Positions 1 through 64,000 of a DNA stretch of 64,000 nt are shown here, piece by piece. How positions within the stretch are numbered: the stretch's first letter is position 1; each line of letters begins with the position of its first letter. Source of the stretch: Escherichia coli (GTDB taxonomy: Bacteria > Pseudomonadota > Gammaproteobacteria > Enterobacterales > Enterobacteriaceae); assembly GCF_003334305.1 (NCBI RefSeq), contig NZ_QOWS01000020.1; one strand, given 5' to 3'. The position numbers were made by a program, and so were the translations under genes. The notes under the pieces were generated by a model. That model saw nothing but the letters and a program-made list of their open reading frames with translations. It did not search any database and was not told where the DNA came from.

Positions 1-248
1 ATACCTTTGCGTTCGGTATCGCGGATGTGACTCGCCTGAATCTCTTCTCCCGCAAAAATAATTTCGCCTTCGTAGGAGCCATGGGGATAAATACCACACA
101 GCACTTTCATCAGTGTTGATTTACCAGACCCATTTTCCCCACAAAGTGAGACGATTTCGCCAGCATTCAACCGCAAGCAGACGTTATCAATCGCCTTCAC
201 ACTGCCGAAGGTTTTGGTAATATTCTTCATTTCAAGTAGATAAGGCAT
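1..248 (-). CDS. xylG: xylose ABC transporter ATP-binding protein, N-terminal part (gene continues beyond window start)
   Basis: Reverse-strand translation from ATG at 246-248 reads [23 protein letters not shown]..., matching the XylG N-terminus; sits directly downstream of xylF as in the xylFGH operon. Confidence 0.85.
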
Positions 249-325
249 AACGACTCCACCTAAGCCAATTCATTCACGCGGCATGGAGAGAAATCACGCC
301 CCCGCTCCGCGCCGGGGCGTAACGC

Positions 326-1318
326 TTACAGCTCGCTCTCTTTGTGGAATCCGTCTTTAACTACCGTGTCTTTGATGTTGTTTTTATTCACATCGATCGG
401 TGTCAGGAGGCGGGAGGGCACATCTTTCAGGCCATTATTCAGTGTGGTATCTGCTTTTGGTTCCTGACCATTGCCCAACTCAACGGCAATTTCTGCGGCA
501 GTATTTGCCAACAACGTAATAGGTTTATACACCGTCATAGTTTGCGTACCGGCAGCAATACGTTTAATACCTGCGAGATCCGCATCCTGGCCGGAAATTG
601 CTACTTTCCCTGATAAACCTTGCGCGCTTAATGCCTGAATTGCCCCACCTGCGGTGGCATCGTTTGAGGCAACTACAGCATCAATTTTGTTATTATTGGC
701 GGTTAGCGCGTTTTCCATAATTTTCAATGCGTTTTCCGGTAACCAGCCATCAACCCATTGGTCACCAACGACTTTAATTTTTCCGGAATCAACGTAAGGT
801 TTTAACACTTTCATTTGTCCGGCGCGGAACAGCTTGGCGTTGTTATCTACCGGCGAGCCGCCCATCAGGAAGTAATTACCTTGCGGAACAATATCGACCA
901 GGGCTTTTGCCTGCAGTTCACCGACTTTTTCGTTATCGAAAGAAATATAAAAATCGATATCCGCATCGTTAATCATACGATCGTAAGCTAATACTTTAAT
1001 ACCTTCTTGTTTGGCTTCTTTTACAACGTTACTTAATACCTGACCGTTATACGGAATAATGACAAGAACATCGACACCCCGGTTTATCATGTTTTCAATC
1101 TGCGACATTTGTGTTTCTTCATTGCCATTTGCAGACTGTACAAATACTTTCGCGCCGAGAGATTCTGCCTTTTTCACAAAAATATCTCGATCTTTTTGCC
1201 AGCGTTCAAGACGGAGATCATCAATCGCCATACCTATTTTGACTTCTTTGGCGTGTGCCGCAACGTTGGTAAGCAGAAGTGAGGTGCAAAGGGTGAGTAG
1301 AATGTTCTTTATTTTCAT
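326..1318 (-). CDS. xylF: D-xylose ABC transporter periplasmic binding protein (330 aa)
   Basis: Track ORF 326..1396 trimmed to internal start MKIKNILLTL... with signal peptide; sequence matches XylF; divergent from xylA. Confidence 0.93.
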   Translation of the reverse strand: MKIKNILLTLCTSLLLTNVAAHAKEVKIGMAIDDLRLERWQKDRDIFVKKAESLGAKVFVQSANGNEETQMSQIENMINRGVDVLVIIPYNGQVLSNVVKEAKQEGIKVLAYDRMINDADIDFYISFDNEKVGELQAKALVDIVPQGNYFLMGGSPVDNNAKLFRAGQMKVLKPYVDSGKIKVVGDQWVDGWLPENALKIMENALTANNNKIDAVVASNDATAGGAIQALSAQGLSGKVAISGQDADLAGIKRIAAGTQTMTVYKPITLLANTAAEIAVELGNGQEPKADTTLNNGLKDVPSRLLTPIDVNKNNIKDTVVKDGFHKESEL

Positions 1319-1683
1319 GGTGTAGGGCCTTCTGTAGTTAGAGGACAGCTTTAATAAGTAACAATCACCGCGATAAACGTAACCAATTTTTAGCAACTAA
1401 ACAGGGGAAAACAATTACAGATTTTTATCTTTCGATTACGATTTTTGGTTTATTTCTTGATTTATGACCGAGATCTTACTTTTGTTGCGCAATTGTACTT
1501 ATTGCATTTTTCTCTTCGAGGAATTACCCAGTTTCATCATTCCATTTTATTTTGCGAGCGAGCGCACACTTGTGAATTATCTCAATAGCAGTGTGAAATA
1601 ACATAATTGAGCAACTGAAAGGGAGTGCCCAATATTACGACATCATCCATCACCCGCGGCATTACCTGATTATGGAGTTCAAT
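1319..1683. promoter_or_regulatory. divergent xylF / xylA promoter region (XylR- and CRP-controlled in E. coli)
   Basis: 365 bp AT-rich spacer between divergently oriented xylF and xylA; individual XylR/CRP sites not resolved by eye. Confidence 0.6.
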
Positions 1684-3006
1684 ATGCAAGCCTATTTTGA
1701 CCAGCTCGATCGCGTTCGTTATGAAGGCTCAAAATCCTCAAACCCGTTAGCATTCCGTCACTACAATCCCGACGAACTGGTGTTGGGCAAGCGTATGGAA
1801 GAGCACTTGCGTTTTGCCGCCTGCTACTGGCACACATTCTGCTGGAACGGGGCGGACATGTTTGGTGTGGGGGCGTTTAATCGTCCGTGGCAGCAGCCTG
1901 GTGAGGCACTGGCGTTGGCGAAGCGTAAAGCAGATGTCGCATTTGAGTTTTTCCACAAGTTACATGTGCCATTTTATTGCTTCCACGATGTGGATGTTTC
2001 CCCTGAGGGCGCGTCGTTAAAAGAGTACATCAATAATTTTGCGCAAATGGTTGATGTCCTGGCAGGCAAGCAAGAAGAGAGCGGCGTGAAGCTGCTGTGG
2101 GGAACCGCTAACTGCTTTACAAACCCTCGCTATGGCGCGGGTGCGGCGACGAACCCAGATCCTGAAGTCTTCAGTTGGGCGGCAACGCAAGTTGTTACAG
2201 CGATGGAAGCAACCCATAAATTGGGCGGTGAAAACTATGTCCTGTGGGGCGGTCGTGAAGGTTACGAAACGCTGTTAAATACCGACTTGCGTCAGGAGCG
2301 TGAACAGCTGGGCCGCTTTATGCAGATGGTGGTTGAGCATAAACATAAAATCGGTTTCCAGGGCACGTTGCTTATCGAACCGAAACCGCAAGAACCGACC
2401 AAACATCAATATGATTACGATGCCGCGACGGTCTATGGCTTCCTGAAACAGTTTGGTCTGGAAAAAGAGATTAAACTGAACATTGAAGCTAACCACGCGA
2501 CGCTGGCAGGTCACTCTTTCCATCATGAAATTGCCACCGCCATTGCGCTTGGCCTGTTCGGTTCTGTCGACGCCAACCGTGGCGATGCGCAACTGGGCTG
2601 GGACACCGACCAGTTCCCGAACAGTGTGGAAGAGAATGCGCTGGTGATGTATGAAATTCTCAAAGCAGGCGGTTTCACCACCGGTGGTCTGAACTTCGAT
2701 GCCAAAGTACGTCGTCAAAGTACTGATAAATATGATCTGTTTTACGGTCATATCGGCGCGATGGATACGATGGCACTGGCGCTGAAAATTGCAGCGCGCA
2801 TGATTGAAGATGGCGAGCTGGATAAACGCATCGCGCAGCGTTATTCCGGCTGGAATAGCGAATTGGGCCAGCAAATCCTGAAAGGCCAAATGTCACTGGC
2901 AGATTTAGCCAAATATGCTCAGGAACATAATTTGTCTCCGGTGCATCAGAGTGGTCGCCAGGAGCAACTGGAAAATCTGGTAAATCATTATCTGTTCGAC
3001 AAATAA
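1684..3006 (+). CDS. xylA: xylose isomerase (440 aa)
   Basis: Track ORF trimmed to [17 protein letters not shown]...; full-length match to XylA as recalled. Confidence 0.95.
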
Positions 3007-3077
3007 CGGCTAACTGTGCAGTCCGTTGGCCCGGTTATCGGTAGCGATACCGGGCATTTTTTTAAGGAACGATCGAT

Positions 3078-4532
3078 ATGTATATCGGGATAGATCTTGG
3101 CACCTCGGGCGTAAAAGTTATTTTGCTCAACGAGCAGGGTGAGGTGGTTGCTTCGCAAACGGAAAAGCTGACCGTTTCGCGCCCGCATCCACTCTGGTCG
3201 GAACAAGACCCGGAACAGTGGTGGCAGGCAACTGATCGCGCAATGAAAGCTCTGGGCGATCAGCATTCTCTGCAGGACGTTAAAGCATTGGGTATTGCCG
3301 GCCAGATGCATGGAGCAACCTTACTGGATGCTCAACAACGGGTATTGCGCCCTGCCATTTTGTGGAACGACGGGCGCTGTGCGCAAGAGTGCACTTTGCT
3401 GGAAGCGAGAGTTCCGCAATCACGAGTGATTACCGGCAACCTGATGATGCCCGGATTTACTGCGCCTAAATTGCTATGGGTTCAGCGGCATGAGCCGGAG
3501 ATATTCCGTCAAATCGACAAAGTATTATTACCGAAAGATTACTTGCGTCTGCGTATGACGGGGGAGTTTGCCAGCGATATGTCTGACGCAGCTGGCACCA
3601 TGTGGCTGGATGTCGCAAAGCGTGACTGGAGTGACGTCATGCTGCAGGCTTGCGACTTATCTCGTGACCAGATGCCCGCATTATATGAAGGCAGCGAAAT
3701 TACTGGTGCTTTGTTACCTGAAGTTGCGAAAGCGTGGGGTATGGCGACGGTGCCAGTTGTCGCAGGCGGTGGCGACAATGCAGCTGGTGCAGTTGGTGTG
3801 GGAATGGTTGATGCTAATCAGGCAATGTTATCGCTGGGGACGTCGGGGGTCTATTTTGCTGTCAGCGAAGGGTTCTTAAGCAAGCCAGAAAGCGCTGTAC
3901 ACAGCTTTTGCCATGCGCTACCGCAGCGTTGGCATTTAATGTCTGTAATGCTGAGTGCAGCATCGTGTCTGGATTGGGTCGCGAAATTAACCGGCCTGTG
4001 CAATGTCCCAGCTTTAATCGCTGCAGCTCAACAGGCTGATGAAAGTGCCGAGCCAGTTTGGTTTCTGCCTTATCTTTCCGGCGAGCGTACACCACACAAT
4101 AATCCCCAGGCGAAGGGGGTTTTCTTTGGTTTGACTCATCAACATGGCCCCAATGAACTGGCGCGAGCAGTGCTGGAAGGCGTGGGTTATGCGCTGGCAG
4201 ATGGCATGGATGTCGTGCATGCCTGCGGCATTAAACCGCAAAGTGTTACGTTGATTGGTGGCGGGGCGCGTAGTGAGTACTGGCGTCAGATGCTGGCGGA
4301 TATCAGCGGTCAGCAGCTCGATTACCGTACGGGGGGGGATGTGGGGCCAGCACTGGGCGCAGCAAGGCTGGCGCAGATTGCGGCGAATCCAGAGAAATCG
4401 CTCATTGAGTTGTTGCCGCAGCTACCGTTAGAACAGTCGCATCTACCAGATGCGCAGCGTTATGCCGCTTATCAGCCACGACGTGAAACGTTCCGTCGCC
4501 TCTATCAGCAACTTCTGCCATTAATGGCGTAA
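3078..4532 (+). CDS. xylB: xylulokinase (484 aa)
   Basis: MYIGIDLGTSGVKVILL... FGGY-family sugar kinase immediately downstream of xylA. Confidence 0.95.
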   Translation: MYIGIDLGTSGVKVILLNEQGEVVASQTEKLTVSRPHPLWSEQDPEQWWQATDRAMKALGDQHSLQDVKALGIAGQMHGATLLDAQQRVLRPAILWNDGRCAQECTLLEARVPQSRVITGNLMMPGFTAPKLLWVQRHEPEIFRQIDKVLLPKDYLRLRMTGEFASDMSDAAGTMWLDVAKRDWSDVMLQACDLSRDQMPALYEGSEITGALLPEVAKAWGMATVPVVAGGGDNAAGAVGVGMVDANQAMLSLGTSGVYFAVSEGFLSKPESAVHSFCHALPQRWHLMSVMLSAASCLDWVAKLTGLCNVPALIAAAQQADESAEPVWFLPYLSGERTPHNNPQAKGVFFGLTHQHGPNELARAVLEGVGYALADGMDVVHACGIKPQSVTLIGGGARSEYWRQMLADISGQQLDYRTGGDVGPALGAARLAQIAANPEKSLIELLPQLPLEQSHLPDAQRYAAYQPRRETFRRLYQQLLPLMA

Positions 4533-4700
4533 ACGTTATCCCCTGCCTGACCGGGTGGGGGATAATTCACATCTATATATCTCACTAATTAATTAATATT
4601 TAGTATGAATTTATTCTGAAAATCATTTGTTAATGGCATTTTTCAGTTTTGTCTTTCGTTGGTTACTCGTAATGTATCGCTGGTAGATATGGAGATCGTT

Positions 4701-5042
4701 ATGAAAACCTCAAAAACTGTGGCAAAACTATTATTTGTTGTCGGGGCGCTGGTTTATCTGGTTGGGCTATGGATCTCATGCCCATTGCTAAGTGGAAAAG
4801 GCTATTTTCTTGGCGTGTTAATGACAGCAACTTTTGGTAACTATGCATATCTTCGCGCAGAAAAACTCGGGCAACTGGATAATTTTTTTACCCATATCTG
4901 CCAGTTAGTTGCGTTAATCACTATCGGTCTCTTGTTTATCGGTGTTTTAAATGCACCTATCAATGCTTATGAAATGGTGATCTACCCCATCGCCTTTTTT
5001 GTCTGCTTGTTTGGTCAAATGCGTTTGTTTCGCTCGGTATGA
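4701..5042 (+). CDS. yiaB: inner membrane protein YiaB (113 aa)
   Basis: ATG at 4701 preceded by GGAGA; hydrophobic small membrane protein; position and length match yiaB next to xylB. Confidence 0.8.
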   Translation: MKTSKTVAKLLFVVGALVYLVGLWISCPLLSGKGYFLGVLMTATFGNYAYLRAEKLGQLDNFFTHICQLVALITIGLLFIGVLNAPINAYEMVIYPIAFFVCLFGQMRLFRSV

Positions 5043-5087
5043 GCAACATAAAGCTCTTACACATTCAGGAATGAAAGGAATACTGTG

Positions 5088-5525
5088 ATGGACAACAAAA
5101 TATCAACCTATTCACCGGCCTTTAGTATTGTGTCATGGATAGCTCTCGTTGGTGGTATCGTTACCTATCTGTTAGGGCTATGGAATGCAGAGATGCAGTT
5201 AAATGAAAAAGGGTATTATTTTGCCGTACTGGTGTTAGGACTGTTTTCTGCTGCGTCTTATCAAAAGACCGTTCGGGACAAGTATGAAGGCATACCGACC
5301 ACTTCCATTTATTATATGACCTGCCTGACTGTCTTTATTATCTCTGTTGCATTACTGATGGTAGGTCTGTGGAATGCGACATTATTACTCAGTGAAAAAG
5401 GTTTTTATGGACTGGCTTTCTTCTTAAGCTTGTTTGGTGCAGTAGCGGTGCAGAAGAATATTCGTGATACCGGAATAAACCCGCCAAAAGAAACACAGGT
5501 TACCCAGGAAGAATACAGCGAATAA
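5088..5525 (+). CDS. yiaA: inner membrane protein YiaA (145 aa)
   Basis: Paralogue of the preceding ORF (shared GLWNA / SEKGFY motifs); synteny with yiaB. Confidence 0.8.
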
Positions 5526-5532
5526 TTCACGT

Positions 5533-5565
5533 AAGCCCGGTCAGTCCAATGTGAACGGGCTTTTA
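5533..5565 (+). terminator. putative rho-independent terminator after yiaA
   Basis: GC hairpin AAGCCCG...CGGGCTT followed by TTTT, between convergent yiaA and wecH. Confidence 0.5.
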
Positions 5566-5566
5566 C

Positions 5567-6562
5567 TTAACTCACTAATCTGTTTCTGTCGATTCGTTGT
5601 ACCAGCATAGAAAGTAACAAACTCGCTGCCAACGTCGCGCAAAAGATCCAAATAATATCCAGTATTGGCCAATTTTTAAGCTCAATTCCCCGGGTGCGCA
5701 GCGCATGGATAATCAAGGCGTGGAATCCGTATATACCCAATGAATGGCGGGAGATTAAGCCAAGTCCGCGAATGGTACGCGTATCCAGCGTGTTTTTAAC
5801 CAGAGTCAATAGCGCGATTGCGCAGATAAAAACCATCGGCCCACAGTAAAGATACCAGGTATCGGCAAAATTTCCGCGCCACTGCAATTCATATAATGTC
5901 CCGCGAGAGATAATAAAAACCCCCGTCGCAAACAGCGCGGCGCTCACCCACGACAGTGCTTTATGCTGTGTGTCCATCATCCCTATAGCGCGGCCCAACA
6001 TGCCATACAGAATGTAGTAAAAAGTATCGCCATTGATATATAAGTTAATTGGCAGCCATTCAAAACCGTCAATTTTCTGCGGCACTGTGTTTGGGTTAGC
6101 GATAATGCCAATCACCACCATTAGCACCAGCAACATTTTTCCGCCGACGTTCTTCACCTGAATCAGCGGTGAAACCAGATAAATCACCGCAATCGCGAAG
6201 AAAAACCACAAGTGGTAAAACACTGGCTTTTGCAGCAGGTTTTTCAGCGCTAACTCCATATTGATGGAGGTAAACAGCGCAATGTAGAGCAGTGCGATTG
6301 CGCTATAAAAAATCAGACATAAGCCGATACGCAAGAAATGGCGCGGCTGGGCGCTGCGTTCGCCAAAAAAGAGATAGCCGGAAATCATGAAAAATAGCGG
6401 CACGCTGACACGAGAGGCAGAATTCAGAACATTGGCGATATCCCAGGTGACGGGGCTAACACTATGAGCATTGGTCACATACCAGGTAGTGGTGTGAATC
6501 ATCACCACCATTAAACACGCTATCCCTCGCAGGTTATCAATCCAGTAAATTTTGGGCTGCAT
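5567..6562 (-). CDS. wecH: O-acetyltransferase WecH (331 aa, acyltransferase-3 family membrane protein)
   Basis: [25 protein letters not shown]... polytopic membrane acyltransferase; synteny (yiaH). Confidence 0.88.
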
Positions 6563-6736
6563 CTGTGTCTCTGTATCTGGTTAAAAAAAGTCTGACCGAT
6601 AAATCATTCAGTTGGCGCACTGGAATAATCTGAGTTTTATCACTACAGCTTATAGAGGCTTAAGGAAATTCGTAAGATATCAGCCACTATACCGATATAA
6701 ATAATAAGACTCACCTGCAAACCAGACGGTAATTTA

Positions 6737-7036
6737 ATGATGATGAACGCTTTCTTTCCGGCAATGGCGCTTATGGTGCTAGTGGGTTGTTCTACACCGT
6801 CACCCGTGCAGAAAGCACAACGGGTAAAGGTTGATCCTCTGCGTTCGTTGAATATGGAAGCGTTATGCAAGGATCAGGCGGCAAAACGTTATAACACCGG
6901 CGAGCAAAAAATCGACGTCACCGCCTTCGAACAGTTCCAGGGAAGCTATGAAATGCGCGGTTATACCTTCCGTAAAGAGCAGTTTGTCTGTTCTTTTGAC
7001 GCGGATGGCCATTTTTTGCATCTTTCCATGCGTTAA
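6737..7036 (+). CDS. ysaB: lipoprotein YsaB (99 aa)
   Basis: Signal peptide with lipobox LVGC; position upstream of glyQ. Confidence 0.8.
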   Translation: MMMNAFFPAMALMVLVGCSTPSPVQKAQRVKVDPLRSLNMEALCKDQAAKRYNTGEQKIDVTAFEQFQGSYEMRGYTFRKEQFVCSFDADGHFLHLSMR

Positions 7037-7130
7037 GCCCTGCTTTTTCCCGTTTCGTACTGTATATCTTCCATCCAGCGGGTATACTGATCCCTTCCTT
7101 TAAATCCACACGTATCCAGCACGAAATAAT

Positions 7131-8042
7131 ATGCAAAAGTTTGATACCAGGACCTTCCAGGGCTTGATCCTGACCTTACAGGATTACTGGGCTCGCCAGG
7201 GCTGCACCATTGTTCAACCATTGGACATGGAAGTCGGCGCGGGAACCTCTCACCCAATGACCTGTCTGCGCGCGCTGGGGCCAGAACCGATGGCGGCTGC
7301 TTATGTTCAGCCTTCTCGTCGCCCGACCGATGGTCGCTACGGCGAAAACCCCAACCGTTTACAGCACTACTATCAGTTTCAGGTGGTCATTAAGCCATCG
7401 CCGGACAATATTCAGGAGCTGTACCTCGGTTCTCTGAAAGAGCTGGGCATGGACCCGACTATTCACGACATCCGTTTCGTGGAAGATAACTGGGAAAACC
7501 CGACTCTGGGTGCCTGGGGACTGGGCTGGGAAGTGTGGCTAAACGGCATGGAAGTGACGCAGTTCACTTACTTCCAGCAGGTTGGTGGTCTGGAGTGTAA
7601 ACCGGTTACCGGCGAGATCACCTACGGTCTGGAACGTCTGGCCATGTACATTCAGGGCGTAGACAGCGTTTACGACCTGGTCTGGAGCGACGGCCCGCTG
7701 GGTAAAACCACCTACGGCGACGTGTTCCATCAGAACGAAGTGGAGCAGTCCACTTACAACTTCGAATACGCGGATGTGGACTTCCTGTTCACCTGCTTTG
7801 AGCAGTACGAGAAAGAAGCGCGGCAGCTGCTGGCGCTGGAAAATCCGCTGCCGCTGCCAGCCTACGAGCGTATTCTGAAAGCCGCCCACAGCTTCAACCT
7901 GCTGGATGCGCGTAAAGCCATCTCCGTCACCGAGCGTCAGCGCTACATTCTGCGCATTCGCACCCTGACCAAAGCAGTGGCAGAAGCATACTACGCTTCC
8001 CGTGAAGCCCTCGGCTTCCCGATGTGCAACAAAGATAAGTAA
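7131..8042 (+). CDS. glyQ: glycine--tRNA ligase alpha subunit (303 aa)
   Basis: [25 protein letters not shown]...; highly conserved GlyQ. Confidence 0.97.
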
Positions 8043-8051
8043 GAGGCGGCT

Positions 8052-10121
8052 ATGTCTGAGAAAACTTTTCTGGTGGAAATCGGCACTGAAGAGCTGCCAC
8101 CAAAAGCACTGCGCAGCCTGGCTGAGTCCTTTGCTGCGAATTTTACTGCGGAGCTGGATAACGCTGGCCTCGCACACGGCACCGTTCAATGGTTTGCTGC
8201 TCCGCGTCGTCTGGCGCTGAAAGTAGCTAACCTGGCGGAAGCGCAACCGGATCGTGAAATCGAAAAACGCGGCCCGGCGATTGCCCAGGCGTTCGACGCT
8301 GAAGGCAAACCGAGCAAAGCGGCAGAAGGTTGGGCGCGTGGTTGCGGTATTACCGTTGACCAGGCTGAGCGTCTGACTACCGATAAAGGCGAATGGCTGC
8401 TGTATCGCGCCCATGTGAAGGGCGAAAGCACCGAAGCACTGCTGCCGAATATGGTTGCGACTTCTCTGGCGAAACTGCCGATCCCGAAACTGATGCGTTG
8501 GGGCGCAAGCGACGTGCACTTCGTGCGTCCGGTGCACACCGTGACCCTGCTGCTGGGCGACAAAGTCATTCCGGCAACCATTCTGGGCATTCAGTCCGAT
8601 CGCGTGATTCGCGGCCACCGCTTTATGGGCGAACCGGAATTCACCATCGACAACGCCGATCAGTATCCGGAAATTCTGCGTGAGCGCGGGAAAGTCATCG
8701 CCGATTACGAAGAACGTAAAGCGAAGATTAAAGCCGATGCCGAAGAAGCAGCGCGTAAGATTGGCGGTAACGCTGACTTAAGCGAAAGCCTGCTGGAAGA
8801 AGTGGCTTCGCTGGTGGAGTGGCCGGTCGTTCTGACCGCAAAATTCGAAGAGAAATTCCTCGCGGTGCCGGCTGAAGCGCTGGTTTACACCATGAAAGGT
8901 GACCAGAAATACTTCCCGGTGTATGCGAACGACGGCAAACTGCTGCCGAACTTTATCTTCGTTGCCAACATCGAATCGAAAGATCCGCAGCAGATTATCT
9001 CCGGTAACGAGAAAGTCGTTCGTCCGCGTCTGGCGGATGCCGAGTTCTTCTTCAACACCGACCGTAAAAAACGTCTGGAAGATAACCTGCCGCGCCTGCA
9101 AACCGTGCTGTTCCAGCAACAGCTGGGTACGCTGCGTGACAAAACTGACCGCATCCAGGCGCTGGCTGGCTGGATTGCTGAACAGATTGGCGCTGACGTT
9201 AACCACGCAACCCGTGCGGGCCTGCTGTCTAAGTGTGACCTGATGACCAACATGGTCTTCGAGTTCACCGACACCCAGGGCGTTATGGGGATGCACTATG
9301 CGCGTCACGATGGCGAAGCGGAAGATGTCGCGGTGGCGCTGAATGAGCAGTATCAGCCGCGCTTTGCCGGTGATGACCTGCCGTCTAACCCGGTAGCCTG
9401 TGCGCTGGCGATTGCTGACAAGATGGATACTCTGGCGGGTATCTTCGGTATCGGCCAGCATCCGAAAGGCGACAAAGACCCGTTTGCGCTGCGTCGTGCC
9501 GCACTTGGCGTGCTGCGAATTATCGTTGAGAAGAACCTCAACCTTGATCTGCAAACGCTGACCGAAGAAGCGGTGCGTCTGTATGGCGATAAGCTGACTA
9601 ATGCCAACGTAGTTGATGATGTTATCGACTTTATGCTCGGTCGCTTCCGCGCCTGGTATCAGGACGAAGGTTATACCGTTGACACCATCCAGGCGGTACT
9701 GGCGCGTCGTCCGACTCGTCCGGCTGATTTCGATGCCCGTATGAAAGCGGTATCGCATTTCCGTACCCTGGATGCAGCTGCTGCACTGGCGGCGGCGAAC
9801 AAACGTGTATCTAACATTCTGGCGAAATCTGACGAAGTGCTGAGCGACCGCGTGAATGCCTCTACCCTGAAAGAGCCGGAAGAAATTAAACTGGCGATGC
9901 AGGTTGTGGTGCTACGTGACAAGCTGGAGCCGTACTTTGCGGAAGGTCGTTACCAGGATGCGCTGGTCGAACTGGCAGAGCTGCGTGAGCCGGTTGATGC
10001 TTTCTTCGATAAAGTGATGGTCATGGTTGATGACAAAGAATTGCGTCTCAACCGTCTGACCATGCTGGAGAAACTGCGCGAACTGTTCCTGCGCGTTGCG
10101 GATATTTCGCTGTTGCAGTAA
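8052..10121 (+). CDS. glyS: glycine--tRNA ligase beta subunit (689 aa)
   Basis: [20 protein letters not shown]...; 10 bp downstream of glyQ (glyQS operon). Confidence 0.97.
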
Positions 10122-10134
10122 TAACGCCGTTATT

Positions 10135-10166
10135 AAAAAGCCTGCCATCTGGCAGGCTTTTTTTAT
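10135..10166 (+). terminator. rho-independent terminator of glyQS
   Basis: AGCCTGCCATCTGGCAGGCT hairpin followed by TTTTTTT. Confidence 0.8.
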
Positions 10167-10352
10167 TATCGCTAAATAATACAGCAACCTTTAATAATCT
10201 TCTGCTGAATAAAGATTATCTCATATATTAATTTTATGAGGTTTTTTTAGGATTATATCAAGGAGAAGAAACAAACTTATTAAGCTAGAATAGCCACGGG
10301 TGCTTGAGACTGTTTGTCTCAGGTATTCACCGAAAGGCAGACAGAGAAAAGC

Positions 10353-10415
10353 CCCACCTGACTATAAATCAAAGTGAGGCTACCCTATGCCTGAACACCA
10401 TAAGGTTAGCCTCTT
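10353..10415 (-). ncRNA. sokA: candidate SokA antisense RNA (type I antitoxin), approximate bounds
   Basis: On the minus strand a 7-bp hairpin (GCCUCAC/GGUGGGGC) followed by UUUUCUCU lies just upstream of and overlapping the mok start, the position expected for Sok; the ends are inferred, not mapped. Confidence 0.35.
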
Positions 10416-10683
10416 ACTCGTTGGAAATCAACACAGGGGGCTGGGAATGCCGCAGAAATATAGATTACTTTCTTTAATAGTGATTTGTTTCACGCTTTTA
10501 TTTTTCACCTGGATGATAAGAGATTCACTGTGTGAATTGCATATTAAACAGGGGAGTTATGAGCTGGCGGCATTTTTAGCCTGCAATTTAAAAGAGTTAG
10601 AGTCTTCGGCGGGAAGTTATTCCCGCCTTTCTTACGGCGTTGCGCATTCTCATTGCACCCAAATTTATTTTTCACAAAAATAA
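10387..10683 (+). CDS. mokA: mokA-like reading frame (in-frame N-terminal extension of hok)
   Basis: ORF MPEHHKVSLLLVGNQHRGLG-MPQKYR... begins 20 codons upstream of and in frame with hok, as in chromosomal mok/hok pairs. Confidence 0.5.
   Translation: MPEHHKVSLLLVGNQHRGLGMPQKYRLLSLIVICFTLLFFTWMIRDSLCELHIKQGSYELAAFLACNLKELESSAGSYSRLSYGVAHSHCTQIYFSQK
10447..10683 (+). CDS. hokA: Hok-family type I toxin (HokA-like); frame runs 78 codons here against ~50 for canonical Hok
   Basis: MPQKYRLLSLIVICFTLLFFTWMIRDSLCELHIKQGSYELAAFLACNLKE... is a Hok family sequence; the codon after ...LKE is TTA rather than a stop and the frame continues to 10683. Confidence 0.7.
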   Translation: MPQKYRLLSLIVICFTLLFFTWMIRDSLCELHIKQGSYELAAFLACNLKELESSAGSYSRLSYGVAHSHCTQIYFSQK

Positions 10684-10724
10684 TACTAGATTTTATTACG
10701 CGATCGATTATTTATTTCCTGAAA

Positions 10725-10762
10725 AACAAATAAAAAAATCCCCGCCAAATGGCAGGGATCTT
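10725..10762 (-). terminator. rho-independent terminator of cspA
   Basis: Minus-strand hairpin ATCCCTGCCATTTGGCGGGAT followed by TTTTTTT downstream of the cspA stop. Confidence 0.8.
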
Positions 10763-10786
10763 AGATTCTGTGCTTTTAAGCAGAGA

Positions 10787-10999
10787 TTACAGGCTGGTTA
10801 CGTTACCAGCTGCCGGGCCTTTAGCGCCGCTTTCGATGGTGAAGGACACTTTCTGACCTTCGTCCAGAGATTTGTAACCATCGTTCTGGATAGCAGAGAA
10901 GTGTACGAACACGTCTTTAGAGCCATCGTCAGGAGTGATGAAGCCGAAGCCTTTGTCAGCGTTGAACCATTTTACGATACCAGTCATTTTACCGGACAT
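10787..10999 (-). CDS. cspA: major cold shock protein CspA (70 aa)
   Basis: [70 protein letters not shown]. Confidence 0.98.
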
Positions 11000-11225
11000 A
11001 GTGTATTACCTTTAATAATTAAGTGTGCCTTTCGGCGATATGGCGTGCTTTACAGATTTTGAAGCGTTAAAGGAATGTGCACTACGAGGGGTATCAACGA
11101 TAACTCTTGAAGGGACTTGCCTTACTACACTGCTTTAATGGTCTGTACGTCAAACCGTTGATGTGCATTAAGCCACGCATTGGCGGGTGATGCAACAATT
11201 ATTTTTCATATTTATGATTAATCGG
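11000..11225 (-). promoter_or_regulatory. cspA promoter and ~159-nt 5-prime UTR including the cold box
   Basis: Reverse complement of 11141-11158 gives ACGGTTTGACGTACAGAC (cspA mRNA 5-prime end / cold box); upstream minus-strand TTGCAT ... CTTAAT and an AT-rich UP-like region. Confidence 0.8.
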
Positions 11226-11279
11226 TTGGAAAACGGTCCTGTCATCAGGACCGTAAACAGCAATAAAGTGGATAAAAGT

Positions 11280-11570
11280 CTATTCCATCAACTGCTTACT
11301 TAATGCCGGGTTGGCTTGAATCAAACGCATCAATTTTAGTTCGGCACTTGAAGGCTTCACGCGTCTGGATTCCCATTCCTTTACCATGGCGACTGATACG
11401 CCCAAAACCCGGGCGAAATCATCGATTTTTAACCCTGTCCCTTTTCGTAACTGCTCAATTTCGGTACAGGACGTTGTTCTGTGCGTCAGGGTAATTTTCT
11501 GCGTTTCATCTTTAAAAACAATCTGTTCCAGGCTGCTCAACAGCTCATGCATTGGATCTTTATATTCCAT
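11280..11570 (-). CDS. yiaG: HTH (XRE-family) transcriptional regulator YiaG (96 aa)
   Basis: MEYKDPMHELLSSLEQ... with C-terminal HTH (DFARVLGVSVAMVKEWE); synteny. Confidence 0.85.
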   Translation of the reverse strand: MEYKDPMHELLSSLEQIVFKDETQKITLTHRTTSCTEIEQLRKGTGLKIDDFARVLGVSVAMVKEWESRRVKPSSAELKLMRLIQANPALSKQLME

Positions 11571-12003
11571 TGAAAACTCCTCAAATCACACTGCGGGATC
11601 GTGAATTGCATCGAAGCTCATTAAGAATAGTCGGGAAAAGCAGACACAGCGGGGTGAAGTCAGGGCATGCTCTGGCTATGATTCGATTCAGCCTGTCATT
11701 TAGCGTGACTTATAGCCACCTAACGATCTGATAAATGCCGATATATCTCTTACCACTCCTGTTTTGTAAAGATTTCGAAAATCTAACCTTCTGCGAAGGC
11801 GTAAATCTCTGGCTACAAAAAAGGCAACGGCACTATCATTTTTTAACAATGAAACAACAAATTAACCTTGTTTCATTTTCTCCATGATTTTACCAGGAAG
11901 ATTACGTAGAAAGGGTATCCTGCAAGCCTGTCCTGGACTATCCTTGTCACGTCAGACACGCGTGTGTCGTTGTGCGCTTTTTTTGGGTGAAAGGAGTAAG
12001 AAA

Positions 12004-12714
12004 ATGGCGACAGGAAAGTCCTGCTCTCGCTGGTTTGCGCCTCTTGCGGCGTTATTAATGGTAGTTAGCCTGAGTGGGTGTTTTGATAAAGAAGGCGATC
12101 AGCGTAAAGCGTTTATCGACTTCCTGCAGAATACAGTGATGCGTAGCGGTGAACGTCTACCAACCCTGACTGCCGATCAGAAAAAACAGTTTGGTCCTTT
12201 TGTCTCTGATTACGCGATTCTGTATGGTTATTCTCAGCAGGTGAATCAGGCGATGGATTCCGGTCTGCGCCCGGTCGTAGACAGCGTTAACGCAATTCGC
12301 GTACCGCAGGATTACGTTACGCAAAGCGGTCCGCTGCGTGAAATGAACGGTTCGCTGGGTGTGCTGGCGCAACAACTGCAAAATGCGAAGTTGCAGGCCG
12401 ATGCTGCGCACTCTGCGCTAAAACAGACCGATGATTTGAAACCGGTCTTTGATCAGGCATTCACCAAAGTGGTAACGACGCCAGCTGATGCATTGCAACC
12501 GTTGATTCCGGCTGCACAAACTTTCACGCAACAACTGGTGATGGTTGGAGACTACATTGCTCAGCAAGGTACTCAGGTGAGCTTTGTCGCAAATGGCATC
12601 CAGTTCCCGACTTCACAGCAGGCAAGTGAATATAACAAACTGATTGCGCCATTACCGGCACAACATCAGGCGTTTAATCAGGCCTGGACTACAGCAGTTA
12701 CTGCAACCCAATAA
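12004..12714 (+). CDS. yiaF: DUF3053 lipoprotein YiaF (236 aa)
   Basis: ATG at 12004 preceded by AAGGAG; MATGKSCSRWFAPLAALLMVVSLSGC lipoprotein signal; the track N-terminal extension is not used. Confidence 0.85.
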   Translation: MATGKSCSRWFAPLAALLMVVSLSGCFDKEGDQRKAFIDFLQNTVMRSGERLPTLTADQKKQFGPFVSDYAILYGYSQQVNQAMDSGLRPVVDSVNAIRVPQDYVTQSGPLREMNGSLGVLAQQLQNAKLQADAAHSALKQTDDLKPVFDQAFTKVVTTPADALQPLIPAAQTFTQQLVMVGDYIAQQGTQVSFVANGIQFPTSQQASEYNKLIAPLPAQHQAFNQAWTTAVTATQ

Positions 12715-12763
12715 AGAGTAAAAGCCCGAGCGATTATCGGGCTTTACTTCACGCAGTCGCGGC

Positions 12764-13738
12764 TTAGTCCGCGACGTGCGGATTCACACAGTTCTTCTCA
12801 ACCTTTCCTTGTAACGCATCAATCAAATTATCCACGGCACAGGCGGCCATGCCATAACGCGTCTCATGGGTGGCAGATCCAATATGCGGTACTGCGACGA
12901 CGTTGGCCATTGAGAGCAACGGCGAATCTACGGACAGTGGCTCTTGTTCGAAGACATCCAGCCCGGCGGCGTGAATTTCGCCTTTCTGCAATGCAGCAAT
13001 CAGTGCATTTTCATCAACCACCGGGCCACGTCCGGCATTAATGAAAATGGCGGAGGATTTCATTTTGGCGAATTGTTCTGCGCCAAACAGATGATGCGTC
13101 TCATCAGTTAACGGCAGGATCAGGCAAACGAAATCTGACTCTTGTAACAGAGTATCCAAATCGCAGTAGCGGGCGTTGAAGCGTTCTTCTGCTTCTTTAT
13201 GGTGGCGGCGCGCGTTATAGAGGATGGGCATGTTGAAGCCAAAGTGCGCACGTTGTGCCAGCGCCATACCGATCCGTCCCATCCCGACAATGCCCAGTGT
13301 TTTATGGTGAACGTCAGTGCCGTACCAGTCCGGGCCTATGCTCGCGGTCCATTCGCCTGCTTTTACCCGTTCTGCTACCTCCACAACCCGACGAGCGGTA
13401 GACAACACCAGCGCCATCAGCGTATCGGCGACGGTTTCTGTTAATACGGTTGGCGTGTGCATCAGCAGAATTTTTCGGGCGGTAAGCGCATCGACATCAA
13501 AATTGTCATAGCCGACGGAGATCGTTGATGTGGCACGCAGTTTCGGCATTTTTTCCAGCAATGCGGCATCAACATTCTCGTTTGAACCCAGTAAACCTTC
13601 AGCTTCGGCAAAAATTGCTGCATTTTGTTCGACGGTTTGTGGGCTGAGGTTTGCCACCTGGTGAACGGTGAAATGCTCTTGCAGGCGTTGCAGTAAATCA
13701 TCAGGTAAGGCTTTGTAGAGGATAACGGACGGCTTCAT
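12764..13738 (-). CDS. ghrB: glyoxylate/hydroxypyruvate reductase B (324 aa)
   Basis: [22 protein letters not shown]...; D-2-hydroxyacid dehydrogenase family with GxGxxG NAD-binding motif (GIVGMGRIG). Confidence 0.93.
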
Positions 13739-13841
13739 GCTTCTCTCCATTCACTGATAAGGCGATCACCTTAGCCTGAAATATGATGAAGGAAAACTGA
13801 AGAATGCCAGGTGATTTCTGCATCACCTGGCATGAAAGGGA

Positions 13842-14501
13842 TTACAGCGGGCTTAAGGTAATTTCTACACGGCGGTTTTGCGCCTTACCTTCTGCGGTGC
13901 TGTTGCTGGCGATTGGGTTAGCCGGGCCAAGGCCCTGAGTACGGATGCGGCTGGCGTCCACGCCCTGGGTGATCAACGCGCTGGCAACGGAATCCGCACG
14001 TTGCTGGGAGAGACGCATGTTCAGGTCGTGACCACCCGTGCTGTCGGTATAACCAATCACGTTAACCGCCGTTTTCGGATACTCTTTCAGCACCATTGCC
14101 ACGCCGGTCAGGGTGTTAGCGCCCGCAGGTTTCAGGGTCGCGCTGCTGCTGTCGAAGGTCACATTGTTCGGCATATTGAGGATAATGTTATCCCCGCTGC
14201 GGGTTACGCTAACACCAGTGCCGCGCATTTTGTCACGCAGCTTCGCTTCCTGCACATCCATGTAATAACCCACGCCGCCGCCCAGAGCTGCGCCTGCTGC
14301 TGCGCCAATCAGCGCGCCTTTACCGCGATCTTTCTTCGAAGAAGAGAGCGCACCAATACCCGCGCCCACGAGAGAGCCCAGACCTGCGCCGATAGCAGAT
14401 TTACCTGCTTCGCGTTCGCCGGTGTAAGGGTTAGTTGTGCAGCCAGATACCGCCAGAGCGCCACTCACTACGGCGGCAATAAGATAAACACGTTTCTTCA
14501 T
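13842..14501 (-). CDS. yiaD: OmpA-domain outer membrane lipoprotein YiaD (219 aa)
   Basis: Lipobox AVSGC, Gly-rich region, C-terminal OmpA-like peptidoglycan-binding domain. Confidence 0.9.
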   Translation of the reverse strand: MKKRVYLIAAVVSGALAVSGCTTNPYTGEREAGKSAIGAGLGSLVGAGIGALSSSKKDRGKGALIGAAAGAALGGGVGYYMDVQEAKLRDKMRGTGVSVTRSGDNIILNMPNNVTFDSSSATLKPAGANTLTGVAMVLKEYPKTAVNVIGYTDSTGGHDLNMRLSQQRADSVASALITQGVDASRIRTQGLGPANPIASNSTAEGKAQNRRVEITLSPL

Positions 14502-14653
14502 TGTTAATCCTTAATAACCTTTTTATTCTTTGCCACGGGTTCCGTGGCGGGAGATTATGCCGCGTGAACATGAAGATTATTCCTGGGAATACTCGGAAAT
14601 TTGTAAGTAATATTTAACTGCTCAATACATCTAACCTTTCAGGAGTTTTCGGT

Positions 14654-16987
14654 TTGGCCAACTCATCCTCACGATATTCCGTTCTGACTGCCGCCCATTG
14701 GGGGCCCATGCTGGTTGAAACCGACGGCGAAACCGTGTTTAGCTCGCATGGCGCGTTAGCCACAGGAATGGAAAACTCCTTGCAGAGCGCGGTTCGCGAC
14801 CAGGTTCACAGCAATACACGGGTACGATTTCCAATGGTGCGCAAAGGCTTTCTTGCGTCACCGGAAAATCCGCAAGGCATTCGTGGGCAGGATGAATTTG
14901 TTCGCGTGAGTTGGGATGAGGCGCTGGATCTTATTCACCAACAACATAAACGCATTCGTGAGGCTTATGGTCCGGCATCGATTTTTGCTGGTTCCTACGG
15001 CTGGCGTTCAAACGGCGTGCTGCATAAGGCCTCGACATTATTACAACGCTATATGGCGCTGGCAGGCGGTTATACCGGGCATCTGGGGGATTATTCGACC
15101 GGCGCGGCACAGGCGATCATGCCGTATGTCGTGGGTGGTAGCGAAGTTTATCAACAGCAAACCAGTTGGCCGCTGGTGCTGGAACATAGCGATGTCGTGG
15201 TGTTGTGGAGTGCTAACCCACTCAATACGCTGAAAATTGCGTGGAATGCATCTGATGAGCAGGGGCTTTCTTACTTTTCCGCACTGCGTGACAGCGGGAA
15301 AAAGCTGATCTGTATTGATCCAATGCGATCGGAAACCGTCGATTTCTTTGGCGATAAAATGGAGTGGGTGGCACCGCACATGGGCACCGATGTTGCGCTG
15401 ATGCTGGGGATCGCCCATACGCTGGTGGAAAATGGTTGGCACGACGAAGCGTTTCTGACGCGTTGCACCACAGGTTATGCCGTCTTCGCCTCTTATTTGC
15501 TGGGCGAGAGTGACGGAATAGCGAAAAACGCCGAATGGGCGGCAGAGATTTGTGGGGTTAACGCAGCGAAAATCCGCGAGCTGGCGGCTCTTTTCCACCA
15601 AAACACGACCATGCTGATGGCTGGCTGGGGAATGCAGCGCCAACAGTTTGGTGAGCAAAAACACTGGATGATCGTCACGCTGGCGGCAATGTTGGGGCAA
15701 ATCGGCACACCCGGCGGCGGTTTTGGTCTTTCTTATCATTTTGCCAATGGTGGTAACCCCACGCGGCGTTCTGCGGTGCTCTCTTCCATGCAGGGCAGCT
15801 TGCCGGGTGGCTGCGATGCGGTGGATAAAATCCCTGTTGCCCGCATTGTTGAAGCACTGGAAAACCCTGGTGGCGCATATCAACACAACGGTATGAACCG
15901 ACATTTCCCGGATATTCGTTTTATCTGGTGGGCGGGCGGTGCCAACTTTACTCATCATCAGGATACCAATCGTCTGATCCGTGCCTGGCAAAAACCGGAG
16001 CTGGTGGTGATCTCTGAATGCTTCTGGACGGCGGCGGCGAAACACGCGGATATCGTTCTGCCTGCGACTACCTCTTTTGAGCGTAATGATCTCACCATGA
16101 CCGGTGATTACAGTAATCAGCATCTGGTGCCGATGAAGCAAGTGGTGCCGCCACGCTATGAAGCGCGTAATGATTTTGATGTTTTTGCCGAGTTGAGTGA
16201 ACGTTGGGAGAAGGGCGGCTATGCGCGGTTTACGGAAGGAAAAAGTCAGCTGCAATGGCTGGAAACGTTTTATAACGTTGCCCGGCAGCGCGGGGCAAGC
16301 CAGCAGGTTGAATTGCCGCCATTTGCTGAGTTCTGGCAAGCCAACCAGTTAATTGAGATGCCGGAAAACCCGGACAGCGAGCGGTTTATTCGCTTCGCTG
16401 ATTTTTGCCGCGATCCGCTGGCGCATCCGTTAAAAACCGCCAGCGGCAAGATTGAAATCTTCTCACAGCGTATTGCCGATTACGGTTACCCGGATTGCCC
16501 TGGGCATCCAATGTGGCTGGAGCCGGACGAATGGCAGGGCAATGCCGAACCAGAACAGTTGCAGGTACTTTCTGCCCATCCGGCGCACCGCCTGCACAGC
16601 CAGCTGAATTACAGTTCTCTGCGCGAATTGTACGCGGTAGCAAACCGTGAGCCTGTCACCATTCATCCTGACGATGCTCAGGCGCGCGGCATAACCGAAG
16701 GGGATATGGTGCGGGTGTGGAACTCCCGTGGGCAGATCCTTGCCGGAGCGGTCATTAGCGAGGGAATTAAACCTGGCGTGATTTGCATTCACGAAGGGGC
16801 ATGGCCGGATCTGGATTTAACCGCTGACGGTATTTGTAAAAACGGCGCAGTGAACGTGCTGACCAAAGATCTCCCCAGCTCGCGGCTGGGGAATGGCTGT
16901 GCGGGTAATACGGCGCTGGCATGGCTGGAAAAATACAACGGTCCGGAACTGACACTTACAGCGTTTGAACCACCGGCCAGCTCATAA
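14654..16987 (+). CDS. bisC: biotin sulfoxide reductase, molybdopterin oxidoreductase (777 aa)
   Basis: [25 protein letters not shown]...; the track ORF begins with a TTG codon at 14654. Confidence 0.93.
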
Positions 16988-17396
16988 TCCAGGTGGGTAG
17001 TTGGGTTTCATCCTGCCATGCGCAATCGACAATGTGAAAACCCTGCGCACGGTAAAAATCTATCGCCGGTTGATTTTTTTGATAAACCTCCAGCATCAGA
17101 TGGGGATAGCGCTGCTGCACATACTGCATCAGCGCCTTACCAATACCGCGTCTGACGGCCTTCGGTGCGACAAACATTGCTGCCAGAAATCGGCCTTCCA
17201 TAATGCTGACAAAACCGAGAAGCTTACCGTCCTCTTCCCAGACCCAGTTTTGCGCGTTGGCAAGATAGGCATCCCGCACCAGCGGAATGCAGTCACGCCA
17301 GTAATTCGCTTTTATAAAGGGATGCCCCCAGGTTGTACTTTCCAGCCACAGTTCGAGGATCGCGGGGAGTTCTGAACGTTGCGCTTCCCGAATCAT
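16956..17396 (-). CDS. yiaC: GNAT-family N-acetyltransferase YiaC (146 aa)
   Basis: [17 protein letters not shown]... acetyltransferase fold; 3-prime end overlaps the bisC 3-prime end by 32 bp (convergent). Confidence 0.88.
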
Positions 17397-17956
17397 GGTT
17401 TATTTCCCGGATAGCAACAGCAGCCAACCACATGATCATTCACCAGCCCACATGCCTGCATAAAGGAGTAACAGATTGTGGTGCCGACAAACTTAAAACC
17501 ACGCTTTTTCAGGGCTTTAGATAGAGCGTCGGAGGCGGACGTAGATGTGGGAATTTCGCTCAACGTTGTGGCTTGTGTCACCTGTGGCTGATGATTTACA
17601 AACGACCAGACAAAGTCGGCAAACGGTTCGCCGTTCTGTTCCATTTGCAGGTACGCCCGCGCATTACCAATAATTGCCTGAATTTTCCCTCGATGGCGGA
17701 TAATCCCGGCGTCCTGTACCAGTCTTTCGACATCCTCTTCCTGCATTGCTGCGACCTTCACCGGATCGAACTGATGAAAGCAGGCGCGATAGTTTTCGCG
17801 TTTTTTGAGGACGGTGATCCACGATAACCCAGCCTGCTGCCCTTCAAGGCAGATCATTTCGAACAGTTTTTTACTGTCAGTTTCAGGCACGCCCCATTCA
17901 TTATCATGGTAGGCAATATAAAGCGGGTCCTGACTCACCCAGCCGCAACGTTCCAT
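17393..17956 (-). CDS. tag: DNA-3-methyladenine glycosylase I (187 aa)
   Basis: Track ORF trimmed to MERCGWVSQDPLYIAYHDNEWGVPE...; stop overlaps the yiaC start (4-bp overlap). Confidence 0.95.
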   Translation of the reverse strand: MERCGWVSQDPLYIAYHDNEWGVPETDSKKLFEMICLEGQQAGLSWITVLKKRENYRACFHQFDPVKVAAMQEEDVERLVQDAGIIRHRGKIQAIIGNARAYLQMEQNGEPFADFVWSFVNHQPQVTQATTLSEIPTSTSASDALSKALKKRGFKFVGTTICYSFMQACGLVNDHVVGCCCYPGNKP

Positions 17957-18113
17957 ACTTTCCCTCGCTATGTACCCGATCGTAAAAATTTCAGCCGCTT
18001 TTCTTGACGCATCGGTGAAAAAGTCAATATTTAATACAGGGCTACTATGCCCGATATCCTTCATACAATGACAATAATATTGCCGAATTCGGCTCTTCCC
18101 TGGAGTCGTGTTA

Positions 18114-18812
18114 ATGATCATAAAAAAAAGCGGTGGTCGCTGGCAGCTAAGCCTGCTGGCGAGCGTGGTAATCAGTGCCTTTTTTCTCAACACAGCTTAC
18201 GCCTGGCAACAAGAATATATCGTTGATACGCAACCCGGACATTCCACAGAGCGTTACACCTGGGATAGTGATCATCAACCTGATTACAACGATATTTTGT
18301 CGCAACGTATTCAAAGTAGCCAAAGGGCGCTGGGACTGGAAGTCAATCTGGCGGAAGAAACTCCTGTGGATGTGACCAGCAGTATGAGTATGGGCTGGAA
18401 TTTTCCTTTATATGAACAGGTTACAACCGGCCCGGTCGCGGCATTACATTACGATGGCACAACCACCTCGATGTATAACGAGTTTGGCGACAGTACTACC
18501 ACGCTGACCGATCCGTTATGGCATGCCAGCGTGAGTAGCTTAGGCTGGCGTGTTGACTCCCGGCTTGGCGATCTCCGACCCTGGGCGCAAATCAGCTATA
18601 ACCAGCAATTTGGCGAGAATATCTGGAAGGCGCAATCAGGCCTGAGCCGGATGACGGCGACAAACCAGAACGGCAACTGGCTGGATGTCACCGTAGGCGC
18701 TGATATGTTGCTCAATCAAAATATTGCCGCCTATGCCGCGCTAACTCAGGCAGAAAATACCACTAATAATAGCGACTATCTGTATACGATGGGGGTTAGT
18801 GCCAGATTTTAA
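18114..18812 (+). CDS. yhjY: uncharacterised protein YhjY (232 aa)
   Basis: MIIKKSGGRWQLSLLASVVISAFFLNTAYA signal peptide; called from synteny and length. Confidence 0.8.
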   Translation: MIIKKSGGRWQLSLLASVVISAFFLNTAYAWQQEYIVDTQPGHSTERYTWDSDHQPDYNDILSQRIQSSQRALGLEVNLAEETPVDVTSSMSMGWNFPLYEQVTTGPVAALHYDGTTTSMYNEFGDSTTTLTDPLWHASVSSLGWRVDSRLGDLRPWAQISYNQQFGENIWKAQSGLSRMTATNQNGNWLDVTVGADMLLNQNIAAYAALTQAENTTNNSDYLYTMGVSARF

Positions 18813-18926
18813 CGTAACAGTCACAATTGAAACCATTGAATAACAACAGTTGTGGCGATAGTGGGTGCTAACTTACCAAATAATAAATTTGGTGAATAAT
18901 TGTCGCGTCATTCATTCCTGAACTAA

Positions 18927-18957
18927 GGCATTTCATTCCGTTCTGATGGCATTTCAT
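18927..18957 (+). promoter_or_regulatory. YpdB-type direct-repeat operator in the yhjX promoter
   Basis: GGCATTTCAT (18927-18936), 11-bp spacer, GGCATTTCAT (18948-18957), ~85 bp upstream of the yhjX ATG. Confidence 0.7.
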
Positions 18958-19040
18958 GCCGTTTTTCCCCAGGCATAAAGTGCACTTCGTTATGGTTGTC
19001 GGCAGAGATTTTTCCTTTTTATTACTGCAGGAATACTGCC

Positions 19041-20249
19041 ATGACACCTTCAAATTATCAGCGTACCCGCTGGCTGACACTCATCGGTACAATCATTACC
19101 CAGTTTGCGCTGGGGTCGGTTTATACCTGGAGCCTGTTTAATGGCGCGCTTTCCGCCAAGCTGGATGCGCCGGTAAGCCAGGTCGCTTTCTCTTTCGGCT
19201 TGTTAAGTCTGGGGCTGGCAATTTCGTCTTCTGTTGCGGGCAAATTGCAGGAACGTTTTGGCGTTAAACGCGTCACCATGGCTTCCGGCATTTTGCTGGG
19301 ATTAGGCTTCTTCCTGACCGCGCATTCCAACAACCTGATGATGCTGTGGTTAAGCGCCGGTGTGCTGGTCGGTCTGGCGGATGGCGCGGGTTACCTGCTG
19401 ACGCTCTCTAACTGCGTGAAGTGGTTCCCGGAGCGTAAAGGTCTGATCTCCGCGTTCGCTATCGGTTCTTATGGTCTGGGTAGCCTGGGTTTCAAATTTA
19501 TCGACACGCAGCTGCTCGAAACGGTGGGTTTGGAAAAAACATTTGTGATTTGGGGAGCGATTGCGCTGGTGATGATTGTTTTCGGCGCAACGTTAATGAA
19601 AGACGCACCAAAACAGGAAGTGAAAACCAGCAATGGTGTGGTGGAGAAAGATTACACGCTGGCAGAGTCGATGCGTAAACCGCAGTACTGGATGTTAGCG
19701 GTAATGTTCCTGACTGCCTGCATGAGCGGCCTGTACGTGATTGGGGTAGCGAAAGATATCGCCCAAAGTCTGGCACACCTTGATGTGGTTTCCGCAGCCA
19801 ATGCAGTCACTGTTATTTCCATCGCTAACCTTTCAGGTCGTCTGGTGCTGGGCATTCTGTCTGACAAAATTGCCCGTATCCGTGTTATCACCATTGGTCA
19901 GGTGATTTCGCTGGTGGGTATGGCGGCCCTGCTGTTTGCACCATTAAATGCAGTGACGTTCTTTGCAGCGATTGCCTGCGTGGCATTTAACTTTGGCGGC
20001 ACTATTACCGTCTTTCCATCACTGGTCAGTGAGTTCTTCGGCCTCAATAACCTGGCGAAAAACTACGGTGTGATTTACCTCGGTTTCGGTATCGGTAGCA
20101 TTTTTGGTTCGATTATCGCCTCACTGTTTGGCGGTTTCTATGTGACCTTCTACGTGATTTTCGCCCTGCTGATTCTGTCATTGGCGCTTTCTACGACGAT
20201 TCGTCAGCCAGAGCAGAAAATGTTGCGTGAGGCGCATGGCTCCCTTTAA
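19041..20249 (+). CDS. yhjX: MFS transporter YhjX (402 aa)
   Basis: MTPSNYQRTRWLTLIGTIITQFALGSVYTWSLFNG...; 12-TM oxalate/formate antiporter-like MFS protein. Confidence 0.9.
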   Translation: MTPSNYQRTRWLTLIGTIITQFALGSVYTWSLFNGALSAKLDAPVSQVAFSFGLLSLGLAISSSVAGKLQERFGVKRVTMASGILLGLGFFLTAHSNNLMMLWLSAGVLVGLADGAGYLLTLSNCVKWFPERKGLISAFAIGSYGLGSLGFKFIDTQLLETVGLEKTFVIWGAIALVMIVFGATLMKDAPKQEVKTSNGVVEKDYTLAESMRKPQYWMLAVMFLTACMSGLYVIGVAKDIAQSLAHLDVVSAANAVTVISIANLSGRLVLGILSDKIARIRVITIGQVISLVGMAALLFAPLNAVTFFAAIACVAFNFGGTITVFPSLVSEFFGLNNLAKNYGVIYLGFGIGSIFGSIIASLFGGFYVTFYVIFALLILSLALSTTIRQPEQKMLREAHGSL

Positions 20250-20323
20250 TGCTCAGCCGCGAGCTACTGGGCTTCAGCTTCCGTGTGCATCAAACGCATC
20301 AACGAAATGTATAAACAATGACT

Positions 20324-20349
20324 CGTAAAATTTGGGCCAGTTAACTGGC
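20324..20349 (+). terminator. rho-independent terminator of yhjX
   Basis: GGGCCAGTTAACTGGCCC hairpin followed by TTTTT. Confidence 0.75.
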
Positions 20350-20572
20350 CCTTTTTACTGCTTTTTGTAACGCTAAAGTCTCTTTTCAAACTTGCATTTT
20401 TGTAAATTTGTGCTTCATGCACACTCTTTCCCCACACTTTTTCGCTTTGCTGTGGTCTACTTATTCGCGCGTGTAGATTTTACTTATCTGACTACCTCCG
20501 CACTTTTCCCCTGCCGGGCCTGAAAAGCCGCTAAGCAGGGTGTTATCACCTGTTTGTCCAGGGTTTGTTTGC

Positions 20573-22264
20573 ATGAGATACATCAAATCGATTACACAGC
20601 AGAAGCTGAGCTTTTTGCTTGCAATCTATATTGGCCTTTTTATGAATGGCGCGGTTTTTTATCGCCGCTTCGGCAGCTATGCGCACGATTTTACCGTCTG
20701 GAAAGGCGTTTCTGCCGTTGTTGAACTGGCCGCCACCGTACTGGTGACCTTCTTTTTACTACGTCTTCTATCGCTGTTTGGCCGCCGCAGCTGGCGTATT
20801 CTGGCGTCGCTGGTGGTGCTCTTTTCCGCAGGTGCCAGCTATTACATGACCTTCCTTAATGTGGTCATTGGTTATGGCATCATCGCTTCCGTCATGACCA
20901 CCGATATCGACCTGTCAAAAGAAGTTGTTGGTCTGAACTTTATTCTCTGGTTAATCGCCGTTAGTGCATTGCCTCTTATCCTTATCTGGAATAACCGCTG
21001 TCGCTACACCTTGCTCCGACAACTGCGAACCCCAGGGCAGCGTATTCGCAGCCTGGCGGTCGTCGTACTGGCGGGTATTATGGTTTGGGCACCGATTCGT
21101 TTGCTGGATATCCAGCAGAAGAAAGTGGAGAGGGCGACCGGCGTTGATTTGCCGAGTTATGGCGGTGTCGTAGCGAACTCTTATCTGCCATCAAACTGGC
21201 TTTCTGCGTTGGGGCTGTATGCCTGGGCGCGGGTCGATGAATCTTCCGATAATAATTCATTGCTTAATCCGGCGAAGAAATTCACTTATCAGGCACCGCA
21301 AAACGTTGATGACACTTATGTCGTGTTTATCATCGGTGAAACCACGCGTTGGGACCATATGGGCATTTTCGGCTATGAGCGTAATACCACGCCGAAACTG
21401 GCCCAGGAGAAAAATCTGGCGGCGTTCCGTGGTTACTCCTGTGATACCGCAACCAAACTCTCACTGCGTTGCATGTTTGTACGTCAGGGGGGCGCGGAAG
21501 ATAATCCGCAGCGCACATTAAAAGAACAGAACATTTTCGCGGTTCTGAAGCAGTTAGGATTCAGTTCTGACCTCTACGCTATGCAGAGCGAAATGTGGTT
21601 CTACAGCAACACGATGGCGGACAACATTGCTTATCGTGAGCAGATTGGTGCGGAGCCACGTAATCGTGGCAAGCCGGTAGATGATATGTTGCTGGTAGAC
21701 GAAATGCAGCAATCGCTAGGGCGCAACCCGGATGGTAAGCATCTGATCATTCTGCATACCAAAGGTTCGCATTTTAACTACACCCAGCGTTATCCGCGTA
21801 GCTTCGCGCAGTGGAAGCCGGAATGTATTGGTGTTGATAGCGGCTGTACCAAAGCGCAGATGATCAACTCCTATGACAACTCGGTGACCTATGTGGATCA
21901 CTTTATCTCCAGCGTGATTGATCAGGTTCGCGATAAGAAAGCGATTGTGTTCTACGCAGCTGACCACGGTGAGTCAATTAATGAACGCGAGCACCTGCAC
22001 GGCACGCCGCGTGAACTGGCACCGCCGGAGCAGTTCCGCGTACCGATGATGGTCTGGATGTCAGATAAATATCTGGAAAATCCGGCCAATGCTCAGGCAT
22101 TTGCGCAGCTGAAAAAAGAAGCCGACATGAAAGTGCCACGCCGTCATGTAGAGCTGTACGACACCATCATGGGTTGTCTTGGCTATACTTCACCGGATGG
22201 TGGAATTAACGAAAACAACAACTGGTGTCACATCCCGCAGACAAAAGTGGCAGCGGCTAACTAA
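20573..22264 (+). CDS. eptB: Kdo2-lipid A phosphoethanolamine transferase EptB (563 aa)
   Basis: Track ORF trimmed to [21 protein letters not shown]...; N-terminal TM domain plus sulfatase-like domain. Confidence 0.92.
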
Positions 22265-22355
22265 GCGGCCTGCTGACTTTCTCGCCGATCAAAAGGCATT
22301 TTGCTATTAAGGGATTGACGAGGGCGTATCTGCGCAGTAAGATGCGCCCCGCATT

Positions 22356-22432
<77 letters not shown>

Positions 22433-22438
22433 AATTCG

Positions 22439-22468
22439 AAAAGCCTGCTCAACGAGCAGGCTTTTTTG
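22439..22468 (+). terminator. rho-independent terminator of proK
   Basis: AAGCCTGCTCAACGAGCAGGCTT hairpin followed by TTTTT. Confidence 0.85.
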
Positions 22469-22519
22469 CATTTGTAGCTCATGAGGATGAGAACCTCCGG
22501 GGGCGGGGAGGTTCGACTC

Positions 22520-22615
22520 GACGTAGGCCTGATAAGACGCGTCAGCGTCGCATCAGGCAACGGCACCGCACTTATTGTCGGATGCGGCGTGAACGCCTTA
22601 TTCGACCTACACGCC
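22520..22615. repeat. REP / BIME-type palindromic units
   Basis: GCCTGATAAGACGCG...CGCATCAGGC and CGGATGCGGCGTGAACGCCTTAT units typical of E. coli REP elements. Confidence 0.7.
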
Positions 22616-23176
22616 ACACATTTCCCTGCCAAATTTGCGCCCCATATCTCACTATCCATTAACGGATTTGTGACAGAAACCATTGTCTTTTTTTATATTT
22701 GCTTAAATCTTTTTTTTCGTAACTTATGGCTGGCGCTGGCATTTTCCGCTGTGCGTTTTAGCGTTCATGGTATTAATCGCTCAGATATCCACCTTTTCCT
22801 CAGATTTTTTTCACTAAATGCATAAAACTTAATCACCAAATGTTGCTAAATATTAAGCTGATTGTTCTGGTCATGTTGGAGTAGCACAAATTTCTCTGCT
22901 GCAAATAGCTGTTTGAAGTTTTTTTAATCTTTGTTTGTGGATTCTCACCGTTGGTGTAAATCCCGGTTGGCTGTATTGACGTTTTCACATTCTGTTGACA
23001 GATTGTAGGTCACGAGGGGCATTTTATGGAGGATCCGCACTGTTACACTGATGTTAATTAGTACGGCATCCCCACCTCATAACGTTGACCCGACCGGGCA
23101 AAAAACAAAAAAGGTCAGGCAGCGACAACCCACTGCAAAGGGTTAAAACAACAAACATCACAATTGGAGCAGAATA

Positions 23177-24784
23177 ATGCGTATTTCCTTGAAAAAGTCA
23201 GGGATGCTGAAGCTTGGTCTCAGCCTGGTGGCTATGACCGTCGCAGCAAGTGTTCAGGCTAAAACTCTGGTTTATTGCTCAGAAGGATCTCCGGAAGGGT
23301 TTAACCCGCAGCTGTTTACCTCCGGTACCACCTATGACGCCTCTTCCGTACCGCTTTATAACCGCCTGGTTGAATTTAAAATCGGCACCACCGAAGTGAT
23401 TCCGGGCCTCGCTGAAAAGTGGGAAGTCAGCGAAGACGGTAAAACCTATACCTTCCATCTGCGTAAAGGTGTGAAGTGGCACGACAATAAAGAATTCAAA
23501 CCGACGCGTGAACTGAACGCCGATGACGTGGTGTTCTCGTTCGATCGTCAGAAAAACGCGCAAAACCCGTACCATAAAGTTTCTGGCGGCAGCTACGAAT
23601 ACTTCGAAGGCATGGGCTTGCCGGAGCTGATCAGCGAAGTGAAAAAGGTGGACGACAACACAGTTCAGTTTGTGCTGACTCGCCCGGAAGCGCCGTTCCT
23701 CGCTGACCTGGCAATGGACTTCGCCTCTATTCTGTCAAAAGAATATGCTGATGCGATGATGAAAGCCGGTACACCGGAAAAACTGGACCTCAACCCAATC
23801 GGCACCGGTCCGTTCCAGTTACAGCAGTATCAAAAAGATTCCCGTATCCGCTACAAAGCGTTTGATGGCTACTGGGGCACCAAACCGCAGATCGATACGC
23901 TGGTCTTCTCTATTACCCCTGACGCTTCCGTGCGTTACGCGAAATTGCAGAAGAATGAATGCCAGGTGATGCCGTACCCGAACCCGGCAGATATCGCTCG
24001 CATGAAGCAGGATAAATCCATCAATCTGATGGAAATGCCGGGGCTGAACGTCGGCTATCTTTCATATAACGTGCAGAAAAAACCACTCGATGACGTAAAA
24101 GTTCGCCAGGCTCTGACCTACGCGGTGAACAAAGACGCGATCATCAAAGCGGTTTATCAGGGCGCGGGTGTATCAGCGAAAAACCTGATCCCGCCAACCA
24201 TGTGGGGCTATAACGACGACGTTCAGGACTACACCTACGATCCTGAAAAAGCGAAAGCCTTGCTGAAAGAAGCGGGTCTGGAAAAAGGTTTCTCCATCGA
24301 CCTGTGGGCGATGCCGGTACAACGTCCGTATAACCCGAACGCTCGCCGCATGGCGGAGATGATTCAGGCAGACTGGGCGAAAGTCGGCGTGCAGGCCAAA
24401 ATTGTCACCTACGAATGGGGTGAGTACCTCAAGCGTGCGAAAGATGGCGAGCACCAGACGGTAATGATGGGCTGGACTGGCGATAACGGGGATCCGGATA
24501 ACTTCTTCGCCACCCTGTTCAGCTGCGCCGCCTCTGAACAAGGCTCCAACTACTCAAAATGGTGCTACAAACCGTTTGAAGATCTGATTCAACCGGCGCG
24601 TGCTACCGACGACCATAACAAACGCGTTGAACTGTACAAACAAGCACAGGTGGTGATGCACGATCAGGCTCCGGCACTGATCATCGCTCACTCCACCGTG
24701 TTTGAACCGGTACGTAAAGAAGTTAAAGGCTATGTGGTTGATCCATTAGGCAAACATCACTTCGAAAACGTCTCTATCGAATAA
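23177..24784 (+). CDS. dppA: dipeptide ABC transporter periplasmic binding protein (535 aa)
   Basis: MRISLKKSGMLKLGLSLVAMTVAASVQAKTLVYCSEGSPEGFNPQ... Confidence 0.96.
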   Translation: MRISLKKSGMLKLGLSLVAMTVAASVQAKTLVYCSEGSPEGFNPQLFTSGTTYDASSVPLYNRLVEFKIGTTEVIPGLAEKWEVSEDGKTYTFHLRKGVKWHDNKEFKPTRELNADDVVFSFDRQKNAQNPYHKVSGGSYEYFEGMGLPELISEVKKVDDNTVQFVLTRPEAPFLADLAMDFASILSKEYADAMMKAGTPEKLDLNPIGTGPFQLQQYQKDSRIRYKAFDGYWGTKPQIDTLVFSITPDASVRYAKLQKNECQVMPYPNPADIARMKQDKSINLMEMPGLNVGYLSYNVQKKPLDDVKVRQALTYAVNKDAIIKAVYQGAGVSAKNLIPPTMWGYNDDVQDYTYDPEKAKALLKEAGLEKGFSIDLWAMPVQRPYNPNARRMAEMIQADWAKVGVQAKIVTYEWGEYLKRAKDGEHQTVMMGWTGDNGDPDNFFATLFSCAASEQGSNYSKWCYKPFEDLIQPARATDDHNKRVELYKQAQVVMHDQAPALIIAHSTVFEPVRKEVKGYVVDPLGKHHFENVSIE

Positions 24785-24934
24785 TTAAAAGCCATACCCG
24801 GTGGCGCTGTGCCTCTGCGTGCAGCGCCATCCGGCAGCAATACTTCATTCTCTGTCCGACAAGGGCGGGAATTGATTTGTGAGCAATACAGACACGCAGT
24901 TCCAGGCTGCGGGTCATTATAGAGAATCCGGGTT

Positions 24935-25954
24935 ATGTTGCAGTTTATTCTCCGACGTTTGGGACTCGTCATCCCCACGTTTATCGGTATTACCCTTCTC
25001 ACATTTGCCTTTGTCCACATGATCCCGGGCGATCCGGTGATGATCATGGCGGGCGAACGTGGGATCTCCCCTGAGCGTCACGCGCAGCTGCTGGCTGAAC
25101 TCGGCTTAGATAAACCGATGTGGCAGCAGTATCTCCATTACATTTGGGGCGTAATGCACGGCGATCTAGGCATTTCAATGAAAAGCCGAATTCCAGTATG
25201 GGAAGAGTTCGTGCCGCGCTTTCAGGCCACGCTGGAACTTGGCGTCTGCGCGATGATTTTTGCTACGGCAGTCGGTATTCCGGTTGGTGTGCTGGCTGCG
25301 GTTAAACGCGGTTCCATTTTCGATCACACTGCAGTTGGCCTGGCGCTGACCGGCTACTCGATGCCGATCTTCTGGTGGGGCATGATGCTGATCATGCTGG
25401 TTTCGGTGCACTGGAACCTGACGCCCGTCTCCGGTCGCGTGAGCGATATGGTGTTCCTCGATGACTCCAATCCGTTAACCGGTTTTATGCTAATCGACAC
25501 CGCCATCTGGGGTGAAGACGGCAACTTTATCGATGCCGTTGCCCATATGATCTTACCGGCCATTGTGCTGGGTACTATTCCGCTGGCGGTCATTGTACGT
25601 ATGACACGCTCCTCGATGCTGGAAGTGCTGGGTGAAGATTACATCCGCACCGCGCGCGCCAAAGGGTTGACCCGCATGCGGGTGATTATCGTCCATGCGC
25701 TGCGTAACGCGATGCTGCCGGTAGTGACCGTTATCGGCCTGCAGGTGGGAACATTGCTGGCGGGGGCGATTCTGACCGAAACCATCTTCTCGTGGCCCGG
25801 TCTGGGGCGCTGGTTGATTGACGCGCTGCAACGCCGCGACTATCCGGTAGTGCAGGGCGGCGTATTGCTGGTGGCGACGATGATTATCCTCGTCAACCTG
25901 CTGGTCGATCTGCTGTACGGCGTGGTGAACCCGCGTATTCGTCATAAGAAGTAA
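24935..25954 (+). CDS. dppB: dipeptide ABC transporter permease (339 aa)
   Basis: MLQFILRRLGLVIPTFIGITLLTF...; ABC permease. Confidence 0.95.
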   Translation: MLQFILRRLGLVIPTFIGITLLTFAFVHMIPGDPVMIMAGERGISPERHAQLLAELGLDKPMWQQYLHYIWGVMHGDLGISMKSRIPVWEEFVPRFQATLELGVCAMIFATAVGIPVGVLAAVKRGSIFDHTAVGLALTGYSMPIFWWGMMLIMLVSVHWNLTPVSGRVSDMVFLDDSNPLTGFMLIDTAIWGEDGNFIDAVAHMILPAIVLGTIPLAVIVRMTRSSMLEVLGEDYIRTARAKGLTRMRVIIVHALRNAMLPVVTVIGLQVGTLLAGAILTETIFSWPGLGRWLIDALQRRDYPVVQGGVLLVATMIILVNLLVDLLYGVVNPRIRHKK

Positions 25955-25963
25955 GGGGACATC

Positions 25964-26866
25964 ATGTCACAGGTTACTGAAAATAAAGTGATTAGCGCAC
26001 CGGTGCCGATGACCCCGTTACAGGAGTTCTGGCACTATTTTAAACGCAACAAAGGCGCGGTCGTCGGGCTGGTTTACGTCGTCATCGTGCTGTTCATCGC
26101 GATCTTTGCCAACTGGATTGCACCCTATAACCCGGCGGAACAGTTCCGCGATGCACTGCTCGCCCCGCCAGCCTGGCAGGAAGGCGGCAGCATGGCGCAC
26201 TTGCTGGGCACCGATGACGTAGGCCGTGATGTGCTGTCGCGCCTGATGTACGGTGCGCGCCTGTCGCTGCTGGTTGGCTGTCTGGTAGTTGTGTTATCGC
26301 TGATTATGGGCGTTATTCTCGGCCTGATCGCCGGTTACTTTGGCGGCCTGGTCGATAACATCATTATGCGCGTGGTCGATATCATGCTGGCGCTGCCAAG
26401 TCTGCTGCTGGCGCTGGTGCTGGTGGCAATTTTCGGCCCGTCGATTGGTAACGCCGCGCTGGCACTGACCTTCGTTGCCTTGCCGCACTATGTGCGCTTA
26501 ACCCGCGCCGCCGTGCTGGTGGAAGTTAACCGCGATTACGTCACCGCGTCTCGCGTGGCGGGTGCCGGGGCGATGCGTCAGATGTTTATTAACATCTTCC
26601 CGAACTGCCTTGCGCCGCTGATTGTTCAGGCGTCGCTCGGTTTCTCTAACGCCATTCTCGATATGGCTGCTCTTGGTTTCCTCGGCATGGGGGCACAGCC
26701 GCCAACGCCGGAGTGGGGCACCATGCTCTCCGACGTGTTGCAGTTCGCGCAAAGCGCCTGGTGGGTCGTGACCTTCCCGGGTCTGGCGATCCTGCTGACG
26801 GTGCTGGCATTTAACCTGATGGGTGACGGTCTGCGTGACGCGCTCGATCCCAAACTGAAGCAGTAA
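25964..26866 (+). CDS. dppC: dipeptide ABC transporter permease (300 aa)
   Basis: ABC permease directly downstream of dppB. Confidence 0.95.
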
Positions 26867-26876
26867 GAGGTTCGAG

Positions 26877-27856
<980 letters not shown>

Positions 27857-27860
<4 letters not shown>

Positions 27861-28861
27861 GTACGCAAGAGGCCACCTCGCAACAACCGCTGTTGCAGGC
27901 GATTGACCTGAAAAAACATTACCCGGTGAAGAAAGGGATGTTTGCGCCGGAACGTCTGGTGAAGGCGCTGGACGGCGTTTCGTTTAACCTTGAACGTGGC
28001 AAAACGCTGGCGGTAGTGGGCGAATCTGGCTGCGGTAAATCGACCCTCGGTCGGTTGCTGACGATGATCGAAACGCCCACCGGCGGTGAGCTGTATTACC
28101 AGGGGCAGGATCTGCTTAAGCACGATCCGCAGGCGCAGAAGCTGCGTCGGCAGAAAATCCAGATCGTCTTCCAGAATCCCTACGGTTCGCTGAATCCGCG
28201 TAAAAAAGTTGGGCAAATTCTCGAAGAGCCGCTGCTTATTAACACCAGCTTAAGCAAAGAACAGCGTCGGGAAAAAGCCCTGTCGATGATGGCGAAAGTC
28301 GGCCTGAAAACCGAGCATTACGACCGCTATCCGCACATGTTTTCCGGCGGACAACGTCAGCGTATCGCTATTGCCCGTGGTCTGATGCTCGACCCGGACG
28401 TGGTGATTGCCGATGAACCGGTTTCTGCGCTGGACGTCTCGGTGCGCGCGCAGGTGCTCAACCTGATGATGGATTTGCAGCAGGAACTGGGGCTTTCTTA
28501 TGTCTTTATCTCGCACGACCTGTCGGTTGTGGAGCACATTGCCGATGAAGTGATGGTGATGTACTTGGGCCGCTGCGTGGAGAAGGGGACGAAGGACCAA
28601 ATCTTCAATAACCCGCGTCATCCTTACACTCAGGCGCTGCTCTCCGCGACGCCGCGCCTGAACCCGGACGATCGCCGCGAGCGCATCAAGCTCACCGGTG
28701 AACTGCCAAGCCCGCTGAATCCTCCGCCGGGTTGCGCCTTCAACGCCCGCTGTCGTCGACGCTTCGGCCCCTGCACCCAGTTGCAGCCAGCACTGAAAGA
28801 TTACGGCGGTCAACTGGTGGCCTGCTTTGCCGTTGATCAGGATGAAAATCCGCAGCGGTAA
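27857..28861 (+). CDS. dppF: dipeptide ABC transporter ATP-binding protein (334 aa)
   Basis: Walker [10 protein letters not shown], signature FSGGQRQR; 4-bp overlap with dppD. Confidence 0.95.
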
Positions 28862-28865
28862 TGTT

Positions 28866-28895
28866 CAAAACCGGAGCCTTGTGCTCCGGTTTACT
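28866..28895. terminator. bidirectional terminator between convergent dppF and yhjV
   Basis: AAACCGGAGC-CTTGT-GCTCCGGTTT hairpin flanked by A/T runs; overlaps the yhjV stop codon. Confidence 0.7.
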
Positions 28896-30162
28896 CAATC
28901 AGCTTCAACAGTGGCGACAAGCATAGCAAAATGCCGTACAGCAGAATCAGCCAGGCTTTAAATCCGCGAAGTTTTTCCAGTTGTGCGACTTTATAGATCA
29001 GGAAAAACGGAATGAGGCACGACACAATGCCATATAACGGGCTTCCCAACTGAAAGAACACCAGCACCGATACACGAAACGAAACCCAAATCGTCAACGT
29101 AATGACGATAAAAGCGCAGATCGCCAGAGTCAGCACGCGTGAGTTAATTTTCTTGGTATCAATAATACGGCTTAACAGATTGAGAATAATGCCTTTAATG
29201 GCCTCGTGGAAACCGAGATAAATGCCAAAGAATGCGGTCAGTACGGCAAAGATATTCAGTACCGTAGAGGTGATATGAATGATATGCCCAGGGATCACCT
29301 GCGCGGCCAGTGCCAGTGCCGAGATATTTTGTTCAAAGGCAGAAACGGCTTCTTCGTGGCTAATTGAGAAGGTAAACGAAAAGGCAAAAAACAGTATCAC
29401 CGCGATGAGCGTGACATAACTAATTCGGTGGGTACGCAGCGCGAGCCGGGTTGCCAGTACTTTATCCGCTTCCCGTTTACGATAGGCAATATTCATTGGG
29501 TTAAGTACCTGAATAAATACCGCAGAAAAGAAGCAAAAGGGAATGGTAAGCAGGACATCGTGGAAAAAGACGGAGGCTTGCGGGAAGGCGGTTATATTGG
29601 CGAAATTCCAGTGCGGGATCATCGCAAAACCGAACACGACAATAATCCCTACTTTGACCACCACCATTGGCCCAGAAATCTTAAACAGTAATCGTTCACC
29701 ACCAGACGCAATCGCCACCAGTACGGCGAAAATAGCGACTTTATAAAGTAGAGATTGTGAAAGATCGGCATCGGTTAAACCGAAGGTTTTCAGGTACGAG
29801 GCGCTGTCGAAAACCACGGAGAGAGAGTAGATAAAAATCCCGTGGATAATCATCAAAAAGTAGATAACCCCGAGGAAAATTCCCCAGTTCTTCCCCAGGT
29901 AATGACTGATAATATCGGTGTAGTCATTACAGGAATCGCTTTCAGAAAGGGTTTTTAAATAAATGTCCTGCACTACCCAAGTGGCAGGATAAGCAATGAT
30001 CGCTGCGGTAATAAATACCCAAATTCCCTTCAAGCCAATTTGTACTGGCATCAGCACGGTTCCGGCACCAATCGCCATGCCTATGCATAATAAAACCCAG
30101 CCGAAGTCGTAGCGTGTAAACGGCAATTTCTGATCGTGTTTCGGTAGTGTGTTGTGCTGCAT
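28891..30162 (-). CDS. yhjV: amino-acid transporter-like inner membrane protein YhjV (423 aa)
   Basis: Track ORF trimmed to [34 protein letters not shown]...; polytopic membrane transporter. Confidence 0.88.
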
Positions 30163-30520
30163 AAAGTCCTGTCCAGAAAGAAGTCGGCCTCGCAAAAATG
30201 AATAAACCCAGATTCTCTTGCGCAACAGGTGGAGAAGTCGAATACGCAGTATGTAAAAAATGAGGCAACAGATTCACTGGGGAGGTCGCGAGGAGGCGCA
30301 ATTCTACAAAATTGCGCATTTCACTACCAGTCTGGAGTCAGCCCGGATATGAACTGCAACTATTGCAAATTAAGAAATTAAGCTGGAAGGCATCACGCAA
30401 TGAGGAAGATTGCCGGGTGCTGACAGTAAAAAGCAATCGTAAAATCAGCGGCAAGCCGGAAGGGTTCCGGTGAGGCGCAATGTTGCGGGGGCTTTATCCC
30501 TGGTGGCATTGGTTGCTGGA

Positions 30521-30584
30521 GAGAGAAAACCCCCGCACGTTGCAGGTATGCACCTGACAACATAACGGGGGCTAATCTTGAACC
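30521..30584 (-). ncRNA. rdlD: Rdl antisense RNA (antitoxin), copy 1
   Basis: Minus-strand sequence GGUUCAAGAUUAGCCCCCGUUAUGUUGUCAGGUGCAUACCUGCAACGUGCGGGGGUUUUCUCUC ends in a GC hairpin plus U-run and matches the Rdl family as I recall it; ends approximate. Confidence 0.6.
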
Positions 30585-30637
30585 TAAACAACTCAAGAAT
30601 AGCCGCGAAACGTTGTCATTACAACACAGGCGGCTAT

Positions 30638-30745
30638 ATGACGCTCGCAGAGCTGGGCATGGCCTTCTGGCATGATTTAGCGGCTCCGGTCATTGCTGGC
30701 ATTCTTGCCAGTATGATCGTGAACTGGCTGAACAAGCGGAAGTAA
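30638..30745 (+). CDS. ldrD: Ldr small toxic peptide (35 aa), copy 1
   Basis: ATG at 30638; MTLAELGMAFWHDLAAPVIAGILASMIVNWLNKRK, Ldr family; not in the supplied ORF track (below its length cutoff). Confidence 0.85.
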   Translation: MTLAELGMAFWHDLAAPVIAGILASMIVNWLNKRK

Positions 30746-30794
30746 CGTGTCATGCGGGCGTCAGGCTGCCGTAATGGCAATTTGCGCCCGGACC

Positions 30795-30827
30795 AGGCCG
30801 CAGGGGTGAAACTCTGCGGCCTTTTTC
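30795..30827 (+). terminator. rho-independent terminator of ldr copy 1
   Basis: AGGCCGCAGGGGTGAAACTCTGCGGCCT hairpin followed by TTTTT. Confidence 0.8.
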
Positions 30828-31003
30828 GTAAGAAAAATGCAACGGTTGCAAGCGGATAATATTCTGCGGAATGCGCAGCACAGAGTGAGTAAGTGATGGA
30901 TTTCGGAACAGAAAAACAGTCGTAGAATCAGCGGCAAGCCGGAAAGGTTCCGGTAAGGCGCAATGTTGCGGGGGCTTTATCCCTGGTGGCATTGGTTGCT
31001 GGA

Positions 31004-31067
31004 GAGAGAAAACCCCCGCACGTTGCAGGTATGCACCTGACAACATAACGGGGGCTAATCTTGAACC
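31004..31067 (-). ncRNA. Rdl antisense RNA, copy 2
   Basis: Identical to copy 1 over this segment. Confidence 0.6.
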
Positions 31068-31120
31068 TAAACAACTCAAGAATAGCCGCGAAACGTTGTC
31101 ATTACAACACAGGCGGCTAT

Positions 31121-31228
31121 ATGACGCTCGCAGAGCTGGGCATGGCCTTCTGGCATGATTTAGCGGCTCCGGTCATTGCTGGCATTCTTGCCAGTATGAT
31201 CGTGAACTGGCTGAACAAGCGGAAGTAA
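31121..31228 (+). CDS. Ldr small toxic peptide (35 aa), copy 2
   Basis: ATG at 31121; identical predicted peptide to copy 1. Confidence 0.85.
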   Translation: MTLAELGMAFWHDLAAPVIAGILASMIVNWLNKRK

Positions 31229-31277
31229 CGTGTCATGCGGGCGTCAGGCTGCCGTAATGGCAATTTGCGCCCGGATC

Positions 31278-31310
31278 AGGCCGCAGAGGTTAAACTCTGC
31301 GGCCTTTTTC
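31278..31310 (+). terminator. rho-independent terminator of ldr copy 2
   Basis: AGGCCGCAGAGGTTAAACTCTGCGGCCT hairpin followed by TTTTT, abutting the bcsG stop. Confidence 0.8.
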
Positions 31311-31314
31311 GTGC

Positions 31315-32994
31315 TTACTGCGGGTAAGGCACCCAGTCGCCGCCGTTCAGGCGAACGTACGGTTTATCCTGGTATTGAATAACTACTGCATTTGAGTTCT
31401 CGGAGACCGGTGCTGTTTGTGGCAACCCACTGGTGAGTTTTTTCCAGTCAACATTGTCTTCGGTGAAAATCTTGCCATCAAGAACGCGAACCACCAGATC
31501 GGAGATAGCCAGGAAGCTGCTCGGTTGGTCAATGACAATCGGTGCCCCCTGATGTGGTGCCTTCATGCCGAAGAATTTCACCCCAACGGGGACGTCTGTG
31601 ATAGACGGGCTAGGGATATCACGTAGGCCAGATACCTGCATTCTGTCGCCCTTCAGCGCGCCGCCGTGTTCCGGCACCACGACCACCATCACTTTACGAC
31701 CCGATTTCTCCAGTTCAGTAAAGAAGGCGTCCAGTTCATCAAAGAATTTCTGCGCCCGCGCTTTGTAATCCGCTGTTTTGCTGACCCCCGGATAATGGTT
31801 GCCGTCATGCAGTGGAAGCGTGTTGTAGAACGTGGCACTACGGCTATTTTTATCTTTTTCGGTAACGTCCAGCCAGCGGTTAAGCACGGCGGTATCGTCA
31901 TAAACCGGCGAACCATCAAAGCCCAGCAAAATAACCGGCAGATTTGTTTGATCCATCAATTCAGTCTGCATGCCGCCATTTTCGCGAACTTCTTTCAAAA
32001 AACCGCCGAACTGGCCGTTATGCCCCATCATCAGGTGCTGGGTAAAGCCCAGTTTCGAAAGGTTATCAAACAGATAGCAGTCGTTATTTGCCGGTTGATA
32101 CAGATTAGTGTGCGAAGTCTGCCCGCAGCTGGCGCGCAGTAAACGGATCGCCGCCGGGCCACTGTAGGAGGTGGCGGAGTTAAAGTTCTTGAACTCAATA
32201 TCGAAATGCGACCACAGTGGATGCGACATCAACCCGGCGGCTTCTATATCCGACCAGGAAAGCGAACAGATGTTAATCACCAGTAGTTCAAATGGCTGAG
32301 CATCAGCGGGCAGCGAAGACGGGAAGGTCGATTTACGTTTCGCCTCCGCGTTATAGAAATTATTCAGCCAGGCGTTAAGGTTCGCCGTTGTTGGCGGTGC
32401 AGTTTGTGCGGGCATATCACCCACTACCGGTGCGCCACCCGTCGCCGCAACGGTTGCCGCTGCGTTACCACCCGTCGTTGTTACAGTGGTCGTCGGTTGT
32501 CCGGCTGGCCACAAGGAGAAACTTGGTCCCGCCAGGGTAAGTACGCTCAGCCATAGCAGTATGGCAACCACAAAAACGGTAATGCGAATCCATTGTGACA
32601 GGAATAACCAGGCCACTAATAAAACAAAAATGGCCCCAATCATCTGCCAGTTAATAAAGCGTGTGACAAGGTCGATTAAATAATCGGTACTGAACCCCGC
32701 CACCTGCGAACCCTGGCTCATTATGCTTTCCGGGCCAGGCAACCAGGTGTCATGCCAGAACAAAGCAAAGCCGATCGGCAGGGCAATCCAGTGGCGCAAG
32801 CGATGCAGGCTGTAGCGCGGAATGGGCATCAGCAGAAACGCGGCAAACACCAAATTGAGGAGCGGATGGAAGTTAAGATATCCCGCCCACAACAGGCCGA
32901 ACTTAACCAGAAAATAGAAGTTCCAGCCGGAAAGGCCGCGCCAGTATTGCCAGAGGGAAGAAGGCATGGCGGTATTTTGTGTAAATTGAGTCAT
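31315..32994 (-). CDS. bcsG: cellulose biosynthesis protein BcsG (559 aa)
   Basis: [42 protein letters not shown]...; N-terminal TM segments, Thr/Gly-rich linker, alkaline-phosphatase-like C-terminal domain. Confidence 0.93.
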
Positions 32995-33182
32995 TTTTTG
33001 GTTGCCCTAGCTTTTTCCGTGCGGCGTAACGTCCCGGCCGGTTTAACATAACGAGGTTTAGCAAAGAACAAACGTAAGGTGTCGCGAATGCGTCGCAAAG
33101 AGTGCCGCGCCAGATAGCCCAGCGGGAAAAATATCAGTGCGCAAACGACAATAATTTCAATGATATCGCTGATGGTCATCAT
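32991..33182 (-). CDS. bcsF: cellulose biosynthesis protein BcsF (63 aa)
   Basis: [63 protein letters not shown]; single TM; 4-bp overlaps with bcsE and bcsG. Confidence 0.9.
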
Positions 33183-34750
33183 GATGAGCGCTCCACAGCA
33201 TCATCTAACAGTCGCATGGGTTCTGGTATTCGTCGCCAGTGGCGACCATCGTGCTCGGCATTGATGACCGGTTTAGAACTTTGCGTTAAAGGCAGCGGCA
33301 TGCCCCATTGTTCTGGGGCAAGCAAGCGCATCTGCACCAGCTCGGCACTGATTTGATCATCTTCAAACCAGACCATACGGTTTGAGAAAATGTCGCCAGT
33401 AGGCAATGGGAAAATATGATTCAACGCGGTATCCAGATCGTTAATCCGACAGAATGAGAGAAACAGCACCAGCCGATTACCGCCAATGGTCATGATATCG
33501 CCGGTACGGTTAGGGCGACACAGCGTCAGGGCTTGTTCAACGCGGATACCCGGTACCGGACGTAGGGCAACCAGAACGCCTTTACCGTGGGCAGGCAAGA
33601 GAGGGTTATTCATCATGTTGTTGACGGCATTACAGAACACATCCCACTTCTGGAAACCACGCAGTTTGAGCGGCTGGGTCATTGACAGCAAGGTAGTGAT
33701 ATCTTCCGGCACATAGCGACTAAACTTCTGCCCTTGCACGCTTTCGATCATCGTCAGACAACGGGAGAGTGGCGCATTCCACGGAATAACCATATTTGCA
33801 CCGCAGGCCAATAACAAACGTTCATCGGTGGCGCGCAGGCTAGCGGTATTTTCCCGCACGAGGATTTTCATCGCACTACCGCGCTGGCGACGCAGGGTAT
33901 GAATGCTGCGGGCCAGTGGCTCGATTTGCGCATTTTGCTGTAAAGAAAAGACCACCGTCGCCGCCTGAGCGGTACGGGCTTCATTGAACAGGACTTCGTT
34001 ATTGTTGAACAGTTGCCAGTGTTCCGATAGCGGCGGCGCACCTTCCAGTACAGCAACATTACTCAGAATGCGTTTTTCGTCGCTGCGTGGTTGGATCTCC
34101 GCCTCTTCGCTTTGAACTAATGTCCAGATACCATTTTGTTGCTGAACGCTAAGCTGCTGACGGGCGCTGACCCCTTTTTCGTTGCACCAGAAGGCAATAT
34201 CCAGCAAATGTTGGTCACCCTGAAAACGCAAACTGGCAAGACCAAAAAGTGAACGGTATTCCTCAAGCAACAATGAAAATTGTTTATCGTTATTATTTCC
34301 GGGATTAATTACCAAAAGCGAACAATGGTTTAACCTGCTCCATTTATTCATTTTATCCAACCATGAGCGAAGCCGCTCGGCAGGAATGTTTTGCCATGCG
34401 TTATTTGCCCAAACAAGAATAAAAAGGTAATTATGGGGATCAATAGAACACTGCAAATCACGGGTCAAATAGTATAGACCTTTTTCATGATTTAGCATTG
34501 AAAATAATTTTATTTTTTCCGGCCCTTGAGAATCATCTAATTGAAAGATTTTCGCCGGATCGCTGTCCATGCTAATGACCGCGACGTGTGCGGTTTCAGC
34601 CTGGGATGCAATTGTTTGATTCGCCAGACTGATAGCATCTTCATGGCGATCGACGTTAAACCACCAGACGCCGCCTGCTGGCATATGTCGCAGCTCATCC
34701 CATAATGATGAGATACCGATAGAGAATACAGGGTCCACAATGTCCCTCAT
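33179..34750 (-). CDS. bcsE: cellulose biosynthesis protein BcsE (523 aa, c-di-GMP-binding GIL-domain protein)
   Basis: [32 protein letters not shown]...; first gene of bcsEFG, divergent from bcsR. Confidence 0.93.
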
Positions 34751-35022
34751 GTCACCATTTTGTCTGATTATCAGTTTACTAGCGAAAGCTAAGAAATAAA
34801 CCTACCATTGAAATTAAAACTTATCAGATTTAGCATGTGAATCAATTTAGAAGGTCACAAGACGTGTGATTTTAGTCTTTTCGTTTTTAACTTTTTCTGT
34901 TGCGTAACGGAAAGTCAAAAAGTGAGCAAATTCCCGTCTCGCCGTAAACAATAAACCGGCGAAATGCTCACGGTTAGAATTGTCTCATGAACGGTACGGT
35001 TATTTCATAGGGATCAAGCAAA

Positions 35023-35211
35023 ATGAATAACAATGAACCAGATACTCTGCCTGATCCCGCGATAGGCTATATCTTCCAGAATGATATTGTGGCGTTAAAG
35101 CAGGCATTTTCACTGCCTGATATTGATTATGCCGATATTTCCCAACGCGAACAGTTGGCCGCGGCATTAAAACGCTGGCCGTTGCTGGCAGAGTTTGCGC
35201 AACAAAAGTAG
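35023..35211 (+). CDS. bcsR: cellulose biosynthesis protein BcsR (62 aa)
   Basis: MNNNEPDTLPDPAIGYIFQNDIVALKQAFSLPDIDYADISQREQLAAALKRWPLLAEFAQQK. Confidence 0.9.
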   Translation: MNNNEPDTLPDPAIGYIFQNDIVALKQAFSLPDIDYADISQREQLAAALKRWPLLAEFAQQK

Positions 35212-35222
35212 GGGATTGGTGA

Positions 35223-35975
35223 ATGGCCGTACTGGGATTGCAGGGGGTGCGGGGAGGCGTGGGGACAACAACCATCACCGCCGCATTAGCCTGGTCATTA
35301 CAAATGTTGGGAGAAAATGTTCTGGTGGTCGATGCCTGCCCGGACAACTTGTTGCGCCTGTCATTTAATGTTGATTTTACCCACCGTCAGGGCTGGGCCA
35401 GAGCGATGCTGGATGGCCAGGACTGGCGTGACGCTGGGTTGCGCTACACCTCGCAGCTCGATTTGCTGCCTTTTGGTCAGTTATCCATTGAAGAACAAGA
35501 AAATCCACAGCACTGGCAAACCCGGCTGAGCGATATTTGCTCCGGCTTACAGCAACTAAAAGCCAGCGGGCGTTACCAGTGGATTTTAATCGACTTACCG
35601 CGTGATGCCTCGCAGATAACCCACCAGCTGCTGAGTTTGTGCGATCACTCGCTGGCAATCGTCAATGTGGATGCCAACTGCCATATCCGACTGCATCAGC
35701 AAGCGCTGCCGGATGGCGCACATATTTTGATTAATGACTTCCGTATTGGCAGTCAGGTTCAGGACGATATTTACCAGCTTTGGTTGCAAAGCCAGCGCCG
35801 ATTACTGCCGATGCTCATTCATCGTGATGAAGCGATGGCTGAATGCCTGGCGGCTAAGCAACCAGTAGGTGAATATCGCAGTGATGCGCTGGCGGCTGAA
35901 GAGATACTGACGCTGGCGAACTGGTGCCTGTTGAACTACTCCGGGCTGAAAACGCCAGTCGGGAGTGCATCATGA
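35223..35975 (+). CDS. bcsQ: cellulose biosynthesis protein BcsQ (250 aa, ParA/MinD-like ATPase), uninterrupted
   Basis: MAVLGLQGVRGGVGTTTITAALAWSLQ...; codon 6 is TTG (Leu); the frame is open for the full length. Confidence 0.92.
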   Translation: MAVLGLQGVRGGVGTTTITAALAWSLQMLGENVLVVDACPDNLLRLSFNVDFTHRQGWARAMLDGQDWRDAGLRYTSQLDLLPFGQLSIEEQENPQHWQTRLSDICSGLQQLKASGRYQWILIDLPRDASQITHQLLSLCDHSLAIVNVDANCHIRLHQQALPDGAHILINDFRIGSQVQDDIYQLWLQSQRRLLPMLIHRDEAMAECLAAKQPVGEYRSDALAAEEILTLANWCLLNYSGLKTPVGSAS

Positions 35976-38590
35976 GTATCCTGACCCGGTGGTTGCTTAT
36001 CCCGCCGGTCAACGCGCGGCTTATCGGGCGTTATCGCGATTATCGTCGTCACGGTGCGTCGGCTTTCAGCGCGACGCTCGGCTGTTTCTGGATGATCCTG
36101 GCCTGGATTTTTATTCCGCTGGAGCACCCGCGCTGGCAGCGTATTCGCGCAGAACATAAAAACCTGTATCCGCATATCAACACCTCGCGTCCGCGTCCGC
36201 TGGACCCGGTCCGTTATCTCATTCAAACATGCTGGTTACTGATCGGTGCATCGCGCAAAGAAACGCCGAAACCGCGCAGGCGGGCATTTTCAGGTCTGCA
36301 GAATATTCGTGGACGTTACCATCAATGGATGAACGAGCTGCCTGAGCGCGTTAGCCATAAAACACAGCATCTTGATGAGAAAAAAGAGCTCGGTCATTTG
36401 AGTGCCGGGGCGCGGCGGTTGATCCTCGGTATCATCGTCACCTTCTCGCTGATTCTGGCGTTAATCTGCGTTACTCAGCCGTTTAACCCGCTGGCGCAGT
36501 TTATCTTCCTGATGCTGCTGTGGGGGGTAGCGCTGATCGTACGGCGGATGCCGGGGCGCTTCTCAGCGCTAATGTTGATTGTGCTGTCGCTGACTGTTTC
36601 TTGCCGTTATATCTGGTGGCGTTACACCTCTACGCTGAACTGGGACGATCCGGTCAGCCTGGTGTGCGGGCTTATTCTGCTCTTCGCCGAAACGTACGCG
36701 TGGATTGTGCTGGTGCTCGGCTACTTCCAGGTAGTATGGCCGCTGAATCGTCAGCCGGTGCCATTGCCGAAAGATATGTCGCTGTGGCCGTCGGTGGATA
36801 TCTTTGTCCCGACTTACAACGAAGATCTCAACGTGGTGAAAAATACTATTTACGCCTCGCTGGGTATCGACTGGCCGAAAGACAAGCTGAACATCTGGAT
36901 CCTCGATGACGGCGGTAGGGAAGAGTTTCGCCAGTTTGCGCAAAACGTGGGGGTGAAATATATCGCCCGTACCACTCATGAACATGCGAAAGCGGGCAAC
37001 ATCAACAATGCGCTGAAATATGCCAAAGGCGAGTTCGTGTCGATTTTCGACTGCGACCACGTACCAACGCGATCGTTCCTGCAAATGACCATGGGCTGGT
37101 TCCTGAAAGAGAAACAGCTGGCGATGATGCAGACGCCGCACCACTTCTTCTCGCCGGACCCGTTTGAACGCAACCTGGGGCGTTTTCGTAAAACGCCGAA
37201 CGAAGGCACGCTGTTCTATGGTCTGGTGCAGGATGGCAACGATATGTGGGACGCCACTTTCTTCTGCGGTTCCTGTGCAGTAATTCGTCGCAAACCATTG
37301 GATGAAATTGGCGGTATTGCTGTCGAAACGGTAACCGAAGATGCGCACACGTCTCTGCGCCTGCACCGTCGTGGCTACACCTCTGCATATATGCGTATTC
37401 CGCAGGCGGCGGGGCTGGCGACCGAAAGTCTGTCGGCGCATATCGGTCAGCGTATTCGCTGGGCACGCGGGATGGTGCAAATCTTCCGTCTCGATAACCC
37501 GCTTACCGGTAAAGGGCTGAAATTCGCCCAGCGGCTGTGCTACGTCAACGCCATGTTCCACTTCTTGTCGGGCATTCCACGACTGATCTTCCTGACTGCG
37601 CCGCTGGCGTTCCTGCTGCTTCATGCCTACATCATCTATGCGCCAGCGTTGATGATCGCCCTGTTCGTGCTGCCGCATATGATCCATGCCAGCCTGACCA
37701 ACTCCAAGATCCAGGGCAAATATCGCCACTCTTTCTGGAGTGAAATCTACGAAACGGTGCTGGCGTGGTATATCGCACCACCGACGCTGGTGGCGCTGAT
37801 TAACCCGCACAAAGGCAAATTTAACGTCACCGCCAAAGGTGGACTGGTGGAAGAAGAGTACGTCGACTGGGTGATCTCGCGGCCCTACATCTTCCTTGTC
37901 CTGCTCAACCTGGTGGGCGTTGCGGTAGGCATCTGGCGCTACTTCTATGGCCCGCCAACCGAGATGCTCACCGTGGTCGTCAGTATGGTGTGGGTATTCT
38001 ACAACCTGATTGTTCTTGGCGGCGCAGTTGCAGTATCGGTAGAAAGCAAACAGGTACGCCGATCGCACCGCGTGGAGATGACGATGCCCGCGGCAATTGC
38101 CCGCGAAGATGGTCACCTCTTCTCGTGTACCGTTCAGGATTTCTCCGACGGTGGTTTGGGGATCAAGATCAACGGTCAGGCGCAGATTCTGGAAGGGCAG
38201 AAAGTGAATCTGTTGCTTAAACGCGGTCAGCAGGAATACGTCTTCCCGACCCAGGTGGCGCGCGTGATGGGTAATGAAGTTGGGCTGAAATTAATGCCGC
38301 TCACCACCCAGCAACATATCGATTTTGTGCAGTGTACGTTTGCCCGTGCGGATACATGGGCGCTCTGGCAGGACAGCTACCCGGAAGATAAGCCGCTGGA
38401 AAGTCTGCTGGATATTCTGAAGCTCGGCTTCCGTGGCTACCGCCATCTGGCGGAGTTTGCGCCTTCTTCGGTGAAGGGCATATTCCGTGTGCTGACTTCT
38501 CTGGTTTCCTGGGTTGTATCGTTTATTCCGCGCCGCCCGGAGCGGAGCGAAACGGCACAACCATCGGATCAGGCTTTGGCTCAACAATGA
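35972..38590 (+). CDS. bcsA: cellulose synthase catalytic subunit BcsA (872 aa)
   Basis: Track ORF trimmed to MSILTRWLLIPPVNARL...; glycosyltransferase family 2 with QRIRW motif and C-terminal PilZ domain; ATGA overlap with bcsQ. Confidence 0.95.
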   Translation: MSILTRWLLIPPVNARLIGRYRDYRRHGASAFSATLGCFWMILAWIFIPLEHPRWQRIRAEHKNLYPHINTSRPRPLDPVRYLIQTCWLLIGASRKETPKPRRRAFSGLQNIRGRYHQWMNELPERVSHKTQHLDEKKELGHLSAGARRLILGIIVTFSLILALICVTQPFNPLAQFIFLMLLWGVALIVRRMPGRFSALMLIVLSLTVSCRYIWWRYTSTLNWDDPVSLVCGLILLFAETYAWIVLVLGYFQVVWPLNRQPVPLPKDMSLWPSVDIFVPTYNEDLNVVKNTIYASLGIDWPKDKLNIWILDDGGREEFRQFAQNVGVKYIARTTHEHAKAGNINNALKYAKGEFVSIFDCDHVPTRSFLQMTMGWFLKEKQLAMMQTPHHFFSPDPFERNLGRFRKTPNEGTLFYGLVQDGNDMWDATFFCGSCAVIRRKPLDEIGGIAVETVTEDAHTSLRLHRRGYTSAYMRIPQAAGLATESLSAHIGQRIRWARGMVQIFRLDNPLTGKGLKFAQRLCYVNAMFHFLSGIPRLIFLTAPLAFLLLHAYIIYAPALMIALFVLPHMIHASLTNSKIQGKYRHSFWSEIYETVLAWYIAPPTLVALINPHKGKFNVTAKGGLVEEEYVDWVISRPYIFLVLLNLVGVAVGIWRYFYGPPTEMLTVVVSMVWVFYNLIVLGGAVAVSVESKQVRRSHRVEMTMPAAIAREDGHLFSCTVQDFSDGGLGIKINGQAQILEGQKVNLLLKRGQQEYVFPTQVARVMGNEVGLKLMPLTTQQHIDFVQCTFARADTWALWQDSYPEDKPLESLLDILKLGFRGYRHLAEFAPSSVKGIFRVLTSLVSWVVSFIPRRPERSETAQPSDQALAQQ

Positions 38591-38600
38591 TGATAACGCG

Positions 38601-40940
38601 ATGAAAAGAAAACTATTCTGGATTTGTGCAGTGGCTATGGGGATGAGTGCGTTCCCCTCTTTCATGACGCAGGCGACGCCAGCAACGCAACCACTGATCA
38701 ATGCTGAGCCAGCTGTAGCCGCCCAGACGGAACAAAATCCGCAGGTGGGGCAAGTGATGCCGGGCGTGCAGGGCGCTGATGCGCCAGTCGTGGCGCAGAA
38801 CGGTCCTTCGCGTGATGTGAAGCTGACCTTTGCGCAAATTGCGCCGCCGCCGGGCAGCATGGTGCTACGTGGCATTAACCCGAACGGCAGCATTGAGTTT
38901 GGCATGCGCAGCGATGAAGTGGTGACGAAGGCGATGCTCAACCTCGAATACACGCCATCGCCATCGTTACTGCCTGTCCAGTCGCAGTTAAAGGTTTATC
39001 TCAATGATGAGCTGATGGGCGTGCTGCCAGTGACCAAAGAACAGTTGGGTAAAAAAACGCTGGCGCAAATGCCCATTAACCCACTGTTTATTACCGACTT
39101 CAACCGTGTGCGGCTGGAGTTTGTCGGCCATTATCAGGACGTGTGCGAAAACCCGGCCAGCACCACGCTTTGGCTGGATGTTGGGCGGAGCAGTGGACTG
39201 GATCTGACCTATCAGCCCCTGAATGTGAAGAATGACCTGTCACACTTCCCGGTGCCATTCTTTGACCCGCGCGATAACCGTACTAACACCTTGCCGATGG
39301 TCTTTGCGGGTGCGCCGGATGTTGGGCTGCAACAAGCCTCTGCCATTGTCGCCTCGTGGTTTGGTTCGCGTTCTGGCTGGCGTGGGCAGAACTTCCCGGT
39401 GCTCTATAACCAACTGCCGGATCGTAATGCCATTGTCTTTGCAACCAACGACAAACGGCCGGACTTCCTGCGCGATCATCCGGCGGTAAAAGCCCCTGTG
39501 ATTGAGATGATTAACCATCCGCAGAATCCTTACGTCAAACTGCTGGTGGTGTTTGGTCGTGACGACAAAGACCTGTTGCAGGCAGCGAAAGGTATCGCTC
39601 AGGGTAACATTCTGTTCCGTGGTGAAAGCGTGGTAGTGAATGAAGTGAAACCGCTGCTACCGCGTAAGCCGTACGATGCGCCGAACTGGGTACGTACCGA
39701 TCGTCCGGTCACATTTGGCGAACTGAAAACCTATGAAGAACAGTTACAATCCAGCGGTCTTGAGCCAGCAGCGATTAACGTTTCGCTAAACCTGCCGCCG
39801 GATCTCTACCTGATGCGCAGTACCGGCATTGATATGGATATTAATTACCGCTACACCATGCCGCCGGTGAAAGACAGTTCGCGGATGGATATCAGCCTGA
39901 ATAACCAGTTCCTGCAATCCTTCAATCTGAGCAGCAAACAGGAGGCGAACCGCCTGCTGCTGCGGATTCCGGTATTACAAGGTTTGCTGGATGGCAAAAC
40001 AGATGTCTCTATTCCGGCGCTGAAACTGGGCGCGACCAACCAGCTGCGCTTCGACTTTGAGTATATGAACCCGATGCCGGGCGGTTCGGTGGATAACTGT
40101 ATTACCTTCCAGCCGGTGCAGAATCATGTGGTGATTGGTGACGACTCCACCATCGACTTCTCGAAGTATTACCACTTCATCCCGATGCCGGATCTACGCG
40201 CCTTTGCTAACGCGGGCTTCCCATTCAGCCGGATGGCGGATCTGTCGCAAACCATCACCGTGATGCCGAAAGCGCCTAACGAAGCACAGATGGAAACGTT
40301 GCTGAATACTGTTGGTTTTATCGGCGCACAGACGGGCTTCCCGGCGATTAATCTGACGGTGACCGATGATGGCAGCACCATTCAGGGCAAAGATGCCGAC
40401 ATCATGATCATCGGTGGTATCCCGGACAAACTGAAAGACGATAAGCAGATCGACCTATTGGTGCAGGCGACCGAAAGCTGGGTGAAAACACCGATGCGCC
40501 AGACCCCGTTCCCCGGCATTGTGCCGGACGAGAGCGATCGCGCGGCAGAAACCCAGTCAACGCTGACCTCTTCCGGTGCGATGGCGGCGGTGATTGGCTT
40601 CCAGTCGCCGTATAACGACCAGCGCAGCGTGATTGCGCTGCTGGCAGATAGCCCACGCGGTTATGAAATGCTTAACGATGCGGTGAACGATAGCGGCAAA
40701 CGCGCCACCATGTTCGGTTCGGTCGCGGTGATCCGCGAGTCCGGTATCAACAGCCTACGTGTTGGCGACGTTTATTACGTAGGTCATCTGCCGTGGTTCG
40801 AGCGCTTGTGGTATGCGCTGGCAAACCATCCGATTCTGCTGGCGGTGCTGGCGGCTATCAGTGTGATATTGCTGGCATGGGTACTGTGGCGTCTGCTGCG
40901 AATTATTAGTCGTCGTCGTCTTAACCCGGATAACGAGTAA
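38601..40940 (+). CDS. bcsB: cellulose synthase regulatory subunit BcsB (779 aa)
   Basis: Track ORF trimmed to MKRKLFWICAVAMGMSAFPSFMTQA (signal peptide); C-terminal TM anchor. Confidence 0.95.
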   Translation: MKRKLFWICAVAMGMSAFPSFMTQATPATQPLINAEPAVAAQTEQNPQVGQVMPGVQGADAPVVAQNGPSRDVKLTFAQIAPPPGSMVLRGINPNGSIEFGMRSDEVVTKAMLNLEYTPSPSLLPVQSQLKVYLNDELMGVLPVTKEQLGKKTLAQMPINPLFITDFNRVRLEFVGHYQDVCENPASTTLWLDVGRSSGLDLTYQPLNVKNDLSHFPVPFFDPRDNRTNTLPMVFAGAPDVGLQQASAIVASWFGSRSGWRGQNFPVLYNQLPDRNAIVFATNDKRPDFLRDHPAVKAPVIEMINHPQNPYVKLLVVFGRDDKDLLQAAKGIAQGNILFRGESVVVNEVKPLLPRKPYDAPNWVRTDRPVTFGELKTYEEQLQSSGLEPAAINVSLNLPPDLYLMRSTGIDMDINYRYTMPPVKDSSRMDISLNNQFLQSFNLSSKQEANRLLLRIPVLQGLLDGKTDVSIPALKLGATNQLRFDFEYMNPMPGGSVDNCITFQPVQNHVVIGDDSTIDFSKYYHFIPMPDLRAFANAGFPFSRMADLSQTITVMPKAPNEAQMETLLNTVGFIGAQTGFPAINLTVTDDGSTIQGKDADIMIIGGIPDKLKDDKQIDLLVQATESWVKTPMRQTPFPGIVPDESDRAAETQSTLTSSGAMAAVIGFQSPYNDQRSVIALLADSPRGYEMLNDAVNDSGKRATMFGSVAVIRESGINSLRVGDVYYVGHLPWFERLWYALANHPILLAVLAAISVILLAWVLWRLLRIISRRRLNPDNE

Positions 40941-40946
40941 TTGAAG

Positions 40947-42053
40947 ATGAATGTGTTGCGTAGTGGAATCGTGACGATGCTGCTGTTGGCTGCCTTTAGT
41001 GTTCAGGCAGCCTGTACCTGGCCTGCCTGGGAGCAGTTTAAAAAGGATTACATCAGTCAGGAAGGGCGCGTCATCGACCCCAGCGACGCGCGCAAAATCA
41101 CCACCTCCGAAGGGCAAAGTTACGGTATGTTCTTTGCCCTGGCGGCTAACGACCGTGTAGCTTTCGATAATATTCTCGACTGGACGCAGAACAATCTCGC
41201 TCAGGGTTCTTTAAAAGAACGTTTGCCCGCCTGGCTGTGGGGCAAGAAAGAGAACAGTAAGTGGGAAGTGCTGGACAGCAATTCGGCCTCCGATGGTGAT
41301 GTCTGGATGGCCTGGTCGTTGCTGGAGGCGGGGCGTTTGTGGAAAGAGCAGCGTTATACCGACATCGGCAGCGCGTTGCTAAAACGTATCGCGCGGGAGG
41401 AAGTGGTGACGGTGCCTGGGCTGGGTTCCATGTTGTTACCGGGCAAAGTGGGTTTTGCTGAGGATAACAGCTGGCGTTTTAACCCCAGCTACCTGCCGCC
41501 GACGCTGGCGCAGTATTTCACCCGCTTTGGCGCGCCGTGGACCACGCTGCGCGAAACCAATCAACGTTTATTGCTGGAAACCGCCCCGAAAGGTTTTTCG
41601 CCAGACTGGGTGCGCTATGAGAAAGACAAAGGCTGGCAGCTAAAAGCCGAAAAAACATTGATCAGCAGCTACGACGCTATCCGCGTTTACATGTGGGTAG
41701 GCATGATGCCTGACAGCGATCCGCAAAAAGCGCGGATGCTCAACCGGTTTAAACCGATGGCGACATTCACTGAGAAAAACGGTTATCCGCCGGAAAAAGT
41801 GGATGTGGCTACGGGGAAAGCGCAGGGTAAAGGACCGGTCGGTTTTTCTGCCGCCATGCTGCCCTTTTTACAAAACCGCGATGCGCAGGCCGTTCAGCGC
41901 CAGCGCGTGGCCGATAACTTTCCCGGCAGCGATGCCTATTACAACTATGTGCTGACCCTGTTTGGACAAGGCTGGGATCAACACCGTTTCCGCTTCTCGA
42001 CAAAAGGTGAGTTATTACCTGACTGGGGCCAGGAATGCGCAAATTCACACTAA
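40947..42053 (+). CDS. bcsZ: endo-1,4-beta-glucanase BcsZ (368 aa, glycoside hydrolase family 8)
   Basis: [45 protein letters not shown]... Confidence 0.94.
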
Positions 42054-45000
42054 ACATATTCACGCTTTCCCTCGGTCTGGCCGTCATGCCGATGGTCGAG
42101 GCAGCACCAACCGCTCAGCAACAGTTGCTGGAGCAAGTTCGGTTAGGCGAAGCGACCCATCGTGAAGATCTGGTGCAACAGTCGTTATATCGGCTGGAAC
42201 TTATTGATCCGAATAACCCGGACGTCGTTGCCGCCCGTTTCCGTTCTTTGTTACGTCAGGGCGATATTGATGGCGCGCAAAAACAGCTCGATCGGCTGTC
42301 GCAGTTAGCGCCGAGTTCAAATGCGTATAAATCGTCGCGGACTACGATGCTACTTTCCACGCCGGATGGTCGTCAGGCACTGCAACAGGCACGATTGCAG
42401 GCGACGACCGGTCATGCAGAAGAAGCTGTGGCGAGTTACAACAAACTGTTCAACGGTGCGCCGCCGGAAGGTGACATTGCTGTCGAGTACTGGAGTACGG
42501 TGGCGAAAATTCCGGCTCGCCGTGGCGAAGCGATTAATCAGTTAAAACGCATCAATGCGGATGCACCGGGCAATACGGGCCTGCAAAACAATCTGGCGCT
42601 ATTGCTGTTTAGTAGCGATCGGCGTGACGAAGGTTTTGCCGTCCTGGAACAGATGGCAAAATCGAACGCCGGGCGCGAAGGGGCCTCTAAAATCTGGTAC
42701 GGGCAGATTAAAGACATGCCCGTCAGTGATGCCAGTGTGTCGGCGCTGAAAAAATATCTCTCGATCTTTAGTGATGGCGATAGCGTGGCGGCTGCGCAAT
42801 CGCAACTGGCAGAACAGCAAAAACAGCTGGCCGATCCTGCTTTCCGCGCTCGTGCGCAAGGTTTAGCGGCGGTGGACTCTGGTATGGCGGGTAAAGCCAT
42901 TCCCGAACTACAACAGGCGGTGCGGGCGAACCCGAAAGACAGTGAAGCTCTGGGGGCGCTGGGCCAGGCGTATTCTCAGAAAGGCGATCGCGCCAATGCA
43001 GTGGCGAATCTGGAAAAAGCCCTCGCACTGGACCCGCACAGCAGCAACAACGACAAATGGAACAGTCTGCTGAAAGTAAACCGCTACTGGCTGGCGATCC
43101 AGCAGGGCGATGCTGCGCTGAAAGCCAATAATCCTGACCGGGCAGAACGCCTGTTCCAGCAGGCGCGTAATGTCGATAACACCGACAGTTATGCAGTGCT
43201 GGGGCTGGGCGATGTGGCGATGGCGCGAAAAGATTATTCCGCCGCCGAACGTTATTATCAGCAGACCTTGCGTATGGACAGCGGCAACACTAACGCCGTG
43301 CGCGGGCTGGCAAATATTTACCGCCAGCAATCGCCAGAAAAAGCTGAAGCGTTTATCGCCTCGCTCTCTGCCAGTCAGCGGCGTAGCATTGATGATATCG
43401 AACGCAGCCTGCAAAACGACCGTCTGGCACAGCAGGCAGAGGCACTGGAAAACCAGGGCAAATGGGCGCAGGCGGCAGCACTTCAGCGGCAACGACTGGC
43501 GCTGGACCCCGGCAGCGTATGGATTACTTACCGACTTTCGCAGGATCTCTGGCAGGCCGGACAACGCAGCCAGGCCGATACGTTAATGCGCAATCTGGCG
43601 CAGCAGAAGCCGAACGACCCGGAGCAGGTTTACGCTTACGGGCTGTACCTCTCTGGTCATGACCAGGACAGAGCGGCGCTGGCGCATATCAACAGCCTGC
43701 CGCGCGCGCAGTGGAACAGCAATATTCAGGAGCTGGTTAATCGACTGCAAAGCGATCAGGTGCTGGAAACCGCTAATCGCCTGCGAGAAAGCGGCAAAGA
43801 AGCTGAAGCGGAAGCGATGCTGCGTCAGCAACCACCTTCCACGCGTATTGACCTCACGCTGGCTGACTGGGCGCAGCAGCGACGTGATTACACCGCCGCC
43901 CGCGCTGCATATCAGAATGTCCTGACGCGGGAGCCAACTAACGCCGATGCCATTCTGGGGCTGACGGAAGTGGATATTGCTGCCGGTGACACAGCGGCGG
44001 CACGTAGCCAGCTGGCGAAACTGCCCGCTACCGATAACGCCTCGCTGAACACACAGCGGCGCGTGGCGCTGGCGCAGGCGCAGCTTGGAGATACCGCAGC
44101 GGCGCAGCAGACGTTTAATAAGTTGATCCCGCAGGCAAAATCTCAGCCACCGTCGATGGAAAGCGCGATGGTGCTGCGCGACGGTGCGAAGTTTGAAGCG
44201 CAGGCGGGCGATCCAAAGCAGGCGCTGGAAACCTACAAAGACGCCATGGTCGCATCCGGTGTGACTACGACGCGTCCGCAGGATAACGACACATTCACCC
44301 GACTGACCCGTAACGACGAGAAAGATGACTGGCTGAAACGCGGCGTGCGCAGCGATGCGGCGGACCTCTATCGCCAGCAGGATCTTAACGTCACCCTTGA
44401 GCACGATTACTGGGGTTCGAGCGGCACCGGTGGTTACTCCGATCTGAAAGCGCACACTACCATGTTGCAGGTGGATGCGCCGTATTCTGACGGGCGGATG
44501 TTCTTTCGCAGTGATTTCGTCAATATGAACGTCGGCAGTTTCTCCACTAATGCCGATGGCAAATGGGATGACAACTGGGGCACCTGTACATTACAGGACT
44601 GTAGCGGCAACCGCAGCCAGTCGGATTCCGGTGCCAGCGTGGCGGTCGGCTGGCGAAATGACGTCTGGAGCTGGGATATCGGTACCACGCCGATGGGCTT
44701 CAACGTGGTGGATGTGGTCGGCGGCATCAGTTACAGCGATGATATCGGGCCGCTGGGTTACACCGTTAACGCCCACCGTCGGCCCATCTCCAGTTCTTTG
44801 CTGGCCTTTGGTGGGCAAAAAGACTCCCCGAGCAATACCGGGAAAAAATGGGGTGGCGTACGTGCCGACGGTGTGGGGCTAAGTCTGAGCTACGATAAAG
44901 GTGAAGCAAACGGCGTCTGGGCATCGCTTAGTGGCGACCAGTTAACCGGTAAAAATGTCGAAGATAACTGGCGCGTGCGCTGGATGACGGGCTATTACTA

Positions 45001-45508
45001 TAAGGTCATTAACCAGAACAATCGCCGCGTCACAATCGGCCTGAACAACATGATCTGGCATTACGACAAAGATCTGAGTGGCTACTCACTCGGTCAGGGC
45101 GGTTACTACAGTCCGCAGGAATACCTGTCGTTTGCCATACCGGTGATGTGGCGGGAGCGCACGGAAAACTGGTCGTGGGAGCTGGGGGCGTCTGGCTCGT
45201 GGTCGCATTCACGCACCAAAACCATGCCGCGTTATCCGCTGATGAATCTGATCCCGACCGACTGGCAGGAAGAAGCTGCGCGGCAATCCAACGATGGCGG
45301 CAGCAGTCAGGGCTTCGGCTACACGGCGCGGGCATTACTTGAACGACGTGTTACTTCCAACTGGTTTGTTGGCACGGCAATTGATATCCAGCAGGCGAAA
45401 GATTACGCACCCAGCCATTTCCTGCTCTACGTACGTTATTCCGCCGCCGGATGGCAGGGTGACATGGATTTACCGCCGCAGCCGCTGATACCTTACGCCG
45501 ACTGGTAA
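42035..45508 (+). CDS. bcsC: cellulose synthase outer-membrane subunit BcsC (1157 aa; TPR repeats plus C-terminal beta-barrel)
   Basis: Signal peptide, long TPR-rich region, C-terminal porin-like domain; 19-bp overlap with bcsZ. Confidence 0.95.
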
Positions 45509-45589
45509 GTTTTCAGATAGCGCCTCTCTTAATGCCGCTGCGATCGGGTATACTCGGGCGGCAATCTGGGATTTCCGGGGGGAGACAAT

Positions 45590-47578
45590 TTGCGCGTAAG
45601 TCGCTCGTTAACAATCAAGCAGATGGCAATGGTGGCAGCCGTTGTCCTGGTGTTCGTTTTTATTTTTTGCACCGTTTTGCTGTTCCATCTGGTCCAGCAG
45701 AATCGCTATAACACGGCTACGCAACTGGAAAGCATTGCTCGCTCTGTCCGCGAACCCTTATCTTCAGCTATTTTGAAAGGCGATATTCCCGAAGCGGAAG
45801 CTATTCTTGCCAGCATTAAACCGGCAGGCGTGGTCAGCCGTGCCGATGTAGTGCTGCCTAACCAGTTCCAGGCGCTGCGTAAAAGTTTTATTCCAGAGCG
45901 CCCGGTGCCGGTAATGGTTACTCGCCTGTTTGAGCTACCGGTTCAAATCTCGCTGGGCGTTTACTCGCTCGAACGTCCGGCAAACCCGCAGCCAATTGCC
46001 TATCTGGTACTACAGGCGGATTCCTTCCGTATGTATAAGTTCGTGATGAGCACCCTCTCAACGTTAGTGACCATTTACTTACTTTTGTCGCTTATCCTGA
46101 CCGTCGCCATCAGCTGGTGCATTAACCGCCTGATTTTGCATCCGTTACGCAATATTGCTCGCGAACTTAACGCCATCCCAGCCCAGGAGCTTGTTGGTCA
46201 CCAACTGGCATTACCGCGTCTGCATCAGGACGATGAAATCGGTATGTTGGTGCGCAGTTACAACCTCAACCAGCAATTGCTGCAGCGCCATTATGAAGAA
46301 CAGAACGAAAATGCGATGCGCTTCCCGGTGTCGGATTTGCCGAACAAAGCCTTGCTGATGGAGATGCTGGAGCAGGTTGTCGCGCGTAAACAAACCACCG
46401 CGCTGATGATCATCACCTGTGAAACCCTGCGTGATACTGCGGGCGTGCTGAAAGAGGCGCAACGAGAAATTCTGCTGCTGACGCTGGTGGAAAAACTCAA
46501 ATCGGTACTGTCGCCACGTATGATCCTCGCGCAGATTAGCGGTTATGACTTTGCTGTCATTGCCAACGGTGTACAGGAACCGTGGCACGCAATCACCTTA
46601 GGTCAGCAAGTGCTCACTATCATGAGCGAGCGCCTGCCGATTGAACGTATTCAACTCCGTCCGCACTGTAGCATTGGCGTGGCGATGTTCTACGGCGATC
46701 TCACCGCCGAACAGCTTTACAGTCGCGCTATTTCTGCGGCATTTACCGCTCGCCATAAAGGCAAGAATCAGATTCAGTTCTTTGATCCGCAGCAGATGGA
46801 AGCCGCCCAGAAGCGGTTGACGGAAGAGAGTGATATCCTTAATGCACTGGAAAATCATCAGTTTGCTATTTGGTTACAGCCACAGGTCGAGATGACCAGC
46901 GGAAAACTGGTCAGTGCGGAAGTGTTACTGCGTATCCAGCAACCGGATGGCAGTTGGGACCTGCCGGATGGCTTAATCGATCGCATTGAGTGCTGTGGGC
47001 TGATGGTTACCGTCGGTCACTGGGTGCTGGAAGAGTCCTGTCGATTGCTTGCAGCCTGGCAAGAGCGCGGCATTATGCTGCCCTTGTCGGTAAACCTCTC
47101 TGCGCTGCAACTGATGCACCCAAATATGGTGGCGGATATGCTGGAACTGTTAACCCGCTATCGCATTCAGCCGGGAACACTGATTCTGGAAGTGACAGAA
47201 AGCCGACGTATTGACGACCCTCATGCTGCGGTGGCAATCCTCCGTCCGCTGCGCAATGCCGGAGTTCGGGTGGCGCTGGATGATTTCGGCATGGGCTACG
47301 CAGGGCTGCGTCAGCTGCAGCATATGAAATCGTTGCCAATCGACGTACTGAAAATCGACAAAATGTTTGTTGCAGGCTTGCCGGAAGATAGCAGCATGAT
47401 TGCTGCAATTATCATGCTGGCGCAGAGCCTGAACTTACAAATGATTGCCGAAGGCGTGGAGACTGAAGCACAACGCGACTGGCTGGCAAAAGCGGGCGTT
47501 GGTATTGCCCAGGGCTTCCTTTTTGCTCGCCCACTCCCTATTGAAATCTTCGAAGAGAGTTACCTGGAAGAAAAGTAG
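45590..47578 (+). CDS. pdeK: c-di-GMP phosphodiesterase PdeK (membrane HAMP-GGDEF-like-EAL protein)
   Basis: Track ORF begins at a TTG (662 aa); in-frame ATG codons at 45623 and 45629 are alternative starts; C-terminal EAL domain ends ...[18 protein letters not shown]. Confidence 0.85.
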
Positions 47579-47604
47579 CTACCCCAAACTGATTACAAAA
47601 CTTT

Positions 47605-47645
47605 AAAAAGTGCTGGTTTGTGCGAGCCAGCTCAAACTTTTTAAC
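47605..47645 (+). terminator. putative terminator after pdeK
   Basis: GCTGGTTTGTGCGAGCCAGC hairpin followed by a T-rich tract. Confidence 0.5.
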
Positions 47646-47724
47646 CTTTTTGTTTCAATTATGATCCAGGTACATTTCTGTGATGTTGTCTGGGTGTTAT
47701 TTTAAGGCCGCAGGTACCCCATAA

Positions 47725-49047
<1,323 letters not shown>

Positions 49048-49112
49048 TCTCACCACTTATGCCCGCACTCCCTTCCCCGAGTGCGGGTGTTTGCGCATAA
49101 TTGACCCCTGTG

Positions 49113-49149
49113 CCTGAACTTACCACCTGGGTGAGTTCAGGTTTATTTC
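49113..49149 (+). terminator. rho-independent terminator after dctA (a second GC hairpin lies at 49062-49087)
   Basis: CCTGAACT...AGTTCAGG hairpin followed by TTTATTT. Confidence 0.6.
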
Positions 49150-49267
49150 ACTTCTTCCGTGACATTTTCATGTTCTTGCGGTCTAACACGAAGTGTTTTT
49201 AACGTCATTTAGACTGACCGACAACGGGCAGTTTTTTTATTACCAGGATAGTTGATCAGGGGTTCAC

Positions 49268-50764
49268 ATGCAGGGCACAAAAATTCGACTTTTAGCGGGC
49301 GGTTTGCTGATGATGGCCACTGCTGGCTATGTGCAGGCAGATGCGCTCCAGCCTGATCCAGCATGGCAACAGGGGACGCTTTCCAACGGTTTACAGTGGC
49401 AAGTGCTGACCACCCCCCAGCGTCCCAGCGATCGTGTTGAAATTCGCCTGCTGGTTAATACCGGTTCGCTCACCGAAAGTACACAACAGAGCGGTTACAG
49501 TCACGCCATCCCTCGTATTGCGCTAACGCAAAGCGGTGGCCTTGACGCAGCACAGGCGCGTTCATTGTGGCAGCAGGGGATCGACCCTAAACGCCCGATG
49601 CCGCCGGTAATTGTCTCTTATGACACCACGCTGTTTAATCTGAGTTTGCCCAATAACCGTAACGATTTGCTGAAAGAAGCGCTCTCTTATCTGGCAAATG
49701 CCACTGGCAAATTGACCATCACACCAGAAACCATCAACCACGCGCTGCAAAGTCAGGACATGGTGGCAACCTGGCCTGCCGATACTAAAGAGGGCTGGTG
49801 GCGCTATCGTCTGAAAGGGTCAACCTTGTTAGGTCACGATCCTGCCGATCCGCTGAAACAACCCGTTGAAGCGGAAAAAATTAAAGATTTCTATCAGAAA
49901 TGGTACACCCCGGATGCAATGACGCTACTGGTGGTGGGAAACGTGGATGCGCGCTCGGTTGTTGACCAAATAAACAAAACGTTTGGCGAACTGAAAGGCA
50001 AACGTGAAACGCCAGCTCCGGTGCCGACGCTTTCTCCGCTGCGTGCGGAAGCGGTGAGTATTATGACTGACGCGGTGCGTCAGGACCGGTTATCTATCAT
50101 GTGGGATACGCCGTGGCAGCCGATTCGTGAATCAGCCGCACTGCTGCGCTACTGGCGTGCGGACCTGGCCCGCGAGGCGCTGTTCTGGCATGTTCAGCAA
50201 GCGTTAAGCGCCAGTAACAGCAAAGACATCGGTCTTGGATTTGACTGCCGTGTGCTGTATCTGCGTGCGCAGTGTGCCATCAACATCGAATCACCAAACG
50301 ACAAACTGAACAGCAACCTTAATCTGGTGGCGCGTGAACTGGCGAAGGTTCGCGATAAAGGTCTGCCGGAAGAAGAGTTCAATGCGTTAGTGGCGCAAAA
50401 GAAACTGGAGCTGCAGAAACTGTTTGCCGCCTATGCGCGGGCTGATACCGATATTCTGATGGGTCAGCGGATGCGTTCGTTGCAAAATCAGGTCGTCGAT
50501 ATCGCGCCGGAGCAGTATCAGAAACTGCGGCAGGATTTCCTTAACAGCCTGACGGTGGAGATGTTAAATCAGGATCTGCGTCAGCAGTTGTCGAATGATA
50601 TGGCGTTAATACTGCTGCAGCCGAAAGGCGAGCCGGAATTTAACATGAAAGCGTTGCAGGCGGCCTGGGATCAAATCATGGCCCCATCGACTGCTGCTGC
50701 CGCCACCTCTGTCGCCACGGATGACGTACATCCTGAAGTGACGGATATTCCACCTGCACAGTAA
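49268..50764 (+). CDS. yhjJ: periplasmic M16-family peptidase-like protein YhjJ (498 aa)
   Basis: Signal peptide MQGTKIRLLAGGLLMMATAGYVQA; called from synteny and length. Confidence 0.85.
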   Translation: MQGTKIRLLAGGLLMMATAGYVQADALQPDPAWQQGTLSNGLQWQVLTTPQRPSDRVEIRLLVNTGSLTESTQQSGYSHAIPRIALTQSGGLDAAQARSLWQQGIDPKRPMPPVIVSYDTTLFNLSLPNNRNDLLKEALSYLANATGKLTITPETINHALQSQDMVATWPADTKEGWWRYRLKGSTLLGHDPADPLKQPVEAEKIKDFYQKWYTPDAMTLLVVGNVDARSVVDQINKTFGELKGKRETPAPVPTLSPLRAEAVSIMTDAVRQDRLSIMWDTPWQPIRESAALLRYWRADLAREALFWHVQQALSASNSKDIGLGFDCRVLYLRAQCAINIESPNDKLNSNLNLVARELAKVRDKGLPEEEFNALVAQKKLELQKLFAAYARADTDILMGQRMRSLQNQVVDIAPEQYQKLRQDFLNSLTVEMLNQDLRQQLSNDMALILLQPKGEPEFNMKALQAAWDQIMAPSTAAAATSVATDDVHPEVTDIPPAQ

Positions 50765-50766
50765 TG

Positions 50767-50806
50767 CCTGATGGTGATGAGTTAGCACAACCATCAGGTA
50801 TTTATG
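50767..50806 (+). terminator. terminator after yhjJ
   Basis: CCTGATGGT...ACCATCAGG hairpin followed by TATTTA. Confidence 0.55.
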
Positions 50807-50859
50807 GATGAGCTGGATAGAGGGGTAACACTTTATCCAGCCTTTTGCATATGCTGCGT

Positions 50860-51789
50860 TTACGCTGGCATCGCCTCACGCGGGATAATCGCGCCGCGAT
50901 ACTGAATAACGGTACTTGCGGTCAGGTGCCCGCGTTTCGCCGCGTTTTCCGCACTGCCGCCCGTCAAACGTACCGCCAGATAACCGGCGCTGAAAGAGTC
51001 GCCAGCTGCGGTGGTATCGATCACTTTTTCTTTCGGCAGTTTCACCGCCGGAACATCCACTAACCCTTCGCCAGCAATGGACACCAGGCAAGAATCCGCC
51101 CCGCGTTTCACCACCACTTCTTTCACGCCCGCGTTATGGGTGCGCGCAATGACGTCTTCCACCGGCTGTTGACCCCACAGCGCGTCTTCATCGTCCAGCG
51201 TCAGGAAGGCGATATCCGTGCATTCCAGCATTTGTTGGTACACCTGCTGTGTCTCTTCTTTGCTGGCCCACAGGCGCGGACGATAGTTATTGTCGAAAAT
51301 CACTTTTCCGCCGTTGGCGCGGCATTCGCGCAGCAGGGAAAGCAGCTTTTCGCGGCTGGTCGGGCTTAAGATCGCCAGGCTAATCCCGCTCAGGTAGAGA
51401 TAATCGAAATTCGCCAGCTCTTCGCAAATCGCCGCAGACTGCTCACTCTCCAGCCAGAATTTGGCGGCGGCTTCGTTCCGCCAGTAGTAGAACGTACGCT
51501 CGCCGGTGCTGTCGGTTTCAATGTAGTAAAGGCCCGGCAGACGGTTTTCCATCCGTTGGGTCAGGGAAGTATCAACGTTCTCGCCGTGCCAGGCGTCCAG
51601 CATTTGCTGGCTAAAACTGTCCGTTCCCAGCGCCGTTACGTAATGAACGGTTAATGCCGCAGGATCGACCTGACGGGCGATATAGACGGAAGTGTTCAGG
51701 GTATCGCCGCCGAAACCGCGCTTAACGTCCGCGCCTTTCTCGGAAAGCTCAATCATGCATTCGCCAATCACGGCAATCTTTTTGGACAT
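50860..51789 (-). CDS. kdgK: 2-dehydro-3-deoxygluconokinase (309 aa)
   Basis: Track ORF trimmed to MSKKIAVIGECMIELSEKGADVKRGFGGDTLNTSVY...; PfkB-family sugar kinase. Confidence 0.93.
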   Translation of the reverse strand: MSKKIAVIGECMIELSEKGADVKRGFGGDTLNTSVYIARQVDPAALTVHYVTALGTDSFSQQMLDAWHGENVDTSLTQRMENRLPGLYYIETDSTGERTFYYWRNEAAAKFWLESEQSAAICEELANFDYLYLSGISLAILSPTSREKLLSLLRECRANGGKVIFDNNYRPRLWASKEETQQVYQQMLECTDIAFLTLDDEDALWGQQPVEDVIARTHNAGVKEVVVKRGADSCLVSIAGEGLVDVPAVKLPKEKVIDTTAAGDSFSAGYLAVRLTGGSAENAAKRGHLTASTVIQYRGAIIPREAMPA

Positions 51790-51945
51790 AGTCGTGAACC
51801 TGATCTGTAAAAAATTAGCGTTAGTTTGCGCTGTGGTGGTTTGCTGGTCAACCATATTAAAACAGTGTTCCATTATTTTTTTGAGCCAGAACGTATTCCT
51901 GAAAGATTCCGTTGTGGAGTGAGGAAATTTACCCCGGCCAGGCGG

Positions 51946-51972
51946 TAAAGTTCTGCCCTTGCGCGCCGATAA
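51946..51972 (+). promoter_or_regulatory. sigma-28 (FliA)-type promoter upstream of pdeH
   Basis: TAAA (51946-51949), 15-bp spacer, GCCGATAA (51965-51972), 48 bp upstream of the pdeH ATG. Confidence 0.7.
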
Positions 51973-52020
51973 TCTTTGTCGAGTCCGGGCAGCATCACTT
52001 TTAAACACAGGACATCTTTG

Positions 52021-52788
52021 ATGATAAGGCAGGTTATCCAGCGAATAAGCAACCCTGAAGCAAGCATCGAGAGCTTGCAGGAACGGCGTTTTTGGTTGCA
52101 GTGTGAGCGTGCTTACACCTGGCAGCCGATCTATCAAACATGCGGACGGTTAATGGCCGTGGAGCTATTAACGGTGGTCACGCATCCCTTGAACCCTTCG
52201 CAACGCCTGCCGCCGGATCGCTATTTTACTGAAATCACCGTCAGCCATCGGATGGAGGTTGTGAAAGAGCAGATTGATTTGCTGGCGCAAAAAGCCGACT
52301 TCTTTATAGAGCACGGCCTGCTGGCATCGGTCAATATTGATGGCCCTACGCTCATCGCCCTGCGTCAGCAACCAAAAATCCTGCGCCAGATTGAGCGTCT
52401 TCCCTGGCTGCGTTTCGAACTGGTGGAGCATATCCGTCTGCCGAAAGATTCAACCTTTGCCTCGATGTGTGAATTTGGCCCGCTGTGGCTGGATGATTTT
52501 GGTACCGGGATGGCAAATTTCTCTGCACTAAGTGAAGTGCGTTATGACTACATCAAAATCGCGCGAGAACTGTTTGTGATGCTGCGTCAGTCGCCGGAAG
52601 GACGCACACTCTTTTCTCAGCTTTTACATCTAATGAATCGCTATTGTCGCGGGGTGATTGTCGAGGGCGTAGAAACGCCGGAAGAGTGGCGTGATGTTCA
52701 GAACTCGCCCGCATTCGCCGCACAAGGCTGGTTTCTTTCACGCCCGGCACCGATAGAAACGCTGAATACGGCGGTTCTGGCGCTATAA
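52021..52788 (+). CDS. pdeH: c-di-GMP phosphodiesterase PdeH (EAL domain, 255 aa)
   Basis: Track ORF trimmed to MIRQVIQRISNPEASIESLQERRFWLQCERAYTWQPIYQ...; stand-alone EAL domain. Confidence 0.92.
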   Translation: MIRQVIQRISNPEASIESLQERRFWLQCERAYTWQPIYQTCGRLMAVELLTVVTHPLNPSQRLPPDRYFTEITVSHRMEVVKEQIDLLAQKADFFIEHGLLASVNIDGPTLIALRQQPKILRQIERLPWLRFELVEHIRLPKDSTFASMCEFGPLWLDDFGTGMANFSALSEVRYDYIKIARELFVMLRQSPEGRTLFSQLLHLMNRYCRGVIVEGVETPEEWRDVQNSPAFAAQGWFLSRPAPIETLNTAVLAL

Positions 52789-52857
52789 GCTGCCTCATTT
52801 TCCGCCTGGCTGGACTATCTTTAGGACTGGCACAGGAAGAATATGAGGAAGCGAACG

Positions 52858-54918
52858 ATGAGCAAGGCAGGCAAAATAACCGCTGCGATTTCAGTGGCTT
52901 TCTTGTTGTTGATTGTCGTGGCGATCATTTTGATTGCAACTTTTGACTGGAATCGACTCAAACCGACCATCAACCAGAAAGTCTCTGCGGAGTTGAATCG
53001 TCCGTTCGCTATCCGTGGCGATCTGGGCGTGGTGTGGGAGCGGCAAAAACAAGAAACTGGCTGGCGCAGCTGGGTGCCGTGGCCCCATGTACACGCGGAA
53101 GACATCATTCTTGGCAATCCACCGGATATTCCCGAAGTCACGATGGTGCATTTGCCACGCGTAGAGGCAACGCTGGCCCCGCTGGCGCTGCTGACCAAAA
53201 CGGTCTGGCTGCCGTGGATCAAGCTCGAAAAGCCCGACGCGCGCCTGATTCGCCTCTCCGAAAAGAACAATAACTGGACGTTTAATCTCGCCAACGATGA
53301 TAACAAAGACGCGAATGCAAAGCCGTCGGCATGGTCGTTTCGGCTGGATAATATTCTTTTCGATCAAGGGCGGATCGCCATTGATGACAAAGTAAGCAAA
53401 GCGGATCTGGAGATTTTTGTTGATCCGTTAGGCAAGCCGCTGCCGTTCAGCGAAGTTACTGGATCGAAAGGTAAAGCGGATAAAGAAAAGGTGGGCGATT
53501 ACGTTTTTGGCCTGAAGGCGCAGGGACGTTATAACGGTGAACCGCTCACGGGTACGGGAAAAATAGGCGGTATGCTGGCGCTGCGTGGCGAAGGGACGCC
53601 GTTTCCGGTACAGGCTGATTTCCGCTCTGGTAACACCCGTGTTGCTTTTGATGGCGTCGTGAATGACCCAATGAAGATGGGCGGTGTCGATTTACGGCTT
53701 AAATTTTCTGGCGATTCACTGGGTGATCTCTATGAACTGACGGGCGTTCTGCTGCCCGATACCCCGCCATTTGAAACGGATGGTCGGCTGGTAGCGAAAA
53801 TCGACACTGAAAAATCGTCGGTCTTTGATTATCGCGGTTTTAATGGGCGAATTGGCGATAGCGATATCCACGGTTCTCTGGTCTACACCACCGGAAAGCC
53901 ACGACCAAAACTGGAAGGTGATGTCGAGTCGCGGCAATTGCGGCTGGCGGACCTGGGACCGTTAATTGGCGTTGACTCCGGGAAAGGGGCAGAAAAGTCG
54001 AAACGGTCTGAACAGAAGAAGGGCGAAAAAAGCGTTCAGCCTGCGGGCAAAGTGCTGCCTTATGACCGCTTCGAAACCGATAAATGGGACGTTATGGATG
54101 CCGATGTTCGCTTCAAAGGGCGGCGCATTGAGCATGGCAGTAGCCTGCCGATTAGCGATCTTTCTACTCATATCATCCTCAAAAATGCTGACCTGCGCCT
54201 GCAACCGCTGAAATTTGGCATGGCGGGCGGCAGCATTGCGGCGAATATTCATCTGGAAGGCGATAAAAAGCCGATGCAGGGGCGGGCAGATATTCAGGCT
54301 CGTCGACTGAAACTGAAAGAACTGATGCCCGATGTGGAACTGATGCAGAAGACGCTGGGGGAAATGAACGGTGACGCGGAACTACGCGGTAGCGGTAACT
54401 CGGTGGCAGCACTTTTAGGCAACAGTAACGGCAACCTGAAACTGTTGATGAATGACGGGCTGGTGAGCCGCAACCTGATGGAGATTGTTGGGCTGAATGT
54501 CGGCAACTACATTGTCGGTGCGATATTTGGTGACGATGAGGTGCGGGTGAACTGCGCGGCGGCGAATCTGAATATTGCCAACGGCGTGGCGCGCCCGCAG
54601 ATTTTTGCTTTCGATACTGAGAACGCGTTGATTAATGTTACCGGCACGGCAAGTTTTGCTTCGGAACAGCTGGATTTGACTATTGATCCGGAGAGTAAAG
54701 GGATTCGGATTATCACACTGCGTTCGCCGCTGTATGTGCGTGGGACGTTTAAAAATCCGCAGGCTGGGGTGAAAGCCGGGCCGTTGATTGCCCGTGGTGC
54801 TGTTGCTGCGGCACTGGCAACGCTGGTAACACCGGCGGCGGCGTTACTGGCACTGATCTCACCTTCCGAAGGGGAGGCTAATCAGTGTCGGACGATATTG
54901 TCGCAGATGAAGAAGTGA
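52858..54918 (+). CDS. yhjG: AsmA-family protein YhjG (686 aa)
   Basis: MSKAGKITAAISVAFLLLIVVAIILIATFDWNRLKPTINQ...; N-terminal TM anchor and large periplasmic domain. Confidence 0.9.
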   Translation: MSKAGKITAAISVAFLLLIVVAIILIATFDWNRLKPTINQKVSAELNRPFAIRGDLGVVWERQKQETGWRSWVPWPHVHAEDIILGNPPDIPEVTMVHLPRVEATLAPLALLTKTVWLPWIKLEKPDARLIRLSEKNNNWTFNLANDDNKDANAKPSAWSFRLDNILFDQGRIAIDDKVSKADLEIFVDPLGKPLPFSEVTGSKGKADKEKVGDYVFGLKAQGRYNGEPLTGTGKIGGMLALRGEGTPFPVQADFRSGNTRVAFDGVVNDPMKMGGVDLRLKFSGDSLGDLYELTGVLLPDTPPFETDGRLVAKIDTEKSSVFDYRGFNGRIGDSDIHGSLVYTTGKPRPKLEGDVESRQLRLADLGPLIGVDSGKGAEKSKRSEQKKGEKSVQPAGKVLPYDRFETDKWDVMDADVRFKGRRIEHGSSLPISDLSTHIILKNADLRLQPLKFGMAGGSIAANIHLEGDKKPMQGRADIQARRLKLKELMPDVELMQKTLGEMNGDAELRGSGNSVAALLGNSNGNLKLLMNDGLVSRNLMEIVGLNVGNYIVGAIFGDDEVRVNCAAANLNIANGVARPQIFAFDTENALINVTGTASFASEQLDLTIDPESKGIRIITLRSPLYVRGTFKNPQAGVKAGPLIARGAVAAALATLVTPAAALLALISPSEGEANQCRTILSQMKK

Positions 54919-54954
54919 TGAGGTTGGATTGTGTTTGCTGGTGAGTTCGGGAGC

Positions 54955-55145
54955 AGCGTGTTCCCCTCACCCTAACCCTCTCCCCAAAGGGGCGAGGGGA
55001 CTGTTTTGTGCGTGTTGAAACAACGAGTACCGCTTTTCCGTTCACTTTCTGGGGGAGGGCTGTTATGTTCGCGATATAACATCTCGCTCCGCTTTTCTCC
55101 CTCTCCCTTTCAGGGAGAGGGCTGGGGTGAGGGTGGCTGCCCACA
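54955..55145. repeat. pair of GC-rich hairpin repeat units in inverted orientation (unclassified intergenic repeat)
   Basis: Unit 1 CCCCTCACCCTAACCCTCTCCCCAAAGGGGCGAGGGG (~54962-55000) and unit 2 TCCCTCTCCCTTTCAGGGAGAGGGCTGGGGTGAGGG (~55097-55132) are near reverse complements; between convergent yhjG and yhjE. Confidence 0.6.
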
Positions 55146-55151
55146 CGATAC

Positions 55152-56474
55152 TTACAACGACTGATGTCGCGTCTCATGGGTCAGCAGCAGGGCGATTAAC
55201 GTCAAGCCAGCCATCGCCGCCAGATATAACCCCACCGCACCTAACCCGTAGTTAGCCTGCAACCAGGCTGCGATATATGGTGCAACGGAAGCCCCGAGAA
55301 TCGACGCTACGTTGTAAGAGAACGATGCTCCGGTGTAACGCACTTCTGTCGGGAACAGCTCTGGTAACAGCGCGCCCATCGGCCCGAAGGTCAGTCCCAT
55401 CAGACTTAACCCCAGCAGCAGGAAGGCAAAAACCAGAATCGGGTTGCCAGAACCGAGCAGCGGGTTAAAGGCGAACAGCGCGAACAGGATGATCAGCGTG
55501 GTGATGATTACCATGCTTTTACGGCGACCAAAGGCATCAGCCAGTAATCCGGCGACTGGCACCATCACGCCAAAACCAATAACTGCCATCATCAGCATCC
55601 ACAACACTTCGTTACGCGGCAGGCCAAGCCCAACTGGCGCGGCGGCGGTACTGAAGGTCATAGAGTAGACCGTCATGATGTAAAACAGCGTATAGGTTGC
55701 CAGCATAATGAACGTACCCAGTACGGTTACGCGAACATGTTTGGTCAGCAGCGTACCCAGCGGGATCTTCACCTGTTTTTTCGCTTTAGCGACTTTCTCA
55801 AACACCGGCGACTCATGCAGCGACACGCGAACATACAGGCCGATAATGACCAGCACCGCCGAGAAGATAAATGGCACACGCCAGCCCCAGCTCATAAACT
55901 GCTCGTCGGTCAGTAGCCAGGAAAGCAGCAAGAAAGTGCCGTTGGCAAAGAAGAAGCCAATCGGTGCGCCCAGCTGTGGGAAGGAGCCATACAGTGCACG
56001 TTTGCGCGGTGGGGCGTTTTCAGTCGCCAGCAGCGCCGCGCCGCCCCATTCACCGCCTAAGCCCAGACCCTGACCAAATCGAGCCAGCGCCAGCAGCAGC
56101 GGGGCGAAAATACCAATCGTGGCATAGCCCGGCAGCAGACCAATCACCACGGTCGAAATCCCCATCGTTAGCAACGAGGCGACCAGCGTCGCTTTACGCC
56201 CAACGCGATCGCCAAAATGACCAAAAACGGCAGAGCCAATGGGGCGCGCGACGAAGGCGATGGCGAAGGTGGCGAGCGACTGTAGCGTTGCTGCCGTTGG
56301 ATCGCCCTGCGGGAAGAAGATATGCGGAAACACAATAACGGCCGCAGTGGCGTAAATGTAAAAGTCGAAGAACTCAATGGCCGTGCCAATGAGAGAGGCG
56401 ACAAGGACTTTATTACGCGAGTTGATCGGCGTGTATTCTTGCTCGTGGTCGAGTGTTGTGGCTGTTGCTTGCAT
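55152..56474 (-). CDS. yhjE: MFS transporter YhjE (440 aa)
   Basis: MQATATTLDHEQEYTPINSRNKVLVASLIGTAIEFFDFYIYATAAV...; 12-TM metabolite:H+ symporter family. Confidence 0.92.
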   Translation of the reverse strand: MQATATTLDHEQEYTPINSRNKVLVASLIGTAIEFFDFYIYATAAVIVFPHIFFPQGDPTAATLQSLATFAIAFVARPIGSAVFGHFGDRVGRKATLVASLLTMGISTVVIGLLPGYATIGIFAPLLLALARFGQGLGLGGEWGGAALLATENAPPRKRALYGSFPQLGAPIGFFFANGTFLLLSWLLTDEQFMSWGWRVPFIFSAVLVIIGLYVRVSLHESPVFEKVAKAKKQVKIPLGTLLTKHVRVTVLGTFIMLATYTLFYIMTVYSMTFSTAAAPVGLGLPRNEVLWMLMMAVIGFGVMVPVAGLLADAFGRRKSMVIITTLIILFALFAFNPLLGSGNPILVFAFLLLGLSLMGLTFGPMGALLPELFPTEVRYTGASFSYNVASILGASVAPYIAAWLQANYGLGAVGLYLAAMAGLTLIALLLTHETRHQSL

Positions 56475-56785
56475 AATCTTTTCTTATTTTTTGGCTAACG
56501 AATAGCCATATTACGCACAGCAAAAGTGATATTTCAATGTGTAACAAATCGCGGAAATGGTCAAAAACCAGGCAAAAAGGGGATAATGTTTAGGCCAGTG
56601 ATTTTTCTTCTATGAAATGCTTCACATAATTTTATAAATAGTGGATAAAACTGGTTTCAGGTTAAATAAAAGTTACCAACTGGATTTATATGCTGGGGTT
56701 ATGAGTTGGAATGAAATTGTTTGCTCCCAAATAGATGGCTGAAGAGGCTCTGGGGAAGAGTTTCAAGAGGTTATGTGCGCATTAT

Positions 56786-56882
56786 AGCCGGATGCGATGC
56801 TGGCGCATCTTATCCGGCCTACGGGGAGCCAGGCCGAATAAAATCGTATGCCGGATAAGGCGTTTACGCCGCATCCGGCCTA
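56786..56882. repeat. REP / BIME palindromic units
   Basis: GCCGGATGCGATGCTGGCGCATCTTATCCGGCCTAC and TGCCGGATAAGGCGTTTACGCCGCATCCGGCC, canonical REP sequences, immediately downstream of yhjD. Confidence 0.8.
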
Positions 56883-56884
56883 TT

Positions 56885-57898
56885 TTAAGGCTGCGTTTTC
56901 CCTGGCATTCGCGGGTCGTCTTTATATTCGGCGGTGGCAATCCACGCCGCGCAAAACAGCGTCAAACGGGCGAAGAAGTAGAAAAATGCCATCAGCCCCA
57001 GCACGGAACCAAATGCTGCGCCAGAGGGGGATTTCATCAGCGATGGCAAGGTGTAGGTCATCACGATTTTAATCACTTCAAAACCAATAGCAGCCAGAAA
57101 TGTTCCGCGAATCAGGGCTTTTTTGCGCGGACGGTGGCGCGGCAACCGCCAGAAGATCCAGAAGAAAAGCAGATAGTTGGCGAAGATGGAAATCGCCAGG
57201 CCAATCAACCGCCACGTCGGTTTCAGCCACTCAATGCTGTTCAGGTGCAGGGCGCTAATAATCATTTGCTGCGCCGAACCGGCAACCGAGGTGATCGACA
57301 GCGTCACAATCAGCGCAATTAACAAACCAATCAGTGAAATAAAATCACGCAGATATTTTACCCAGAACTTCTCCTGATCTTGCGGCGAGCGTTCCCAGAC
57401 ATCGCGCGACTGGGCACGAATCGCTTCACGCAGGTTACCCATCCAGTTGATGCCAGAATAAAGCGCCACCGCCAGGCCGACAAGCCCTACAGTCGTACGC
57501 TGCTGAACGGCGGTGTTGATGGTGTTTTTCAACGTGGCGGCTAGCGTCGGATCGCTGATGTTTTGCAGAATTTTGTCGAAGATATCCTGTAGCAACATCG
57601 GATGGGAGGCCAGCACAAAGCCCCCTGCGGCAAACGACACCATCAAAATCGGGATCATCGATAAAAATGAGAAATAGGTGATAGCCGCACCAAACTGGTT
57701 ACCCAGCCGATCGTTAAAGCGTTCTGTCGCGCGAATCAGGTGCGCAATAACCGGTTGGCGTTGGACTTTTTCGGCAGTGGTGGTGACGGTTTCCAGCGCC
57801 TGGCTAACTTTGCCGTCTTTCTCGCTATTATCCAACTGCTTAATCGGCTCGTGCTCCAGATCCTGGGTGGGACGTTTGATCTCGTTTTCCTGCGTCAT
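56885..57898 (-). CDS. yhjD: inner membrane protein YhjD (337 aa, YihY/RNase BN-like family)
   Basis: MTQENEIKRPTQDLEHEPIKQLDNSEKDGKVSQALE... followed by multiple TM segments. Confidence 0.9.
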   Translation of the reverse strand: MTQENEIKRPTQDLEHEPIKQLDNSEKDGKVSQALETVTTTAEKVQRQPVIAHLIRATERFNDRLGNQFGAAITYFSFLSMIPILMVSFAAGGFVLASHPMLLQDIFDKILQNISDPTLAATLKNTINTAVQQRTTVGLVGLAVALYSGINWMGNLREAIRAQSRDVWERSPQDQEKFWVKYLRDFISLIGLLIALIVTLSITSVAGSAQQMIISALHLNSIEWLKPTWRLIGLAISIFANYLLFFWIFWRLPRHRPRKKALIRGTFLAAIGFEVIKIVMTYTLPSLMKSPSGAAFGSVLGLMAFFYFFARLTLFCAAWIATAEYKDDPRMPGKTQP

Positions 57899-57946
57899 CC
57901 GCTCTTTTGTCCTTCTGTCGTGGTCATTCTTAAAAAGTATAGTCGG

Positions 57947-58846
57947 TCAGTCCAGGTGCTCTTTCATTACGCCAGCCAGCCACTGCATAAACAGGTTTAC
58001 ACGCCGGGAAAGCTCCCGACGCTGCGGGTAAACCAGCGAAAGGGAGAGCGGCTCGGCACGGTAGCCTGGCAACACTTCAATAAGCCGCCCGGCACGCAGG
58101 GCTTCGCGCACGGCAATGCGCGGGATCTGAATAATCCCCAGACCGGCAAGACCGGCGGCGAGATAGTTTTCGCTACTGTTTACCGTCAACATGCCGCCAG
58201 ACTTAAACCACTGGACGCCATTAACGCTGGCAACCTCAAAACCTAACGGATGTACACCCAGGTGCGGTGTATAACGCACTATTGCGTGTGAAGTCAGATC
58301 ATCGGGGCTTTGCGGATAACCAAAGCGCGTCAGATAGTGCGGACTGGCACAGTTGACCATGGTCAGTTTGCCGAGGGGACGGGCGATAACGCCATCTTCC
58401 GGTAACGCGCCAGTGCGTATCACGCAATCAAAACCATCATGAAGAATATCTACCGGACGGTCATGGCTACTCAGTTCCAGCTCAATTCCCGGATGCAGAT
58501 AGAGAAATTCCGACAGGCGCGGCAGTAACAGGCTTTTCGCGATTCCTGGCGGGATGTCGATGCGTAATTTACCGCTGATACTGGTGGCATCCTGTTGAAA
58601 CAGACCGTCCAGTTCGCTGAGATTACTCAACACATCTTTTGCTCGTTGATAATAGGTCATGCCTTCTGGCGTGAGTTTGACCCGTCGCGTGGTGCGCTGG
58701 AGAAGCTGGGTGCCAAGTTGATGTTCCAGTGCCTGTATCTGGCGCGAAACACTTCCTTTTGGCAAAGCAAAGAAATCCGCCGCGCGGGAAAAACTTTCCA
58801 GCTCCGCGACTTTGATGAACAACTGCATTGCGTGAATTTTATCCAT
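57947..58846 (-). CDS. yhjC: LysR-family transcriptional regulator YhjC (299 aa)
   Basis: Track ORF trimmed to MDKIHAMQLFIKVAELESFSRAADFFALPKGSVSRQIQALEHQLGTQLL (LysR HTH). Confidence 0.9.
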   Translation of the reverse strand: MDKIHAMQLFIKVAELESFSRAADFFALPKGSVSRQIQALEHQLGTQLLQRTTRRVKLTPEGMTYYQRAKDVLSNLSELDGLFQQDATSISGKLRIDIPPGIAKSLLLPRLSEFLYLHPGIELELSSHDRPVDILHDGFDCVIRTGALPEDGVIARPLGKLTMVNCASPHYLTRFGYPQSPDDLTSHAIVRYTPHLGVHPLGFEVASVNGVQWFKSGGMLTVNSSENYLAAGLAGLGIIQIPRIAVREALRAGRLIEVLPGYRAEPLSLSLVYPQRRELSRRVNLFMQWLAGVMKEHLD

Positions 58847-59365
58847 TTCTTTGACCGATTGTTGTTCACAGCGAAACAGTAACGCGCATATCGCATTGTT
58901 TATTGTTTTTTCTAACATCTAATGCCGGGTTTCACAATGTTGTCATGACGAATGTGGCGATTTCTCAGCAGGAAAAGGGCGGAATAGCTTTCTGAGAAAG
59001 GTGAATCCCCCTAAACAGAGCGTATTTTTCAGCGATTCCCTTTAAAGTGAATAGAGGACGTGTTGGCTATTTGTGCTTATTTTTGTCTCATTGCCGTTTG
59101 TTATTTTTGCTTGTGGTCGCGGAGTTTCATTTTTAATTGCATGCGTACTAACCACCAATATAAGGAAATCCTCAAAATTGTTTTAAATAGTGCCCTCGAC
59201 ATGTAATTTCAGGCGTTTAGCTGTAACTATTTATATCGGTAACTATTTTCTACGCGTCATCTCTGTAGAATGGCCACCGCCAAATGGCGAATTCTTATTT
59301 TTTCTCGCGGGTAATACCCTTCCACTACTTAAGTCTTTTTAACGTATTCAGGTGGAGATTCAGTT

Positions 59366-59968
59366 ATGCAAATAGTCATGTTTGACAGGCAGTCAATATT
59401 TATTCATGGAATGAAAATCAGTTTACAGCAGCGTATTCCAGGAGTGAGTATTCAGGGGGCCAGTCAGGCAGACGAGTTATGGCAAAAGCTGGAAAGTTAC
59501 CCTGAAGCCTTAGTTATGCTCGATGGCGATCAGGATGGTGAGTTTTGCTACTGGTTGCTGCAAAAAACCGTGGTGCAGTTTCCTGAGGTTAAGGTGTTAA
59601 TCACGGCGACGGATTGCAATAAACGGTGGTTACAGGAAGTTATCCATTTTAATGTGCTGGCCATTGTGCCTCGTGATTCAACCGTCGAGACATTTGCGTT
59701 GGCGGTAAATAGTGCGGCGATGGGGATGATGTTTCTGCCTGGAGACTGGCGGACGACGCCGGAAAAGGACATTAAAGATCTCAAATCGTTAAGCGCCCGC
59801 CAGCGGGAGATTTTAACCATGTTAGCGGCGGGCGAATCAAATAAGGAGATCGGCAGAGCGCTGAATATCAGTACCGGAACGGTAAAAGCGCATCTGGAAT
59901 CCCTGTATCGCCGTCTGGAAGTGAAAAATCGCACCCAGGCGGCAATGATGTTAAATATCTCCTCCTGA
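59366..59968 (+). CDS. yhjB: LuxR/FixJ-family response-regulator-like protein YhjB (200 aa)
   Basis: C-terminal LuxR HTH (LSARQREILTMLAAGESNKEIGRALNISTGTVKAHL). Confidence 0.88.
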   Translation: MQIVMFDRQSIFIHGMKISLQQRIPGVSIQGASQADELWQKLESYPEALVMLDGDQDGEFCYWLLQKTVVQFPEVKVLITATDCNKRWLQEVIHFNVLAIVPRDSTVETFALAVNSAAMGMMFLPGDWRTTPEKDIKDLKSLSARQREILTMLAAGESNKEIGRALNISTGTVKAHLESLYRRLEVKNRTQAAMMLNISS

Positions 59969-59976
59969 AGAGGATA

Positions 59977-60017
59977 ATTTTACAGCCAGCAGGAAGTTAG
60001 CGGCTGGCTGTAAAAAT
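59977..60017. terminator. bidirectional terminator between convergent yhjB and treF
   Basis: TTTT-ACAGCCAGC...GCTGGCTGT-AAAAA: hairpin flanked by T-run on one side and A-run on the other. Confidence 0.7.
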
Positions 60018-60018
60018 A

Positions 60019-61698
<1,680 letters not shown>

Positions 61699-61951
61699 TT
61701 ATCGGGCTTTTCTTTAAGGGTAGTCATTCGCTCCGCCTGGTGGGCGACAAAGCGTGCGGTGGATCACGTTTATTAACCTGTCAAAAAATATAACGCACTA
61801 ATATCCATGGAATTTATAAAAATACGGATTTCGTGTTGTTTTTCATTTTCAGAACATTCAATCCTGCTCTCGCCGCAATCATGATATGCCATTCCTGATC
61901 TGGGTAATAGGCACAGGCTATCTTATTGATAGTTTATATTCATGTAATTGA

Positions 61952-61965
61952 TTGATTCCTATCAA
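61952..61965 (+). promoter_or_regulatory. FNR-type box upstream of yhjA
   Basis: TTGATTCCTATCAA, a perfect TTGAT-N4-ATCAA palindrome ~110 bp upstream of the yhjA ATG. Confidence 0.65.
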
Positions 61966-62072
61966 AAAGCGTATCTCCCTGTTTTTTATGATGGCTTTGT
62001 CTCGCAGAGACGTTTGCAGCATTCTGGAAAATTTTCTGGGTCACAATAACTCACCACCGTGAGGGAAGAATA

Positions 62073-63470
62073 ATGAAAATGGTCTCACGTATTACCGCGA
62101 TCGGCCTGGCTGGCGTCGCGATTTGCTATTTAGGGTTATCTGGTTATGTGTGGTACGACGATAATAAACGCAGTAAACAGGCCGATGTTCAGGCATCTGC
62201 TGTCAGTGAAAATAATAAGGTTTTAGGCTTTCTCCGCGAAAAAGGATGCGACTATTGCCACACACCTTCGGCAGAATTACCCGCCTATTATTATATTCCT
62301 GGCGCGAAACAGTTGATGGATTACGACATTAAGCTTGGATATAAATCTTTTAACCTCGAGGCCGTGCGTGCGGCACTGCTGGCTGATAAACCCGTTTCGC
62401 AAAGCGATCTGAATAAGATTGAATGGGTGATGCAGTATGAAACTATGCCACCAACGCGTTATACCGCGCTACACTGGGCGGGTAAGGTGAGTGATGAAGA
62501 GCGGGCGGAAATACTGGCCTGGATTGCAAAACAGCGCGCGGAATATTACGCCAGCAATGATACTGCTCCGGAGCATCGCAATGAACCGGTGCAGCCCATC
62601 CCGCAAAAACTGCCTACCGATGCGCAAAAAGTGGCGTTGGGCTTTGCGCTGTATCACGATCCCCGTTTATCGGCTGATAGCACCATTTCATGCGCTCATT
62701 GCCATGCGTTGAATGCGGGGGGCGTCGATGGCAGAAAAACATCGATTGGTGTTGGTGGCGCAGTTGGGCCGATTAACGCGCCGACGGTATTTAACTCAGT
62801 ATTTAACGTTGAGCAGTTCTGGGATGGTCGTGCGGCAACATTGCAGGATCAGGCAGGTGGACCGCCGTTGAACCCGATTGAAATGGCGTCGAAATCCTGG
62901 GACGAAATTATTGCTAAGCTGGAAAAAGATCCGCAGCTTAAAGCGCAGTTCCTCGAAGTTTATCCGCAAGGTTTCAGTGGCGAAAATATTACTGATGCCA
63001 TTGCTGAATTTGAGAAAACATTAATTACGCCGGATTCCCCATTTGATAAATGGTTGCGTGGAGATGAAAATGCGCTGACGGCGCAACAGAAAAAAGGCTA
63101 TCAATTATTTAAAGATAATAAATGTGCAACTTGTCATGGTGGTATTATTCTCGGCGGACGTTCCTTTGAACCGTTGGGGCTGAAAAAAGACTTTAACTTT
63201 GGGGAAATTACGGCGGCGGATATTGGTCGTATGAATGTGACTAAAGAAGAGCGTGATAAATTGCGTCAGAAAGTACCCGGTTTACGTAACGTTGCTTTAA
63301 CGGCACCGTACTTCCATCGCGGTGACGTGCCGACGCTGGACGGGGCGGTGAAACTGATGCTGCGCTATCAGGTAGGCAAAGAGCTGCCGCAGGAGGATGT
63401 GGATGATATCGTAGCTTTCCTGCACAGTCTGAACGGGGTGTACACGCCGTATATGCAGGATAAACAATAA
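62073..63470 (+). CDS. yhjA: tri-haem cytochrome c peroxidase YhjA / CcpA (465 aa)
   Basis: Three CxxCH haem-binding motifs (CDYCH, CAHCH, CATCH); N-terminal membrane anchor. Confidence 0.93.
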   Translation: MKMVSRITAIGLAGVAICYLGLSGYVWYDDNKRSKQADVQASAVSENNKVLGFLREKGCDYCHTPSAELPAYYYIPGAKQLMDYDIKLGYKSFNLEAVRAALLADKPVSQSDLNKIEWVMQYETMPPTRYTALHWAGKVSDEERAEILAWIAKQRAEYYASNDTAPEHRNEPVQPIPQKLPTDAQKVALGFALYHDPRLSADSTISCAHCHALNAGGVDGRKTSIGVGGAVGPINAPTVFNSVFNVEQFWDGRAATLQDQAGGPPLNPIEMASKSWDEIIAKLEKDPQLKAQFLEVYPQGFSGENITDAIAEFEKTLITPDSPFDKWLRGDENALTAQQKKGYQLFKDNKCATCHGGIILGGRSFEPLGLKKDFNFGEITAADIGRMNVTKEERDKLRQKVPGLRNVALTAPYFHRGDVPTLDGAVKLMLRYQVGKELPQEDVDDIVAFLHSLNGVYTPYMQDKQ

Positions 63471-63478
63471 TTAATTTG

Positions 63479-63512
63479 ATCGCCCGAACAGGAATGTTTG
63501 GGCGATTTTTAT
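63479..63512 (+). terminator. rho-independent terminator of yhjA
   Basis: CGCCCGAACAGGAATGTTTGGGCG hairpin followed by ATTTTTATT. Confidence 0.75.
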
Positions 63513-63581
63513 TACGATAATAAAGTCTGTTTTTAATATTATCATGTTAAATGTTTATATTATAAAAAGTCGTTTTTCTGC

Positions 63582-63601
63582 TTAGGATTTTGTTATTTAA
63601 A
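63582..63601 (+). promoter_or_regulatory. GAD box (GadE-binding site) of the gadA promoter
   Basis: Exact 20-mer TTAGGATTTTGTTATTTAAA ~80 bp upstream of the gadA ATG. Confidence 0.8.
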
Positions 63602-63680
63602 TTAAGCCTGTAATGCCTTGCTTCCATTGCGGATAAATCCTACTTTTTTATTGCCTTCAAATAAATTTAAGGAGTTCGAA

Positions 63681-64000
63681 ATGGACCAGAAGCTGTTAAC
63701 GGATTTCCGCTCAGAACTACTCGATTCACGTTTTGGCGCAAAGGCCATTTCTACTATCGCGGAGTCAAAACGATTTCCGCTGCACGAAATGCGCGATGAT
63801 GTCGCATTCCAGATTATCAATGATGAATTATATCTTGATGGCAACGCTCGTCAGAACCTGGCCACTTTCTGCCAGACCTGGGACGACGAAAACGTCCATA
63901 AATTGATGGATTTGTCGATCAATAAAAACTGGATCGACAAAGAAGAATATCCGCAATCCGCAGCCATCGACCTGCGTTGCGTAAATATGGTTGCCGATCT
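63681..64000 (+). CDS. gadA: glutamate decarboxylase alpha, N-terminal part (continues beyond window end)
   Basis: [78 protein letters not shown]...; called gadA rather than gadB from its position next to yhjA. Confidence 0.88.

Follow-up and report, generated by a model that had tools for sequence, protein, structure and literature searches.

An uninterrupted cellulose secretion (bcs) locus with a full-length bcsQ in an Escherichia coli genome matching the natural isolate A7

Organization of the bcs locus

We analysed a 64,000-nucleotide stretch of Escherichia coli DNA, referred to here as the window, which contains bcs genes in the order bcsRQABZC together with a divergent bcsEFG cluster. 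The gene bcsQ (positions 35223–35975, plus strand) runs from ATG to TGA over 250 codons and encodes a 250-residue ATPase of the MinD/ParA-like (SIMIBI) type that belongs to the cellulose secretion system. It is preceded on the plus strand by bcsR (yhjR, 35023–35211), which codes for a small BcsQ partner of 62 residues (NF040717, 75 bits, cut-off 46), and followed by four further genes on the same strand. The first of these, bcsA (35972–38590), encodes the catalytic cellulose synthase with its PilZ domain (872 residues; NF008558, 1794 bits, cut-off 992, match over residues 1–872). The periplasmic co-polymerase subunit is encoded by bcsB (38601–40940; 779 residues; NF008325, 1385 bits, cut-off 922, residues 1–779), and a periplasmic GH8 endoglucanase by bcsZ (40947–42053; 368 residues; NF008305, 595 bits, cut-off 299). 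The series ends with bcsC (42035–45508), the gene for an exporter composed of TPR repeats and an outer-membrane β-barrel (1157 residues; NF008520, 2201 bits, cut-off 858, residues 1–1157).

The three divergent genes are located on the minus strand. They comprise bcsE (33179–34750), coding for a c-di-GMP-binding GIL-domain protein (523 residues; NF011619, 1185 bits, cut-off 929, residues 1–523), bcsF (32991–33182), coding for a small membrane protein (63 residues; TIGR03493, 116 bits, cut-off 56), and bcsG (31315–32994), coding for a phosphoethanolamine transferase that modifies cellulose (559 residues; TIGR03368, 819 bits, cut-off 410). Between bcsE and bcsR lies a divergent intergenic control region of 272 bp (34751–35022). 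A consensus scan of this region for sigma-70 promoters and terminators resulted in scores not above the shuffled expectation.

All nine Bcs products match their curated NCBIfam equivalog models from end to end and score above the cut-offs. Compared with E. coli K-12 MG1655, the nine genes have equal lengths and the same start and stop codons, contain no internal stop and are arranged colinearly; their order also agrees with the annotation of E. coli A7. Neighbouring genes are closely spaced: ATGA overlaps connect bcsQ with bcsA, bcsE with bcsF and bcsF with bcsG, the overlap of bcsZ and bcsC amounts to 19 bp, and the remaining gaps are 11 nt (bcsR–bcsQ), 10 nt (bcsA–bcsB) and 6 nt (bcsB–bcsZ). 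The lengths, the stop scan and the junctions bear out the original prediction of nine full-length genes with tight or overlapping junctions. Judged by their sequences, the nine reading frames are real genes and not chance ORFs.

The residues expected to be functionally important are retained. BcsA contains DCD360, TED455, FFCGS430 and QRIRW493 in the GT2 domain as well as RRSHR696 and DFSDGG723 in the PilZ domain; we take the GT2 motifs DxD, TED and QxxRW and the PilZ c-di-GMP motifs RxxxR and DxSxxG to be family-defining. BcsE carries RTGD415, which presumably represents the RxGD motif of the GIL domain. Also present are Ser278 of BcsG as well as Glu55 and Asp243 of BcsZ, all three of which we assume to be catalytic.

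Two genes for c-di-GMP phosphodiesterases are found in the window. One of them, pdeH (yhjH, 52021–52788, plus strand), is intact, encodes 255 residues and is located 6.5 kb downstream of bcsC; PdeH is a major phosphodiesterase restraining the curli/cellulose cascade. The other, pdeK (hmsP/yhjK, 45590–47578, plus strand), adjoins the operon and is likewise intact, encoding a membrane-bound c-di-GMP phosphodiesterase of 662 residues that matches its equivalog model above the cut-off and from end to end (NF008807, 781 bits). PdeK has been connected with the control of cellulose synthase (PMC7397504). Elsewhere in the window, an Rfam search identified a sok antitoxin RNA (10298–10449, plus strand) beside a hokA remnant that is annotated as partial in A7, the cspA thermoregulator 5'UTR (10732–11159, minus strand), a tRNA (22356–22429, plus strand; annotated as tRNA-Pro in A7) and naRNA4 (22526–22607, minus strand).

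The bcsQ reading frame

The first six codons of bcsQ read ATG GCC GTA CTG GGA TTG, so that codon 6 specifies leucine. In a gene-by-gene comparison with MG1655 (NC_000913.3) the corresponding codons are ATG GCC GTA CTG GGA TAG, and bcsQ (b3534) is annotated there as a pseudogene. Only two nucleotides of the gene differ from K-12, namely position 17 (A in K-12, T in the window) and the silent position 99. The encoded protein matches the NCBIfam equivalog NF007460 over residues 1–250 of 250 with 543 bits (cut-off 399) and is identical in 248 of 250 residues to crystallized E. coli BcsQ (PDB-entries 6YBU and 6YAR). Its N-terminal glycine-rich loop, a deviant Walker A motif within residues 1–17 (MAVLGLQGVRGGVGTTT), is kept, and exactly the same protein is found on at least 1000 contigs.

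These data agree with what had been read from the window beforehand, a TTG codon at position 6 of bcsQ, and with what had been stated for K-12, a premature TAG at the same place. The latter is evident from the MG1655 sequence and is documented in the literature: the K-12 stop corresponds to a TTG/TAG exchange (17T>A), and its repair brought back cellulose production in W3110 (PMC5944007). The same study considered that the stop could act either via the loss of BcsQ or via polarity on neighbouring genes. Strain AR3110 is W3110 with codon 6 of bcsQ changed from TAG to TTG and is thereby cellulose-proficient (PMC7397504, PMC5014196). Both the mutation and the repair were published as early as 2013 and are routinely cited.

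Relationship to K-12, A7 and sibling genomes

Over the whole bcs locus, 117 of 14,194 nucleotides differ from MG1655, 47 of them in bcsA. The locus is, on the other hand, 100% identical to that of E. coli A7 (NZ_CP028767.1), an isolate from orangutan faeces in the USA, in which PGAP annotates all nine bcs genes as intact coding sequences. The agreement with A7 extends across the window, with no mismatches in positions 1–30400 and 31313–64000. By this match, the source is the A7 clone or a sibling of it.

The sole difference between the window and A7 is one 483-bp unit of an Ldr/Rdl type I toxin-antitoxin repeat (30423–31312) situated beside bcsG. The window contains two copies of this unit, with ldr reading frames at 30638–30745 and 31121–31228 on the plus strand and rdlD at 30524–30589 and 31007–31072 on the minus strand. 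MG1655 possesses one copy (ldrD/rdlD) and the A7 record three. Either the copy number truly varies, or the repeat may have collapsed in one of the assemblies. The repeat was found by a blastn self-comparison; Tandem Repeats Finder reported no repeat in 29500–31800, because fewer than two full copies are present. The varying copy number also explains why the best matches in a 22-kb search reached only 99.6% identity. An unusual or recombinant segment, considered on account of that search, is ruled out, for the match to A7 is perfect once the repeat is omitted.

As the window carries two copies and the RefSeq record of A7 three, the resolution of the repeat evidently varies between sequence versions. 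One could suspect on these grounds that the integrity of the bcs genes is itself an assembly artefact, for instance because polishing of the consensus had masked a genuine frameshift or IS insertion. We regard this as highly improbable. The window and A7 disagree only in the tandem repeat of 483-bp units, which does not touch the bcs genes, and the bcs locus is the same in both sequences. Furthermore, the locus deviates by only 3–4 SNPs from the independent genomes TUM12355 and NCTC9088, and all nine genes are open there, too.

A readable bcsQ could also be encountered in a K-12 derivative, either one with a repaired gene such as AR3110, whose codon 6 is likewise TTG (PMC7397504), or one that received wild-type bcsQ by P1 transduction. 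In favour of such an origin, bcsR has no nucleotide difference from K-12 and encodes an identical protein, and the 272-bp bcsE–bcsR intergenic region shows no difference from either MG1655 or A7. This identity with K-12 means that the same control region drives cellulose production in AR3110. The 117 SNPs, however, including the 47 in bcsA, rule out a repaired K-12 strain of the AR3110 type. The two ldr/rdl units, compared with one in MG1655, are a further discrepancy, and the 63.5 kb outside the repeat in which the window and the wild isolate A7 agree at every base span far more than a repaired point mutation. Nor do the flanking 50 kb match MG1655. Descent from K-12 is thereby refuted for either route. 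The claim that the source is not a K-12 derivative is thus upheld by the divergence from MG1655, the number of ldr/rdl units and the identity with A7.

Taken together, we consider it about 96% probable that the window contains the ancestral, wild-type type II cellulose secretion locus of E. coli (bcsRQABZC with divergent bcsEFG and flanked by pdeK) from a natural isolate clonally identical to A7. The contrast with K-12 exists only because the K-12 lineage acquired the derived change of bcsQ codon 6 from TTG to TAG. Nothing has been gained in the bcs locus described here; it is the K-12 state that is derived.

Frequency of the intact allele

Alleles were typed with 81-nt probes centred on the codon-6 SNP, for which a single mismatch takes a genome out of the 99% identity band. 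Of the 5,248 complete E. coli genomes containing the region, 3,544 had the exact TTG allele of the window and 348 the exact TAG allele of K-12; the roughly 1,350 genomes outside these two groups vary elsewhere in the probe and provide no call for codon 6. Among the 60 matches listed, the TAG carriers that can be recognized by name are K-12 laboratory strains, including MG1655, C600, J53, DH5alpha, DH1, HMS174, RV308 and NCM3722. The 14.2-kb bcs locus was covered to at least 80% in 5,286 of 5,426 genomes. By these counts, E. coli normally has both bcsQ and the surrounding locus intact, and K-12 is the exception. What we describe is already known as the wild-type condition of a thoroughly characterized locus, and its value is mostly one of annotation: the window belongs to a natural isolate and not to K-12, and the species-typical machinery for phosphoethanolamine (pEtN) cellulose is kept.

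Two further observations were made during these searches. In the complete E. coli genomes NZ_CP086391.1 and NZ_CP024155.1 the match to positions 34751–36100 falls into two parts, and an IS1 element is annotated within bcsR–bcsQ–bcsA; the operon was probably disrupted there independently and in nature. A query with the bcs locus (31315–45508) yielded 135 further matches on E. coli plasmids. Together with a plasmid-encoded, BcsC-like fragment having 74% identity to BcsC residues ~330–470, these matches hint at plasmid-borne bcs-like clusters or fragments.

Private substitutions in BcsA and BcsC

Compared with the closest sibling, TUM12355, the locus contains three SNPs private to the A7 clone, which are also private with respect to NCTC9088. 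They are located at position 36182 (bcsA codon 71, A71T), position 43238 (bcsC codon 402, P402S) and position 33009 (bcsF codon 58, silent). The exchange A71T is the sole difference between the BcsA protein of the window and that of K-12. Owing to these two private substitutions the alleles are rare: the exact BcsA sequence was found on 7 contigs and the exact BcsC sequence on 5, compared with 556 (BcsB) to more than 1000 contigs for the other seven Bcs proteins.

In alignments of homologues from Enterobacteriaceae, position 71 of BcsA is occupied by Ala, Pro or Thr and position 402 of BcsC by Pro, Asp, Ala or Ser. Because both columns vary within the family, a disabling effect of either substitution is unlikely. 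Two non-synonymous changes among three private SNPs in 14 kb are about what would be expected from neutral drift, and the SNP density relative to TUM12355 is similar in the flanking DNA.

Proposed mechanism and cellulose proficiency

Based on the gene content and on the known biology of Bcs systems we propose the following mode of action. A readable bcsQ would allow BcsQ to be made, a MinD/ParA-like ATPase presumably paired with BcsR and BcsE, and the three proteins would assemble and regulate the BcsAB synthase. Ribosomes that terminate on bcsQ would probably re-initiate at bcsA via the ATGA overlap, so that the downstream genes could be translated without polarity. A stop near the start of bcsQ, like that of K-12, would abolish BcsQ and probably lower downstream expression as well. 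DgcC, acting under the control of CsgD, would supply the c-di-GMP that activates BcsA via the PilZ domain and binds to BcsE. BcsG would then attach phosphoethanolamine to the cellulose, with BcsC serving as the exporter. In this scheme the locus is predicted to be genetically competent for pEtN-cellulose production whenever RpoS, MlrA, CsgD and DgcC provide c-di-GMP.

Cellulose production also requires RpoS, MlrA, CsgD and DgcC, all of which are encoded beyond the window. The original prediction had called the source strain cellulose-proficient, and this holds for the genotype, which is permissive with all nine genes intact; the step to the phenotype goes too far, as an intact locus is necessary and not sufficient, and the strain is better called "genetically competent". 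The strains BL21 and H10407 contain bcs genes free of stops and are nevertheless calcofluor-negative (PMC5944007). Because of such published counter-examples, open bcs reading frames should not be called "cellulose-positive" unless a phenotype accompanies them.

The genome of A7 was used to inspect the regulators. Its rpoS (330 residues), adrA/dgcC (371 residues), mlrA and csgD (NZ_CP028767.1, positions 1969778–1970428; 216 residues) are all uninterrupted. CsgD of A7 is a rare allele found on 13 contigs and is distinguished by the substitution D113N. Residue 113 is aspartate in every full-length member from E. coli, Shigella and Salmonella that was examined. The intergenic region between csgD and csgB differs from K-12 at seven positions.

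It is therefore conceivable that the locus is intact and the strain still forms no cellulose under standard conditions, be it due to regulation, for example through CsgD D113N or variants of the csgD promoter, or to a lowered output caused by A71T or P402S. The precedent of BL21 and H10407 speaks for this possibility, as do the rare D113N exchange in CsgD, where the examined members from E. coli to Salmonella all have aspartate, the seven differences between csgD and csgB and the rarity of the BcsA and BcsC alleles. These points have to be weighed against the variability of both substituted columns, the complete set of catalytic, PilZ and GIL motifs, the intact rpoS, mlrA and dgcC genes with low-numbered WP_ accessions, and a pattern of private SNPs that fits neutral drift at a density similar to that of the flanks. 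We judge a non-producing strain to be a serious, though the less probable, outcome, and would expect cellulose production under standard rdar conditions with a chance of roughly two in three.

One may go further and regard BcsA A71T, BcsC P402S and CsgD D113N together as an early step of attenuation or re-tuning of the matrix in a primate-gut lineage, comparable to the convergent losses in ST95. Such a step seems improbable to us; if it did occur, D113N of CsgD would be the candidate for the causal change.

Comparison with known systems

The preferred reading, an ancestral locus from a natural isolate, can be placed among several characterized systems. The K-12 strains MG1655 and W3110 share the architecture and all gene lengths with the window; they carry TAG at codon 6 of bcsQ and are cellulose-negative, in contrast to the TTG codon found here. 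Apart from BcsA, the proteins of the window differ from K-12 by few, conservative substitutions in BcsB, BcsC, BcsZ, BcsE and BcsG.

A genome of E. coli O104:H4 is 100% identical to positions 34751–36100 of the window, covering bcsR–bcsQ. The cellulose synthase operon (yhjR–bcsQABZC) of the 2011 O104:H4 outbreak strain is reported to be intact, with the same sequence as in related enteroaggregative strains that produce cellulose; the outbreak strain is cellulose-negative because of a +1 frameshift at codon 448 of bcsE (PMC4287979). It exemplifies the loss of production through one lesion elsewhere in the locus. This frameshift is absent from the window, where bcsE is of full length and includes RTGD415. 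Extraintestinal pathogenic E. coli of ST95 possess the same locus and exemplify how natural lineages often inactivate it. The lesions behind repeated losses in this group include a frameshift at residue 186 of BcsA, W55*, Q178* in BcsQ and a frameshift at residue 418 of BcsG (PMC10881479). Stops or frameshifts of the ST95 type were not observed in the gene-by-gene comparison of the nine bcs genes of the window.

The closest relatives are the type II Bcs systems of E. coli 1094 and AR3110, which make pEtN-cellulose. Both strains are proven cellulose producers, whereas genetic competence is predicted for the strain of the window. BcsA of the window deviates by one residue from the protein shared by K-12 and AR3110, and codon 6 of bcsQ is TTG in AR3110 as it is in the window. 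With 1094 and AR3110 the window has in common the gene content, the gene order, the divergent layout and the overlaps between adjacent genes.

Follow-up and report, generated by a model that had tools for sequence, protein, structure and literature searches.

Gene organisation of the locus

The window, by which we mean the whole stretch of 64,000 nucleotides of Escherichia coli DNA that was analysed, contains bcsG, bcsF and bcsE (−), then bcsR, bcsQ, bcsA, bcsB, bcsZ and bcsC (+), followed by hmsP (= pdeK), dctA and yhjJ (+), kdgK (−), pdeH (+), yhjG (+) and yhjE, and runs onwards to gadA. Strain E2865 has an annotated region that is collinear with positions 31599–64000 (99.8% identity). The 1.3 kb around the pdeH promoter matches at 100% identity in O26/O103-type strains such as E2865, in which RefSeq places kdgK, pdeH and yhjG. 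The features that bear on the promoter and on c-di-GMP are collected in Table 1; for pdeK the RefSeq start lies ~30 nt earlier than the one listed, near 45591.

Table 1. Promoter elements and genes of the pdeH region, in window coordinates
Feature	Coordinates	Strand	Remarks
bcsE, c-di-GMP-binding cellulose biosynthesis protein	33179..34750	−	Pfam full-length CBP_BcsE
bcsA, cellulose synthase catalytic subunit	35972..38590	+	Pfam GT2 and C-terminal PilZ
pdeK (annotated hmsP), membrane phosphodiesterase, directly 3′ of bcsC	45623..47578	+	Pfam GAPES3-HAMP-GGDEF-EAL
kdgK, divergent from pdeH; bounds the 231-bp intergenic region	50860..51789	−	
Sigma-28 −35 element TAAAGTTC	51946..51953	+	7/8 against consensus TAAAGTTT
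Spacer, 11 nt (15 nt from TAAA to GCCGATAA)	51954..51964	+	Length constant, sequence free
Sigma-28 −10 element GCCGATAA	51965..51972	+	8/8 against consensus
Moderately conserved block TTGTCGAGTCC (TTGACGAGT in most genera)	51976..51986	+	At least 85% conserved at most columns
Shine-Dalgarno region ACAGGA (AGGA 8 nt before ATG)	52007..52012	+	Nearly invariant across genera
pdeH (yhjH), 255 aa, stand-alone EAL c-di-GMP phosphodiesterase	52021..52788	+	RefSeq on identical DNA; Pfam EAL, residues 26–242, E = 5.5e-32

The gene directly 3′ of pdeH, yhjG (52843–54918), belongs to the AsmA family and is not a c-di-GMP gene. Its start is ambiguous, the longest open reading frame beginning at ATG 52843 and the RefSeq model at ~52858. 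No intrinsic terminator was found between the pdeH stop (52788) and yhjG (52789–52857), thus FliA-dependent read-through into yhjG is possible. We note that yhjG is absent from Escherichia albertii NBRC 107761 (locus L005) through a deletion of ~2.1 kb, equivalent to ~52850–55100, which spares pdeH and its sigma-28 promoter.

Several RNA features were located elsewhere in the window with Rfam. Just beyond bcsG there are two copies of the rdlD antitoxin RNA, at 30524–30589 and 31007–31072 (−), which score 91 bits each and lie 483 nt apart. The two copies imply that the ldrD/rdlD type I toxin-antitoxin locus has been duplicated in tandem; in K-12 we take this locus to be single-copy at this position. 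The remaining Rfam matches are a sok-type antitoxin RNA (10298–10449, +), a cspA 5′ UTR thermoregulator (10732–11159, −), a tRNA (22356–22429, +) and the REP-derived naRNA4 (22526–22607, −).

A sigma-28 motif upstream of pdeH

The initial annotation had described a sigma-28 promoter of the form TAAA-N15-GCCGATAA located 48 bp upstream of pdeH, and both the coordinates and the spacing proved to be exact. Positions 51946–51972 (+) read TAAAGTTCTGCCCTTGCGCGCCGATAA, that is TAAA (51946–51949), 15 bases and then GCCGATAA (51965–51972). Precisely 48 nt separate the end of the motif from the pdeH ATG (52021–52023). The motif is intergenic, lies inside the 231-bp kdgK–pdeH region and is oriented sense to pdeH. 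A search of both strands of the 64 kb returned this single match to TAAA-N15-GCCGATAA, with 0.01 expected from dinucleotide-preserving shuffles. Compared with the extended sigma-28 consensus, TAAAGTTT-N11-GCCGATAA, the site agrees at 15 of 16 positions, the one mismatch being a C at position 8 of the −35 element where the consensus has T, and it is the only match in the window at three or fewer mismatches.

The site was also scored with a log-odds weight matrix, constructed in a leave-one-out manner from the 24 other FliA ChIP-seq motifs of Fitzgerald et al. 2014 (PMC4183435), with yhjH excluded. It scored 22.9 bits and the runner-up position in the window 15.9 bits. The maxima of 100 shuffled windows had a mean of 14.6 and a top value of 21.4 bits; the positions ranked 2–8 in the window (12.6–15.9 bits) fall inside the range of these shuffles.

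Leader and transcription start

In sigma-28 promoters transcription usually starts 7–9 nt past GCCGATAA. From this usual distance we infer that pdeH transcription starts at about 51978–51982, within the conserved block at 51976–51986. This block can be written in degenerate form as TTG(A/T)CGAGTCC and stands outside the canonical sigma-28 consensus; Atlantibacter has lost it and Siccibacter has an altered form. It probably marks the start site and initial transcribed region. No mapped pdeH 5′ end was found in the accessible papers, and the supplements of Kim et al. 2012 have no yhjH or b3525 entry. Folding of the leader (51979–52040) gave no significant structure (z = +1.0) and thus no ground for a riboswitch or thermosensor.

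Conservation of the promoter

GTDB species-representative genomes were scanned for PdeH, which yielded 80 loci from about 20 enterobacterial genera with PdeH 67–92% identical; upstream DNA was available for 79 of them. The genera include Escherichia, Citrobacter, Salmonella (subspecies arizonae and diarizonae), Enterobacter, Lelliottia, Leclercia, Kosakonia, Atlantibacter, Siccibacter, Franconibacter, Pseudocitrobacter and others. All sampled taxa are Enterobacteriaceae, and the 80 loci exclude Yersinia, Serratia, Erwinia, Pectobacterium and the non-flagellate Klebsiella and Raoultella.

Wherever upstream DNA was available, in 79 loci, the motif TAAAGTT[C/A]-N11-GCCGATAA is present. TAAAGTT, GCCGATAA and the 11-nt spacing are invariant throughout (79/79), and position 8 of the −35 element is either C or A. 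The motif lies 47–57 nt from the pdeH start in 78 of these loci. The exception is Citrobacter amalonaticus S646 (locus L007), in which it sits 236 nt 5′ of the start because of a 186-nt insertion in the leader; a first impression that this genome had no motif was dismissed once the motif was located beyond the insertion. The inserted segment (~186 nt, at ~9796–9981 of that locus) separates the sigma-28 promoter from the pdeH Shine-Dalgarno sequence and has at its two ends 19-nt inverted repeats with 84% complementarity. It resembles a miniature transposable element and extends the leader to ~230 nt.

An alignment of 75 distinct kdgK–pdeH intergenic sequences gave a sharp footprint. The −35 and −10 blocks are invariant, and both the sequence of the spacer and the flanks vary freely. 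The 55 nt 5′ of the −35 element show no conservation in this alignment, which fits a promoter that does not require an activator.

The same alignment contains a further conserved block, at ~51846–51888, which belongs to the kdgK side of the intergenic region. It contains ATTAAAACAGTGTTCCATT (51856–51874) followed by a run of T, a segment that is almost invariant in the 75 sequences. ATTAAAACAGTGTTCCATT agrees at 15 of 19 positions with AATGAAACATTGTTTCATT, which we take to be the KdgR operator palindrome. Situated ~70 nt 5′ of the kdgK start, it is probably a KdgR operator/promoter serving kdgK; it and the pdeH promoter stand back to back and do not overlap.

Within E. coli, the 1.3 kb around the promoter has a match in 5423 of the 5426 complete genomes. 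The 101-nt promoter region is found in 5422 of the 5426, with an identity of 99% or more in 5090. Changes in the sampled E. coli variants are confined to the spacer, to position 8 of the −35 element (C to A, as in Kosakonia) and to bases farther upstream; the −10 element GCCGATAA is unchanged.

We note that PdeH is the fastest-evolving protein of its neighbourhood, at 67–92% identity compared with 90–99% for DctA and 77–99% for KdgK in the same genomes, and that the promoter core is still invariant. In one genome labelled E. coli, SCPM-O-B-8794 (locus L004), PdeH is 91% identical and its neighbours 99%. A recombinant or locally divergent pdeH allele was considered for this genome and rejected, a sliding window giving 88–97% identity over the whole region. 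The genome is a divergent Escherichia lineage in which pdeH and pdeK evolve faster.

Published evidence for FliA control

FliA binding at this site and the dependence of pdeH on FliA are taken here from the literature on K-12, whose site differs from that of the window by one spacer base. The MG1655 28-mer was checked on a K-12 genome and has A where the window has G51961. In FliA ChIP-seq a peak with the motif TAAAGTTCTGCCCTTACGCGCCGATAAT was assigned to yhjH, and with a fold-above-threshold score of 67 it is among the six strongest of the genome (Fitzgerald et al. 2014, PMC4183435, Table 2). In the same study the RNA-seq value for yhjH was 511 in motile MG1655 and only 2 once fliA was deleted, a difference marked as significant. 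Zhao et al. 2007 (PMC1935009) found yhjH to be 9.6-fold down in a fliA deletion and 1.9-fold up on FliA induction, and credit the first report to Ko and Park 2000. A pdeHp::gfp fusion has served as a reporter of sigma-FliA activity (Klauck et al. 2018, PMC6119863). According to Pesavento and Hengge 2012 (PMC3367168), yhjH is a class III gene that is down-regulated at entry into stationary phase, upon which c-di-GMP rises, flagella slow and csgD is induced.

The motif, its rarity, its placement and its conservation are direct observations on the DNA, and taken together with the published binding and expression data they identify 51946–51972 as the core promoter of pdeH (yhjH), recognised by FliA (sigma-28) RNA polymerase, with a probability of about 0.97. 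The class 3 assignment made in the initial annotation agrees with the K-12 ChIP-seq, RNA-seq, microarray and reporter data as well as with the phylogenetic footprint. Given the ChIP-seq, RNA-seq and reporter papers, the element and its function are therefore already known, experimentally characterised and textbook knowledge, and for pdeH the comparison of wild type with a fliA mutant and the reporter experiments are in essence already published. What the present analysis adds is a cleaner phylogenetic footprint (79 loci, ~20 genera) and a caution on the clustering of c-di-GMP genes; otherwise it contains no new biology.

The c-di-GMP genes of the window

The initial annotation had also noted that pdeH, pdeK, bcsE and the PilZ-containing bcsA lie within ~20 kb. 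Pfam bears out the domains of these proteins, and the span from bcsE to pdeH, with bcsA and pdeK inside it, measures 19,610 bp. As a description the clustering of c-di-GMP turnover with its cellulose effectors thus stands; a functional meaning for pdeH is weakly supported, since the nearness of this gene is within chance (P ~0.2) and three unrelated genes part it from pdeK. PdeK and DgcC are a local sink and source of c-di-GMP at the cellulose synthase, whereas PdeH is a cytosolic global sink present at up to ~6000 molecules per cell (Richter et al. 2020, PMC7397504). Only the adjacency of pdeK and bcs has a recognised functional meaning. pdeH forms a separate transcription unit with its own promoter, divergent from kdgK, and it has no co-transcription or shared regulatory region with bcs and pdeK.

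Alternative explanations

Weak FliA-like matches do arise by chance, as the positions ranked 2–8 in the window illustrate with scores inside the shuffle range, and one could suppose that the pdeH motif is another such match, devoid of promoter function, with pdeH transcribed from elsewhere. An exact match is expected only 0.01 times, however, and its 22.9 bits exceed the maxima of all 100 shuffles. None of the 79 loci departs from the two blocks or their spacing although neighbouring bases drift freely, and for this very site FliA ChIP-seq and loss of expression in a fliA deletion have been published. A chance match is already refuted for practical purposes and has next to no probability left. 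The promoter might instead be real and pdeH receive in addition, under some other conditions, a significant FliA-independent input from a sigma-70 or sigma-S promoter, or from a repressor or other factor at the TTGACGAGT block. The conservation of 51976–51986 beyond the canonical sigma-28 elements does lack an explanation in terms of those elements. This block overlaps the expected start site, however, which could by itself explain its conservation, and Atlantibacter lacks the block while Siccibacter has an altered form of it. The 55 nt 5′ of the −35 element are unconserved, and expression of yhjH drops from 511 to 2 without FliA. A scan of 51500–53000 gave no sigma-70 promoter match, so no alternative pdeH promoter is proposed; this result and the fall in RNA-seq signal suggest that pdeH has essentially no promoter besides the sigma-28 one. 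We consider a second input of significant strength unlikely. Slightly less likely still is that the block is an undescribed regulatory element that adds FliA-independent control, for example as an operator or as an initial-transcribed sequence tuning promoter escape or the stability of the mRNA 5′ end.

The surroundings of pdeH raise a separate question, namely whether selection for function has grouped pdeH, pdeK, bcsA and bcsE within 20 kb, as a ‘c-di-GMP island’ in which the position of pdeH matters for signalling. The gene order bcsC–pdeK–dctA–yhjJ–kdgK<>pdeH–yhjG is kept in nearly all 80 loci (the context of locus L074 differs), many species have pdeK next to bcs, and the action of PdeK at the cellulose synthase is local. 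Every gene of the region is alike in this synteny, though, so that its conservation is not specific to c-di-GMP. Between pdeK and pdeH lie dctA, yhjJ and kdgK, which are unrelated, together with a divergent promoter region, and the literature portrays PdeH as a cytosolic sink for the whole cell and not as a local partner of Bcs. In Atlantibacter (loci L070, L073 and L075) the segment pdeK–dctA–yhjJ is inverted and found 3′ of yhjG, while the kdgK<>pdeH–yhjG core and its promoter are unchanged. When 25–29 GGDEF/EAL genes were placed at random, two starts fell within 6.4 kb of each other in 58–68% of trials, and a further such gene lay within 20 kb on either side of a given locus (here bcs) with P ~0.19–0.22. 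A statistically significant pdeH–pdeK–bcs cluster was accordingly rejected, the nearness being within chance expectation, and we regard a selected island that includes pdeH as very unlikely.

Proposed mechanism

In the reading that we prefer, FliA binds two blocks 11 nt apart, TAAAGTTC at −35 and the composite GCCGATAA at −10, and transcription would begin some 7–9 nt past GCCGATAA to give an unstructured leader of ~40 nt with a good Shine-Dalgarno sequence. A promoter recognised by FliA therefore makes pdeH a class 3 flagellar gene. FlhDC activates fliA, and upon completion of the hook-basal body the anti-sigma factor FlgM is exported and FliA freed from it, whereupon pdeH is expressed alongside the flagellin, motor and chemotaxis genes. 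By degrading c-di-GMP, PdeH holds the global pool low and keeps the YcgR motor brake off; low c-di-GMP also blocks the c-di-GMP-dependent induction of csgD, curli and cellulose. At stationary-phase entry flagellar expression stops, PdeH drops and c-di-GMP climbs. The pdeH promoter in this way couples flagellar assembly to low c-di-GMP, and a master phosphodiesterase that is made only while flagella are being built sets up the motile-to-sessile switch. Both in E. coli and in Salmonella, work since 2000 has established this coupling of flagella and c-di-GMP through pdeH.

Comparison with known systems

The closest counterpart is the FliA promoter of yhjH/pdeH in MG1655 (Zhao 2007; Fitzgerald 2014), which is the same element at the same locus, equally far from the ATG and with kdgK and yhjG likewise on either side. 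It differs from the promoter in the window by strain only, the one changed spacer base being at a non-conserved position. The FliA ChIP signal of pdeH (67) equals that of ycgR and is between those of tar (57) and fliA (91) (Fitzgerald 2014, PMC4183435).

The class 3 flagellar promoters (fliC, tar, motA, tsr, flgM and ycgR) share with pdeH the bipartite TAAAGTTT-N11-GCCGATAA arrangement and have, like it, no conserved upstream activator site. pdeH differs from the canonical class 3 genes in its product, which is a signalling enzyme and not a structural, motor or chemotaxis component.

An analogous logic can be seen in Pseudomonas putida with BifA, a GGDEF-EAL protein and, unlike PdeH, a different family member. 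In strain KT2440 FliA is reported to drive this c-di-GMP phosphodiesterase, which favours swimming (PMC5300878). FliA control of BifA is reported as only partial, and the flagellar hierarchy differs. The pdeK–bcs part of the clustering in the window is explained by the local DgcC–PdeK–BcsB module (Richter et al. 2020, PMC7397504). PdeH stands outside this module and sets the global background level of c-di-GMP.

Follow-up and report, generated by a model that had tools for sequence, protein, structure and literature searches.

A divergent pair of BoxC (PIT/TMECO) repeats in the variable yhjG-yhjE gap of Escherichia coli

Introduction

BoxC repeats of Escherichia coli were reportedly treated by Bachellier et al. 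The motif called BoxC in the 1990s and later the PIT element (Hoyne & Maher 2000, 2002) has also been published as TMECO (Holder et al. 2015, PMC4666352), with the consensus CCCTCNCCC-N3-6-GGGNGAGGG-N3-GGGNGAGGG[G/T/C/-]. That account (PMC4666352) counts 23 strict copies in MG1655, finds TMECOs always intergenic, describes A+B inverted pairs and hypervariable loci, and types the units by their second loop, A being TTA and B being CCG and variants; all five MG1655 inverted pairs combine type A with type B. An independent survey names BoxC among the known E. coli families, giving for it older published figures of 56 bp and 32 copies.

Several other repeat classes invite comparison. REP/BIME elements resemble BoxC in being short GC-rich palindromic intergenic repeats, often at gene 3' ends, with units that alternate in orientation and are joined by conserved linkers. 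They are known to act as stabilisers at mRNA 3' ends, and REPs fill the very gap studied here, yhjG-yhjE, in K-12-type strains. The two families nevertheless lack sequence similarity, a third G-rich block being a feature of BoxC, for which we know of no RAYT-type transposase or binding protein. ERIC/IRU elements are likewise enterobacterial intergenic imperfect palindromes, and contain CTGGGGTGAG, superficially like the third block of BoxC, but they are 127 bp long and have another consensus. MITEs with long terminal inverted repeats (Correia/NEMIS, RUP) are like the pair described below in measuring ~170 bp, in their inverted ends and in the possibility of one long hairpin; the pair differs from them in lacking a target-site duplication, in having an interior unique to its locus, and in having no known parent IS.

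A likeness of a different sort concerns RNA. In Rho-dependent transcripts the 3' end falls directly behind a stable stem-loop that lacks a U-tract, and such stem-loops are protective against PNPase and RNase II (Dar & Sorek 2018, PMC6061677). The BoxC copy at the 3' end of lldD in K-12 is similar in having no U-tract, an end a few nt downstream, and a place in a Rho termination region. The stem-loops of PMC6061677 are however a functional class, whereas BoxC is a sequence family, whose role at yhjG-yhjE would be assigned by analogy.

Results

A head-to-head BoxC pair between convergent genes

In the 64-kb stretch of E. coli DNA analysed here (the window), yhjG (52843-54918, + strand; AsmA-family protein) and yhjE (55152-56474, - strand; MFS transporter) converge, leaving a gap of 233 nt from stop codon to stop codon (54919-55151). 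Both genes were taken from the list of open reading frames and named from RefSeq annotation (for yhjG, the annotation under 100% matches), and their stop codons are the left and right edges of a gap that varies among strains. A repeat finder returned inverted arms at 54964-54998 and 55099-55133, of 35 nt, 83% complementary and 100 nt apart. Two inverted units between these genes had been proposed in an initial annotation of the window, with the spacing estimated at ~95 nt.

The left unit occupies 54963-54998 on the - strand, reading CCCTCGCCC-CTTTG-GGGAGAGGG-TTA-GGGTGAGGG-G, and the right unit occupies 55099-55134 on the + strand, reading CCCTCTCCC-TTTCA-GGGAGAGGG-CTG-GGGTGAGGG-T. Both are 36 nt long, both lie wholly between the two stop codons, and both fit the published TMECO consensus with 0 mismatches. 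Each is built of three blocks: a pyrimidine and a purine arm make up the hairpin, and past it lies a second G-rich block (GGGTGAGGG); this third block had been overlooked in the initial annotation, as had a degenerate third copy in the spacer. The left unit is of type A with one Watson-Crick mismatch ('A mm') and is identical to MG1655 TMECO nos 7, 11 and 15, which are typed in the same way (Table 1 of PMC4666352). The right unit is of type B; it differs at 2 positions from MG1655 TMECO no. 8, another type B unit with a CTG loop (PMC4666352). With TTA in the left second loop and CTG in the right, the pair obeys the A+B rule. The exact two 36-mers, 100 nt apart, are present in Supplementary Table S8 of PMC4666352 for E24377A (NC_009801 3987937-3988108) and SE11, and the right-unit 36-mer occurs 14 times in that file.

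Such sequences are not expected by chance. The hairpin motif CCCTCTCCC-N-GGGAGAGGG, on which the initial annotation had rested, occurs once in the window where 0.00 are expected, and the three-block pattern CCCTCNCCC-N3-6-GGGNGAGGG-N3-GGGNGAGGG matches exactly twice, at the two units, with none of 100 shuffles containing any match. Multiple copies of the unit are dispersed in the genome: the number of megablast places per complete E. coli genome has a median of 5 and reaches 12, and a 4.8-Mb replicon carrying the window allele has 24 blastn places.

No match to the REP consensus (GCCGGATGCGGCG / GCCTGATGCGACGC-type palindromes) was found in 54919-55151 at up to 3 mismatches, while true REPs lie elsewhere in the window, at ~22527-22610 and 56786-56882. 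With up to 3 mismatches allowed, the ERIC1R/ERIC2 primer sequences matched nowhere in the window. An Rfam scan of 54000-56000 (E up to 10) returned only chance-level eukaryotic miRNA and IRES models, with E >= 0.8 and far below gathering scores.

The two units are thus almost certainly BoxC repeats in head-to-head (divergent) arrangement, and BoxC, alias PIT or TMECO, is a known, catalogued family separate from REP. The initial annotation had suggested a separate intergenic repeat family that does not follow the REP consensus of the window, and had proposed comparison with boxC. The distinction from REP holds, the units are dispersed in the genome, and the comparison places both units in BoxC. 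The family is not an uncharacterised one, the exact pair being already present in Supplementary Table S8 of PMC4666352; both units match a catalogued family, and the feature is therefore not novel. The initial annotation had itself named a match to a catalogued repeat family as evidence that would count against its reading, and BoxC/PIT/TMECO is such a family.

The pair agrees with the published BoxC/TMECO description in consensus, A/B loops, A+B inversion, intergenic position, dispersal and hypervariability. It departs from the five K-12 pairs in spacing, 100 nt against 16-59 nt, and its head-to-head geometry is found in only one of the five. The longer spacer is due to an internal, diverged duplication. 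This linker (54999-55098) starts with GACTGT and ends with CGCTCCGCTTTTCT, and pairwise alignment revealed in it an old duplication of ~62 nt, with copy 1 at 54989-55062 and copy 2 at 55051-55124. The two copies are about 70% alike, and the direct repeats that mark them are alike at 71% (D1) and 86% (D3). Tandem Repeats Finder called no array in the linker, the duplication being too diverged and visible only by pairwise alignment. Repeat D3 includes a degenerate type-B core hairpin remnant (CGTTCACTTTCTGGGGGAGGGCTG, 55039-55062, + strand), 86% alike to 55104-55124, whose folding has been lost (0 kcal/mol). The spacer was also considered as a Rho-loading (rut) site and rejected on composition, which is not C-rich (C 23 and G 25 per 100 nt).

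Predicted folding of the units and of the whole gap

Each unit is predicted to form its own hairpin, with energies as DNA of -8.6 kcal/mol (left) and -10.5 kcal/mol (right), and as RNA in the mRNA sense of -19.7 and -21.9 kcal/mol. In the yhjG mRNA the predicted core stem-loop is CCCUCUCCCC-AAA-GGGGCGAGGGG followed by ACUGUUUUGUG (54976-54999, + strand), and in the yhjE mRNA it is CCCUCUCCCU-GAA-AGGGAGAGGG followed by AGAAAAGCG, without a U-tract (55099-55121, - strand). The hairpin found at the same position in the K-12 allele is comparable as RNA (-20.9 kcal/mol). Folding the gap as a whole gives a structure dominated, on either strand, by a long-range stem joining the two units, at -102.6 kcal/mol (z -3.7) for the + strand and -92.2 kcal/mol (z -5.2) for the - strand. 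Both the individual hairpins and the long-range stem had been anticipated in the initial annotation, and the predictions bear them out, the pair as a whole making a long imperfect palindrome.

Alternative fillings of the gap

In E. coli the yhjG-yhjE gap is filled in at least five different ways, of which the window pair is one. The full window allele, with a gap of 233 nt holding the A unit, the 100-nt linker with its decayed copy and the B unit, is found in 1,468-1,470 of 5,426 complete E. coli genomes (~27%). A 172-nt allele, found in about 130 genomes, is missing a 62-nt segment that in the window lies between the direct repeats GGGAGGGCTG and GAGAGGGCTG; in this allele the remnant at 55039-55062 is joined directly to the third block. 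The K-12/O157/B2-type allele has no BoxC, and instead has a hairpin with a 14-bp stem, unrelated to BoxC, together with two REPs. A fourth allele has REPs only, and the fifth is a 40-nt gap with only the hairpin of the K-12 type. Homology between alleles begins exactly at both stop codons and the gap itself is unalignable, whereas the flanking genes differ at only 1-3 per 100 nt (97-99% identical) across alleles. With at least five alleles, and 27% of genomes carrying the window type, the locus is more rearranged than its flanking genes, which served as the comparison here.

The inner 100 nt occur in one place each in 1,601 E. coli genomes. No donor for them was found elsewhere in E. coli, and with a single copy per genome, gene conversion from another locus is unlikely. 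Neither a clean empty site nor a target-site duplication was found at yhjG-yhjE or at the sister locus lldD-trmL, where alleles differ by deletions and replacements; lldD-trmL shows analogous partial deletions, one replacement and one unrelated short gap.

A YhjE scan of species-representative genomes showed the convergent yhjE/yhjG order to be conserved in Enterobacteriaceae, with the gap again variously filled. Pseudocitrobacter has an A+B pair in the same order as the window, Enterobacteriaceae RIT691 has the whole A+B module flipped, Enterobacter asburiae and Cedecea neteri have single BoxC units, and Citrobacter, Lelliottia and Phytobacter have REPs; several other genera, with gaps of 43-67 nt, have only a bare CCCTCTCCC-loop-GGGAGAGGG hairpin. 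The RIT691 units are identical to those of the window at 35/35 and 34/35 positions while yhjE is only 78.8% identical, which argues that the units do not drift like neutral intergenic DNA.

Farther afield, the strict BoxC pattern was found in at least 120 IMG/VR contigs (median GC 0.61, loops varied), and similar elements are on Klebsiella, Rhizobium, Sinorhizobium and Azospirillum replicons. Cultured phages hardly ever carry the element (3 of 50,697 records). A candidate plasmid-borne BoxC was rejected: the E. coli plasmid match that was inspected sits between flgG and flgF, which is chromosomal-type DNA.

Flanks and linkers shared among BoxC copies

We compared the flanks of 23 units from the window, MG1655 and other genera, and conservation reaches past the 36-mers into flanks specific to the unit type. 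Type A units have ...CTCGATCgGTC on the 5' side and GAACAgGCC... on the 3' side, and type B units have ...cgcTTTTCT on the 5' side and CATCAGcGCGCAC or TAAATATTCGC... on the 3' side. The GAACA... flank is present in 6 of the 10 type-A copies compared, the window copy included. In the window this type-A 3' flank, common to type-A copies at other loci, lies at 54950-54962 (GAACACGCTGCTCC on the - strand), and megablast matches at other loci reach query positions 21-83, or 54950-55012.

Linkers are shared as well. One of 27-29 nt, reading about TAAATATTCGCGCCAGTGCCGGCCTGTTC, is common to three K-12 tail-to-tail pairs. The head-to-head linkers have similar ends, GACnGt...CGAGCnCGCTTTTCT, in the window, in K-12 lldD-trmL, in K-12 no. 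3, which has a decayed partner, and in Enterobacteriaceae RIT691. In our reading of the alignments, BoxC would be a mosaic resembling BIME organisation.

Transcript 3' ends at BoxC units

The K-12 gap itself has no BoxC, and 3' ends at BoxC units were sought elsewhere in the K-12 Term-seq tables of Adams et al. (2021, PMC7815308). For lldD the primary end is MG1655 3781065(+), and a type-A unit transcribed in the C-rich sense has its core hairpin 3-4 nt before it; this end is within a significant Rho termination region, and its intrinsic score, the only one measured at a sister copy, is 1.32 with a cut-off of 3 (PMC7815308 data). Two further ends in these data, 4231270(-) and 632098(+), lie 3-10 nt past degenerate A units, and another, 847200(-), lies just past a hairpin transcribed in the G-rich sense and is seen in all three growth conditions. 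In all, a curated 3' end was found at only ~4 of roughly 25-30 K-12 BoxC copies, and gcvP has its own, separate canonical terminator ahead of the BoxC pair. Both genes of the window read their nearest unit in the C-rich sense, the same as lldD.

Discussion

A passive 3'-end hairpin as the favored reading

Taking all of this together, we consider it probable that the feature is a BoxC pair with a passive, RNA-level role as 3'-end hairpins, and possibly a secondary effect at the level of DNA. The part of this reading that concerns RNA is held less firmly: by analogy with lldD, we give about an even chance that each unit would serve as a stable 3'-end hairpin for its converging mRNA. The transcript of each gene would read its nearest unit in the C-rich sense, and would fold into a stem-loop of ~-20 kcal/mol that is not a canonical intrinsic terminator. 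Termination farther downstream, whether Rho-dependent or diffuse, followed by 3'-to-5' trimming, would then leave the mRNA end at the stem-loop, which would protect the message. On the model of the lldD end, the yhjG mRNA would end at the core stem-loop at 54976-54999, 81 nt past the stop codon, and the yhjE mRNA would end at that at 55099-55121, 53 nt past the stop codon. The role of mRNA stabiliser, which the initial annotation had offered as one of two functions, would on the same analogy be plausible at yhjG-yhjE.

At the DNA level, the same blocks may form hairpins, a cruciform or an intrastrand triplex, and would offer short direct and inverted repeats; these structures and repeats are plausibly why the locus is so rearranged between strains. 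For the family as a whole, which has no demonstrated dedicated function, we infer that units are held near consensus and turn over by deletion, duplication and wholesale replacement.

DNA structure as a possible main effect

DNA structure may alternatively be the main effect rather than a secondary one, with an intrastrand purine-motif triplex folded from the three blocks on the G-rich strand, a cruciform formed by the pair or a G-quadruplex formed by the G-runs stalling replication or repair and making the locus a rearrangement hotspot. This is the thesis of Holder et al., and it is compatible with the reading favored above. In the class II purine motif the triads are G*G:C, A*A:T and T*A:T (PMC4666352). 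Judged by sequence, 9 of 9 triads are legal in the right unit, and the left unit has 9 legal third-strand contacts with 8 of 9 triads perfect, the exception being one A:G Watson-Crick mismatch that matches the published 'mm' subtype; the window has 4 G4 motifs, and both units are among them. Triplex spectra were obtained in vitro for oligonucleotides of types A and B, mismatched or not, and variability at TMECO loci exceeded that of controls (PMC4666352). However, the duplex form dominated once the complementary strand was present, and an in vivo DMS footprint showed no triplex protection (PMC4666352).

The variability of the gap can be read in more than one way. Its five or more alleles with sharp edges at the stop codons, the 62-nt indel between direct repeats, and the similar deletion series at lldD-trmL are all in line with a hotspot, but ordinary repeat-mediated recombination or repeat turnover could equally cause such variability, and REP-filled alleles of the same gap are equally variable. 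A bare hairpin would be enough for RNA protection, yet the third block GGGNGAGGG is kept across very different taxa, which points to something beyond a simple RNA hairpin. We therefore keep the DNA-level reading as a parallel effect, while considering it unlikely, though quite possible, as the main one.

A possible BIME-like mosaic

A more ambitious reading of the flank and linker conservation would make BoxC a BIME-like mosaic, held to its consensus, reinstalled either way around in a convergent gap, and co-opted as symmetric 3'-end caps linked to Rho-dependent termination. Its parts would be the two unit types (A and B) and the two conserved linkers. The family consensus would be kept while the flanking genes diverge by ~20%, and the same gap would be refilled across genera. 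We put this forward tentatively and regard it as doubtful; if true, it would imply an active copying or homogenising mechanism.

Termination, insertion and other alternatives

The initial annotation had also suggested a bidirectional terminator, which the results do not support. In an intrinsic (Rho-independent) version, each hairpin would directly stop RNA polymerase arriving from its gene. The RNA hairpins are strong enough (~-20 kcal/mol), in the yhjG direction ACUGUUUUGUG comes after the left one, and the K-12-type alleles have their 14-bp-stem hairpin at the same position. However, a promoter and terminator scan of 54500-55600 called no terminator (and no promoter), the right hairpin is followed in the yhjE direction by AGAAAAGCG, an A-rich tail with no U-tract, and behind the mismatched stem of the left unit there is only UGUUUUGUG. 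Experiments of Hoyne & Maher (2002), in so far as they are related in PMC4666352, gave no promoter or terminator activity and no effect on RNA polymerase, and the lldD end at the sister locus, with its intrinsic score below the cut-off, lies in a Rho termination region. We find an intrinsic terminator improbable.

Equally improbable, in our view, is a MITE-like composite mobile element in which the A and B units are terminal inverted repeats and a module of ~170 bp inserts whole. The 35-nt arms with 83% complementarity would suit such an element, as would the linkers that go with pairs and the A+B module in the same gap, in the same order in Pseudocitrobacter and flipped whole in RIT691, where near-identical units (35/35 and 34/35) accompany a yhjE of 78.8% identity. 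Against it, the inner 100 nt are single copy in every E. coli genome having them, no target-site duplication or clean empty site was found at yhjG-yhjE or lldD-trmL, K-12 pairs are tail-to-tail, the opposite geometry, in four cases out of five, no transposase is associated, and the element is in only 3 of the 50,697 cultured-phage records.

It is still less likely that the two units act together as one long RNA stem, paired in read-through or antisense transcripts to give an RNase III substrate that couples the decay of both mRNAs. Folding of the full gap does predict such a stem as the dominant structure, whichever strand is taken, but the stem would need transcription through the first hairpin and the spacer, with local hairpins forming first; covariation support is absent, and strains with the 172-nt allele have no complementary arm. 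Chance similarity or a small protein gene can be set aside almost entirely: open reading frames at 54878-55177 (-) and 55006-55164 (+) are both in the program-made list, but the pattern is expected 0 times by chance, the natural indel, at 62 nt, is not divisible by 3 and changes the reading frame, and in K-12 other sequence stands in place of the entire region.

Implications

For the window itself, the BoxC assignment is of little consequence: the label 'BoxC (PIT/TMECO) repeat pair, type A + type B' suffices for its annotation. BoxC is, however, among the few abundant repeat families in E. coli that have no assigned function or mechanism of spread, and three leads have come from this locus and its relatives: K-12 Term-seq ends at the foot of BoxC hairpins, a single gap filled with BoxC, a bare hairpin or REPs, and the conservation of flanks and linkers. 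The window copy is not made novel by them, but together they make the idea of a 3'-end cap combined with repeat turnover directly testable.

Alleles of the yhjG-yhjE gap within E. coli

The entire gap between the convergent yhjG and yhjE genes, from stop codon to stop codon (window 54919-55151), is replaced from strain to strain, as comparison of the window with loci L001, L003, L004 and L005 from other E. coli shows. In the K-12-type allele it holds an unrelated hairpin with a 14-bp stem (TTGCCGGATGTCTGACATCCGGCAA) together with two REPs. REPs alone fill a second E. coli allele, and in a third the gap is only 40 nt long, with the same hairpin as its sole content. Mechanical calling yields two ORFs across the BoxC pair, of 99 aa (window 54878-55177, minus strand) and 52 aa (55006-55164, plus strand); both were rejected as genes, since among natural alleles this region shows a 62-nt indel and is in some cases replaced altogether.

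The neighboring yhjE itself varies: that of the GTDB E. coli representative shares only 92.3% DNA identity with the yhjE of the window, and in that of strain EV36 mismatches number 12-21 per 100 nt (yhjE of L007 and L005). Markedly divergent yhjE alleles are thus circulating in E. coli.

Elsewhere in the window, the initial annotation had recognized REP sequences, and these are indeed ordinary REP pairs, at 22527-22610 and 56786-56882, of the types GCCGGATG... and GCCTGATAAG....

The same gap in other genera

In other genera of the Enterobacteriaceae the yhjE-yhjG gap carries BoxC pairs, single units, or a bare CCCTCTCCC-loop-GGGAGAGGG hairpin alone, and in one case the BoxC pair is flipped as a complete module. 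Such content was mapped at 3829-3932 in L027/L028, 3837-3929 in L034, 3841-3873 in L025 and 3821-3855 in L062, and directly past yhjE in L017, L029, L024, L033 and L065. The BoxC units of strain RIT691 match the E. coli units at 34-35 of 35 positions, despite a yhjE that is only ~79% identical. In Enterobacter, an insert of ~350 nt adjoins BoxC (L030 ~3880-4300; L022 ~3890-4230), and one species has it reversed relative to the other; no Rfam family reached its gathering threshold in this insert.

Sister BoxC copies in E. coli

In the lldD-trmL gap of E. coli STB20-1, a 34-nt palindrome, GCTGTCTCTTGATCAGATCTCCTGATCAAGAGACAG, stands where K-12 has the inner portion of its BoxC pair (L097 ~258-292), an allele found also in O145 RM10425 and others; the arms of this palindrome may resemble the IS50/Tn5 inside end. 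In the fepB leader, a strong Term-seq 3' end (MG1655 624680, minus strand; L091 position 381; ~100,000-240,000 reads) precedes a type-B BoxC unit by 4 nt instead of following its hairpin, with a Rho score of 0.375 and an intrinsic score of 1.39.

BoxC in viral and plasmid records

In IMG/VR, at least 120 predicted viral contigs, which may be phage DNA or host flanks, contain the strict BoxC/TMECO pattern (loci L099-L178 and beyond; examples are L123, L130, L112 and L147-L149, the last from a single 43-kb contig with seven copies). Among the matches listed, these contigs are mostly GC-rich (median 0.61), with TTG and TCA among the common loops. Campylobacter phages A18a and A11a (MG065686.1, MG065691.1) each match 44 nt of an E. 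coli BoxC unit at three places with 95.5% identity, which is odd for such AT-rich phages; the source may be contamination or transfer.

BoxC-like sequence was also found in 452 records of the plasmid collection (matches H124-H138), a single replicon having as many as 29 places; Klebsiella (111), Rhizobium (68), Sinorhizobium (65) and Azospirillum (44) are represented. Some of these records are mislabelled chromosomes, e.g. the 4.8-Mb NZ_OL790696.1, which contains the window allele of the yhjG-yhjE gap and 24 BoxC-like places. The 155-kb E. coli 'plasmid' p94_0962-1 has a BoxC copy (L094 1501-1538) flanked by flgG and flgF, which makes the replicon a carrier of chromosomal-type flagellar DNA.

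Follow-up and report, generated by a model that had tools for sequence, protein, structure and literature searches.

A strongly conserved 64-bp core upstream of yhjB in the rcdB-yhjB spacer of Escherichia coli as a probable control element of the orphan response regulator YhjB

This study provides comparative evidence that the spacer between rcdB (yhjC) and yhjB of E. coli contains a 64-bp core close to yhjB, which is most likely a strongly constrained and previously undescribed control element of the orphan response regulator YhjB. The core includes a small hairpin followed by a T-run, for which the first-pass annotation of this DNA had suggested a leader attenuator, the end of a small transcript, or an H-NS-bound silencing region. 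The hairpin and T-run are real, yet taken by themselves they are close to the chance level; their terminator-like look is incidental, and the conservation is the real signal. The core has been kept more strictly than the YhjB protein since the split of Escherichia, Salmonella and Citrobacter, and it thereby probably marks the site of yhjB control. No annotation was present at the core in the genome records examined, and the literature searched held nothing describing the core or any yhjB promoter. To our knowledge, YhjB is among the last E. coli response regulators without a known kinase, signal or regulon.

Layout of the rcdB-yhjB spacer and conservation of the core

The window, that is, the whole 64-kb stretch of DNA analysed, is from E. 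coli, and its genes were named according to the RefSeq annotation of matching genomes together with a list of open reading frames (ORFs). The gene order annotated in the matching RefSeq records is yhjD, rcdB (yhjC), the gap, yhjB and treF. Window positions, as used in Table 1, were converted to K-12 MG1655 coordinates by NC_000913.3 = 3731260 minus the window position. For the RcdB site, published as 3670355-3670371 (U00096.2), the conversion used an offset of +1977 and the yhjB ATG at 3671894.

The spacer extends from 58847 to 59365, and its length of 519 bp, as given by the first-pass annotation, was borne out by the RefSeq annotation of matching genomes. The same annotation had described the spacer as unusually long and unusually AT-rich, and both descriptions hold in part. 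A gap of 519 bp is long, but locally it is not exceptional, being the third longest among the 29 gaps in the surrounding 40 kb, where the longer ones measure 798 and 579 bp. Its GC content of 39.5% is well below the 51.6% of the window, but since the other gaps within the window have 33-39% GC, this AT-richness is ordinary for intergenic DNA here. The neighbourhood adjoins the acid fitness island and has many long gaps. Position 58919, where the first-pass annotation let the AT-rich region begin, is the end of a longer ORF of 323 codons. The spacer is present in 5424 of 5426 complete E. coli genomes, on the chromosome every time, and no annotated feature or RNA lies under it among the E. coli matches listed or in MG1655.

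Table 1. Features of the rcdB-yhjB region in window coordinates
Feature	Position	Strand	Basis or remark
rcdB (yhjC), LysR-family regulator, annotated 299-aa start MDKIH	57947-58846	-	RefSeq annotation, ORF list
yhjC-proximal control region	58847-58950		Conserved across all genera examined, 13-taxon alignment
RcdB/YhjC ChIP-exo site	58912-58928		PMC8464067, supplementary file 5; 66-82 bp upstream of its own ATG (autoregulatory position)
Weak PhoB box TTTCACAATGTTGTCATG	58930-58947	+	PMC10294691, Table 1; sequence read
Fast-evolving AT-rich spacer middle	58951-59156		Differs already between Escherichia clades; lacks any conserved ORF or element
Near-palindrome TAAGGAAATCCTCA	59161-59174		Conserved in 13/14 taxa; candidate activator site, ~-111 from proposed start
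TGTAAT island	59202-59207	+	Invariant or nearly so in 14 taxa
Island AGCTGTAACTATTTATAT	59219-59236	+	Conserved; ~-59 to -42 from proposed start
64-bp core: GTAgAATGGCC, 4 variable nt, CCAAATGGCGAATTCTTATTTT, 6 variable nt, GGGTAATACCCTTCC	59262-59325	+	14-taxon alignment
Candidate -10 hexamer TAGAAT, then invariant GGCC discriminator	59266-59271	+	TAnAAT conservation
14-codon upstream ORF MATAKWRILIFSRG and stop	59270-59314 (ATG 59270, TAA 59314)	+	ORF comparison, 18 loci
Hairpin CGCCAAATGGCG, 4-bp stem, AAAU loop	59278-59289	+	Sequence read and folding
T-run TTCTTATTTTTT	59292-59303	+	Sequence read; alignment of 14 taxa
Palindrome GGGTAATACCC	59309-59319	+	Right part AATACCCTT invariant; left arm varies uncompensated
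yhjB Shine-Dalgarno GGAG, 8 nt before ATG	59354-59357	+	Kept in 13/14 taxa
yhjB, orphan NarL/LuxR-type response regulator, 200 aa	59366-59968	+	RefSeq annotation, ORF list

We propose that the spacer may be a composite divergent control region made of three parts. The first, about 100 bp adjoining rcdB/yhjC, would carry the control sites of that gene, namely the RcdB site and the weak PhoB box; the next, about 200 bp, would be fast-evolving AT-rich DNA; and the last, about 210 bp, would be the control region of yhjB and includes the 64-bp core with its hairpin and T-run. In four Citrobacter species, the yhjC-proximal block makes up the 119 bp that separate yhjC from a divergent short-chain dehydrogenase (SDR) gene. 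The RcdB ChIP-exo site overlaps a conserved stretch, TTTTTCTA.CA.CTAAT. The PhoB box was reported with a ChIP score of 2 and with expression unchanged in a phoB deletion (PMC10294691, Table 1), and a Salmonella SoxS ChIP site lies within the genus-specific middle of the spacer.

The yhjB loci of Escherichia (five lineages), Citrobacter (five), Intestinirhabdus and Salmonella (three) were compared. The core was 80-95% identical to that of E. coli in 13 taxa, in which the four-fold sites of yhjB were 38-76% identical. For Citrobacter, Salmonella and Intestinirhabdus, the same 80-95% stands against 38-50% at the four-fold sites, 71-76% for the yhjB coding sequence and 72-81% for the protein. Within the core, a 22-mer and a 15-mer are invariant. 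In E. coli, the core is present in a single copy, and 5046 of 5414 genomes (93%) carry it with an identity of at least 99%, a level that the whole spacer reaches in only 1715 of 5424 (32%). Within Escherichia, moreover, the entire 210 bp adjoining yhjB (59157-59365) are almost invariant. No copy of the core was found on true plasmids, and a repeated or mobile element was rejected for the core because of this and its single copy. The apparent plasmid matches were three chromosome-sized E. coli records and one 6-kb Salmonella record.

The comparison also showed to which gene the core belongs. An SDR gene divergent from yhjC lies intact between yhjC and yhjB in four Citrobacter species and is a pseudogene in C. 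rodentium, and in E. fergusonii yhjC has been lost altogether. Across Citrobacter, with the SDR gene in between, and E. fergusonii, the core is kept at 84-94%, with 94% in E. fergusonii itself. Since it persists where yhjC is lost or separated from it by the SDR gene, the core belongs to yhjB and not to rcdB.

Far from lacking sequence conservation, the hairpin and T-run thus lie inside the most conserved 64 bp of the locus. The conservation concerns the sequence and not the hairpin as an RNA stem-loop: both small palindromes of the core vary on the left arm only, and their right halves are invariant. The core is a sharply delimited site to which mutagenesis, DNA or RNA pull-downs and reporter screens can be directed.

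A candidate promoter and operator for yhjB

The reading that we prefer, and to which we give about an even chance, is that the core holds a weak, activator-dependent yhjB promoter with TAGAAT as its -10 element, together with a conserved operator or initial transcribed region, within a spacer reported to be bound by H-NS. We infer which hexamer acts as the -10, where transcription begins and that the adjoining stretches serve as an operator. According to this proposal, GTAGAATGGCC would be the core promoter of yhjB, with the -10 TAGAAT, a G+C-rich discriminator and no -35 element, and the first transcribed nucleotide would lie at about 59276-59279. The invariant CCAAATGGCGAATTCTTATTTT and GGGTAATACCCTTCC would serve as a promoter-proximal operator or as initial-transcribed sequence bound by one or more putative regulators, and the three conserved islands further upstream (near -111, -76 and -50) would be candidate activator sites. 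H-NS would coat the entire AT-rich spacer, holding expression low.

Several data support this assignment. The third position of the -10 hexamer is G or A, and the remaining T, A, A, A and T are invariant in the 14 taxa; Salmonella, Intestinirhabdus and C. amalonaticus read TAAAAT. The pattern of T-A-n-A-A-T, GGCC and four variable nucleotides is what would be expected of a -10 element followed by a discriminator and by a start-site region free of constraint. TAGAAT at 59266-59271 has the T at -12, A at -11 and T at -7 that characterize sigma-70/sigma-S -10 elements, but only CTATTT is found at the -35 position 17 bp upstream, and the TG of an extended -10 is off by one. Of the elements that define a promoter, the core thus has the -10 and lacks the -35; because neither a -35 nor an extended -10 is present, the promoter would be weak and would need an activator. 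Neither a consensus scan nor a position-weight scan found a consensus-grade promoter on either strand, and in the position-weight scan the top score was below the shuffle median and TAGAAT was not among the top matches.

Published expression data are in line with this proposal and in part support it independently. An Affymetrix probe set on the yhjB strand, whose limits coincide with 58919-59365, was transcribed in vitro by RNA polymerase alone, from naked genomic DNA as the template, with a sigma-S/sigma-70 ratio of 1.58 (PMC3141248). The yhjB RNA is low in the cell (252 units; PMC10294691, Table 1), and this, along with the lack of a strong promoter, fits a weak, regulated and H-NS-silenced promoter. 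In Salmonella, yhjB was induced 7-20-fold by indole (PMC3405474), indicating that yhjB is under strong transcriptional control.

The lack of a -35 and of an extended -10, the absence of TAGAAT from the top matches of the position-weight scan and the 14-codon ORF discussed below also count against the promoter and operator reading, and two further observations run counter to it. An alternative pairing of hexamers, TGGCCA and TATTTT at 59271 and 59296 with 19 bp in between, exists in the same core. Furthermore, 22 invariant asymmetric nucleotides are long for a single protein site and would suit a target at the RNA level too.

The candidate activator sites are conserved in their own right. The near-palindrome TAAGGAAATCCTCA becomes perfect, as TAAGGAATTCCTTA, in E. 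coli E69 and E. fergusonii, and it presumably resembles the GerE/LuxR-type (RcsB-box-like) sites. In Escherichia, the AGCTGTAACTATTTATAT island is part of a direct repeat with units of 15 nt (59218-59232 and 59234-59248) and a spacing of 16 bp. When the known consensus sequences for PhoB, CpxR, OmpR, TyrR, the MarA/SoxS box, the NarL heptamers, the RcsB box and the sigma-54, -32, -E and -28 promoters were compared by eye, only partial resemblance was seen, and no site is claimed. The partial resemblances are the RcsB-like palindrome at 59161-59174 and a NarL-like TACCCTT. Autoregulation by YhjB was considered as well and rejected: YhjB has a single ChIP-exo site, dhaK, and the dhaK-dhaR region shares no 8-mer with the block upstream of yhjB, where 2 would be expected by chance.

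Concerning H-NS, the suggestion of an H-NS-bound silencing region finds its support in the literature. Table 1 of PMC10294691 marks the yhjB/yhjC region as bound by H-NS, citing an earlier ChIP study, and the spacer has the AT-richness associated with such binding (39.5% GC, with 51.6% for the window). A scan for the high-affinity motif TCGATAAATT did not discriminate either way: the spacer has one site with two mismatches (59157-59166), and the motif is not enriched in the window, with 178 sites where 179 were expected. In the literature searched, no data on H-NS derepression of yhjB were found.

Alternative readings of the core and the spacer

The strongest of the alternatives, which we still regard as rather doubtful, is that transcription reaches the core from a promoter lying upstream of it, so that the conserved single-stranded CCAAAUGGCGAAUUCUUAUUUU and AAUACCCUUCC in the 5' UTR of yhjB act as RNA. 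They might bind a small RNA or an RNA-binding protein, or else provide a weak anti-Shine-Dalgarno (UUCC with GGAG), and would in this way govern translation or the stability of the mRNA. In favour of this, the invariant sequence is long, lacks symmetry and is placed 45-90 nt before the ATG, and no strong promoter is predicted directly upstream of the core, as this reading would have it. RNAalifold on the 14 taxa returned three 4-bp helices, namely the hairpin, GGGU/ACCC, and the invariant UUCC with the Shine-Dalgarno GGAG, and the minimum-free-energy fold of E. coli sequesters the Shine-Dalgarno. However, the covariation term was +0.05, no compensatory pair occurred in the 14 taxa, and pairing of the Shine-Dalgarno was in no taxon higher than in shuffled leaders (fraction at or above the observed value 0.23-0.85). 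The stability of the leader was also not significant (z = -1.41), and the best Rfam match had E = 1.4, so that by these measures the leader does not class as a structured cis-regulatory RNA. We know of no partner RNA for the yhjB leader. At the Shine-Dalgarno itself, Citrobacter sp. RHB25 reads GTGGAG. An N-terminal extension of YhjB from the ATG at 59284 was also considered; it is in frame in E. albertii and Citrobacter, but since the frame differs in Salmonella and is shifted in E. coli, no such extension is conserved.

More broadly, the core could be an undescribed cis-regulatory leader of yhjB that acts after initiation, either through a 14-codon sensory upstream ORF (MA.AKWRILIL..G) or as the target of a small RNA or protein, which we consider unlikely. 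If true, such a leader would make yhjB expression respond to a signal, for example indole.

Translation of the 14-codon ORF (consensus MA.AKWRILIL..G and stop), with translation itself or the nascent peptide controlling yhjB, is less probable again. The ATG, inside GAATGGCC, and the TAA, inside GGGTAATACCC, are at invariant positions; no indels occur across the 45 nt in 14 taxa, and indels appear just downstream; and the ORF is intact and of the same length in 16 of the 18 loci. The K-W motif of the ORF presumably recalls TnaC. The indole induction of Salmonella yhjB (PMC3405474) would suit a sensory peptide as well. The first-pass annotation had recommended looking for a conserved small ORF, and although this one is widely intact, its substitutions are not coding-like. 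At codon positions 1, 2 and 3, it has 8, 6 and 6 variable sites of 13, as compared with fractions of 0.50, 0.35 and 0.87 in yhjB, and in codons 4-10 the third positions are invariant and the first positions change. The absence of a third-position excess indicates selection on the nucleotides and not on the peptide. In addition, no Shine-Dalgarno precedes the ORF, which ends after 6 codons in Citrobacter sp. Marseille and continues to 20 codons in Citrobacter sp. RHB25; no downstream terminator is available for it to control; and its start codon shares nucleotides with the best -10 candidate. Should this -10 be correctly assigned, the TAGAAT promoter would not transcribe the ORF.

It is very improbable that the spacer holds no specific element at all, being AT-rich, H-NS-coated filler, perhaps left by loss of the SDR gene, with a hairpin by chance. 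The region is reported as H-NS-bound, its middle 200 bp evolve fast, the SDR gene stands here in four Citrobacter species with a decayed copy in C. rodentium, and the stability of the hairpin is at the chance level, all of which would agree with filler. A 64-bp core more conserved than the yhjB coding sequence is, however, impossible for neutral filler, and neither tblastn nor nhmmer, which do detect the C. rodentium pseudogene, found anything left of the SDR gene in E. coli, Salmonella or Intestinirhabdus. The idea of the spacer as a decayed copy of the Citrobacter SDR gene was accordingly rejected, and a gene-loss scar as the origin of the long spacer is, with no detectable remnant, no more than conceivable. 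An alignment by hand of the first SDR codons was suggestive at most. The filler reading is thus refuted for 59157-59365 and is reasonable for 58951-59156.

The reading of the hairpin and T-run as an intrinsic terminator, that is, as a yhjB leader attenuator or the 3' end of a small RNA derived from the spacer, is nearly excluded. Both features were found where the first-pass annotation had placed them, CGCCAAATGGCG at 59278-59289 and TTCTTATTTTTT at 59292-59303, and the 3' end of the T-run is 62 nt upstream of the yhjB ATG. In favour of a terminator, the sequence is conserved and, in E. coli, the U-tract TTCTTATT begins 2 nt past the G+C stem. By a looser definition of a stem with a T-rich tail, which was fitted to this example after seeing it, such a combination arose in just 0.75% of spacer shuffles and six times in the 64-kb window. 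The stem, however, has 4 pairs, where at least 5 are required and 7-12 are typical, with -6.5 kcal/mol and z = -0.89, and 43 of 200 shuffles folded equally well. The terminator-consensus scan of 58700-59500 gave 0 sites with 0.8 expected. On these shuffle, folding and scan figures, the motif is mildly unusual and not of terminator grade.

The alignment and the published transcript ends point in the same direction. S. enterica, S. bongori and Intestinirhabdus have lost outer pairs of the hairpin (pair 9-20 in 2 of 14 taxa and pair 10-19 in 1 of 14), and the 5' arm varies with no compensatory change in any pair across the 14 taxa, so that a search for covariation, as the first-pass annotation had advised, returned none. 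The six-T run is particular to E. coli proper; the other taxa read TTATTTTAC or TTATTTTG, which interrupt the U-tract (UUAUUUUAC), and TTCTTATTT within the T-run is invariant in 13 of 14 taxa, with TTTTTATTT in Citrobacter sp. RHB25. As for transcript ends, the K-12 Term-seq tables (PMC7815308) list no 3' end on the yhjB strand within the spacer, at a weakly expressed gene; the only 3' ends that they give near yhjB are 3671519(+), antisense inside yhjB, and 3671289(+), after treF. The suggested leader attenuator therefore finds neither a terminator-grade stem, covariation or an alternative structure nor a K-12 Term-seq 3' end on the yhjB strand. The same evidence speaks against the end of a small transcript, together with an Rfam search that gave nothing better than E = 1.4 and no RNA annotated under the spacer in the E. 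coli matches listed or in MG1655.

Comparison with known control regions

Like the intrinsic terminators and leader attenuators of trp, pyrBI and thr, the yhjB leader has a G+C hairpin and a T-rich tract upstream of a gene, with a short ORF overlapping. It differs in that its hairpin is of 4 bp and is accompanied by no mapped 3' end, antiterminator pairing or covariation, and in that the short ORF has no run of regulatory codons and does not evolve as a coding sequence. With the regulatory leader peptides TnaC, SpeFL and MgtL, the yhjB region has in common a short ORF that precedes a regulated gene and keeps its length, start and stop, and Salmonella yhjB responds to indole. In contrast with them, the ORF upstream of yhjB has no Shine-Dalgarno, no coding-type substitution pattern and no evidence of a downstream terminator or Rho site, and it is broken in 2 of 18 loci.

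The spacer also resembles the divergent regions between LysR-type regulators and their targets, as rcdB is of the LysR family, is divergent and has its own ChIP-exo site 66-82 bp upstream of its ATG. The yhjB core, however, lies about 420 bp from rcdB and persists where rcdB is absent (E. fergusonii) or separated from it by the SDR gene (Citrobacter), and in Citrobacter it is the SDR gene rather than yhjB that occupies the classical position of the divergent target. The control regions of the acid fitness island, such as gadE-hdeD (798 bp), are similar in being long, AT-rich, reportedly H-NS-bound and upstream of a gene for a LuxR-family regulator, and they share with the yhjB region weak consensus promoters and multiple regulator sites. 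They differ in that yhjB has no defined promoter, activator or small RNA, and in that its H-NS binding is given by the flag in a single table. The core is useful to research on YhjB and is unlikely to surprise a specialist: the region is of a common bacterial kind, that of divergent LysR/target spacers with H-NS laid over them.

Variable middle and rcdB-proximal side of the spacer

Hydrophobic ORFs that overlap one another can be read in each of the three frames across the T-rich, variable middle of the yhjC-yhjB spacer; their lengths are 29, 37 and 48 codons, and one example is MLAICAYFCLIAVCYFCLWSRSFIF. As this stretch is not conserved among Escherichia clades, the ORFs look like by-products of base composition. 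For Salmonella, a SoxS ChIP motif, GCACATTTTGTTAAA, has been reported for yhjB<>yhjC, and it falls within the central spacer DNA peculiar to Salmonella, some 320 bp upstream of yhjB; the E. coli window has no counterpart of this motif.

On the side of rcdB (yhjC), list 8 of the published ChIP-exo supplement (PMC8464067) places a site of a second transcription factor, marked as RNA-polymerase-bound, which overlaps the weak PhoB box. This region is probably the rcdB promoter area.

Coordinates of the features at the yhjB locus (plain positions, window; L-handles, loci of relatives in their own coordinates)
Feature	Position	Strand	Source
Hydrophobic ORFs	59047-59206	+	
SoxS motif, Salmonella	L015 1671-1685	-	
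List-8 ChIP-exo site	58938-58976		PMC8464067
Antisense RNA 3' end in yhjB	about 59741; K-12 3671519	window minus, K-12 +	Term-seq, PMC7815308
SDR gene or remnant, five Citrobacter loci	L016 884-1642; L018 899-1657; L007 1360-2118; L017 875-1633; L014 1168-1646		
Non-treF downstream genes	L013, L015, L017 about 2580-2970 and 3245 onward; likewise L016, L018		
Locus without yhjC/rcdB, E. fergusonii	L011 1441-2000		
yhjC/rcdB fragment, Escherichia sp. MOD1-EC7003	L002 about 2048-2212		

The yhjB coding region and its downstream neighbors

In the published Term-seq supplement, an antisense RNA 3' end lies inside the yhjB coding region in two conditions, which implies that an antisense transcript enters yhjB from the treF side. 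In Salmonella and several Citrobacter species, yhjB is followed not by treF but by genes for a protein resembling phage lysozyme, an acetyltransferase and a large HEPN_STY4199-domain protein.

In the window, yhjB occupies 59366-59968. Some E. coli strains encode a 211-aa YhjB variant (protein P0014, found on 221 contigs), and comparison of the YhjB proteins P0010-P0023 and P0014 showed that it is identical to the usual protein to about residue 163 and differs beyond, presumably owing to a frameshift. The divergent tail takes the place of the helix-turn-helix domain's C-terminal portion, so that yhjB may be inactive in these strains.

Loss of yhjC, and gene content between yhjC and yhjB

The E. 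fergusonii locus lacks yhjC/rcdB, and in Escherichia sp. MOD1-EC7003 only a 55-aa fragment of it is left and the spacer has lost its left part as well; the yhjB-proximal block is unaltered in both.

No short-chain dehydrogenase (SDR) gene was detectable at the Escherichia, Salmonella and Intestinirhabdus loci. In C. rodentium it is a frameshifted remnant, and in four Citrobacter species an intact SDR gene of 252 aa separates yhjC from yhjB and is divergent from yhjC, the classical position of a LysR target.

Follow-up and report, generated by a model that had tools for sequence, protein, structure and literature searches.

A conserved FNR box upstream of Escherichia coli ccp (yhjA), predicted to act as a class II operator together with OxyR

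Introduction

The spacer between the divergent Escherichia coli genes treF and ccp (yhjA) carries a perfect palindrome of the FNR type, which raises the question of whether this is a working operator or a chance match and, if it is an operator, which of the two genes it serves and from what position relative to the promoter. The analysis described here was performed on a 64-kb window (the whole stretch of DNA that was analysed, 64,000 bp), in which RefSeq annotation of the flanking genes identifies the locus as E. coli treF / ccp (yhjA) / gadA.

Control of E. coli K-12 yhjA by FNR and OxyR was reportedly described by Partridge, Poole and Green in 2007 (Microbiology 153:1499), and the same work is said to have assigned FNR to a class II position, downstream of OxyR. 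The dual FNR/OxyR control has since been summarised, with transcription inferred to be limited to low oxygen with peroxide (PMC10301912), and RegulonDB curation records OxyR as an activator of yhjA. In addition, ccp appears in a table of the OxyR regulon, with H2O2 as a usable terminal oxidant, and the same source summarises the work of Khademian and Imlay (2017), in which Ccp allowed E. coli to respire on hydrogen peroxide without oxygen (PMC8115020). The FNR site of ccp is thus already published, its regulation in 2007 and its physiology in 2017, and no new biology is put forward here.

The palindrome and its setting

The box lies inside the 404-bp treF-ccp spacer, between the following genes.

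61952-61965, + strand: FNR box TTGATTCCTATCAA (TTGAT-TCCT-ATCAA), matching at 10/10 specified positions, centre 61958.5
62073..63470, + strand: coding sequence of ccp (yhjA, b3518), 465 aa, RefSeq "ccp, cytochrome c peroxidase"
60019-61668, - strand: treF (trehalase), divergent from ccp, 549-aa ORF

Both FNR half-sites are perfect and are separated by the canonical 4-bp spacer, and the distance to the A of the ccp ATG (62073) is 114.5 bp from the centre of the box and 107 bp from its end. The translation of ccp contains three CXXCH haem motifs (CDYCH, CAHCH and CATCH), as expected of a tri-haem cytochrome c peroxidase. The original prediction, of a perfect FNR-type palindrome some 110 bp upstream of the start codon of the cytochrome c peroxidase gene yhjA, is borne out in sequence, distance and identity of the gene. 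CRP half-sites are TGTGA/TCACA, and those of the palindrome (TTGAT/ATCAA) rule out a CRP site by sequence. Myers 2013 also lists a predicted FNR site, TTGATAGGAATCAA, at yhjA/treF in Table S6, with a PatSer score of 14.16 (PMC3688515).

When both strands of the 64,000-bp window were scanned, the pattern TTGATNNNNATCAA matched once, against 0.08 matches expected from dinucleotide shuffles of the window, 8 of 100 of which contained at least one match. Taken alone at the scale of the window, the match is only weakly suggestive. It gains weight from its position in the treF-ccp spacer, as a perfect box arose in the shuffled 200 bp upstream of ccp with P ~0.0015.

The window is not MG1655: upstream of 61833 the two sequences are separated by a 1-bp indel and three SNPs, although the promoter region itself (61833-62072) is identical; the box corresponds to 3669296-3669309 of NC_000913.3, and the transcription start predicted below to 3669262. 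Matches to the treF-ccp intergenic region as a whole, with 95-100% identity, were obtained in 5423 of 5426 complete E. coli genomes; the GC content of the region is 40%, compared with 52% for the window.

Conservation across the Enterobacterales

A scan with the Ccp protein, using one genome per species, returned 41 loci, from which 17 representative lineages were used for all counts. In 10 genera of Enterobacterales, namely Escherichia, Citrobacter, Pluralibacter, Providencia, Trabulsiella, Entomohabitans, Hafnia, Enterobacillus, Buttiauxella and Yersinia, ccp is preceded by an FNR box that departs from TTGAT-N4-ATCAA at 0-2 positions. The box has at most one mismatch in 14/17 lineages (0.33 expected from shuffles) and is perfect in nine of the 17 (0.009 expected). 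In an ungapped, box-anchored alignment of the 17 orthologous promoters, the ten half-site columns average 1.76 bits, while the spacer has 0.44 and the flanks 0.2-0.45 bits per column, meaning that the half-sites are under purifying selection and the spacer is not. Conservation restricted in this way to the half-sites points to a protein-binding palindrome, as opposed to general sequence conservation. Together with the -10-like hexamer and the OxyR-type motif described below, the retention of the box indicates that the palindrome is a functional FNR operator of ccp, real and conserved, and not a chance match.

The start codon of ccp lies 86-122 bp from the box in most orthologs, the full range being 86.5 to 226.5 bp. 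The longest distance is that of Providencia heimbachae, with 226.5 bp to the aligned ccp start compared with ~107 bp in other Providencia, which would imply either a leader insertion of ~120 bp or the use of another start codon.

Outside the order, a Ccp homologue with 73% identity was found in Saezia sanguinis, a betaproteobacterium of the Burkholderiales. The 350 bp upstream of this homologue contain no FNR-like box with up to two mismatches, and the gene could have arrived by horizontal transfer that left the enterobacterial promoter module behind. Distant homologues in two Lachnospiraceae MAGs are likewise without the box.

The divergent arrangement leaves room for a different assignment, in which the box regulates treF instead of, or besides, ccp. 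FNR binding was reported by ChIP-qPCR in the DISTILLER study at yhjA and also at treF in the same spacer (PMC2690998), a method that cannot resolve two genes sharing 404 bp. The treF ATG is 290.5 bp away from the centre of the box, which is itself ~267 bp upstream of the sole promoter-like site on the treF strand. Moreover, treF adjoins ccp only in Escherichia and Citrobacter, whereas in the other eight genera the box is still positioned in the same way with respect to ccp. Regulation of treF was rejected on this synteny and is given a very small probability. As the module formed by the box and its neighbouring elements (described below as OxyR, FNR and -10) accompanies ccp also in genera that lack a neighbouring treF, and as the box is so distant from the treF start codon, the module is assigned to ccp. 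The promoter-like site in question, which is the only sigma-70-like match in the spacer, reads ATGACT-18-GATAAT (61698-61727, - strand), faces treF, the ATG of which follows after ~30 bp.

Within E. coli, a 40-mer spanning the box was recovered from 5423 genomes, ~1618 of them with one mismatch. Three alleles that were fetched have SNPs at 61915 (an unspecified position, N, in the OxyR motif), at 61970 or 61971 (between the box and the -10 hexamer), and at 62055 (in the leader), and their FNR box is free of SNPs. At least 80% of the 40-mer is covered in 5422/5426 genomes. The lowest-ranked genome, strain fS54a (NZ_CM176577.1), has an IS5-like element (ISKpn26-family, with a frameshifted transposase; positions 1501-2727 of the extracted locus L046) inside the FNR box, with TTGATTCCTAT at one junction and CTATCAA at the other, CTAT being apparently duplicated. 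Judged by its position, this insertion would be a natural knock-out of the FNR site.

Core promoter geometry

The position of the box relative to the transcription start was deduced from a -10-like hexamer downstream.

61987-61992, + strand: predicted ccp -10 hexamer TATGAT, agreeing with TATAAT at 5/6 positions and 21 bp downstream of the box
61999..62072, + strand: predicted 5' untranslated leader of ccp, ~74 nt, deduced from the -10 position

A hexamer of the form nAnnAT occurs 21-23 bp after the FNR box in 17/17 lineages. It reads TATGAT in Escherichia and most Citrobacter, and elsewhere TATTAT, TATCAT, CATGAT, CATTAT or GATAAT, with the weaker forms CACTAT or CACCAT in three lineages. With the start placed 7 nt after the hexamer, transcription in the window would begin at the G at 61999 (+/- 1-2 nt), and the centre of the FNR box would lie at -40.5; across the lineages the corresponding range, calculated from the -10 position alone, is -40.5 to -42.5. 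The lineages differ in the implied length of the leader, which ranges from 45 to 185 nt, yet the gap between box and -10 hexamer is constant, which ties the box to the core promoter and not to the ATG. The box is consequently predicted to occupy the position of a class II activator, ~-40.5/-41.5 from a start near 61999.

A promoter closer to the ATG would instead place the box at ~-60 to -95, in a class I-like arrangement. Such a reading draws on the 114.5 bp that separate the box from the ATG, on the start site being a predicted one, and on AT-rich hexamers in the leader such as CACAAT (62042-62047). It conflicts with the spacing in the orthologs, where the distance from box to ATG ranges from 86.5 to 226.5 bp and that from box to nAnnAT is fixed at 21-23 bp, and the alignment contains no second conserved block downstream of the -10 hexamer (0.23 bits per column). 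The class I-like arrangement is considered highly improbable, and the class II position is retained.

A generic sigma-70 scan found no promoter on the + strand of the spacer, and gives no support to the predicted ccp promoter. Such silence is expected of a class II activator-dependent promoter, because the FNR box occupies the position of the -35 element.

The OxyR motif

A second regulatory element lies directly upstream of the FNR box.

61907-61943: OxyR-type motif ATAGgcacaggCTATcttattgATAGtttatatTCAT, four ATAG-like elements spaced 10-11 bp apart, centre 61925

The motif agrees with ATAGnTnnnAnCTAT-N7-ATAGnTnnnAnCTAT at 16/20 specified positions; no other stretch of the 64-kb window scores 15/20 or more, and a score of 16 was not attained in any of 60 block shuffles. 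Its centre is ~-74 from the predicted ccp start. The first three elements are kept across genera, with the consensus ATAGg.a.A..CTAT.t.A.c.ATAG, and the fourth is degenerate (TCAT) and poorly conserved. The centres of the OxyR motif and the FNR box are 33.5 bp apart in 15/17 lineages by automatic call, and Yersinia has an equally scoring OxyR match in the 33.5-bp register (a tie). In Providencia burhodogranariea (~2310-2400 of locus L018, upstream of ccp) the centres are 44.5 bp apart; compared with 33.5 bp, the additional 11 bp would represent an insertion of exactly one helical turn, which keeps the helical face unchanged.

Together with the core promoter, these spacings bear on the remaining parts of the original prediction. 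The proposal that the site serves anaerobic control of the peroxidase is upheld by the retention of the box with ccp across genera and by the literature. Of the two explanations offered for the distance to the ATG, a long leader agrees with the predicted ~74 nt and with the conserved -10 hexamer at 21-23 bp, and an upstream, class I position does not. A second site, for OxyR, had also been suggested, as an unresolved one in the interval between the box and the ATG. The motif at 61907-61943 substantiates the existence of such a site, which is upstream of the box; control by OxyR had already been published.

The predicted leader

Two short elements were noted in the predicted transcript upstream of the coding sequence.

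61999..62011, + strand: inverted repeat GTCTCgcaGAGAC (GTCTC/GAGAC stem), at the predicted 5' end of the transcript
62061-62065, + strand: Shine-Dalgarno sequence GAGGG of ccp, in the predicted leader

Stem-loops with 5 or more bp begin at this distance from the -10 hexamer in 11/17 lineages, compared with 0-8 in other 6-nt bins; the lineages are not independent, the sequences differ among them, and individual folding z-scores are weak. It is possible, though unproven, that GTCTCgcaGAGAC forms a stabilising hairpin at the 5' terminus of the mRNA, and a conserved hairpin at the predicted +1 might provide further control through mRNA stability. Folding of the whole predicted leader (z = -0.75) gave no evidence of a structured leader or riboswitch, and an Rfam search of 61600-62200 returned no family above threshold. 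A sub-threshold hit to SAM_alpha at 62105-62197 (+ strand), inside the ccp coding sequence, scored 18.5 bits against a gathering value of 36 (E = 0.1) and is almost certainly due to chance.

A separate small hairpin, CTCACcaccGTGAG (62050-62063, + strand), has a 3' arm that overlaps the Shine-Dalgarno sequence and a loop that varies within E. coli (C to T at 62055). It was flagged on the - strand by a terminator scan, at a point where no gene ends.

FNR occupancy in vivo

The published data on occupancy of the site in vivo conflict. Set against the ChIP-qPCR signal at yhjA is the study of Myers 2013, in which the site (U00096.2 ~3667319) was classed as a "silent" predicted FNR site, with no peak by ChIP-seq of cultures grown anaerobically in glucose minimal medium (PMC3688515). 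Regions bound by H-NS flank or cover the yhjA site and an IHF region spans it, and there is no FNR peak within ~500 bp in either the wild-type or the delta-hns/delta-stpA tables (PMC3688515). In the same work yhjA is absent from the table comparing wild type with delta-fnr, and is 2-fold higher without O2 in Table S12; only five silent sites were stated to have prior evidence of regulation, and yhjA was not named (PMC3688515). Among the rows listed from Table S1, no sigma-70 peak stands at the coordinate of the yhjA site (PMC3688515).

These observations are grounds for supposing that FNR does not use the palindrome in vivo, the match being a chance or "silent" one on DNA covered by H-NS and IHF. 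To the missing peak and the H-NS and IHF enrichment (Myers 2013, PMC3688515) can be added the low GC content of the spacer (40% vs 52%) and an IHF-like core, AATCAATCAATTA (WATCAANNNNTTR; 61945-61957, - strand), that overlaps the left FNR half-site. The IHF-like core is found in only 4/17 lineages, namely E. coli, two Citrobacter and Pluralibacter, so that an IHF site was rejected as the general identity of the palindrome and any effect of IHF would be lineage-specific. Conservation across genera is limited to the FNR half-sites, FNR binding was detected by ChIP-qPCR (PMC2690998), and FNR-dependent regulation has been published. Moreover, H2O2 was absent from the ChIP-seq cultures of Myers 2013, which left the co-activator OxyR inactive. 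A chance or unused site is given very little probability.

The split between ChIP-seq and ChIP-qPCR may mean that occupancy by FNR is conditional. We infer, as a reading compatible with the ChIP data and not as a result, that occupancy or cross-linking could require OxyR, or release from nucleoid proteins. A more specific version, which is held tentatively and is rather doubtful, is that oxidised OxyR, positioned on a constant helical face with its centre 33.5 bp from that of FNR (44.5 bp in one Providencia), recruits or stabilises FNR, or displaces H-NS/IHF, such that the AND-gate (no O2 plus H2O2) would operate at the level of DNA binding as well. If true, conditional occupancy would explain why a published consensus site was scored as "silent" by ChIP-seq, even without H-NS and StpA. 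A site that was classed as silent and is clearly under selection also serves as a caution that a missing peak in one growth condition does not equate to a lack of function.

A two-input model of the ccp promoter

Taken together, the evidence makes it very probable that the palindrome is the class II FNR operator of ccp, with OxyR directly upstream, in an AND-gate promoter that starts near 61999. The sequence, conservation, spacing and linkage to ccp on which this model draws come from the present analysis, and the dependence on FNR and OxyR and the ChIP-qPCR binding from the literature. Under anaerobic conditions, a [4Fe-4S]-loaded FNR dimer would bind the box, overlap the -35 region and presumably contact RNA polymerase directly. 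Peroxide-oxidised OxyR would bind the four-element motif at 61907-61943, centred at ~-74 and on a fixed helical face. With FNR and OxyR bound together, the promoter would fire only without oxygen and with H2O2, by a presumed synergy of the two. Transcription would then proceed from near 61999, the exact start being a predicted one, through a leader of ~74 nt to the ATG at 62073.

Such a promoter, a textbook case of two inputs, would restrict Ccp to an anoxic niche that contains peroxide, and at least 10 genera of Enterobacterales share the OxyR-FNR-(-10) module together with its spacing.

Comparison with known systems

The yhjA promoter reportedly described by Partridge, Poole and Green (2007) and that of the window share the same DNA, the same gene (b3518) and the same two regulators, with no difference of substance between them.

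Class II FNR-activated promoters include narG, nirB, dmsA and yfiD, where FNR is located near -40.5/-41.5. As in these promoters, the ccp box overlaps the -35 region, and a reasonable -10 hexamer without a recognisable -35 hexamer is consistent with dependence on an activator. The proposed co-activator at ccp is OxyR, whereas NarL/NarP have this role at narG and nirB, and CRP at other class II FNR promoters. A further difference is that the ccp site was unoccupied in anaerobic glucose ChIP-seq, in which the listed class II FNR sites were occupied (Myers 2013, PMC3688515).

With respect to OxyR, ccp resembles katG, ahpC, oxyS and dps in having four ATAG-type elements on one helix face, upstream of the core promoter, and in its reported induction by H2O2. 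The motif on which the description of these OxyR-activated promoters is based is said to be that of Toledano et al. in 1994. Classic OxyR sites abut the -35 element, whereas at ccp an FNR dimer would be interposed between OxyR, at ~-74, and the polymerase.
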